This document shows positions 1 through 26,450 of a DNA stretch of 26,450 nt, one piece after another. Within the stretch, counting starts at the first letter, position 1. The number at the start of each line of letters is the position of its first letter. The translations under genes and the position numbers were made by a program. The notes under the pieces are model-generated. The model searched no databases. It was not told the DNA's origin and saw only the letters and a program-made list of their open reading frames with translations. Source of the stretch: an uncultured Zetaproteobacteria bacterium (GTDB taxonomy: Bacteria; Pseudomonadota; Zetaproteobacteria; Mariprofundales; Mariprofundaceae). The DNA lies in the NCBI GenBank assembly GCA_964509005.1, contig CAZDWG010000002.1:1-26450 (forward strand), read 5' to 3'.

Positions 1-202
1 AGCGGGATTCCTGCCAGATAATGGCCAACTGAACATGCACCGGAACGCCCCATTTGTCGAAGGAGTCTTTGGCGTCGTCATACCAGCCGGATTTTTCACG
101 GAAGATGGAACAACCGTTGTTGACATGGCGCGGTGGCGTGGTGGCGCAGGATGACAGCACCAACATGACCGCCAATAATGTAAAGTGAACCATTCTTCTC
201 AC
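1..202 (-). CDS. 5' part of a lipoprotein with a transglycosylase SLT-like domain (truncated by window edge)
   Basis: Own translation from GTG at 202 (GAGGGG RBS 7 nt upstream): MRRMVHFTLLAVMLVLSSC-ATTPPRHVNNGCSIFREKSGWYDDAKDSFDKWGVPVHVQLAIIWQESR. It has an LSSC lipobox and the 'WGVP..VQ.AI..QES' lytic-transglycosylase catalytic-Glu motif. Absent from the ORF track because it is partial. Confidence 0.75.
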   Translation of the reverse strand, partial: MRRMVHFTLLAVMLVLSSCATTPPRHVNNGCSIFREKSGWYDDAKDSFDKWGVPVHVQLAIIWQESR

Positions 203-285
203 CGGATTACCCCTCTTTTTTCACCACAGAGGATACAGAGAGCACAGAGGAAATGAGGATAAATTATAATGACGACTCATTTATG

Positions 286-426
286 ATGCCCTCGTAAAAA
301 GTCCAATGTCGTCATTGCGAGCGTAGCGCGGCAATCTATGACACATTGATATACAACGAGATTGCCGCGTCACTACGCTCCTCGCAATGACAAACTTCGG
401 CCTTTTTGGACTTTTTACGAGGGCAT
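286..426. mobile_element. 141-bp MITE with 21-bp perfect TIRs and 8-bp target-site duplication
   Basis: TIRs are ATGCCCTCGTAAAAAGTCCAA (286-306) and TTGGACTTTTTACGAGGGCAT (406-426). The flanking direct repeat is CATTTATG (278-285 and 427-434). Confidence 0.8.
311..391. repeat. REP-like palindrome GTCATTGCGAG...GCAATCT / AGATTGC...CTCGCAATGAC (copy 1)
   Basis: Arms 311-337 and 359-391 are complementary apart from two 3-nt bulges. A second copy lies at 4624-4709. Confidence 0.8.
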
Positions 427-492
427 CATTTATGGAGACTCTGAACAGGGACCTGGATTTTCCCCCTCTGTGCTCTCTGTGGTTCAGGATTT

Positions 493-3400
493 TCACATTA
501 GCACGCGCTCGATACCGCGCTGCTTCACATGTTCGATGAACTGTTGCTGCCAGTCCTCACCCTTCAGATGGCGGATGAGTTCGACGACGATGTAATCCGC
601 TTCGACATCCGTTTCGCCTTCCAACCGGGATAGTCCCTGGAGGCAGGATGGACAGGACGTCAGGATTTTGACTGGTGTATCATGCGCCAGCTTCGCTTTG
701 GCTTTGCTCATTTCTTCTTCCTTGCGAGCGCGAATCTTGCCAGCAATGGCAGGATGGGCCACGGCCAGCGTGCCCGCCTCGCCACAGCATTCAGCAGACT
801 GGATAGAAGGCGAACCCAGGAGTGAAGCGATGACCGTCTCCGAGCCATGCCGTTTCAGTGGCGTATGGCAAGGCTCGTGGTACATGTACTGGGCACCCTG
901 TACATCCGGTACGGATATATTCTGTGTCATCAAATATTCGTGAATATCCATCAGCGGTGCATCTGGAAATACTTGTTTCAGTTGATATTTAGTTAACTGA
1001 TCGTAGCAGGTGCCACAGGAAACGATGACCGCCTCGAAATCCAGATAGGAAAGCGTAGTTTTGATGCGATGGAACAGCACACGATTATCGTAGGTGATTT
1101 GATCGCCTTTTTGATGGTCGCCGCTGGCTGTGGAAGGGTAGCCGCAGCACAAATAGGAGGGGGGAAGCACCACATTCAGTCCGAGGTCGAACAACATCGC
1201 CTGCGTTGCGAGCCCAACCTGTGAAAACAGCCGTTCCGAGCCGCAACCAGGAAAATAGAAGATGGCGCGGTCATTGGCTTTGTCCGGGTCGCGCAGGACC
1301 GGGATCTCGTTTCTGTTGCGTCCATCGATGCCGAGCATGGAACGCGCCGTGGTGATGGGGAGCTTGGGTAAGGGGCGTTCGACGAAGTTAATAAGTTGTG
1401 CCGGAATTCCGGACATATTCCGCTTGGCCGCCGGAATCTTCTTGATAAGCCCCGCAGTTCTTGCTACCTGATGCAGGAGACGATGCGCCGCATAGCCCCA
1501 GCCGATCACCGTCTTGCGCATCAGACGTACCGCATCCGGATTTTTGGTCACCAGAAACAGCAGCGACAGCTTGGAGCCCAGATTGAATCGCGATTGCCCC
1601 TTGTCCTTCAAAATCGCGCGCATGCGCTCGGTCACCATGCCGAAATCAATGTTGACAGGGCACGGCGCTTCACACTTATGGCAAAGAGTGCAGTGATTGG
1701 CCACATCCCTCAAGCCCGCAAACTGCTCGAATGAAATGCCGCTGCTGGTCTGTGATTCATACAAAAAAGCTTCGATGATGGCGCCGGTCGCCTGAATTTT
1801 GTTACGCGGAGAGTACAGCATGGCGGCGCGCGGAAAATGCGTATTGCATACCGGTTTGCACTTGCCACAACGCAGGCAGGACGATATCTCCTCGGACAAA
1901 GCCGTTAAGTCTGCCGCCTCAAGAATGACGGATTCCATCTCCAGCAAATTGAAGCTTGGCGTATAAGTGAAGGTCAGGTCGGTCTCCGGCAGCAGTTTGC
2001 CCCGGTTGAATAGCCCTTCCGGATCCACGTTTTTCTTATATGCGGCCATTTCCTGAAGATGCTCGGGTGGCATGTATGCCAGCTTGGTGATGCCGATGCC
2101 ATGTTCGCCGGATATCACGCCTCCCAGTTCAACAGCCTTGGTCATGAACTGCTCAACGACATGATGCGCATGCTTCATCATGCCGTAATCATTGGAGTTG
2201 ACCGGCACATTGGTGTGTACATTACCATCGCCGGCGTGCATGTGCGTCGCTATCACAATACGGCGAGATAGCGTTTTCCGATGCTGTTCGCGTACCCCCT
2301 GCCGCAATGCATCATGGCCGCGTAACAAATCCATCAGCGGGGCTTCCACTTCGCGTCGGTAGGAAATGCGTAAGCCCCCCCGTTGAATCATGCTGAACAG
2401 TGTTTCATCGGCATCGTACATGGTACCGTCCAGGGGGTGTTCCAGCATGGCTGCCGGAGCGTCCAACCCATGCAGACAGGCTTGCCAGTATTGGCGCGTC
2501 GAAGAGATGCATTGGCGGCACCGCGCTAATTTATCGGCAAGGAACCCGTCGTCTTCCACCCCCAGACCGGATAGACTTAAAGTATCGTCTTCAGTGACCT
2601 GTTGACTGATTATCTTGAGGTAGGACTCAATCTTATCGAGGATTTCTATCTTGTTTCTGATGGAATATTCAATATTAAGGTGTTCGATAAAATCATTGTA
2701 CTCGGATAAACGGTGCAAAGGGATGACAACATCCTCATTGAGTTTGAAGGCGCGCGTATGTTTTGCAATCGCCGCCATGCGTCCGCGATCATCCCAGAAA
2801 CGCTTGCGGTCCATTTCTGAAGTGGCGACAAAACCTTCACCGTTACCCGTTGAAGCAATATGACAAATATTCGAGCATACCCTGGCTACCGAGCGCTTGT
2901 TGTTGCCGGAAACATCAATCAGCAATACGACGCGAGGACGCTCCCGCCGGGTTGATTTACTCGCATAGTCAATGGCTTTGACGTATTTCTCGTCAAAATG
3001 TTCCAGTGCTTCCAGATGTGAGCCATCAGATGCATCCACATGTTCCTTGATATTCACCATGGCGCGCGTTGCCGCCGTCAATTCCTGGCCGAAGAATTCG
3101 CAACATACGGTTTGCGTGTATGTGTACGGCTCGTGCAGCACAAAAGTTGCTTCGGTAATGAATCCGTCTACGCCTTCTTTCTGGATACCTGGCAAGCCGC
3201 CCAGCGCCTTGCGCGTCACATCCTTACCCAATCCTTCGCGGCGAAAAACGGAACCACGGATGGTCATGGCTTCCGCTTTGCCTAGGGGTGTCATTCCGTC
3301 CGGCTGAAAGCGGGACAAACTGAATTGTGCTTCTCCGTCAGCCGGTATCCTGCCCATGTTGTGATTGATGCGAGTCACGATTAACCAGTTTCCGTCCGGT

Positions 3401-4296
3401 GTTACCATCTTCCAGGAGAGAAGGTTATCCACGCAGGTACCCCAGATCACCGCATGTTTGCCGCCCGCATTGGAAGCGACATTGCCGCCGATAGTACAGG
3501 CCCACAAGCTGGTCGGATCAGTTGCGAACACATGCGGTCGGGATGCTTCCATGACCTTGCCGGTTACCGCACCTGCCTGTGCCGTAATGGTATACACCTC
3601 ACCGTTACCGCCGATATCGCGTACCTCTACCGGTTCGATGGCATCCAGCTTCTCAACGTTAATCATAACCGTGTCGGCATGCAGGGGTACGGAGCCGCCA
3701 CACAGGCCGGTACCGCCGCCGCGCGGGATGATGGTCATCCCCAGCTCGCGCACCGCCGTGACCAGGCCAGGAATTTCATCCGGCGAATCCGGGGTAATCA
3801 CGCAAAAGGGATATTCCTGCCGCCAGTCGGTGGCATCCGTAGCATGGTGTGTCAGCGTGTACGCATCAAAATGGATGTTGTTGCGGTGGGTGTAATGGGC
3901 AAAAAGTTTCAGCGCCTGCTTGCGCTGTCTCGGTATCTCGGCAAACCAGCCGTTGAATTTATTTAACATTTCGCGGGTATTCCCGACGATACGTAGCACC
4001 CGCTCGTTACCGTCTGCCGCTGTTTCGATACGCGCCAGACGATCCTGATGCAAGGTTTGCATGGCGCGCAGGCGTTTTTTCTCTTTCAGCAATCCGTCTT
4101 TGAGGAAGGCATTACGCGACACCACCCACACGTCGCCCAGAATCTCGAACAGTTTGCGTGCGCTTCTTCCCGTTTTACGTTGGCCACGCAGGACGTTCAA
4201 ATTATCCCAGGCTTCTTGCCCAAGGAAACGCAACACAATCTCCCGGTCGGAATAGGAGGTGTAATTATAAGGAATCTCACGGATGTTATCAGTCAA
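493..4296 (-). CDS. Large FAD-binding and Fe-S-binding oxidoreductase (DUF3683-type N-terminus, FAD-linked oxidase GlcD/Dld-like core, 2x4Fe-4S and CCG domains)
   Basis: N-terminus REIPYNYTSYSDREIV; FAD-binding PRGGGTGLCGG; DPTS..ACTIGGN...NAGG; HAGDGNVH and GEHGIG motifs; ferredoxin CLRCGKCKPVC and CTLCHKCEAPCP; CCG-type FPGC, CCG and HEPCH motifs. Confidence 0.9.
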   Translation of the reverse strand: MTDNIREIPYNYTSYSDREIVLRFLGQEAWDNLNVLRGQRKTGRSARKLFEILGDVWVVSRNAFLKDGLLKEKKRLRAMQTLHQDRLARIETAADGNERVLRIVGNTREMLNKFNGWFAEIPRQRKQALKLFAHYTHRNNIHFDAYTLTHHATDATDWRQEYPFCVITPDSPDEIPGLVTAVRELGMTIIPRGGGTGLCGGSVPLHADTVMINVEKLDAIEPVEVRDIGGNGEVYTITAQAGAVTGKVMEASRPHVFATDPTSLWACTIGGNVASNAGGKHAVIWGTCVDNLLSWKMVTPDGNWLIVTRINHNMGRIPADGEAQFSLSRFQPDGMTPLGKAEAMTIRGSVFRREGLGKDVTRKALGGLPGIQKEGVDGFITEATFVLHEPYTYTQTVCCEFFGQELTAATRAMVNIKEHVDASDGSHLEALEHFDEKYVKAIDYASKSTRRERPRVVLLIDVSGNNKRSVARVCSNICHIASTGNGEGFVATSEMDRKRFWDDRGRMAAIAKHTRAFKLNEDVVIPLHRLSEYNDFIEHLNIEYSIRNKIEILDKIESYLKIISQQVTEDDTLSLSGLGVEDDGFLADKLARCRQCISSTRQYWQACLHGLDAPAAMLEHPLDGTMYDADETLFSMIQRGGLRISYRREVEAPLMDLLRGHDALRQGVREQHRKTLSRRIVIATHMHAGDGNVHTNVPVNSNDYGMMKHAHHVVEQFMTKAVELGGVISGEHGIGITKLAYMPPEHLQEMAAYKKNVDPEGLFNRGKLLPETDLTFTYTPSFNLLEMESVILEAADLTALSEEISSCLRCGKCKPVCNTHFPRAAMLYSPRNKIQATGAIIEAFLYESQTSSGISFEQFAGLRDVANHCTLCHKCEAPCPVNIDFGMVTERMRAILKDKGQSRFNLGSKLSLLFLVTKNPDAVRLMRKTVIGWGYAAHRLLHQVARTAGLIKKIPAAKRNMSGIPAQLINFVERPLPKLPITTARSMLGIDGRNRNEIPVLRDPDKANDRAIFYFPGCGSERLFSQVGLATQAMLFDLGLNVVLPPSYLCCGYPSTASGDHQKGDQITYDNRVLFHRIKTTLSYLDFEAVIVSCGTCYDQLTKYQLKQVFPDAPLMDIHEYLMTQNISVPDVQGAQYMYHEPCHTPLKRHGSETVIASLLGSPSIQSAECCGEAGTLAVAHPAIAGKIRARKEEEMSKAKAKLAHDTPVKILTSCPSCLQGLSRLEGETDVEADYIVVELIRHLKGEDWQQQFIEHVKQRGIERVLM

Positions 4297-4315
4297 ACAG
4301 ACGCTCCAGAAGTTA

Positions 4316-4483
4316 TTAACCTACACTATTCATAAATGCTGCCGCGCCCTTGCTGGCTCCTTTGTCCGCAACGAATCCTTCGTCGGTCGGTCGTATGCAC
4401 AGCTACGACCTCCTTCCTCAGAATCCGTTGCAAACAAAGGCTCTGCGCAATCATCACGGCGATTCATGAATAGTGCAGGTTAA
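4316..4483. mobile_element. MITE-like element with 18-bp TIRs bounded by TTAA on both sides, internally a multi-tier hairpin
   Basis: TTAA(4316-19)-CCTACACTATTCATAAAT(4320-37) ... ATTCATGAATAGTGCAGG(4462-79)-TTAA(4480-83), 16/18 match. Inner IR is 4360-4379/4420-4439 (16/20) and innermost GGTCGTA/TACGACC (4389-95/4404-10). Confidence 0.7.
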
Positions 4484-4593
4484 GGATTTGTAAATAAATA
4501 ACATGGCCATTTCTCCATCCAGCCTATGTACCATCTTGACGCGCTGCTCAATCACAAAATATTCGATGTAGAGACAACTACATCTCATATTTT

Positions 4594-4734
4594 GTAACTA
4601 CTCAGCACCCCTATGGATTGGCTGTCATTGCGAGGAGGAACGACGAAGCAATCTCGTATTTCCACGAAATTCAAGATTGCCGCAGTCGCTTTCGCTCCTT
4701 CGCAATGACAAAACGATGGGTGCTGAGTAGTTAC
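4594..4734. mobile_element. 141-bp MITE with 17-bp perfect TIRs and 8-bp target-site duplication
   Basis: TIRs are GTAACTACTCAGCACCC (4594-4610) and GGGTGCTGAGTAGTTAC (4718-4734). The flanking direct repeat is CATATTTT (4586-4593 and 4735-4742). Confidence 0.8.
4624..4709. repeat. REP-like palindrome GTCATTGCGAG...GCAATCT / AGATTGC...TCGCAATGAC (copy 2)
   Basis: Same terminal motifs as 311-391; arms 4624-4654 and 4674-4709. Confidence 0.8.
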
Positions 4735-4895
4735 CATATTTTATTCAATCGCATCACGACAATCTGGTACATATTCAGGCGTATAAACGGCCATGTTATT
4801 TATTTACAGCTCCTAAGGTCAGCGCATTGTAGCGGAGGCGGATGAAGAAACCATCAATGCTTGAACAGAACACGGCGCATGGCAGCATCACCGCC

Positions 4896-6104
4896 ATGAT
4901 TAAATTATCCAATCGTATTCAACAAGTAAAACCATCGGCCACGCTGGCTATCACCGCCAAAGCCGCCGAATTACGCGCCGCCGGTCGTGATATTATTTCA
5001 TTATCGGTGGGTGAGCCAGATTTTGATACACCAAAAGCTGCTTGCGAAGCTGGCAAAAAAGCCATCGACGAAGGATTCACCCGCTATACGGCAGTGCCTG
5101 GAATCCCTGAGCTTCGACAAGTGATTGCCGAGAAATTCAAGCGGGATAATCACCTCGATTACACACCAGGGGAGATTCTGGTTTCTACCGGTGGCAAGCA
5201 ATGCATCTTTAACATGCTTCAGGCCATGATCAATGCGGGTGACGAAGTGGTGATTTCCGCACCGTACTGGGTGTCTTATCCAGATATGGTGCTGCTGGCC
5301 GAAGGCGTGCCGGTGATTGTGGACACGACGGCGGACAACGACTTCAAACTCTCGGCGGAGCAACTGGAAGCGGCTATCACCGGCAGGACACGGCTATTGC
5401 TCCTCAATTCACCATCCAACCCGACTGGTATGGCTTATTCGGCTGGAGATCTGGCTGCATTGGGCGAAGCTCTCCGCAAACACCCCGACGTAGCCGTGGC
5501 GACGGACGATATGTACGAAAAAATTCTATTCGACGGCAAACGCTTTGCCACCTTTGCCGAGGTCAATCCGGATTTGAAAGATCGGACCATCACCCTGAAT
5601 GGCGTTTCCAAAGCCTATTGCATGACCGGTTGGCGTATCGGTTTTTGCGCCGGTCCCGCGCATCTTATCAAGGCCATGACCAAAATTCAGGGGCAAAGCA
5701 CTTCCAACCCGTCGTCTATCTCGCAGAAGGCTGCGCTAGCGGCCCTCACCGGCCCCACCGATGCATTGGAAGACATGGTGCGCACATACCAGAAACGGCG
5801 GGGATGGCTGGTCCATGCCATCAACGCTATTCCCGGCATGCATTGCATCAAACCGGACGGCGCTTTTTACGTTTTTCCATCTGTTTCCGCCTGGATAGGT
5901 AAGCAAACGTCCAATGGTACTGAACTGACGGACGACGTGGCCATCTGCGAATGGCTGCTGGAAGAAACGGGCGTGGCGCTGGTCCCCGGCACGGCCTTTG
6001 GCAGTCCCGGCCATGTGCGGTTTTCCTATGCCGTTTCCCAGGATACGCTGGAAGATGCAGTCAGGCGTATCGAGAGGGCGGCGGGGAATCTTTGTTCAGG
6101 TTAA
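4896..6104 (+). CDS. aspC: Aspartate aminotransferase (PLP-dependent class I/II)
   Basis: MIKLSNRIQQVKPSATLAI..., GEPDFDTP, NSPSNPTG, DDMY and the PLP-lysine motif NGVSKAYCMTGWRIG. I chose start ATG 4896 over the track's 4842 because family members typically begin about there. Confidence 0.9.
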   Translation: MIKLSNRIQQVKPSATLAITAKAAELRAAGRDIISLSVGEPDFDTPKAACEAGKKAIDEGFTRYTAVPGIPELRQVIAEKFKRDNHLDYTPGEILVSTGGKQCIFNMLQAMINAGDEVVISAPYWVSYPDMVLLAEGVPVIVDTTADNDFKLSAEQLEAAITGRTRLLLLNSPSNPTGMAYSAGDLAALGEALRKHPDVAVATDDMYEKILFDGKRFATFAEVNPDLKDRTITLNGVSKAYCMTGWRIGFCAGPAHLIKAMTKIQGQSTSNPSSISQKAALAALTGPTDALEDMVRTYQKRRGWLVHAINAIPGMHCIKPDGAFYVFPSVSAWIGKQTSNGTELTDDVAICEWLLEETGVALVPGTAFGSPGHVRFSYAVSQDTLEDAVRRIERAAGNLCSG

Positions 6105-6168
6105 ATCCACCTGGTATAGCCGGAACCAAAGATTCACCATGAAGGGCACGAAGAATAGTTCAGGTTAA
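6094..6168. repeat. Direct repeat GTTCAGGTTAA (6094-6104, 6158-6168); solo end(s) of the TTAA-bounded MITE family
   Basis: GAATAGTTCAGGTTAA (6153-6168) matches the right end of the 4316-4483 element (GAATAGTGCAGGTTAA) at 15/16. The first copy supplies the aspC stop codon. Confidence 0.55.
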
Positions 6169-6231
6169 GCGTCTGACCACATAAATTGTACATTCAGTCC
6201 TATGTGCAGTAAATAATACCAGTTCCCGGGG

Positions 6232-9200
6232 TTAAGGATTGGTCTGTTGTAATGGTTTTTCCGAGCCGAACCATTTGCCAGGCAAGTGGATCAGGCGTTC
6301 GATCAATCCCGATTCAGGCAGGCCCGCAGCCTTCGGGCTAACCGATTCGATCTTTGCGTTATATAGCGGCCCATAGACGTGATAAACCTTGCGGAACACA
6401 CTGTTGGCCGGTCCGAGGATAATATCGCGCAGCAGTGGGATCATACGCAGGAATGCATCGAGATTCTGGAGTGGTCGCACGGCCATATACAAGTTGACCT
6501 TGCCATTAGCAAGGTTGATTTGACCACTTCCGGCCATATCCAGCGCCGACGCGCGTATGACAAGTTGCCTGATATGGGCTATTTCGCCATTGACGGTGGC
6601 TTCCAGTTGCAGGCGTTTGTAAAACATGCCTTTCCCGGAAATATCCTTGCGTTTTCCGGTCAGGAATTTAGGCAGGTCGGTTAGATTCAGTGCCGCCAAC
6701 AGTTTGGTCATGGTACTGTCTTTCACCAGCAGGCGACCATCATCGGAGCGAAGTCTGAGTCTTCCCTTCATCCCGTTCCACCAGGGGCGTTTAGGGTTAA
6801 GCAGTCCTTCGCCAGACCATAGCGCATGCATCGTGCCACCCGCGAACAGCCGGGAGGCATCCAGCCGGTGAATAAGTTCACTGAAGTCGCCGCTGACGTT
6901 AGCGAAACCTTTCCAGCGCAAGCCATTCCCGGATTCGGGCGATAGTATGACCGAAAGCAAAAGTGTTTGCCCGAGCAATTTTGCGGAAAGCTGCCGGATA
7001 TCCACCACACCGTTACCGGGAAGGCGGAAGAAGGCATGTACGTTACTGACGGAAAGCTGTGCCGCATTCAACTGTTCGGCCCTAAGCGACCCGACGCCCT
7101 GCTGCGAAGAGGCGAACTGGACATGGACGCCGCGCATGGACACTGCATTCCATTGAATCCGGCTGAAGAACCCCCGTAACACCCACGCTTTGGAGGTGGC
7201 CGCGGAAATATCCGTGAGTTTAAGCGTGCCTGGAATGCGATCCGGCAATGCCGCCCGACCCAGGAATTCGGAGCGGATGTTGATTTCCAGTGGCGCATCG
7301 TTAAAGGGGTCCATGATATTGATACTACCGGTAAAGGCGGGTGCCTGTATGGTGCGCAAGCGCAGACTTAAACGATCACTGTCGAGTAGCCCGCTGCCCC
7401 GTATTGTTGGTGCGGTACCACTGCTTTCAATGTTCATCACCTTGATACCATGATCCGAGCTTTCGCCGGACATGGCGAGAAGATAAGGCTCTCCGACAGT
7501 CTTGCTGGAACCCAGCAAGTGTTGCCATGCAGCATCATGAAAATCCAGCTTCAGGTGCCATGAGCGGTCAAATGTTAAACGAGCCTTCACCTTGCCTGCG
7601 GGCGCATCCAGCGGGATGTGGTACCGATCCACCAGTTTTGCAAAGTCAGCAGTCGTTTGCAGGGTTAGTTTTGTCAGTTGCCATGCATGTTTTTGATCCT
7701 TACGCATATCCAGGTTTAGCGTTCCCGTGAACATATCGTGCTCGATATGCATGGATTCGAGCTTCAGATTGCCCTTGGCATCCCAGCGTAATATGCCACC
7801 TGACAAACGCATGTGCCTGCCCATCAAGTCAGCTTGCCATGCCGTATTGGGTGTGAGTTCCACTGTCCCCTGTTGGGGATTTGTCGCGTACAGGGACCAG
7901 CGTAATGAAAAACGGGCTGTGGCCGGGGATTTTCCCCATACCAGTTGTGGCAACAAATCGATACCACGCCATGCCTGATAGCGGGCGATGTCTACGTTGC
8001 CGCTGCCGCTTATGTTAAATACGATGTGCCGCCAGTCATGCACCGCCACAGTGCCACGAATTTCTCCGGCCTTGTGTGGCAGCGTCACATGATTGACCTT
8101 CAGCCGGAGGCCCTGTTCATTTATATCGGCAATGGCCTGTAGATGCCGGAGTTGTTCGTTTGGCGTTGCCAGAGGAATGGAGGCATCGTGAATCCGTGCA
8201 TGCATGTGGAAATGACTTTGTTCCCACTGCTCGATTTTGGGAATTTGCCATGGCCTGGCCTGGGCGACGGTGATGTCACCTTTAAGTTGCCGGATCTCTC
8301 CCTCCCGGATGCCTGCAAGCCATTGCTGCCATGCCGTATTGCCCAGTGGTTTCAGCCATGCGGCGAGCACCGGAAGCTGAATCGTTCCCGAGTCTATTTT
8401 CATGCGCAGCGCCCCATCCCGCCATTTGCCAGCCATATGCAGCGCATTGGCGCCCGAGCGCCAGTTAAATCCCTCTATTTCAAGCAGGGTTATATGGGAG
8501 ATGTTTTCTTTCGCATGCAGGCGCGTTTTTATTTTAATACTATTGAAAGCAAGCCATGGATGCCCTTGTGCTTGCATGATTCGTGCGCCATCGGTGGAGG
8601 ATAGCGATCCCTGTAGATACCAGAGTTGTTTCGCAGGGTCACGTCGCAGGGCGATTTTTCCGGAAACTTTCCCTCGCAAATGCATGCGCCATGGTGCGGG
8701 AAGCCAGGCTAGATTATGGAAACGGGCACGCAAACTCATGGGTTCAAAGGATTTATTCCATGTCAGATCAAGGTTCGATCCGGGAATTTGTACGGAAAGC
8801 CTGTGGTCCGGGCCATCCATATGCAGATTGAGATGCTTAAAACGGACGTTCAATGTTCCATATGTCAAGCTCAAAGCCGTATCTTCCATGTTGAGTTTGC
8901 TGGATAAAAGAGCCCATTTTCCTGTCCATGCCTGTTGCGGGATATTCAGGCTAATGGCACCCTGTTGTATGCTGATGCTGAGGGGTCGCAGACGGCCTGT
9001 CAGCATCTCCCATGTGGAGAGGCGTATGACCAGATTGGCCCTGGAAACGTGAATTTGTCCTTCTCGTCCGGTAAAGCTGACATCATCCGCCTGTAGCCAT
9101 GTATATCCTGCCCAACGCCATGACAGATGCCCAAGATGCAGCTTCTGAAGATCCAGTTGCTGTTTAAGGATGCTTTCCAACTCTGGCCTCATGGTATCGA

Positions 9201-9309
9201 GCGGTGGCGCACGCCAATACAGCCACGCGCCAAGGATGACGAAGCATAGGGTGAGCAATAGTAGTATGCGCCGACATGCGGCGAAAACAGAAGTTAATTT
9301 ACGCGGCAT
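6232..9309 (-). CDS. AsmA-like / YhdP-like (DUF3971/AsmA_2-type) inner-membrane-anchored beta-rich protein
   Basis: 1025 aa with an N-terminal TM anchor (ILLLLTLCFVILGAWLYW), a long amphipathic beta-strand-like body, and an AsmA-type C-terminus ('...ALDMAGSGQINLANGKVNLYMAVRPLQNLD...IPLL..I.LG....VYHVYGPL.NAKI'). Confidence 0.75.
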   Translation of the reverse strand: MPRKLTSVFAACRRILLLLTLCFVILGAWLYWRAPPLDTMRPELESILKQQLDLQKLHLGHLSWRWAGYTWLQADDVSFTGREGQIHVSRANLVIRLSTWEMLTGRLRPLSISIQQGAISLNIPQQAWTGKWALLSSKLNMEDTALSLTYGTLNVRFKHLNLHMDGPDHRLSVQIPGSNLDLTWNKSFEPMSLRARFHNLAWLPAPWRMHLRGKVSGKIALRRDPAKQLWYLQGSLSSTDGARIMQAQGHPWLAFNSIKIKTRLHAKENISHITLLEIEGFNWRSGANALHMAGKWRDGALRMKIDSGTIQLPVLAAWLKPLGNTAWQQWLAGIREGEIRQLKGDITVAQARPWQIPKIEQWEQSHFHMHARIHDASIPLATPNEQLRHLQAIADINEQGLRLKVNHVTLPHKAGEIRGTVAVHDWRHIVFNISGSGNVDIARYQAWRGIDLLPQLVWGKSPATARFSLRWSLYATNPQQGTVELTPNTAWQADLMGRHMRLSGGILRWDAKGNLKLESMHIEHDMFTGTLNLDMRKDQKHAWQLTKLTLQTTADFAKLVDRYHIPLDAPAGKVKARLTFDRSWHLKLDFHDAAWQHLLGSSKTVGEPYLLAMSGESSDHGIKVMNIESSGTAPTIRGSGLLDSDRLSLRLRTIQAPAFTGSINIMDPFNDAPLEINIRSEFLGRAALPDRIPGTLKLTDISAATSKAWVLRGFFSRIQWNAVSMRGVHVQFASSQQGVGSLRAEQLNAAQLSVSNVHAFFRLPGNGVVDIRQLSAKLLGQTLLLSVILSPESGNGLRWKGFANVSGDFSELIHRLDASRLFAGGTMHALWSGEGLLNPKRPWWNGMKGRLRLRSDDGRLLVKDSTMTKLLAALNLTDLPKFLTGKRKDISGKGMFYKRLQLEATVNGEIAHIRQLVIRASALDMAGSGQINLANGKVNLYMAVRPLQNLDAFLRMIPLLRDIILGPANSVFRKVYHVYGPLYNAKIESVSPKAAGLPESGLIERLIHLPGKWFGSEKPLQQTNP

Positions 9310-9331
9310 GGATGTTGTAAGTTAGTTCAGG

Positions 9332-9958
9332 CTAGCTTCGATCCTGTTTCTGCATTTTTTCAACTTTTCTCTTCAACTCAGTGATAAAGCCATTAATCCC
9401 GTTTTGGCTGACCGACTGTCCGAAGTCGGAGCGGAAAGTGCTAACCATGCTGATACCTTCCACCTTGATATCATATATCTTCCATCCTGTTCTTCTGTGT
9501 ACCAGCCGATAGCGCACTGGCGTTCTTTTTTCAGCGTCAACGACAACGGAATCAACGATGGCCACCCGGCCCTTGATTCTTACTTTACCGTACTCAACGG
9601 TTTGATCATGGTATCCGGACAAACGATCACCGTAGGAACGTTCGAGCAGTTCACGGAAGATACCCACAAATTCAGCGCGCTGCGCCTTGTCCATCTTCCT
9701 CCATGGCCTGCCCAGTGAGCGTTTCGCCATTTCGTGGAAGTCAAAGTAAGCCTTTATGGCCTGATGGATGGCTTCGCGATCCTTTATCGTAATGATTTTC
9801 TTGTTTTGTCGCGATTTCAGTATATGAATCACGCCATTCACGGCGGTTTCGACGGCTATTTTCGGAGTATTGACTATGTTTGGAACCGCGGGTTCAGCAA
9901 CGGCAAATGCAGGAAGGGCGATGGCCAGCGTGAATGAGAATAGAAGTGTCTTTAACAT
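9332..9958 (-). CDS. mlaC: Periplasmic phospholipid-binding protein MlaC/Ttg2D
   Basis: Signal peptide; FDFHEMAKRSLGRPW and WKIYDIKVEGISMVSTFRSDF motifs; downstream of mlaD. Confidence 0.9.
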   Translation of the reverse strand: MLKTLLFSFTLAIALPAFAVAEPAVPNIVNTPKIAVETAVNGVIHILKSRQNKKIITIKDREAIHQAIKAYFDFHEMAKRSLGRPWRKMDKAQRAEFVGIFRELLERSYGDRLSGYHDQTVEYGKVRIKGRVAIVDSVVVDAEKRTPVRYRLVHRRTGWKIYDIKVEGISMVSTFRSDFGQSVSQNGINGFITELKRKVEKMQKQDRS

Positions 9959-9970
9959 GATTGATCTCCC

Positions 9971-10423
9971 TTATTGAGATTTGCTGTCGAAAATATATTT
10001 GGCTACCAGGTCTTCCAGGCTGATGGCTGATTCTGTTTCCCCAATAGAACCCCCACTCTTCAGGTAGGTATCGTCCGCTCCCTGGGAAAGGCGAATGAAA
10101 CGGTCCCCGATAATGCCCTTGGTGCGGATCGAGGCAATTACGTCCGTTGTCAGTTTAATGCCATTATGAATGTGCAGGGTGAGCTCGGCCTGATCATCTT
10201 TGGTCAGGCGTACACCAGCCACACGTCCTACAACCACGCCGGCAATCATGATATCAGCACCTGAGCGCATACCACCGATATTATCGAAATCAGCGGTTAC
10301 ATTGTAACCCGATGCGCCTAACCCGCCAACCTCTCCAAGTTTCAAGGCCATGTAAAACATACCCGCAATGCCAATGAATACAAAGATTCCAACGACTATT
10401 TCGATACGTTTATATTCACTCAT
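9971..10423 (-). CDS. mlaD: MCE-domain protein MlaD
   Basis: N-terminal TM IEIVVGIFV; FDNIGGMRSGADIMIAGVVVGRV; IRTKGIIGDRFIRLSQG. Confidence 0.92.
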   Translation of the reverse strand: MSEYKRIEIVVGIFVFIGIAGMFYMALKLGEVGGLGASGYNVTADFDNIGGMRSGADIMIAGVVVGRVAGVRLTKDDQAELTLHIHNGIKLTTDVIASIRTKGIIGDRFIRLSQGADDTYLKSGGSIGETESAISLEDLVAKYIFDSKSQ

Positions 10424-10444
10424 GGTTTGCTCCAGGGTTATTTG

Positions 10445-11224
10445 TCACAGGAAAAACGAGGTAAGGATATAGTCCAGCACCAGGATGCCGACCGATGAGA
10501 ATACAACGGCCTGCGTCGTCGCCTTGCCAACGCCTTCCGTGGTTGGCGTGGCGCGGTAGCCGATGTAGGTACAGATAACGCCAACCAAAAAACCGAAACC
10601 GACTGCTTTAATCCAGCCGGCATTGATGTCGTGCGTCGTAATCTTGGCTTGCATTTCGGCAATAAAGGCACCCGGATTTACGCCCAAAAGATGCACGCCG
10701 ACGATGTATCCCGAGGCCATGCCGAAGAGATCAAAGATGGCAATAAGCAGGGGTAATGCCAAGGTGGCGGCGATAATGCGCGGCATGATAATGCGTGCGC
10801 GGGGGTTGACTGCCATCATCTCAAGGGCATCCACCTGCTCGGTGACGCGCATAATACCAATCTCCGCCGTAATGGCCGATCCTGCGCGGGCGGTCAGCAT
10901 CAAAGCGCCCAGTACGGGCCCCAGTTCGCGGATAATCGCCAGCGCAATGCCTGCACCCAGCATGGATTCGGAGCCAAATTTTGCCAGGGTGTAATAGCCC
11001 TGAAGGGCCAGCACCATGCCGGTGAAGGTGCCGGTCAATGCAATAATCATCAGCGACCCGACGCCAATATTAAACATCTGAATAATGATATGCCGCCCCT
11101 GCCATGGGCGCGTTGCCAGCAAACCGAGGGATGCACAGCTAAGCGTGGTGGCATCTCCCAGCCAGGACAACATGCGCAGGGAACGTCGCCCCAGTTGGCC
11201 AAATGTTGTAACGGCGATATTCAC
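10445..11224 (-). CDS. mlaE: ABC permease MlaE
   Basis: IIRELGPVL.ALMLTARAGSAITAEIGIMRVTEQVDALEMMAVNP motif; GTG start overlaps the mlaF stop. Confidence 0.93.
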   Translation of the reverse strand: MNIAVTTFGQLGRRSLRMLSWLGDATTLSCASLGLLATRPWQGRHIIIQMFNIGVGSLMIIALTGTFTGMVLALQGYYTLAKFGSESMLGAGIALAIIRELGPVLGALMLTARAGSAITAEIGIMRVTEQVDALEMMAVNPRARIIMPRIIAATLALPLLIAIFDLFGMASGYIVGVHLLGVNPGAFIAEMQAKITTHDINAGWIKAVGFGFLVGVICTYIGYRATPTTEGVGKATTQAVVFSSVGILVLDYILTSFFL

Positions 11225-12030
11225 TGGGCTAACCTTACGGTTCCGGGCTTATGCAGCAAATCGTCAATATACGAAGTGGTGCTGCGCGAGAACGGGATAG
11301 GTCCGTCGGGGCGCCCTTCGATGAATTGTCTGACGCGCTCATCCGTGCTATGCCGGATATCATCTGCACTGCCTTCGGCGATGACGCACCCTTGCCATAG
11401 CAATAGCACATGATCGGCAATGGATAATCCAGCTTCCACATCATGGGTGACAACGACTGATGTGCGGTGTGATTTTTCAGCCATGTCATGAATCAGGGAT
11501 ATGATGACTCCTGCGGAAATAGGGTCCAGACCGGAAGTCGGTTCATCAAAGAACACGATGGCCGGATCCATGGCGATGGCGCGGGCCAGTGCCACACGCT
11601 TAGCCATGCCGCCGGACAATTCGGATGGCATCAGGCAACCCATGCTACGCAAGCCCACCTGCTCCAGCTTCATGGTGACGATGGTGCGAATTACATCCTC
11701 GTCGAGGTCGGTGTGTTCGTGCAGGGTGAAGGCGACATTGTTGTAAACATTGAGTGAATTGAGCAGGGCCGAGTACTGAAAGACCATGCCCATGGATTCG
11801 CGCAGCTCATACAGGCGCTTGCGCGGCATGTGGACAAAATCTTCTTCCTTATACCGGATGTCACCTGAAGTCGGGGGTTCCAGACCGGCGATCAGACGCA
11901 ACAGCGTCGTTTTTCCGGAACCGGATCCTCCCATAATTACTGTTGTTTTATGTTCGCGCACATGCATGCTCACTCCATCCAATGCGGACGTGGAGCCATA
12001 TGTTTTGCAAAGCGATGTGCAATGAATCAA
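11221..12030 (-). CDS. mlaF: ABC ATPase MlaF
   Basis: Walker A GGSGSGKT, signature LSGGM, Walker B FFDEP, H-loop VTHD; TTG start with AGGAAGG RBS. Confidence 0.92.
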   Translation of the reverse strand: MIHCTSLCKTYGSTSALDGVSMHVREHKTTVIMGGSGSGKTTLLRLIAGLEPPTSGDIRYKEEDFVHMPRKRLYELRESMGMVFQYSALLNSLNVYNNVAFTLHEHTDLDEDVIRTIVTMKLEQVGLRSMGCLMPSELSGGMAKRVALARAIAMDPAIVFFDEPTSGLDPISAGVIISLIHDMAEKSHRTSVVVTHDVEAGLSIADHVLLLWQGCVIAEGSADDIRHSTDERVRQFIEGRPDGPIPFSRSTTSYIDDLLHKPGTVRLAQ

Positions 12031-12114
12031 ACTGGTTACCTTCCTGTTTATTGAAGCCGCAGGCTAGCGGATAACTTGGACGCGGCAAGGTATGGTGATA
12101 TTACAGCATGGCAA

Positions 12115-12461
12115 TCGGAATACCAGACGGATTAAAGAGTTGCGGCATGTACCGTATGTCAATGTCGGATCCTGGGTGCCATTTCGCAATGGACTCTAAA
12201 AGCAGGTTCCAGCTTGATAGCCATAAAAAGTACTTGAAATATATCTTTTGTGGTGTCAGTATCTCGCTGTGGGAGTACAATGATTCGATTCTAACCCAAA
12301 ATCCGGCGTTGACTGTGGATGCAGGGTGTAAGCCTTTGGCTCGTGGGACGTTTCGAGAAATCATGTGGTCACCTCATTGGTGGTGAATAATTTCTCGGAA
12401 TACCAGATCGATTAAAGGGCTGTGGCGTGGGCCGTATGTCGATGTCGGATCATGGGTTCCA
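12115..12461 (+). repeat. Two 67-bp imperfect direct repeats 280 bp apart (12115-12181, 12395-12461) in the mlaF / cyt c divergent intergenic region
   Basis: Gapless alignment with 56/67 identities by hand count (TCGGAATACCAGA..ATTAAAG..TG.GGC.TG..CCGTATGTC.ATGTCGGATC.TGGGT.CCA). Confidence 0.85.
12214..12227. promoter_or_regulatory. Possible FNR/CRP-family box TTGAT-AGCC-ATAAA
   Basis: 9/10 match to TTGAT-N4-ATCAA, ~290 bp upstream of the oxidase operon; no clear matching -10 element. Confidence 0.35.
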
Positions 12462-12518
12462 AGAGGTTCAATTTAGATTGTGAAGCATACAAAAACAAAA
12501 ATATATGGAGGTATTTAA

Positions 12519-12902
12519 ATGAGAAAAATATTATTGATGGCAGGTGCGCTTGCTTTGGTGTTTACCGTACTGCCGGTATCCAGTGCCCATGCGAGTCCGG
12601 AATCAAAATGTAAGGTATGTCACAATTTCTCAGCTAAAAATAAAGTTGGCCCTGGATTGAAGGGGGTTTTCGGCAGAAAGGCTGGCATGCATCCTGGATT
12701 CAGGTATAAGTTCACGAAGTATATCAAGAAGGGAGGCGGCTGGACGTGGGATGAGGCGCACCTGCGCAAGTGGATACTGAACAGCAAGAAGGCGGTCAAG
12801 GAATTTACCGGCAACAAGAGGGCTAAAACCAAGATGCCGCCACAGCATATGAAAGGTGCCAAGGCCGATGCAATCATTGCATTCTTGAAGGGCTTGAAGT
12901 AA
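12519..12902 (+). CDS. Periplasmic class I (c2-like) monoheme cytochrome c
   Basis: Signal peptide ending AHA; CKVCH; KVGPGLKGVFGRKAG; TKMP Met ligand; GGAGG RBS. Confidence 0.93.
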   Translation: MRKILLMAGALALVFTVLPVSSAHASPESKCKVCHNFSAKNKVGPGLKGVFGRKAGMHPGFRYKFTKYIKKGGGWTWDEAHLRKWILNSKKAVKEFTGNKRAKTKMPPQHMKGAKADAIIAFLKGLK

Positions 12903-12931
12903 TTCTCGTAAAATGACAATAGGAGGGTAAA

Positions 12932-13687
12932 ATGAACGAAGGAATTAAACACTATACTGTACATTGGCATACCAGTCCGTTCCCCATGATGGTGGGATTC
13001 GGTGCGGGTCTATTTTTACCATGGGCTTTTATGCTGCAATTCAACTATACGCAGCCAACCGCCGCGCTGGTTTGTCTGGCTATCGGCGTTGCATTAACCA
13101 TTGCCGGAGGTCTTGGCTGGGCGGGTGAAACGATTGGCGTGATCGACGATGAAGGTTGGGCTCCGTCGGCTATGTTAATGTTTATTGGCACCGAGATTAT
13201 GACCATCGCTGCCATATTGGCTGGCTACTGGGTTGTCCGCTTGGGCGCGACGGTATGGCCGCCCGCCGGCACGCCGAAAATTGATGCCTTAGAGCCTCTC
13301 ATTGCAACCCTTATTCTGATTGCTTCCAGTATCACGATTGGTTTTGCGCGCAAGCGGGAGATTGATGGAGATGCGTCCGGTTTTGTTAAGATGGTATTGC
13401 TGTCCGCTGCGATCTGGGTGGTTTTCATGGTGATGCTCATTTCCAATTGGAGCCATCTGGCAAGTGAGGGCTTTAACATCGGCACGAATGGCTACTCAAC
13501 CGTGCTTTACGGACTTACGGGTATCCATTTTGCTCATGTGGTGATTGGTCTGCTGGTAATGTTGGCCTGCCTGCCGAGCGCCTTTAAGGGCAGGCTGAGC
13601 TTTTCCTACACCCGCGCCATGACCATGTATGTCCACTTCGTCAATGTGCTCGGTCTCTGGGTGCTGTTCCAGGTCTATTACATTTAA
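12932..13687 (+). CDS. coxC: Cytochrome c oxidase subunit III
   Basis: Seven TM segments; HTSPFP, GTE, WPPAGTP and LTGIHFAHV motifs; YVHFVN (canonical YWHFVD). Confidence 0.88.
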   Translation: MNEGIKHYTVHWHTSPFPMMVGFGAGLFLPWAFMLQFNYTQPTAALVCLAIGVALTIAGGLGWAGETIGVIDDEGWAPSAMLMFIGTEIMTIAAILAGYWVVRLGATVWPPAGTPKIDALEPLIATLILIASSITIGFARKREIDGDASGFVKMVLLSAAIWVVFMVMLISNWSHLASEGFNIGTNGYSTVLYGLTGIHFAHVVIGLLVMLACLPSAFKGRLSFSYTRAMTMYVHFVNVLGLWVLFQVYYI

Positions 13688-14623
13688 GTGCGGGCGATTT
13701 TGGCTATGCGATATTCGTTCCTGCCTTCCCTGCGGCACATAGGCATGTTGCGGCGGGACTGGTTTCGGCTAGTTCTGGCTCTGGCCTGCCTGTTTGCGAT
13801 ATTGGGGACTGGAGTGCTCATGTTTCCCGGGACTGCCCAAGCCTCCTATAAATCAACGATGATGGCTCCGACGTCGGAGATTGATCCAGAGGTTTTCCGT
13901 ATCAACGAGGGACATTTTCTGGGTGGAAAGGTTGATGGGAGTTATATACTTCAGGATGCATCCGGGAACAGCTTCAAGCTTGGCGACATGTTTGGCAAAC
14001 CGCTGGTTCTGGTGCTCTCCTACTTTACCTGTGATGGTGCTTGTCCGGTGGTCAACCGTAGGCTAGCCAATACCCTGAAGGGGGTGAATCGCTGGAAACT
14101 TGGTAAGGACTACAATGTCCTGACTGTTTCGTTTGATCGGCATGATACGCCGACAACGATGCGAGCCTTTATGCACGAGATGGGTTTCGGCCAGTTGCCG
14201 AAGGGATGGCGCATGGCAACCATGCGGAACCGGAAGGATATTGACCGGCTTGCCGGTTCAATCGGTTTCAAGTTTTTCTGGTCGCCAAGGGATCGTATTT
14301 TCCTGCATTCGATGGTTTACACTGTGCTTTCGCCCAAGGGCCAGATCGCGCGCTATCTCTATGTTGGGAAAGCGGATTCGTATGATTTTGGTCTGGCGAT
14401 TACCGAAGCCATGGGCGGGGAGATTTCCCCGGCGAACATCATGGATTATGTGGTGGCCGCCTGTCACAGCTACTCCTACAAGGATGGAAAATACAAGCTC
14501 AATATTCCCCTGTTCGTGATGTTTGGCGCGCTTGCGGCTGGAGTGGTGCTGATGGTCGGAGGATTTATGATTGCAAAACGCAAGAGAAAGAGACTCGATA
14601 AGGGTATGATTACTGCGGTATAA
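13688..14623 (+). CDS. SCO1/SenC-family copper chaperone (caa3-cluster type, C-terminal TM)
   Basis: YFTCDGACP CxxxC motif; LTVSFD; FLHS His ligand; ACHSYSYKDGKY followed by a TM helix. Start codon uncertain (GTG 13688 or a later ATG). Confidence 0.85.
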   Translation: MRAILAMRYSFLPSLRHIGMLRRDWFRLVLALACLFAILGTGVLMFPGTAQASYKSTMMAPTSEIDPEVFRINEGHFLGGKVDGSYILQDASGNSFKLGDMFGKPLVLVLSYFTCDGACPVVNRRLANTLKGVNRWKLGKDYNVLTVSFDRHDTPTTMRAFMHEMGFGQLPKGWRMATMRNRKDIDRLAGSIGFKFFWSPRDRIFLHSMVYTVLSPKGQIARYLYVGKADSYDFGLAITEAMGGEISPANIMDYVVAACHSYSYKDGKYKLNIPLFVMFGALAAGVVLMVGGFMIAKRKRKRLDKGMITAV

Positions 14624-14664
14624 GAGTTGTTAGCAGAGAATTATAAAAGCATAGGAGGAAAGAA

Positions 14665-15477
14665 ATGAAAATGAAATCGTTCGTGTATAAGGTGCTGGGA
14701 GCGCTGCTTGCACTGCCTTTGATTCCTACGCTGGTCTATGCATTTCAGATGCAGACAGCGACCAGGAATAATTATGGGGGCTTGACGCCACAGGCTCACT
14801 GGGAGCAGGTGTGGACAGAGGTGATGTGGGACATCACCGTTATCGGCGCGATTTACTTTGTCGTGTCCTTATTCTTTCTATTTAAATACAGGAGGAAAAG
14901 CCATGCTCAGGTTGGCAAATCGCCTAAACTTTCCGCGCAGGCTCTGCTCGGCTGGGTCATCATTCCCTGCATGTTGTTCCTGGGGGATGACCTGTTCCTG
15001 TATGTCAAGGCCTTTGCGCTACACGATCAGATGCGCGAAGTGCCTGCCGATGCCCGGACCATCAAGGTAACCGCCTCCATGTGGAACTGGAATTACGATT
15101 ACGGCAATGGCGTGGACACGGACATGGTGTTGCGCGTGCCGGTTGGAAAGCCGGTCATCTTTCGCATGACCAGTGACGATGTTATCCATTCCCATTATCT
15201 GGATGGTTACCACGAGACCGAGGATGTGATGCCGGGCCGTGTGACCTGGGAATGGTTCATGCCGGTCAAGCTTGGCACGTCGGTGATTACCTGCCGTGAA
15301 TACTGCGGTGCGAATCACTCCAAGATGTACGCCAAGCTTATCGTGATGAAACAGGCCGATTACGATGCCTGGATGACGAAGGCCAAGGCCGAGTCGAAAG
15401 CCGATTCGGGCCATCAGCTTGCCATGACCACTAAAGCAGAGATAACAAGCAACAGGAATAAAGGAGGAAAGCTATGA
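14665..15477 (+). CDS. coxB: Cytochrome c oxidase subunit II (CuA, no fused heme c)
   Basis: Signal peptide, two TM helices, DVIHS and CREYCGANHSKM CuA ligands; ATGA overlap with coxA. Confidence 0.93.
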   Translation: MKMKSFVYKVLGALLALPLIPTLVYAFQMQTATRNNYGGLTPQAHWEQVWTEVMWDITVIGAIYFVVSLFFLFKYRRKSHAQVGKSPKLSAQALLGWVIIPCMLFLGDDLFLYVKAFALHDQMREVPADARTIKVTASMWNWNYDYGNGVDTDMVLRVPVGKPVIFRMTSDDVIHSHYLDGYHETEDVMPGRVTWEWFMPVKLGTSVITCREYCGANHSKMYAKLIVMKQADYDAWMTKAKAESKADSGHQLAMTTKAEITSNRNKGGKL

Positions 15478-17156
15478 CTGGTGAAACATTTATGGGTTTT
15501 GTAGGACATGAGCCAAACGGCAAGCCCGGTTGGCCGAAAACAGCCAAGGAGTGGTTGTTCACGCTTGACCACAAGGTCATTGGCATCTGGTATCTGATCG
15601 GCGCTCTTGCAGCTTTTGCTGTGGCTGGTATTTGTGCCATGTTGATGCGTATCCAACTGGGCAGCCTCGGCCCGACTCTCACTGGCGATGGTAACGTCTA
15701 TAACCTGTGGCTGACCATGCATGGGGCGGTGATGATTCTGGGATTCCAGATTCCGGCATTGCTGGGTTTTGTTGCCAACTATGCCGTACCCATGATGATC
15801 GGGGCCAAGGATATGGCCTTTCCGCGCGTCAATGCGTTGAGCGTATGGTTGTTGTGGTCGGGTATTCTTCTGGCCTTGGCCAATCTGGTGATCCCCGATC
15901 ACTTCAACGGTATGTGGACCGGTTATCCGCCGTATTCCGAGACGTCTATGGCGGGTAATACGGCACTGTATTCATCGGTGGTCGTTGTGCTGGGCATGGC
16001 ATCCGTATTCGGTGCGGTGAATCTGGCCTGTACGGTGGCCTTCATGCGCTGTAAGGGTATGGGTTGGTTTCAGATGCCGATGACCTGCTGGGGCGTGTTC
16101 ACGGCCAATATCATCCAGTTGATCTTTGTGCCAGTACTGGCTGCTTCGGTGTTGCTGCTGTCAATGGACAAGTATCTGGGCTTCGGCTTCTATAATCCGG
16201 ATTTGGGTGGTGACGTGCTGCTGTATCAGAACCTGTTCTGGTTCTATTCGCATCCGGCCGTGTATGTGATTTTACTGCCGTTCGTGGGGCTCATTTTCGA
16301 GATATTCTCGGTGTCATCTAAAAACATGGTCTTCAGCTACAAAGCGACGGTCTTTGCCGTGCTGGCTTTTATTCCGGCTAGCGCCGATGTCTGGGCGCAT
16401 CATGCCTTCGTAGCGGGTTTGCCGGGTTGGTTCAATTTGCTGATGTCGTTCACCTCGCTGCTGATTTCATTGCCCTTTGGCCTGTTGATGCTCAGTATGG
16501 TGGGTACGCTATACAAGGGTGCTATCCACTATTCCGGTCCGATGATCTGGGCTCTGGGTGCCTGGGTGATGCTTATTTTAGGCGGTTTGACCGGCATTCC
16601 AAACGCCCTCGCCGCCGTGGACTACGGCATCTCGGATTCCTACGCCATCATGAGTCACTTTCACTATGTCATGGCGATAGCCGGCACCATGGCCACCTTT
16701 GGAGCTATATTCTACTGGTTCCCGAAGATGACCGGGCGCGTATGCAACGAAATGCTGACTAAGCTCTCGGGCATTGGTTTCTTTATCGGCATGAATGTGG
16801 TAATGGCACCGCTGTATATCGCCGGTGTCGCGGGTATGCCGCGCCGCTATATGGATTATCAACAGTTTGCCAATAATGCCACCATCGTTGATGCGCAGCA
16901 CATCGCCACGATGGGTGCCTATATCACTTTCGTCAGTGTGTTACTGACGCTGGTGGCGTGGATTCACGGCATGCTCAAGGGTGAGAAGTCATCGCAGAAC
17001 CCTTGGGGATCACAATCGCTGGAATGGACGTCTACCGCGCTTGTTGCCGGGCAAGGTAATTTCCCGACTCCGGTGGAGGTTGCCAAAGACTGGCATCCGT
17101 ACAACTACATCAACAATCCGAAGCCGACGTTCCAGCCTCACCCGGCGGAGGGCTAA
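15474..17156 (+). CDS. coxA: Heme-copper oxidase subunit I, family A type A2 (YSHPAVY), K-channel residues absent
   Basis: All six His ligands (TMHG, H260 in YSHPAVY, H309/H310 in VWAHH, H395/H397 in HFH), cross-link Tyr264, GMPRRY, and D-channel D113 in GAKDMAFPRVN. Confidence 0.93.
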   Translation: MTGETFMGFVGHEPNGKPGWPKTAKEWLFTLDHKVIGIWYLIGALAAFAVAGICAMLMRIQLGSLGPTLTGDGNVYNLWLTMHGAVMILGFQIPALLGFVANYAVPMMIGAKDMAFPRVNALSVWLLWSGILLALANLVIPDHFNGMWTGYPPYSETSMAGNTALYSSVVVVLGMASVFGAVNLACTVAFMRCKGMGWFQMPMTCWGVFTANIIQLIFVPVLAASVLLLSMDKYLGFGFYNPDLGGDVLLYQNLFWFYSHPAVYVILLPFVGLIFEIFSVSSKNMVFSYKATVFAVLAFIPASADVWAHHAFVAGLPGWFNLLMSFTSLLISLPFGLLMLSMVGTLYKGAIHYSGPMIWALGAWVMLILGGLTGIPNALAAVDYGISDSYAIMSHFHYVMAIAGTMATFGAIFYWFPKMTGRVCNEMLTKLSGIGFFIGMNVVMAPLYIAGVAGMPRRYMDYQQFANNATIVDAQHIATMGAYITFVSVLLTLVAWIHGMLKGEKSSQNPWGSQSLEWTSTALVAGQGNFPTPVEVAKDWHPYNYINNPKPTFQPHPAEG

Positions 17157-17171
17157 AGCTCGGGCCAGAGG

Positions 17172-17214
17172 ATGCGCACCCTCACCTCCCTTGCTCCGGG
17201 GTGCGCATTCTTTT
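17172..17214 (+). terminator. Probable intrinsic terminator after coxA
   Basis: Perfect 10-bp stem ATGCGCACCC (17172-81)/GGGTGCGCAT (17199-208) followed by TCTTTT. Confidence 0.6.
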
Positions 17215-17225
17215 GGGCGCGGAAA

Positions 17226-17239
17226 TTGATTCAGGTCAA
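17226..17239. promoter_or_regulatory. FNR-like box TTGAT-TCAG-GTCAA upstream of heme O synthase
   Basis: 9/10 match to the FNR consensus. It lies right after the terminator, with an AT-rich TAACAAT at 17262-68, about 30 bp from the box centre as in class II FNR promoters. Confidence 0.6.
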
Positions 17240-17328
17240 TGCCCGTGTTGGCGGTTAATGTTAACAATCATTGCTAAGGAAAATACGGGGAATCAAGAAG
17301 TACGCGATGCAGACTGTGGAGGACTTCA

Positions 17329-18240
17329 ATGCGAGAAGAATTGCTGAAAATGAAACATACCTCAATTGGTGAAGGCTACCGAACGAAGGCTGCTTCCGCT
17401 GAATTGTTCGAGTTGGCGAAACCCGGCATTGTCGGTTTGACGCTGGTGGCCGCATTGACGGGGGTTTATTTTGGTAATCATGGTGTGATGCCGCACTGGA
17501 ATCTCATCTTCTGGACCTTTCTGACACTGGGGCTGGCAACAGCCGGATCCTGCATGCTTAACAACTATTATGACCGCGACATAGATCAGTTGATGCGCCG
17601 TACCAAATCACGGGTGCTGGCTGCGGGGTTGGTCTCCGAACGGGTCGTACTGTATGTAGGGCTGCTATTGGTGATTCTACCGCTTGCCTTGATGGCTTGG
17701 AGGGTCAATCCGTTAGCTGCTTTGGTTACGGCAGTCGGCGTGATTGGCTACGTTGGTGTTTATACCATGTGGATGAAACGCACAACGCCGTGGGCCAATC
17801 AGTTCGGTGGTATTGCCGGTGCTGTACCTCCAATGGTTGGTTACGCTGCGGTAACGGGCGATCTAGGTGCTCCAGCATGGGTTTTGTTTGCTATTATGGT
17901 GATCTGGCAACAGCCGCATGCCTTGAGTCTGGCATTGAAATATCGTGAGGATTATGCCCGCGCCAATGTGCCGGTCATTCCCGTGGCCTGCGGCGTGCAG
18001 GCGACAAAAGTGCGCATCGCTGTGTATGCGCTTGCCTTGATTCCCGTGGCCATGCTGCCCTATGTGTTCGATATGGCAGGCATCTGGTATCTGGTAATTT
18101 CTGGATTGTTGAGTTCCATGTTCCTGTTCATGGCCGTGCGTTTTCTGCGTTCGGAACGGGATTGCGACATGCGCGTGTTCGCCTTTTCCATCGTGTATCT
18201 GATTCTTTTGTTTGGTGCGATGGTGATTGACTCGATATAA
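17329..18240 (+). CDS. ctaB: Protoheme IX farnesyltransferase (heme O synthase)
   Basis: ELAKPGIV, NNYYDRDIDQLMRRTKSR, YTMWMKRTTPW..GG.AGA.PP, WQQPH..SLA; GGAGG RBS. Confidence 0.95.
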   Translation: MREELLKMKHTSIGEGYRTKAASAELFELAKPGIVGLTLVAALTGVYFGNHGVMPHWNLIFWTFLTLGLATAGSCMLNNYYDRDIDQLMRRTKSRVLAAGLVSERVVLYVGLLLVILPLALMAWRVNPLAALVTAVGVIGYVGVYTMWMKRTTPWANQFGGIAGAVPPMVGYAAVTGDLGAPAWVLFAIMVIWQQPHALSLALKYREDYARANVPVIPVACGVQATKVRIAVYALALIPVAMLPYVFDMAGIWYLVISGLLSSMFLFMAVRFLRSERDCDMRVFAFSIVYLILLFGAMVIDSI

Positions 18241-18366
18241 TCTTCAGATAATAATTTTCGCTGCGGAGGACACAGGGCGTCCGCAGAGTCTGGATACGAT
18301 TCTCTCTGTATTTACTTTACCTTATTTCCATGCCCGTGAGACAGGAAATTTAATGATAGAGGTTAT

Positions 18367-18912
18367 ATGAAACGTATCGCGTTCTGCCTGTCCGTTTGCG
18401 TCACCATCTTTTTGTTTGTCGGCTTGGCATGTGCCGAAGCAGGTGTGAAACAGGGATCCGATCAGCAAATTTATAAACGGGCCATGAACCTTGCCAGGAA
18501 GAAAAACACTGCGGATGCGGCCATGTTGTTTCGGCAGGTCGGCGAGAAAGGGAACAGGCGAGCCCAATATCAACTGGGTCTGTTGTATGCGCGTGGCGAC
18601 GGTGTGCAAAAAAATCTGGTAAAGGCGAGAGCATGGCTACGCAAGGCTGCGATGCAGGGTCATCCCAAGGCACAATTTTATCTTGGTCAGATGTATGTGT
18701 TTGGTGACGGGGGCAAGAAGGATAATGTGAAGGCGACCACATGGTTCTGGCTTGCCAAGACGCTCGGCGATCGTTTTGCCGGGGATAGCCTGAAGGTCAT
18801 GATCGGCAAGGATTCTCCGCGTGAGCTGGCCGAAGCGAAAGAGCGGGCTAAAGTCTTATGGCGGAAAATACCGCACGATATGAAAATTAAACGCAGCCCG
18901 GCGATGCATTGA
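18367..18912 (+). CDS. Secreted Sel1-like repeat protein
   Basis: Signal peptide; two Sel1 repeats (AQYQLGLLYARGDGVQKNLVKARAWLRKAAMQG; AQFYLGQMYVFGDGGKKD..KATTWF). Confidence 0.88.
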   Translation: MKRIAFCLSVCVTIFLFVGLACAEAGVKQGSDQQIYKRAMNLARKKNTADAAMLFRQVGEKGNRRAQYQLGLLYARGDGVQKNLVKARAWLRKAAMQGHPKAQFYLGQMYVFGDGGKKDNVKATTWFWLAKTLGDRFAGDSLKVMIGKDSPRELAEAKERAKVLWRKIPHDMKIKRSPAMH

Positions 18913-18942
18913 TAATGGCGTTAGCCGAAAGAAGGATAAAAC

Positions 18943-19065
18943 ATGAATAATCAACTTATGGAAGAGAAGCGAAGAGAGCGCAAAAAGGTTATCGGAGGCC
19001 TGGTGCTCAGTCTCATTGTCTTTGCATGGTTTCTGTATTACTTGCTTGCCCATATCCCGGGCTGA
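18943..19065 (+). CDS. 40-aa single-pass membrane peptide, CoxF-like small oxidase assembly protein
   Basis: Own translation MNNQLMEEKRRERKKVIGGLVLSLIVFAWFLYYLLAHIPG; AAGGA RBS; basic stretch then one TM helix; fills the gap exactly and converges on the next gene. Confidence 0.6.
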   Translation: MNNQLMEEKRRERKKVIGGLVLSLIVFAWFLYYLLAHIPG

Positions 19066-19075
19066 TTCGCAGCAT

Positions 19076-19633
19076 TCAGGCGCTTTTGCGAATACCCAGT
19101 TGATACTCCGTGGCACCATCCGGATGATAGATTTCCAGAGCCGGCAGCACCAGTGTGTAATGATGCGTTTTTGCCCATTTTTTCATGGCCTGATAGGCTT
19201 TGTATGAGCCGAGCAGCCTCCCTCCGGAGAATGTCGCGGTGATAACTTCTCGTCCTGGAAATGTTTCTTCGCTAAGTGTCGCGGGCACAACATCACTATA
19301 TTTAAGCAAATATCCGACCTTGGCCCGGCGCTGACTTTCAGGCGTTTTGCCGATATCGTCGAGAAACAGGGCGCAGGGTGTCTTTGTTTTGATGCCAGCT
19401 TTTTTCAGATACTCCTCAGCCTTTCTAATGGAAGGTTCGATGGTGTTATAGGCGCCGGTATGAAACAAATAGGCGATACGGTAGGAAGGAACAGAAGCCT
19501 GAACAACCGTAACTTTGGAAAACATTCCCAGATAATACAGAACCCCGGTACCGCCAAAGACCGTCGTGAGCAATCCGACAAGGATGATGCCGATAAGTTT
19601 ATTGGATAGACGTTGTGATTGTTCCGGTGGCAT
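19076..19633 (-). CDS. Membrane-anchored GyrI-like small-molecule-binding domain protein
   Basis: N-terminal TM; AYLFHTGAYNTI; VITATF.G; KAYQAMKKWAKTHHY...ALEIY pattern. Confidence 0.7.
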   Translation of the reverse strand: MPPEQSQRLSNKLIGIILVGLLTTVFGGTGVLYYLGMFSKVTVVQASVPSYRIAYLFHTGAYNTIEPSIRKAEEYLKKAGIKTKTPCALFLDDIGKTPESQRRAKVGYLLKYSDVVPATLSEETFPGREVITATFSGGRLLGSYKAYQAMKKWAKTHHYTLVLPALEIYHPDGATEYQLGIRKSA

Positions 19634-19719
19634 AAAAGGTTCCTGTTCAGTTTAGTCTTGGCAGTATATCATATTCGCCATGATATTTCACTCGGTCGTG
19701 CGGGTAAAGGACATATCGG

Positions 19720-20301
19720 ATGGTACATGAAATTCCGCCACGTAGATCACAGTCGAGGTTATTGATGGATATAAGTCAAGTACCGAAAAAGAAGCGGGTG
19801 AACGTAGGTCTTTTCCTCCTGGTCGCAGCAGTGGCAACACTGGTGGTCGGGTCGTTTGCCCTGAAAGTAATCACCAGTAGGCCGAATATAAAAGTGACCA
19901 CACGGGAAATCACCCGTGCAGAACGGGCTGGATTCAAGAAAAAGGTCGATCAGATGGTGGCGCGTTATACGGTCCGCATGGAAGGGGGCATGCCCATTGT
20001 CCATCCACCGGGAGGTTCCGATATTTATTTATTGGCGCGTAATTATGATTGGGGAAAGTATATCCTTGAACTGGAAAAAGGGAAACCATACCGTCTGCAT
20101 CTGGCAAGTCTGGATATGCGCCATGCTATTGTAGTGCATGAACTGAAACTGATGAACCGCATTAAACCCGATGAGTTCAAGGTGATTGAATTTACGCCCG
20201 AAAAGGTGGGACGTTTCAAACTAATCTGTGGCGAATGGTGTGGTCCGGGGCACGCCAGCATGGTGGGCACGATTATTGTCGTCGGGTCTGCCGTCAAATA
20301 A
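19720..20301 (+). CDS. Second CuA-containing subunit II, single TM (B-family/NOR-associated type)
   Basis: One TM helix; YRLHLASLDMRH; CGEWCGPGHASM complete CuA ligand set. Confidence 0.85.
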   Translation: MVHEIPPRRSQSRLLMDISQVPKKKRVNVGLFLLVAAVATLVVGSFALKVITSRPNIKVTTREITRAERAGFKKKVDQMVARYTVRMEGGMPIVHPPGGSDIYLLARNYDWGKYILELEKGKPYRLHLASLDMRHAIVVHELKLMNRIKPDEFKVIEFTPEKVGRFKLICGEWCGPGHASMVGTIIVVGSAVK

Positions 20302-20303
20302 GC

Positions 20304-20897
20304 TTAATTCTGGGGGTCTCTTCCCAGCCTGAACATTTCCCTCAATGTCTCATGACCTTTGAACTTGTGCATCAGGGCCATTCCGGCATGCCCGGCCACG
20401 AAGATCCACATCATCGTGGCCATGATGCTATGGCATTCCCAAATAATCTTGACATCGGGGGGAATTTCCCCATGGGGTCCGACGCCGAGGAATAACATAG
20501 ACCCGGTGAATCCCAGGAGGAGCGCAAGGGTGATGCCTGTTCCATGAATTGCGCCGGAAATAAAATGACTTTCCCCGGGGGAAGGGAGTTTGCCATGCAG
20601 CCAGCCCGGGATATCCCGGCGCATTTCCAGCCAGAGCTTATGACGTCCTGACGCATTCATCCACGGAAACAACCGTTCCCGGCCAGCGGCTTCATCCAGG
20701 ACTACGATTAAATAAACACAAACAAGGATTAAAGAGATTAAACCGATACCTTCATGAATACCGATAAAAAGTGTTTCAATAACATCTCTGGCATGGTCGG
20801 GCTGCGGAAAGCCCACTAGTTTTTCACCAAACAGTTGCAACAGTATGGATAGTACGATGCCAAAGTGCAGGACGCGGGTGGTGCGATCATATTTCAT
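20304..20897 (-). CDS. Cytochrome b561 / CybB-like diheme cytochrome b
   Basis: Start reassigned to ATG 20897 (MKYDRTTRVLHFG); four TM helices with His in RVLH, GIHE, ECHS, AGHAGMALMH. Confidence 0.82.
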   Translation of the reverse strand: MKYDRTTRVLHFGIVLSILLQLFGEKLVGFPQPDHARDVIETLFIGIHEGIGLISLILVCVYLIVVLDEAAGRERLFPWMNASGRHKLWLEMRRDIPGWLHGKLPSPGESHFISGAIHGTGITLALLLGFTGSMLFLGVGPHGEIPPDVKIIWECHSIMATMMWIFVAGHAGMALMHKFKGHETLREMFRLGRDPQN

Positions 20898-21038
20898 GGA
20901 CTGAATAGTGGCATAAATAGGTATCGCGGGAAACCGAAAGGCTGACCTGTGTGGATGACACGTACGATAAATCTGCTGCATCGGGGAAAAGCCGGTGCTA
21001 GGGTTCGCCGCGCAATTCACGTATAAAGGATACATCTT

Positions 21039-22427
21039 ATGACAACAAAATATTCACTTCCGCTTGACGATGAGCCACAGACCAGGCTTGCAGCCGCCTG
21101 GTTATGCGTTGCGGTGGGTTTCCTGCTGGCTTCCGGTATTTATCCGCTTTTATTAGCATTGGCGCGTACTACTTATGCCATGCCATGGGATGATTTTTTC
21201 TATACTGCCCTGGTGCTGCACGTCGATTTCACCGTATTGTGGTGGTTGCTTGCCATCGCAGGGGTCTTCTGGAGCCTGAATTCAACCGACCGCGCGGCGC
21301 CATCCGGGTGGATTGCGCTGACGTTGGTCGTGGTCGGCGGGGTCCTGACCGCTATTTCACCACTCACCAATGCCGCCAACCCGTTGACCAATAATTACGT
21401 GCCTATACTGGAGAACCATTATTTTATTAAGGGTATGATCGTATTTGGTGGCGGTATTTTACTGTTAGTACTGGGCACGCTCTACGCCGCTCCGATGCGA
21501 GCCATATTCACGCCGAATCGTGAAGGAGCAATGCGCTTCGGCATCTGGACTGCCGCGATTGCCACGTTGATTGCCATACTGGCCCTGATTTGGGCTCTGA
21601 TTCACATGCCTTCAGGGTTGGAGCACCGGGCTTATTATGAACCCCTGTTCTGGGCTAGCGGTCATGTGATTCAGTTCGCGCATACGGCGTTGCTGTGTGT
21701 CTGCTGGTTGTGGCTTGCAAGCGCCTGCGGCACTGGGATTTCCATCAGGCCCAGCCTGGTGATGGCCGTGTTCGCCATCAGTGTCATCCCGCTGCTATTT
21801 GTCTTCATGCCCTTTGCGCAATATGGCGTGAATACACCAGGTTTTACGCTGTGGTTTGTAAAGCTGATGCGCGACGGCAACGGTATTGCACCGCTGGTCA
21901 TCGGTCTGGCGGTTATGTGGGGCCTCGTCAGGAGCGGGGCACCGACGAAGGATCAGCGACACCTGTATCTGGCATTGTTGTTCTCGATGGTTCTGTTTGC
22001 CACGGGTGGTATTCTGGGGCTGTATATTAGCACAAGCAGTACGCTGATCACGGCCCATTATCACGGTGTGATTGTCTCGGTGACCATGGCTTTTATGGCC
22101 ATGACCTATTTCTGGTTGCCACGATTCGGGTTTACCACGCCCAATCTGAAATGGGCCAGGATTCAGGTCTGTGTCTATGCTTCGGGGCAGATGATCCACA
22201 TCATCGGCCTGGCCTGGGGCGGGGGGTATGGCATGAAACGCAAGGTGGTTGGTACCGCTCAGGATATTGGCGTCCACACGTGGGTTACGCCGCAGGATCT
22301 GGTCGGTTTTGGCGGCGTAATCGCCGTGCTCGGCGGAATTTTATTCGCAATCGTAGTGTTGCCCGTCATGTTTAAGGGGCGCAACAGAAAGGGAAACGAT
22401 GAAAAGCATTGCGAGGGGGAGTTATGA
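21039..22427 (+). CDS. Heme-copper oxidase subunit I-fold protein lacking the CuB His-His pair and cross-link Tyr
   Basis: R43 after TM1, VLH61VD, YEPLFWASGH209VIQF, TAH340YH342G, GMKRKV; no HH in the helix VII region. Confidence 0.75.
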   Translation: MTTKYSLPLDDEPQTRLAAAWLCVAVGFLLASGIYPLLLALARTTYAMPWDDFFYTALVLHVDFTVLWWLLAIAGVFWSLNSTDRAAPSGWIALTLVVVGGVLTAISPLTNAANPLTNNYVPILENHYFIKGMIVFGGGILLLVLGTLYAAPMRAIFTPNREGAMRFGIWTAAIATLIAILALIWALIHMPSGLEHRAYYEPLFWASGHVIQFAHTALLCVCWLWLASACGTGISIRPSLVMAVFAISVIPLLFVFMPFAQYGVNTPGFTLWFVKLMRDGNGIAPLVIGLAVMWGLVRSGAPTKDQRHLYLALLFSMVLFATGGILGLYISTSSTLITAHYHGVIVSVTMAFMAMTYFWLPRFGFTTPNLKWARIQVCVYASGQMIHIIGLAWGGGYGMKRKVVGTAQDIGVHTWVTPQDLVGFGGVIAVLGGILFAIVVLPVMFKGRNRKGNDEKHCEGEL

Positions 22428-23458
22428 ACAGTATTGAAACCCGTAATGACAGGCAAATCGCCATTTGGTTGCTATGCGTCTGCGCCGCGATTTTTGTGAT
22501 GCTGGTGGTGGGCGGTGCGACCCGGCTAACGCACTCGGGACTTTCAATGGTGCAATGGAACCCCTTGATGGGCTGGATTCCGCCACTTTCCGAATCTCAA
22601 TGGATGAACTCATTCGGGCATTACCAACAGACACCGGAGTTCTATAAATTGAATCCGAATATGAACCTGGCGGGCTATAAGGGAATTTTTCTGCTGGAAT
22701 ACATCCACCGCGTGTGGGGGCGTTTGATCGGGTTTATTTTCCTGCTCCCCTTTCTTTATTTTCTGGTGGTTGGAAAGGTCAGACGAGAATTGCGTCCCAG
22801 ACTGATCATCATGTTTGTCCTTGGCGGTTTACAGGGGTTGCTCGGTTGGTACATGGTCAAAAGTGGTCTGGTGGATAACCCGCATGTCAGCCAGTACCGG
22901 CTTACGGCTCACCTGACAATGGCTTTCATCATTTATGGCTTTATTTTCTGGGTAGCTATGGGGCTCCTGCTCCCACGCACGGATGTCGCACTGGAAGATG
23001 TCACACCCTTACGACGCCTTGCGCTGGCGCTCACGGGCTTGATTGCCGTAACCGTGATGGCCGGTGGTTTTGTGGCGGGCTTGAGGGCGGGCTTCGCCTA
23101 TAACACGTTTCCGTTGATGAACGGTCATTTCATCCCTGAAGGTTATGCCATGCTCAGACCCTTCTATCTCAACTTCTTTGGGAATATTGCCGCAGTTCAA
23201 TTCGATCACCGCCTGCTGGCTGAAACAACGGTGTCATGCGTTGCCGTGCTGTGGTGGTATGCCCGGCGCTTTGATCTCTCAAAGCGGGCCAGTCTGGCCT
23301 TCAACCTGCTGCTTACAGCGGTACTGATCCAGTTTTTACTGGGGGTATCCACGCTACTTCTGGTCGTTCCTGTCTGGTTGGGTGTGACACACCAGGCGGG
23401 TGCCATGCTTCTCTTCACAGCTACGTTATTTACCAATTACACACTGCGCCGGAGTTGA
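22424..23458 (+). CDS. ctaA: Heme A synthase, type 2 (Cox15-like)
   Basis: GGATRLTHSGLSM..W.P, EYIHR..GR, LQGLLGWYMVKSGL, RLTAHL, FDHR, THQAGA. ATG 22424 forms an ATGA overlap with the upstream stop. Confidence 0.95.
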   Translation: MNSIETRNDRQIAIWLLCVCAAIFVMLVVGGATRLTHSGLSMVQWNPLMGWIPPLSESQWMNSFGHYQQTPEFYKLNPNMNLAGYKGIFLLEYIHRVWGRLIGFIFLLPFLYFLVVGKVRRELRPRLIIMFVLGGLQGLLGWYMVKSGLVDNPHVSQYRLTAHLTMAFIIYGFIFWVAMGLLLPRTDVALEDVTPLRRLALALTGLIAVTVMAGGFVAGLRAGFAYNTFPLMNGHFIPEGYAMLRPFYLNFFGNIAAVQFDHRLLAETTVSCVAVLWWYARRFDLSKRASLAFNLLLTAVLIQFLLGVSTLLLVVPVWLGVTHQAGAMLLFTATLFTNYTLRRS

Positions 23459-23462
23459 TGAC

Positions 23463-24809
23463 ATGAAAAACGGCGGATTACGAAGCGTGGCCCTTCTGGC
23501 AGGTATGTATTCACTGCGTATGCTTGGCTTGTTCATGATTTTACCTGTATTTGTACTGTATGCCGAACATTTCCACGATAGTACGCCCATGCTTACAGGG
23601 CTGGCCCTGGGCGCCTATGGCTTGACCATGGCGCTGTTTCAGATCCCGTTCGGCATGCTGTCGGATCGCTTTGGGCGGAAACCTGTGATCGCCGCAGGAT
23701 TGCTTATTTTTGCGCTGGGCGGGGTGGTTGCAGCCCTGTCGAATTCCATCATGGGCGTGATTATCGGGAGGCTGTTGCAGGGTTCCGGCGCCATCGCCGC
23801 AGCTGTGATGGCCTTGATTGCCGATTTGACCGATGAAACCCAGCGCACAAAAGCCATGGCTGTTTTCGGCATGGGTATCGGTGCTTCCTTTACTCTGGCC
23901 CTTATTCTCGGACCCATCATCAGCGTCCACATTGGGGTCGCCGGTCTGTTCTGGCTTGCCGCTTCATTTGGCGTGATCGGCATCGCCATACTCTATCTTT
24001 TTGTGCCGGATCCGGGGCAAAGCCATATGCACCGCGACGTTGAAGCTGAACCGGTACAGTTGAAAAAAATGTTATCTAACCTACAGTTGTTACGCTTGGA
24101 TTCAGGTATCTTTTTTCTCCACATGATGATGACCGCCACGTTTATTTCCCTGCCATTCGCTCTGCGCAATGTAGGCCTGCCAACACAGGAGCAAGTCTGG
24201 TTTTATCTTCCCGTTCTGCTGGTTTCCGTGGTCGGTATGGTTCCCTTGATTATCGTGGCCGAGAAATACCGGAAGATGAAGCAGGTATTTACAGCGTGCA
24301 TTGCTGCTCTGGTCGTAGCTGAAGGGGTGCTGGCGTTGGCGCACCATTCCATGGTCGGCCTGGTGGCGGGTACATTCATCTACTTCGTGGCATTCAACAC
24401 GCTGGAAGCCAGCCTTCCATCTCTGGTGTCGCGTATGGCACCGGCGGCGGGGAAAGGAACGGCCATGGGGATCTATTCCACGTCCCAGTTCTTCGGCGTG
24501 TTCTGCGGGGGGATTACGGGTGGCGTGATGTACGGATCTTTTGGTGTTGGCGGCGTGTTTCTGGGGGGCACGGGGATTGCTCTGGTCTGGCTGCTCACAT
24601 GTCGCGGTATGCATTTTCCTATGCATCTGACGAGGCAGGTGGTTCCTGTCGGCAGTCTGGATCAGGAGGAAGCCAATGCGCTTGCAGAAAAAATACACCA
24701 GATCAGTGGCGTAGAGGAAGTCACCGTGGTTCCTGAAGAAGGGGAAATTTATCTGAAAGTGGACAAAAGCCGATATCAACCGGATGCGATAGCTGACTTG
24801 CTCAAGTGA
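23463..24809 (+). CDS. YajR-like MFS transporter with C-terminal soluble domain
   Basis: SLRMLGLFMILPVF, QIPFGMLSDRFGRKP, EASLPSLVSR, GTAMGIYSTSQF.G.F.GG; C-terminal ISGVEEV.VVPEEGEIYLKVD domain. Start taken at ATG 23463. Confidence 0.85.
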   Translation: MKNGGLRSVALLAGMYSLRMLGLFMILPVFVLYAEHFHDSTPMLTGLALGAYGLTMALFQIPFGMLSDRFGRKPVIAAGLLIFALGGVVAALSNSIMGVIIGRLLQGSGAIAAAVMALIADLTDETQRTKAMAVFGMGIGASFTLALILGPIISVHIGVAGLFWLAASFGVIGIAILYLFVPDPGQSHMHRDVEAEPVQLKKMLSNLQLLRLDSGIFFLHMMMTATFISLPFALRNVGLPTQEQVWFYLPVLLVSVVGMVPLIIVAEKYRKMKQVFTACIAALVVAEGVLALAHHSMVGLVAGTFIYFVAFNTLEASLPSLVSRMAPAAGKGTAMGIYSTSQFFGVFCGGITGGVMYGSFGVGGVFLGGTGIALVWLLTCRGMHFPMHLTRQVVPVGSLDQEEANALAEKIHQISGVEEVTVVPEEGEIYLKVDKSRYQPDAIADLLK

Positions 24810-24947
24810 GCCGGATGGTAAGTGAAACAGGGAACTGTGATGCCGACGTATGGGCTCCTTTCTGTCTTGGCTTTCACCATTTTCTCTTGCTGCCACGTTC
24901 TGTGGTCGGGCTATGAAAAACGCAGGTCGTAGATATTGATATCCGGT

Positions 24948-25550
24948 TTATCGGGCTGAGGCCCAGCGCAGCCAGTGGCGAATTGCACCTGCGATGTCTT
25001 TTGGTTTGCTGCTGTGAGCCATCAGTTTACCTATACTGCCATCCGGTTGGACAATGATGATGAATGACGCATGGCTGACAACATAGTTGCCTTTTTTATC
25101 CACAGGTTCCTTTTTGTAGCCGGATAAAAAAGATTTTGCGGCAGCTTTGATTTCTTTCGCACTCCCGCTTAATCCCAGAATATGGGAATCGAAATGGTGA
25201 ACGTATTTTGCCATCACCTCAGGGCTGTCGCGGGCCGGGTCCGTGGTAATAAACACAGGGAAAACCTTGGCTAGTTCATCCGGGTTCAGCAATTTGAGGG
25301 CGCTTCCCATCCTTAATAATGTGCCAGGGCAGACATCGGGGCAGTGGGTATAGCCAAAGTAGATGACACCAACCTTACCCAGCATATCTTTGGAGGTAAC
25401 CGAGCCATCAACACTGTGCAAGGAAAATTTCCCGTGGATATAGGGGTAAGGACTGGCTGGCATTTTGTTCAGATTGTAGACGCCGAAACCAATAAACAAC
25501 GCAGCCAGTCCGAGAAGGATAAAAGGAAAAATATTATGCTTGATATTCAT
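24948..25550 (-). CDS. SCO1/SenC-family copper chaperone (canonical type)
   Basis: N-terminal TM; YFGYTHCPDVCP; FITTDPARD; YVVSHAS His ligand. Confidence 0.93.
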   Translation of the reverse strand: MNIKHNIFPFILLGLAALFIGFGVYNLNKMPASPYPYIHGKFSLHSVDGSVTSKDMLGKVGVIYFGYTHCPDVCPGTLLRMGSALKLLNPDELAKVFPVFITTDPARDSPEVMAKYVHHFDSHILGLSGSAKEIKAAAKSFLSGYKKEPVDKKGNYVVSHASFIIIVQPDGSIGKLMAHSSKPKDIAGAIRHWLRWASAR

Positions 25551-25614
25551 GAATAGGCCGACTCCGCTGATGGTTTGATATGCGAGTTTCCGACAAAAAT
25601 TATACTGGTCATGA

Positions 25615-26022
25615 TCATTTAAACTGTTTCAAATATTGGATGATTGCGGCGCGGTCTTTTGCGGATTTAATGCCCGGCATGGCCATCATCGTTCTGGGTT
25701 TGATTGCCGACGGGTTTTGTATCCACAGGTCCAGTGTTTTTTCGTCCCATTTTGAAAAGGGTACGCCTGATATGGTGGGCGTACGGCCAACGATGCCTTT
25801 CAGAGTGGGGCCTACTTTGGTGATATTTCTGTCTAGAAAATGACATGGGCTACAATTTTTTCGTGTCAGTTTAGCACCGGGAAGAGATTCTCTTTTAAAG
25901 TCATGAATGGCTGCATTAAAGGCTGTATTAATATCGCTTGATGATTGTCCTTTCTCGCTTTGGCTGCATGCGATCACGCTAGCCGCCAGTATGATCGTCA
26001 GCATTCTAAGTAAATGACACAT
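25615..26022 (-). CDS. Lipoprotein-anchored class I cytochrome c
   Basis: Start ATG 26022 with GGAAGGA RBS; VIAC lipobox; CSPCH; KVGPTLKGIVGR; TMMAMPG Met ligand. Confidence 0.85.
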   Translation of the reverse strand: MCHLLRMLTIILAASVIACSQSEKGQSSSDINTAFNAAIHDFKRESLPGAKLTRKNCSPCHFLDRNITKVGPTLKGIVGRTPTISGVPFSKWDEKTLDLWIQNPSAIKPRTMMAMPGIKSAKDRAAIIQYLKQFK

Positions 26023-26141
26023 AATGTTCCTTCCCAGTGATAACGCTTGTGACGGGCGATACCATATTCGATGTACTTTCTTTCGCCCAAGATTTGTACC
26101 CCCGATTGTAACATCATAGATTCGGTTAATGAAACACATAT

Positions 26142-26288
26142 CTGTTGTCGGAGTACCGGCATTTTCGCAAGCGGTATTGGGGTTAGCATTTGTGGGGCAG
26201 GGGTTGCTGGGTTTGTTCCTGCGGGAATGTGGCGGATGAAGTATGGAAAGAATATATCAAGAATCAGAAGCTGCCGAAACTGGACGAT
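26142..26288 (+). pseudogene. tnpA: IS200/IS605-family tnpA (Y1 HUH transposase) C-terminal relic
   Basis: Own translation LLSEYRHFRKRYWG*HLWGRGCWVCSCGNVADEVWKEYIKNQKLPKLDD matches the TnpA tail '..RKRYWG.HLW.RGY...S.G.V....I..YI..Q'. In-frame TAG at 26184-86; N-terminal HUH part absent. Confidence 0.8.
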
Positions 26289-26348
26289 ACTATACCAGCG
26301 ATCTTTCTTCTTGTCTGTCGAAAATCAATGGCGGATGCGGGGGTTAAC

Positions 26349-26367
26349 ACGCCGTGGTTTGCGGCGT
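26349..26367 (+). mobile_element. Putative IS200/IS605 subterminal hairpin
   Basis: ACGCCGT-GGTTT-GCGGCGT stem-loop (one G:T) ~60 bp after the tnpA relic. Confidence 0.5.
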
Positions 26368-26450
26368 AGTCAGCGTGTAGCATTGCCCGCGTCCGCCTGG
26401 CGCGGGCTTTAAATCATGAAGTTGAGGGCTGGCGAATGTCTGACGTCAAG

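What the first reader, a model, noticed from the sequence alone, without database searches (positions are those of the whole stretch)
14665..17156. A2-type cytochrome c oxidase with the entire K-channel plugged, in both subunits
Seen: CoxA aligns without gaps to the P. denitrificans numbering at +16 from H260 onward (H260=H276, Y264=Y280, H309/310=H325/326, H395/397=H411/413). In that register the K-channel residues are K354->L338, T351->F335 ('PFGLL' for 'PTGxK') and S291->F275. In CoxB, the K-channel entry Glu (LExxW) is L94 ('ALLGW'). The D-channel (Y in IGIWY, N in ANY, D113, N in PRVN, S/N in SVFGAVN) and the A2 YS motif are intact. Established: in model A-family oxidases the K-channel Lys is required for normal turnover. 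Inference: four coordinated polar-to-hydrophobic changes across two genes look like selection rather than decay, implying a D-channel-only oxidase or altered chemistry/stoichiometry. Such variants may already be noted in phylogenomic surveys of oxidases with this III-SCO-II-I gene order; I cannot check that here.
Basis: partly seen in the sequence, partly recalled or inferred. Interest (0 to 1): 0.82.

Follow-up and report, generated by a model that had tools for sequence, protein, structure and literature searches.

The report
Known K-channel-less A2 cytochrome oxidase
This iron-oxidising marine bacterium carries an intact oxygen-reducing cytochrome c oxidase whose textbook "K" proton channel is filled with greasy residues in both subunits. 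This is the fixed, already tabulated signature of a widespread oxidase lineage that relatives use as their only oxidase, so the enzyme works, but how it gets its protons has never been tested.

Summary
CoxA (15474-17156) has F275, F335 and L338 at the positions of P. denitrificans S291, T351 and K354. CoxB (14665-15477) has L94 at the position of the entry Glu E78. The six His ligands, the HPAVY Tyr, the A2 Tyr-Ser motif, the D-channel and the CuA site are intact.

These changes are not private to this gene. All 120 nearest CoxA homologues, all 80 species-representative genome loci and all 105 clade CoxB lack these residues. The clade is monophyletic, keeps the gene order III-SCO-II-I(-CtaB), and is under purifying selection (dN/dS about 0.12).

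It is the published "A2 subtype CyoCAB" lineage. A supplementary table of Degli Esposti et al. 2021 lists Mariprofundus micogutta COX1 with the same F/L/F pattern. This scan has also met the clade before on other DNA (e1-5096967).

"Selection, not decay" is supported. "D-channel-only" remains untested. Two closed Zetaproteobacterial genomes hold this oxidase as their only catalytic oxygen reductase, so it must work.

The clade also gained conserved polar residues: D/E305 one turn below a CuB His, S332, and N/S288. I infer a rebuilt proton route along helix VII. This is a new member of a known kind, of moderate interest.

The parts
12519..12902 (+). Periplasmic monohaem cytochrome c (127 aa, signal peptide, CKVCH), the likely electron donor
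   Evidence: Pfam PF00034. It matches the 127-aa single-CXXCH cytochrome that Chiu et al. 2017 describe near the aa3 genes of strain CP-8. It is conserved upstream in L006 and L007.
12932..13687 (+). Oxidase subunit III (CoxC, 251 aa)
   Evidence: Pfam PF00510. It is the first gene of the conserved III-SCO-II-I order.
13688..14623 (+). SCO1/SenC copper chaperone (311 aa)
   Evidence: Pfam PF02630. Its GTG start directly follows the subunit III stop.
14665..15477 (+). Subunit II (CoxB, 270 aa) with an intact CuA site and no cytochrome c domain
   Evidence: Pfam PF00116. CuA ligands are H175 and C210-x3-C214-x3-H218-x2-M221. dN/dS is 0.19-0.22.
14944..14946 (+). CoxB L94, at the position of the K-channel entry Glu (P. 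denitrificans E78)
   Evidence: Alignment to 1AR1_B. E is found in 0/105 clade CoxB and 15/15 canonical COX2. The Mariprofundus closed genomes have Lys here.
14986..14991 (+). CoxB D108-D109, a clade-invariant Asp pair in the P-side third of TM helix 2
   Evidence: Present in 105/105 clade CoxB and 0/15 canonical COX2. It lies in model helix 91-124. Its role is unknown.
15474..17156 (+). Subunit I (CoxA, 560 aa), A2-type; its start overlaps the coxB stop (ATGA)
   Evidence: Pfam PF00115, E = 3e-116. Best solved relative is 2YEV_A, E = 4e-103. AF2 pLDDT is 92.9. dN/dS is 0.11-0.13.
16245..16265 (+). Y258-S259 (A2 motif), H260 (CuB ligand) and Y264 (cross-link Tyr) on helix VI
   Evidence: 'FWFYSHPAVY' is invariant in 121 clade sequences.
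16296..16301 (+). F275 (S291 position) and E276
   Evidence: Position 275 is Ser in 95% of canonical sequences and F/Y/M/A in the clade. Position 276 is E or D in 100% of the clade.
16335..16337 (+). S288 at the N-side start of helix VII, equivalent to CcoN S240 of the C-family KC-channel
   Evidence: The clade has N 90%, S 7%, Q 2%; canonical sequences have G 97%. The mapping rests and the BLASTP alignment to this genome's CcoN-like protein.
16386..16388 (+). D305, a buried carboxylate on helix VII four residues before the CuB ligand H309
   Evidence: D or E in 112/121 clade proteins and 71/80 genome loci, and in 0/87 canonical and 0/150 representative A-family proteins.
16467..16487 (+). Helix VIII S332-L-P-F335-G-L-L338, in place of A-x-P-T-G-x-K
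   Evidence: S332 is in 120/121 clade proteins (canonical Ala 89%). Position 335 is V/F and position 338 is L/M/F/V throughout the clade.
17329..18240 (+). Haem O synthase (CtaB, 303 aa)
   Evidence: Pfam PF01040. It follows CoxA in most clade loci.
22409..23458 (+). Haem A synthase (CtaA), which makes an aa3-type haem complement plausible
   Evidence: NCBIfam NF045570, E = 3e-84.

Best explanation
What it is (shown). This is an intact cytochrome c:O2 oxidoreductase operon (cytochrome c, subunit III, SCO, subunit II, subunit I, CtaB) of a Mariprofundaceae-like Zetaproteobacterium. It belongs to the published 'A2 subtype CyoCAB' lineage of A-family haem-copper oxidases. In that lineage the canonical K-pathway side chains are replaced. 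In subunit I these are S291, T351, K354, the flanking W358 and the N-side K/R after helix VI; in subunit II it is E78. The D-channel, the Tyr-Ser motif, all metal ligands and the His-Tyr cofactor are kept.

That it works (inferred from genomes and physiology). It is a working, energy-conserving O2 reductase. Close orthologues are the only catalytic haem-copper oxidase, with no cytochrome bd, in two closed Zetaproteobacterial genomes. Those genomes match the obligately Fe(II)-oxidising microaerophiles M. ferrinatatus CP-8 and M. aestuarium CP-5.

How it works (inference, not shown). The Lys-based route along helices VI and VIII was not simply plugged. It was exchanged on the clade's stem for a different arrangement. 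A buried carboxylate (D/E305, helix VII) and Ser332 (helix VIII) sit one helical turn to the N side of the CuB level. That is the same depth and the same inward face as the catalytic Tyr264. They would be fed from the N side along a slimmed helix VII rich in Gly, Ala and Ser, whose entrance is marked by N/S288. This resembles the helix-VII 'KC' channel of cbb3 oxidases. D/E305 would act as the local proton donor and charge compensator when the haem a3-CuB centre is reduced, which is the job of K354 in canonical enzymes. The D-channel would serve the oxidative phase and pumping as usual.
For: Identity and register. Clade-wide loss of K/T/S/E. Published table row for M. micogutta (Y, F, L, F; KC positions N, T, S, S; COX2 K; class 'KC-channel'). 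M. micogutta COX1 is P0027, 75% identical and in the same clade with SH-aLRT 100. Synteny III-SCO-II-I in about 75 of 80 loci from Zeta-, Beta-, Gammaproteobacteria, Magnetococcia, Nitrospinota, Nitrospirota and Thermodesulfobacteriota. Purifying selection. Sole oxidase: the closed genomes G002 (2.3 Mb) and G011 (2.5 Mb) have only this CoxA ('SLPFGLLML', 'SSDVWVHH') plus a CuB-less COX1-like gene. They have no CcoN-type hit, which is found in G004-G006, and no cytochrome bd. Chiu et al. 2017 report that CP-8 (2.30 Mb) and CP-5 (2.54 Mb) are closed genomes with aa3-type but no cbb3-type oxidase, and are obligate Fe(II) oxidisers growing at below 2 uM O2. Remodelling: D/E305 in 93% of the clade and 0% elsewhere; S332 99% against Ala; N288 against Gly; F304 replaced by G/A/S; acid at 276 in 100%. 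All these switch together between the clade and its K-bearing sister P0246. Eight of the 9 clade members without an acid at 305 carry Tyr at 275, the residue B-family enzymes use in their K-analogue, which hints that the two are alternatives in one pathway. The helix VII positions align with CcoN S240, H247 and Y255.
Against: No coordinates could be inspected, so the proximity of D305, S332 and Y264 rests on helical periodicity. It also rests on my recollection that R. sphaeroides T352 (= T328 here) hydrogen-bonds a CuB His. Between N/S288 and D305 the 'KC' positions are not firmly polar: position 292 is T/V/A, 295 is G/A/S and 303 is S/G/A. In this protein they read S, T, A, S. A stretch of roughly 10-12 A, my estimate from helix rise, therefore has no conserved protonatable side chain and would need bound water. 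Nine of 80 genome loci lack the acid at 305. D/E305 could instead tune or ligate CuB. No biochemical data exist for any member.
Confidence: 0.45

Rival explanations
1. D-channel-only oxidase. The K region is truly closed and all eight protons per O2 (chemical and pumped) enter through the D-channel. D/E305 and S332 would have a structural or redox-tuning role only.
For: The D-channel residues and the Tyr-Ser motif are 100% invariant in 121 sequences. All canonical K positions are hydrophobic. The COX2 entry position is unconstrained, varying over A, V, K, S, R and M, as expected if no proton enters there. There is no continuous conserved polar chain from the N side to D305. Degli Esposti et al. 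2020 proposed the same for other K-less A2-type enzymes.
Against: In model A-family enzymes, K-pathway mutants cannot reduce the binuclear centre at useful rates although their D-channel is intact (established knowledge; the K362M structure appears). This reading does not explain why a buried carboxylate, a Ser and small residues appear near the Tyr exactly when the Lys is lost.
Confidence: 0.3
2. Lower-stoichiometry oxidase. The protons normally carried by the K-channel come from the periplasmic side, or pumping is reduced, trading efficiency for driving force at very low O2. The P-side polar residues (CoxB D108-D109; CoxA R321, Q/M324, T328, S332) would form that access route.
For: The clade lives mostly in gradient microaerophiles, and CP strains grow at below 2 uM O2. 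The invariant membrane-embedded Asp pair lies in the P-side third of CoxB TM2. The Mg/Mn-site His is not conserved, which suggests a remodelled P side.
Against: Position 324 is only about half polar. No connection between these residues has been shown. An Fe(II) oxidiser with a small energy budget would lose charge separation. This is pure inference.
Confidence: 0.1
3. Altered chemistry. The enzyme is mainly an NO reductase or another non-O2 reductase, with D/E305 acting as a fourth ligand that converts CuB into an FeB-like site.
For: [DE]-x3-H on one helix is a common metal-chelating spacing (general knowledge). The clade occurs in denitrifiers such as Sulfuritalea, Accumulibacter and Ca. Nitricoxidireducens. 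An earlier scan note (e1-4388880) suggested sNOR-like features.
Against: The cross-link Tyr is invariant. Murali et al. 2024 treat loss of that Tyr as the mark of NO reductases and place sNOR next to the B-family. The D-channel is retained. Relatives appear to respire O2 with this enzyme alone.
Confidence: 0.04
4. Decaying or non-functional gene.
For: None beyond the missing canonical residues.
Against: The frames are intact, all ligands are present, the genes are translationally coupled, dN/dS is 0.11-0.22, and the pattern is conserved across phyla.
Confidence: 0.01

Closest known systems
'A2 subtype CyoCAB' haem-copper oxidases (Degli Esposti et al. 2019, PMC6431628; 2021, PMC8239418, Suppl. 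Table S1 and table for Fig. S7), e.g. Mariprofundus micogutta COX1 WP_083530385
   Same: Gene order III-(SCO)-II-I, the A2 Tyr-Ser motif, and S291=F, K354=L, T351=F. The protein is 75% identical and sits in the same strongly supported clade. COX2 lacks the entry Glu.
   Different: This genus has a hydrophobic residue (L/V/I/M) at the COX2 E78 position where M. micogutta has Lys. It has Ser instead of Asn at 288 and Ala at one 'KC' position. The papers do not list D/E305, S332 or the CoxB Asp pair among their channel columns.
Thermus thermophilus caa3 oxidase (PDB 2YEV), the structural reference for A2-type enzymes
   Same: Best solved relative (E = 4e-103; model rmsd 1.6 A). It shares the YSHP motif, the D-channel and a Glu at position 276.
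   Different: caa3 keeps T325 and K328, has a cytochrome c domain on subunit II and a fused I+III polypeptide, and has Met rather than an acid at position 305.
K-less aa3 oxidases of acidophilic Fe(II) oxidisers (Acidithiobacillus, Acidiferrobacter rus-operon COX) and the Ferrigenium straubiae COX (coxBA11C)
   Same: They are A-family enzymes in iron oxidisers with K354 and COX2 E78 replaced by non-ionisable residues and the D-channel kept. Their function was likewise noted as unclear.
   Different: They form different lineages. The acidophile enzymes have HPEVY, two extra N-terminal helices and T351 retained. Their gene orders differ, and A1-like K-less groups branch apart in my tree. The loss is therefore independent.
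C-family (cbb3) KC proton channel along helix VII
   Same: There is no Lys, polar or small residues run along helix VII, and a single-residue match to CcoN S240 (N/S288) lies at the entrance.
   Different: In cbb3 the cross-linked Tyr itself sits on helix VII and there is no D-channel. Here the Tyr stays on helix VI, position 303 is Ser, and a carboxylate at 305 has no cbb3 counterpart (Trp in the CcoN sequence as I recall it; Thr in this genome's CcoN-like protein).
R. sphaeroides K362M and P. denitrificans K354M laboratory mutants
   Same: A hydrophobic residue sits at the Lys position.
   Different: The mutants are nearly inactive, whereas this natural enzyme carries about ten co-ordinated changes around the site and supports growth in relatives.

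Membership tests
A-family haem-copper oxygen reductase, type A2 | Six metal-ligand His and the HPxVY cross-link Tyr | tested here: met
   H83, H260, H309, H310, H395, H397 and Y264 are present and invariant in the clade.
A-family haem-copper oxygen reductase, type A2 | D-channel residues, with Tyr-Ser replacing the helix VI Glu | tested here: met
   Y40, N102, D113, N120, S123, S177, N183 and Y258-S259 are invariant in 121 sequences.
A-family haem-copper oxygen reductase, type A2 | Canonical K-channel (K354, T351, S291, Tyr-I; COX2 E78), as defined in Sousa et al. 2011 | tested here: not met
   The residues are L338, F335, F275 and CoxB L94; only Tyr-I is kept.
A-family haem-copper oxygen reductase, type A2 | CuA-bearing subunit II | tested here: met
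   H175, C210, C214, H218 and M221 are present.
A2 subtype CyoCAB (Degli Esposti et al.) | Operon order subunit III-(SCO)-II-I | tested here: met
   the same order holds in about 75 of 80 related loci.
A2 subtype CyoCAB (Degli Esposti et al.) | COX1 groups with listed members (M. micogutta, Sulfuritalea, Magnetococcales-type) | tested here: met
   P0027 (M. micogutta) is 75% identical. The clade has SH-aLRT 100, on a quick LG+G4 tree only. Sulfuritalea and Magnetococcales loci are in the same hit set.
A2 subtype CyoCAB (Degli Esposti et al.) | K-channel pattern classed as 'KC', 'hybrid' or 'modified' | tested here: met
   Y, F, L, F, S, E at the K columns is identical to the M. micogutta row. 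The KC columns read S, T, A, S and the COX2 residue is L.
C-family-like KC proton channel (works-like claim) | Conserved protonatable residues at the positions of CcoN S240, S244, H247 and Y255 | tested here: inconclusive
   Only position 288 is firmly polar across the clade. Positions 292, 295 and 303 vary among T/V/A, G/A/S and S/G/A.
B-family K-channel analogue | Ser, Thr and Tyr at the T351, K354 and S291 positions | tested here: not met
   The residues are F335, L338 and F275. Tyr at 275 occurs in only about a quarter of the clade.
sNOR and other haem-copper NO reductases | Loss of the cross-link Tyr; relatedness to the B- or C-family | tested here: not met
   Y264 is invariant, and the best matches are A-family at E = 1e-103 against ba3 at 1e-6 to 1e-8.
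Working O2 reductase | Measured O2 turnover, H+/e- ratio and expression | not testable with these tools
   The only evidence is indirect: it is the sole catalytic oxidase in two closed relatives' genomes.

The most novel reading that the evidence does not exclude
An A-family proton pump has replaced its Lys-based K-pathway with a carboxylate-terminated route. D/E305 and Ser332 sit beside the His-Tyr cofactor and are fed along a Gly/Ser-rich helix VII. This would be a third, independently evolved solution for supplying the reductive-phase protons, partly convergent with cbb3 oxidases and characteristic of microaerophiles from at least four phyla. D/E305, S332 and the CoxB Asp pair are not among the channel residues tabulated in the literature I could read.
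Probability: 0.35. Interest if true: 0.6.

Novelty: new member of a known kind. Interest (0 to 1): 0.35.

Why it matters
The K-pathway Lys is textbook-essential in A-family oxidases. Yet a lineage found in Zetaproteobacteria, Gallionellaceae-like Betaproteobacteria, Magnetococcales, Nitrospinota, Nitrospirota and Thermodesulfobacteriota does without it, and at least two cultured iron oxidisers appear to respire with nothing else. The lineage is therefore a natural experiment on what the K-pathway is for: charge compensation, proton delivery or gating. It also bears on O2 affinities and H+/e- yields, which are currently assigned to 'aa3-type' genes in models of microaerophilic iron oxidation by analogy with canonical enzymes. 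This particular window adds one more member and no new principle. Its value is to point at D/E305, S332, N/S288 and the CoxB Asp pair as the residues to mutate.

Tried and rejected
No reads were laid.

(2) The search of 50%-identity representatives returned no representative of the clade itself. The best hit was a K-bearing A2 enzyme at 44% identity. The search therefore served only as an outgroup sample.

(3) Residue-level structural superposition was not possible. The model and Foldseek tools return scores only, so I could not measure the D305-Y264-S332 distances or look for cavities.

(4) I considered sNOR/NOR membership, which an earlier scan note suggested, and rejected it. The Tyr and the D-channel are kept, and the affinity is with the A-family.

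(5) I first mapped S332 onto ba3 S309. I rejected this after checking that the published equivalence is S309 = T351 and T312 = K354.

The distant relatives whose COX2 carries a cytochrome c domain keep the Glu.

(7) Literature searches for expression data on a clade member (Zetaproteobacteria mats, Sideroxydans) found data only for cbb3.

(8) Pairwise BLASTP against this genome's CcoN-like protein is weak (E = 0.02). I used it only as an anchor for the helix VII register.
Full report
**The locus.** The window is contig C2 of a 1.69-Mb, 85%-complete metagenome-assembled genome. The nearest named relatives of its oxidase are Mariprofundus and other Zetaproteobacteria. On the plus strand lies a tight gene string. 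It runs: monohaem cytochrome c (12519-12902), subunit III (12932-13687), SCO1/SenC (13688-14623), subunit II CoxB (14665-15477), subunit I CoxA (15474-17156, start overlapping the coxB stop) and haem O synthase CtaB (17329-18240). A haem A synthase lies 5 kb downstream.

**Check of the observation.** The gap-free phmmer alignment to T. thermophilus caa3 (2YEV_A, E = 4e-103) places T325 and K328 of 'PTGVK' on F335 and L338 of 'PFGLL'. The alignment to P. denitrificans subunit II places 'IEVIW' on 'ALLGW', so E78 corresponds to L94. S291 corresponds to F275 in the same +16 register, which is fixed by H260, H309/H310 and H395/H397. An AlphaFold2 model built on 70 sequences (pLDDT 92.9, pTM 0.92) superposes on P. 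denitrificans aa3 (7ATE_A, 1AR1_A) at 1.7-1.8 A rmsd. It superposes on 2YEV_A at 1.6 A over more than 520 columns. That leaves no room for a register shift, although the tools give no residue-by-residue structural alignment. The D-channel residues, the A2 Tyr-Ser motif, the His-Tyr site and the CuA site are all intact.

**The pattern is a clade trait.** All 120 best CoxA homologues, at 51-90% identity, read 'IS-x-P-[VF]-G-L-[LMFV]', with no Lys and no Thr. They come from Zetaproteobacteria, Nitrospinota, Thermodesulfobacteriota, Magnetococcales and Beta- and Gammaproteobacteria.

- In one genome per species, all 80 related loci are K-less.
- All 105 CoxB relatives lack the entry Glu. Position 94 is A, V, K, S, R, M, I or L. 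The 15 canonical COX2 sequences picked up at the bottom of the same search all have Glu there.
- The gene order III-SCO-II-I, usually followed by CtaB, holds in about 75 of the 80 loci.
- On a quick maximum-likelihood tree (LG+G4, SH-aLRT only, unrooted) the K-less sequences form one clade with support 100. Its sister, P0246, is a Tyr-Ser enzyme with a canonical T/K/S/W set (support 99). For any root outside the clade, the Lys was therefore lost on the stem.
- Several other, unrelated K-less A-family groups appear on the same tree.
- dN/dS against the nearest relatives, at dS about 0.5, is 0.11-0.13 for CoxA and 0.19-0.22 for CoxB.

**Prior art.** Degli Esposti et al. 2019 (PMC6431628) named an 'A2 type, subtype CyoCAB' operon with SCO genes. 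The supplement of Degli Esposti et al. [quoted passage not shown]

Its residue table has a row for Mariprofundus micogutta COX1. The row reads Y280=Y, S291=F, K354=L, T351=F, S357=S, E292=E. It gives N, T, S, S at the positions of the C-family 'KC' channel and COX2 E78=K, and its class is 'KC-channel'. That protein is P0027, 75% identical to this CoxA.

The same group's 2020 preprint had already said that some A2-type enzymes lack a functional K-channel in both COX1 and COX2 while keeping the D-channel. A 2026 preprint says the same of the Ferrigenium straubiae oxidase and calls the meaning unclear. This scan had also reached the same conclusion on another genome (e1-5096967). I checked the papers it cited myself.

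**Does the enzyme work?** Of 121 Zetaproteobacterial genomes sampled, 32 hold this CoxA. Two of them, G002 (2.3 Mb) and G011 (2.5 Mb), are single-contig genomes.

- Their only PF00115 hits are the K-less CoxA ('SLPFGLLML', 'SSDVWVHH') and a weak CuB-less COX1-like gene 8 kb away.
- They have no CcoN-type hit, whereas G004-G006 have an extra strong 479-502-aa PF00115 hit that I take to be CcoN. They have no cytochrome bd.
- Chiu et al. 2017 describe exactly such organisms. M. ferrinatatus CP-8 (2.30 Mb) and M. aestuarium CP-5 (2.54 Mb) were then the only closed Zetaproteobacterial genomes. They have aa3-type but no cbb3-type oxidase, are obligate autotrophic Fe(II) oxidisers growing at below 2 uM O2, and have a 127-aa monohaem cytochrome c next to the oxidase genes in CP-8.

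If it holds, a K-less oxidase of this clade sustains aerobic lithotrophic growth by itself.

**What replaced the K-pathway?** I compared 121 clade sequences with 87 canonical (T/S, K) A-family representatives.

Lost in the clade:
- S291 (now F/Y/M/A), T351 (now V/F) and K354 (now L/M/F/V).
- The flanking Trp (97% in canonical sequences, now L/M).
- The K/R after helix VI (98% in canonical sequences, now Asn).
- The Mg/Mn-site His.

Gained in the clade:
- D or E at 305 (93% against 0%).
- Ser at 332 (99% against Ala 89%).
- Asn or Ser at 288 (against Gly 97%).
- Small residues at 304 (against Phe 78%).
- An acid at 276 in 100%.

The sister P0246 has the canonical state at every one of these positions, so they switched together. 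None of the 150 representatives outside the clade has an acid at 305.

**Where the new residues sit (inference).** D305 lies four residues before the CuB ligand H309 on helix VII. Y264 lies four residues after the CuB ligand H260 on the antiparallel helix VI. S332 lies four residues after T328, which corresponds to R. sphaeroides T352; from memory, that Thr hydrogen-bonds a CuB His. All three therefore sit one turn to the N side of CuB on the inward faces of three neighbouring helices, which is the top of the K-pathway. The model has helix VII as 289-297 plus 299-314 and helix VIII as 318-329 plus 332-346, consistent with this. This is inference from periodicity, not a measured distance.

**The helix VII positions.** The 'KC' positions of the published table map to 288, 292, 295 and 303. 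This follows and from the alignment to this genome's own CcoN-like protein. Here they read S, T, A, S. Across the clade only 288 is firmly polar. The others vary among T/V/A, G/A/S and S/G/A, so a helix VII route would have to rely on bound water. Eight of the nine clade members without an acid at 305 have Tyr at 275, the residue the B-family uses in its K-analogue. That hints at alternative solutions within one pathway, although it reflects only two or three independent events.

**My reading.** The enzyme is a working O2 reductase of a known lineage. Its Lys-based pathway was most likely exchanged for a carboxylate-terminated one, not simply blocked (0.45). A D-channel-only enzyme remains a serious rival (0.3). 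The other rivals are a lower-stoichiometry enzyme with P-side access (0.1), altered chemistry such as NO reduction (0.04) and decay (0.01).

**Verdict.** This is a new member of a known kind. The open question, how these oxidases take up protons, is real but already posed in the literature. Interest is moderate (0.35).

Noticed in passing
window 14986-14991 (CoxB D108-D109): An Asp-Asp pair inside TM helix 2 of subunit II, in the context F105-x-[GA]-D-D-[LF]-x-L112, is present in 105/105 clade CoxB and absent from 15/15 canonical COX2. The model places it about 17 residues into helix 91-124, in the P-side third. Its function is unknown.
   Followed up: partly
window 16632-16634 (CoxA S387): The Mg/Mn-site His (P. 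denitrificans H403) is Ser here. It is variable in the clade (S 72, H 15, Q 12, A 11 of 121), while the adjacent Asp is mostly kept.
   Followed up: partly
window 21039-23458; also L094-L097, and L013, L015, L017-L019: A 462-aa COX1-fold protein that matches PF00115 only weakly, followed by haem A synthase, recurs near this oxidase operon in other Zetaproteobacteria. It lies about 8 kb from CoxA in both closed genomes.
   Followed up: partly
G000 contig C24:2114-3526 (L002:1393-2805, minus strand): The genome's second haem-copper subunit I (470 aa) matches ccoN at only 217 bits against a cut-off of 583, so it is a divergent C-family-like protein. Its helix VII reads 'FYSTPAAHH'.
   Followed up: no
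CoxA position 275 across clade proteins P0068, P0079, P0087, P0104, P0112, P0116, P0117, P0122: Clade members that lack the acid at 305 almost always (8 of 9) have Tyr at the S291 position, against roughly one in five of the others. This may be a compensatory pairing, but it rests on only two or three independent events.
   Followed up: partly
P0029, P0032, P0036, P0044, P0045 and others: Public records name many clade CoxA proteins 'cbb3-type cytochrome c oxidase subunit I'. This CoxA scores 490 bits on TIGR02891 (CtaD_CoxA), below its 670.75 cut-off. I suspect that is why the annotation pipeline falls back on a misleading generic name.
   Followed up: partly
G049:C9:3679-5346 and G083:C113:20436-22085: Two related genomes show a single in-frame TAA inside their CoxA match. 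This could be a sequencing error or a recently broken copy.
   Followed up: no
P0248 (449 aa, 41% identical): A relative in the representative library reads 'IWLIYVF' where the helix VII His-His pair should be, so it may be a ligand-less derivative of this oxidase type.
   Followed up: no

Follow-up and report, generated by a model that had tools for sequence, protein, structure and literature searches.

The gene considered here lies in a stretch of 26,450 nucleotides from an uncultured Zetaproteobacteria bacterium (contig CAZDWG010000002.1), referred to below as the window. Its product, a 462-residue protein that we call T1, is a paralogue of subunit I of the heme-copper oxidases and is encoded directly 5′ of ctaA, the gene for heme A synthase. 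The protein family to which T1 belongs is designated T; T1 and T2 are the types found in Zetaproteobacteria, and T3 is a related subfamily. The features of the window that concern T1 are the following:

12519–18240, + strand: presumed client oxidase cluster (cytochrome c, COX3, SCO-like protein, CuA subunit II, A2-type subunit I and ctaB)
19720–20301, + strand: single-helix CuA cupredoxin with the full C-x-E-x-C-x3-H-x2-M motif, resembling eNOR subunit II
20304–21035, − strand: cytochrome b561-type membrane cytochrome (PF01292), divergent from T1
21039–22427, + strand: T1, CuB-less heme-copper oxidase subunit-I paralogue of 462 amino acids (PF00115, alignments, AlphaFold2)
22413–22427, + strand: coupling junction, Shine-Dalgarno-like GAGGGGGAG followed by ATGA (from the sequence)
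22424–23458, + strand: ctaA, heme A synthase (PF02628, 351.7 bits)
23463–24809, + strand: MFS transporter with a YAM-like C-terminal domain; likely ATG 5 nt past the ctaA stop
24948–26139, − strand: SCO1/SenC copper chaperone and cytochrome c, kept 3′ of the module in Zetaproteobacteria loci

The open reading frame of T1 is preceded by a ribosome-binding site (AAGGA, 21026–21030). Its stop codon TGA (22425–22427) overlaps the ATG of ctaA (22424–22426) in the tetranucleotide ATGA, with GAGGGGGAG directly before it; the overlap had been reported in the original prediction and was verified in the sequence. This is the one ctaA found in the host genome, which is 85% complete. The order T1-ctaA-MFS is kept across Zetaproteobacteria loci. 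On the other side of T1, the real start of the cytochrome b561 gene is probably M47, near position 20897, which would leave about 140 nt for two promoters. The cupredoxin shares 35% identity with eNOR subunit II of Zetaproteobacteria, and in at least 27 genomes of Zetaproteobacteria an orthologue precedes T1 on its own strand; it is not universal, being missing from other A-type contexts (loci L014 and L070). The A2-type subunit I of the presumed client oxidase (15474–17156) carries the motifs FWFYSHPAVY and WAHH, and the ctaB of the same cluster encodes heme O synthase. T sits among assembly genes (heme O synthase, SCO), away from the structural genes. Neither Surf1 nor Cox11 was found in the window, as had been noted before, or anywhere in the 85%-complete host genome, and the absence of Surf1 extends to all 133 Zetaproteobacteria genomes surveyed. 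Subunit I of eNOR, an NO reductase that evolved from oxidases of the B family (Murali et al., 2024, PMC11214002), was not found in the same 85%-complete genome either; T1 adjoins the cluster of an A2-type oxidase.

Fold and metal sites of T1

T1 is confirmed, by profile match and modelled fold, as a member of the heme-copper oxidoreductase superfamily. The COX1 family model PF00115, proposed as a check by the original prediction, matches it over its full length with 58.6 bits (cut-off 34.8; E 6.5e-16), and AlphaFold2 confidently predicts the 12-helix subunit-I fold (pLDDT 91, pTM 0.92). The 50 best structural matches of the model in the PDB are all oxidase subunit I (TM 0.61–0.73), with Foldseek TM-scores of 0.66–0.70 against subunit I of B-family oxidases. 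Sequence searches of the PDB returned far less: spurious antibody light chains alone with the single T1 sequence, no match at E 0.01 with a first family profile (A1), and one match, 7deg_A (E 1.4e-4), with a deeper family profile (A2). Public records name the gene as a cbb3-type subunit I (CcoN), the mis-annotation that had been predicted. We reject this assignment, as the ccoN model TIGR00780 has no match to T1, the genuine ccoN/ccoO pair of the host genome is on a different contig, and T1 groups with eNOR subunit I.

The landmark residues claimed for T1 were all located in its translation: R43, H61, the stretch from Y200 to H209 (Y-E-P-L-F-W-A-S-G-H), H340-Y-H342 and G398-M-K-R-K402. H61 and H342 would ligate a low-spin heme and H340 a high-spin heme, R401/K402 would form the propionate pair, and H209 would be the lone histidine of helix VI. 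H61, H340 and H342 are invariant across 97 aligned sequences and match ligand positions of eNOR subunit I, A2 COX1 and 7deg_A. Invariance over 88–97 family members also extends to R43, W205, G208, H209, Q212, M277, Y341, R401 and K402, and N119, M277, Y341, Q384 and H387 are invariant residues specific to T, H387 and Q384 being confined to the clade linked to CtaA. R43 was considered as a marker of heme A and rejected, since eNOR subunit I, 7deg_A and T3 relatives without CtaA carry it too.

The predicted loss of the copper site is equally well borne out. T1 has no histidine anywhere between residues 215 and 308, and the helix-VII His-His pair is therefore lost. In an L-INS-i alignment the pair of eNOR subunit I falls on P258/F259, the positions originally named, and in an alignment to 7deg_A on A260/Q261, two residues further; none of these is a histidine, and the position is variable across the family, with Tyr at residue 259 in most members outside Zetaproteobacteria. 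At H209+4, the site of the cross-link Tyr in oxidases, T1 has F213 as claimed, and Phe is found there in 86 of the 90 main-clade sequences (23 + 2 + 61) and in all three aligned T3 sequences. Heme ligands and propionate pair are kept throughout T, whereas the Tyr is lost from every member, as are all but one of the three metal ligands. Of the three CuB histidines common to the O2 reductases of the A, B and C families, T1 retains H209 alone, and the cross-linked active-site Tyr of these enzymes is gone. A hidden three-His metal site, which the original prediction had named as evidence against itself, was rejected, as the family alignment holds too few conserved histidines: H215 varies outside Zetaproteobacteria, and H387 sits in helix XI. 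The idea of an oxidase scaffold that is catalytically disarmed and might yet carry two hemes is consistent with sequence, fold and conservation pattern alike.

Among catalytic proteins, eNOR subunit I is the nearest relative of T1: BLASTP aligns the two along their whole length at 59 bits and 24% identity, and the tree places it as a sister group. They have R43, H61, Y120, W205, H209, Q212, H340/H342 and R401 in common, and both are found with a single-helix CuA protein, the usual partner of eNOR I being a CuA subunit II of this kind. In contrast to eNOR I, T1 lacks the His-His pair and is about 100 residues shorter, and the diagnostic position is Phe in T1, Gln in eNOR I and Tyr in oxidases. 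An eNOR subunit I is recognised by three His metal ligands and by Gln in place of the Tyr (Hemp & Gennis; PMC8756737); with the His-His pair lost, Phe at the diagnostic Gln and only the neighbouring Q212 in common, T1 was rejected as such a subunit. Subunit I of B-family oxidases (7deg_A; Thermus ba3, 1xme/3s8f) is colinear with T1 in the landmarks of helices II, VI and X, whereas T1 lacks its CuB site and cross-link Tyr. Q212 of T1 is aligned with a Val of 7deg_A beside the active site, a position that should correspond to V236 of ba3.

The T family and its genomic partners

T is a large family, with at least 848 clusters at 50% identity (E ≤ 1e-30), and branches beside eNOR subunit I. T1 is nested with the Zetaproteobacteria T2 proteins (support 98), in a T clade that includes an orthologue from Ferrigenium bremense (L036; SH-aLRT 99). 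The usual home of the family is the eNOR operon, and the carriers seen are all microaerophiles or denitrifiers. A recent preprint names the member from Ferrigenium straubiae 'eNOR scaffold protein' (IMG 2878407321; bioRxiv 10.64898/2026.01.22.701106), and its supplement gives this gene, which closes the eNOR operon, as COX1-like (KO K02274); neither the function of the protein nor the loss of its copper site is described there. The Ferrigenium homologue is transcribed and was detected in the proteome alongside eNOR I/II, with a score of 28.0 against 31.6 for eNOR I/II on the table's own scale. A search for expression data turned up no RNA run. The family is undescribed in Murali et al. (2024, PMC11214002), in the preprint of that paper and in a review of the COX operons of iron oxidisers. 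By its metal-site loss and its place in one clade with the Ferrigenium gene, T1 belongs to the 'eNOR scaffold protein' family, of which it lacks the eNOR-operon location. The Ferrigenium gene lies beside cytochrome b-FeS genes in an eNOR operon, whereas T1 is found in an eNOR-less genome with an A2-type O2 reductase cluster, a CuA cupredoxin and a canonical ctaA. The size of the family, its home in eNOR operons, the redox role suggested by its CuA and cytochrome b partners and the published name were all out of sight of the original prediction, which was made from the window alone.

In Zetaproteobacteria, T and CtaA occur in the identical 38 of 133 genomes, and of the 51 T copies 50 are followed immediately by a ctaA in the same orientation, while the last meets the end of its contig. 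These genomes are related to one another, as are the others compared here, and counts overstate independence. Two modules can be distinguished: T1 accompanies a canonical CtaA and an A2-type oxidase, the arrangement of the window, and T2 accompanies eNOR and a divergent CtaA. Identity between CtaA1 and CtaA2 is only 23%, T1 and T2 are 43% identical and form one clade, and the adjacency has therefore been kept, or re-made, with two classes of CtaA; duplication of a single T-CtaA pair was rejected on the same figures. The neighbourhood survey that the original prediction had called for thus bears out the linkage. Several functions had been offered there, none of them chosen; the co-occurrence, the adjacency and the two CtaA classes strongly favour that of a partner of CtaA.

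Outside Zetaproteobacteria the link is looser. A CtaA gene lies within 8 kb of T in only 38 of 73 loci, and T is tied more tightly to eNOR, to cytochrome b-FeS proteins and to an uncharacterised 183-residue protein than to CtaA. Among the 151 Gallionellaceae genomes sampled, 17 carry T and these are also the 17 with eNOR I; every one of them has two CtaA genes. T1 is retained in genomes without eNOR. In the groups tested, the main T clade is confined to genomes with heme A synthase; T3 relatives occur in genomes without CtaA, and the wider family is therefore not specific to heme A.

The distribution of Surf1, which works with CtaA/Cox15 in heme A delivery, is complementary to that of T in Zetaproteobacteria and Gallionellaceae. 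Surf1 was found in none of the 133 Zetaproteobacteria genomes, and the CtaA-bearing Gallionellaceae genomes are split 17 to 8 between T and Surf1 (Surf1 in 8/8 genomes with CtaA and no T, and in 0/17 with T). It is also absent from two other genomes with T in an A-type oxidase cluster (G137 and G290). T is nevertheless not a general replacement of Surf1, and mutual exclusion was rejected, because 8 of 10 other diverse T-bearing genomes have Surf1. Surf1/Shy1 is a possible functional analogue of T with no kinship in sequence or fold, consisting of two helices and a periplasmic domain; its domain (PF02104) has no match in T1, and the two proteins coexist in many genomes.

Redox proteins recur beside T. 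Cytochrome b-FeS(-FlpD) proteins flank it in 62 of 73 loci, and a natural cytochrome b::T fusion is encoded on two contigs. Such cytochrome b partners, and the CuA cupredoxin with them, suggest that T acts in redox chemistry. A natural fusion of T to UbiA (heme O synthase) also exists, and members of the T3 subfamily show coupling to CcsA and a fusion with a CcmH-like TPR domain. No T::CtaA fusion was found among the best 150 representatives.

Possible roles of T in heme A supply

With ctaA directly after 50 of 51 T copies in Zetaproteobacteria, T is most likely a helper in the making or delivery of heme A rather than an oxidase. The best explanation of the data is that T1 is neither an oxidase nor an NO reductase, and is a paralogue turned accessory of the heme O/heme A branch, acting with heme A synthase. 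That T is an accessory of biogenesis linked to CtaA, and not a terminal enzyme, we consider probable.

For such an accessory we propose the following mechanism. Translational coupling would keep the synthesis of T1 matched to that of CtaA, to which T1 would dock in the membrane. The low-spin bis-His heme (H61/H342) would be a permanent cofactor, reduced by a neighbour: the CuA cupredoxin and/or cytochrome b561 in the window, and the cytochrome b-FeS protein in eNOR operons. The second pocket, from which copper has been lost and in which H340, H209 and Q212 are kept, could serve as a Cox1-like acceptor or hand-off site, where heme O or heme A would be kept reduced before being handed to the real subunit I, here that of the A2-type oxidase. 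Heme binding, contact between T and CtaA, the direction of electron flow and the hand-off of heme A are steps that we infer. As a whole, a redox-active, heme-binding accessory of CtaA with reduced-heme hand-off is a reading to which we give slightly less than an even chance; it is made less likely because hemes in the subunit-I fold are buried and tightly ligated, which speaks against an exchangeable site. CtaA elsewhere functions without a T-like partner.

The role may be likened to that of NifEN in nitrogenase maturation. NifEN is a disarmed paralogue of NifDK that acts as a cofactor maturation scaffold, is encoded with cofactor biosynthesis genes, and combines a redox cofactor that stays in place with a site for transit. 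The parallel would be conceptual only, protein and cofactor being unrelated. In its fullest form, as an oxidase paralogue that has become a maturation scaffold for heme, feeding respiratory-chain electrons to CtaA through the CuA cupredoxin or cytochrome b and holding nascent heme A, the idea is put forward tentatively.

A simpler possibility is that T only relays electrons, as a stable di-heme protein that passes them from CuA, cytochrome b or quinol to CtaA, CtaB and CcsA and never holds a heme for delivery. CtaA, CtaB and CcsA need ferrous heme or reducing equivalents. Mitochondrial Cox15 depends on ferredoxin. This reading, which we consider rather unlikely, draws on the conservation of both predicted heme sites in the manner of permanent cofactor sites, on the cupredoxin beside T1 in at least 27 genomes and the adjacent b561 gene, on the flanking cytochrome b-FeS-FlpD genes and the cytochrome b::T fusion, and on the established need of all three partner enzymes for reduced heme. 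Yet the invariance of G208, H209 and Q212 around the expected five-coordinate heme would be superfluous for plain electron transfer, the complementarity with Surf1 would be a coincidence, and canonical CtaA is functional in hosts without T.

Alternatively, T may be a passive chaperone or store that carries heme A from CtaA to nascent subunit I; it would then replace Surf1/Shy1 without being homologous to it, and would take no part in redox chemistry. The T-ctaA linkage, the fusion to heme O synthase, a fold shared with the protein that finally accepts heme A, and the missing Surf1 in T-bearing Zetaproteobacteria, in the 17 T-bearing Gallionellaceae and in G137 and G290 would all suit such a protein, but the CuA and cytochrome b partners and the cytochrome b fusion would be left unexplained. 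The heme chaperones known to us hold heme at exposed sites, in contrast to the buried bis-His site expected here, and T3 relatives without any CtaA and the eight genomes with both T and Surf1 also argue against it. We regard this as improbable.

Distinctly improbable, too, is a two-subunit enzyme or gas-binding module, in which the CuA cupredoxin and T, with a heme-only site and distal His/Gln, would have O2, NO or peroxide as ligand or substrate. Such a module might, for example, act as an O2 sensor or O2 source for CtaA when oxygen is scarce; most members outside Zetaproteobacteria have Tyr259. A subunit II-like CuA partner is conserved beside T1, the walls of the former binuclear pocket include the invariant H209, Q212 and W205, Q212 is common to eNOR I, and the lifestyles of the carriers would fit. 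Against this, no member of the superfamily is known to turn over substrate without a second metal (Murali et al., 2024, PMC11214002), the cupredoxin is missing at L014 and L070, the T gene sits among assembly genes, and the Ferrigenium homologue scores below eNOR I/II in the proteome.

It is very improbable that T is a permanent, non-catalytic pseudo-subunit stabilising an eNOR or A2 oxidase complex or supercomplex, unrelated to heme A synthesis. The co-occurrence with eNOR I (17/17 in the Gallionellaceae sample), the published label 'scaffold protein' and the detection in one proteome with eNOR I/II can be read in this way, but T1 is kept in eNOR-less genomes, its translation is coupled to ctaA and not to structural genes, and T is fused to heme O synthase and to parts of cytochrome c maturation. 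Finally, a decaying, functionless duplicate of an oxidase gene, a fate considered in the original prediction and suggested by the lost catalytic ligands, is effectively refuted by conservation, given intact reading frames in hundreds of genomes, 58–87% identity within Zetaproteobacteria, dozens of invariant residues, the many clusters of the family, and a homologue that is transcribed and detected as protein.

The naming of the family in the preprint precedes this work (bioRxiv 10.64898/2026.01.22.701106); the CtaA linkage, the two modules, the Surf1 pattern, the cupredoxin and the fusions are added here. They bear on two questions of bacterial heme A biology, namely the source of electrons for CtaA and the route of heme A to subunit I where Surf1 is missing. 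T recurs beside redox proteins and three heme-processing enzymes, and is therefore a concrete candidate for both roles. If this is true, T would be the first identified electron donor/acceptor partner of a bacterial heme A synthase, and would represent a new class of oxidase assembly factor. Labels such as 'cbb3-type oxidase subunit I' or 'COX1' on T genes make terminal oxidases appear too numerous in bacteria that oxidise iron or sulfur, and Zetaproteobacteria, in which oxygen niches are inferred from oxidase inventories, are among those affected.

T, ctaA and the surrounding window

The open reading frame at 21039-22427 encodes T, a CuB-less protein of 462 residues, and is preceded by a ribosome-binding site (AAGGA, 8 nt 5′ of the start). 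Its stop codon (TGA, 22425-22427) overlaps the ATG of ctaA (22424-22426), with a purine-rich Shine-Dalgarno-like stretch immediately 5′ of the overlap; the downstream gene encodes heme A synthase in full length (PF02628, 351.7 bits). Against the oxidase subunit I model PF00115, T gives a match along its entire length (58.6 bits, E 6.5e-16), and against the cbb3 ccoN model it gives none. An AlphaFold2 model based on 88 family members is confident (pLDDT 91, pTM 0.92), and its top PDB matches are all subunits I of A- or B-family oxidases (TM-scores 0.61-0.73).

The window also holds a complete oxidase cluster, comprising cytochrome c, COX3, a SCO-like protein, CuA subunit II, subunit I and heme O synthase. 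Subunit I carries the motifs FWFYSHPAVY and WAHH, and from the YS motif we take it to be of the A2 type. Following 3′ of this cluster are a Sel1 protein, a GyrI-like protein, a second cupredoxin (single-helix, with a complete CuA motif), cytochrome b561 (divergent), T-ctaA-MFS and, on the other strand, SCO1 and cytochrome c. The source genome, a metagenome-assembled genome (MAG) estimated as 85% complete, contains one ctaA, a cbb3 oxidase, the A2 oxidase and T; eNOR I (NO reductase subunit I), Surf1 and Cox11 were not found in it.

Features of the window
493-4296: 1267-aa protein with DUF3683, an FAD-linked oxidase domain, 4Fe-4S domains, a CCG domain and DUF3400
13688-14623: SCO-like protein, 311 aa, only 31 bits against SCO1/SenC
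18367-19633: Sel1-repeat protein and GyrI-like small-molecule-binding protein, between ctaB and the cupredoxin
21039-22427 (+): T
22424-23458 (+): ctaA
23463-24809: MFS transporter with a YajR-type YAM C-terminal domain, starting 5 nt 3′ of the ctaA stop
24948-25550: ordinary SCO1

The MFS gene is kept after T-ctaA of the window's version (T1, below) in Zetaproteobacteria loci, and the Sel1/GyrI-like arrangement in four others of these (L001, L003, L004, L005). Relatives of the 311-aa protein, which is distinct from the ordinary SCO1, occur in both A2-type oxidase clusters and eNOR operons. The gene of the 1267-aa protein neighbours a YhdP-like gene and an Mla lipid-transport operon, and seems to have no bearing on T.

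Heme and copper sites across the T family

The landmarks named in the original prediction (R43, H61, YEPLFWASGH209, F213, H340-Y-H342 and GMKRK402) are all found in T. Searched against solved structures, the family profile has a heme-copper terminal oxidase (7deg_A, E 1.4e-4) as its sole match. In this alignment H209 occupies the position of the helix-VI copper ligand, F213 that of the cross-link Tyr, H340 and H342 those of the GHFH heme ligands, and R401/K402 those of the Arg-Arg propionate pair. The loss of the helix-VII His-His pair noted there also holds, with no histidine lying between residues 215 and 308; the pair of eNOR I falls on P258/F259, and in the HMM alignment two positions later.

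Among 97 aligned family members, invariant residues include R43, H61, Y120, W205, H209, Q212, H340, H342 and R401, and the His-His position is variable (Pro/Phe in Zetaproteobacteria, Ile/Tyr in most others). An alternative three-His site was considered and rejected, the conserved histidines being too few to form one. Lack of the copper site is thus an ancient and stable family trait, not recent decay. Q212, which directly precedes the Tyr position, is common only to the T family and eNOR I.

Relatives of T in Zetaproteobacteria number more than 100 proteins at 58-87% identity, with farther relatives at 37-44%. When one genome per species was scanned, at least 575 carriers turned up, among them Gallionella, Ferrigenium, Nitrosomonadales, Burkholderiales, Sedimenticola, Thiotrichales, Nitrospirota and Magnetococcales; a full HMMER search with E<=1e-30 as the cut-off gave 848 clusters (50% identity). 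Against eNOR I, T scores 59 bits (24% identity, full length); against the A2-type subunit I encoded in the same window it scores 33 bits, through the C-terminal part alone, so that eNOR I is by far the closer of the two. With that A2 subunit as the root, a maximum-likelihood tree has eNOR I as the first branch, next T3, a small and distant copper-less subfamily, and last the main T clade (99 SH-aLRT).

A preprint labels a Ferrigenium straubiae member 'eNOR scaffold protein'; its supplement gives this gene, IMG 2878407321, a COX1 annotation and reports it as transcribed, with the protein found in the proteome (28.0 vs 31.6 for eNOR I/II on the supplement table's scale; bioRxiv 10.64898/2026.01.22.701106). 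The family has therefore already been noticed and given a name, though neither described nor explained.

Gene neighbourhoods, fusions and redox partners

T occurs in 38 of 133 Zetaproteobacteria genomes (mutually related, and many of them incomplete MAGs) and CtaA in exactly the same 38. Manual pairing of listed coordinates placed ctaA directly downstream on the same strand for 50 of 51 T copies; at the remaining copy the contig ends. Two versions exist. T1, the version in the window (600-665 bits to the profile), lies directly 5′ of a canonical CtaA (about 325-364 bits for complete genes) and in most assemblies shares a contig with an A2-type oxidase, A2 subunit I orthologues being present in 32 of the 38 genomes. 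T2 (545-567 bits) lies directly 5′ of a divergent CtaA (95-120 bits) at the end of an eNOR operon: cupredoxin, eNOR I, SCO-like, two cytochrome b-FeS, a 167-170-aa protein, T2 and CtaA. T1 and T2 are 43% identical and form a well-supported clade nested among eNOR-operon members; their CtaA partners share only 23% identity, so that two highly dissimilar synthases have retained, or regained, T as their neighbour. This argues for a functional tie over inherited gene order. Three further Zetaproteobacteria genomes (G021, G022, G037) encode an A-type subunit I that is distant (33-37% identity, with open frames reaching 781 aa) and have neither CtaA nor T; they may possess a heme O/B-type oxidase.

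In 73 loci outside Zetaproteobacteria the genes usually run from cupredoxin through eNOR I, heme O synthase-like, SCO-like, cytochrome b-FeS and a further protein (183 aa in L023) to T, after which comes a second cytochrome b-FeS or a CtaA-like gene. In 38 of the 73, T has CtaA or a CtaA-like gene within 8 kb; where the upstream sequence extends to 6.5 kb or more, as in 52 loci, 50 contain an oxidase-type subunit I. Of 151 sampled Gallionellaceae genomes, the same 17 account for all members of the main T clade and all eNOR I, and each of these carries two CtaA genes; eight more have CtaA and lack T. The conserved protein of ~170-183 aa, homologous to the 167-170-aa protein of T2 operons, lies directly 5′ of T, often overlapping it, in 56/73 eNOR-type loci; it has no Pfam match and is not present in the window.

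Features of the compared loci
L023:7387-7938; L087:9883-10386: ~170-183-aa protein with an N-terminal hydrophobic stretch
L023:5775-7451; L087:6651-8177 and 8312-9886: cytochrome b-[4Fe-4S]-FlpD/MvhD-like fusion proteins
L093:2-2287: cytochrome b::T fusion
L094:2629-4875: T::heme O synthase fusion
L089:7-6481; L090:1888-9410; L091:2198-9728; L092:7222-10951: T3 loci

Electron carriers are recurrent neighbours. CuA is purely an electron-transfer centre, and orthologues of the window cupredoxin (46-82% identity), distinct from eNOR II (33-39%), precede T1 on its own strand at a distance of 0.1-5.4 kb in at least 27 Zetaproteobacteria genomes, and are directly adjacent in about ten. Cytochrome b-FeS genes are present in 62 of the 73 loci outside Zetaproteobacteria; their products, which flank T, fuse a cytochrome b (bc1/b6 type) to two [4Fe-4S] domains and a FlpD/MvhD-like domain. 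By analogy with mitochondrial Cox15, to which ferredoxin supplies electrons, these proteins might be the electron source for heme O/A synthesis; the Ferrigenium preprint, by contrast, assigns them a putative quinol:NAD+ function (bioRxiv 10.64898/2026.01.22.701106).

Gene fusions point the same way as the redox partners. A cytochrome b::T fusion (761 aa) occurs on two contigs beside nirS, a T::heme O synthase (T::UbiA) fusion of 748 aa was seen once only (operon: subunit II, subunit I, T::UbiA, SCO1), and at least seven fusions join T to a CcmH/CycH-like TPR. T3, which retains one His of the helix-VII pair, is found in Gallionellaceae genomes that lack CtaA. Three of the four loci compared read multiheme cytochrome c, ResB, CcsA, T3 and CcmH-like TPR, the CcsA stop overlapping the T3 start in all three; at the fourth (L092), which also has ResB and CcsA, T3 is fused to the TPR, and no multiheme cytochrome c was found in that stretch.

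Proposed function and the distribution of Surf1

Sequence, predicted fold and gene context are the basis for what follows. T-type proteins adjoin, are coupled to or are fused with three membrane heme enzymes, CtaA, CtaB and CcsA, whose common trait is heme handling close to the membrane's outer face, and they also adjoin CuA, b561 and cytochrome b-FeS carriers. T is probably a CtaA-linked biogenesis accessory, not a terminal enzyme. More tentatively, it could be a redox-active heme-maturation accessory, a reading that takes in the heme enzymes and the carriers alike: one heme would stay in place permanently for electron transfer, and the second, copper-free pocket would serve as a Cox1-like heme acceptor and hand-off site. 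Two alternatives still carry some weight: an electron relay alone is somewhat unlikely, and a passive chaperone alone is improbable. A heme-only enzyme or gas-binding module is quite improbable, and a structural pseudo-subunit very improbable.

A search of the 133 Zetaproteobacteria genomes found no Surf1. In the Gallionellaceae sample it is present in 8/8 genomes with CtaA and without T and in 0/17 with T, a partition with a chance of 1 in 1,081,575 (hand calculation), although the kinship of the genomes means that this overstates their independence. Mutual exclusion as a general rule is contradicted by Surf1 in eight of ten other T-bearing genomes; in one of these, Noviherbaspirillum, Surf1 adjoins the canonical ctaA. 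Surf1 was not found in the other two, a MAG of Magnetococcales and one of Nitrospirota, and these are the ones that carry T inside an A-type oxidase cluster. The distribution would fit a scheme in which every heme-A enzyme operon supplies a helper of its own: Surf1 in the case of classical aa3, T in that of eNOR and of these A2-type clusters.
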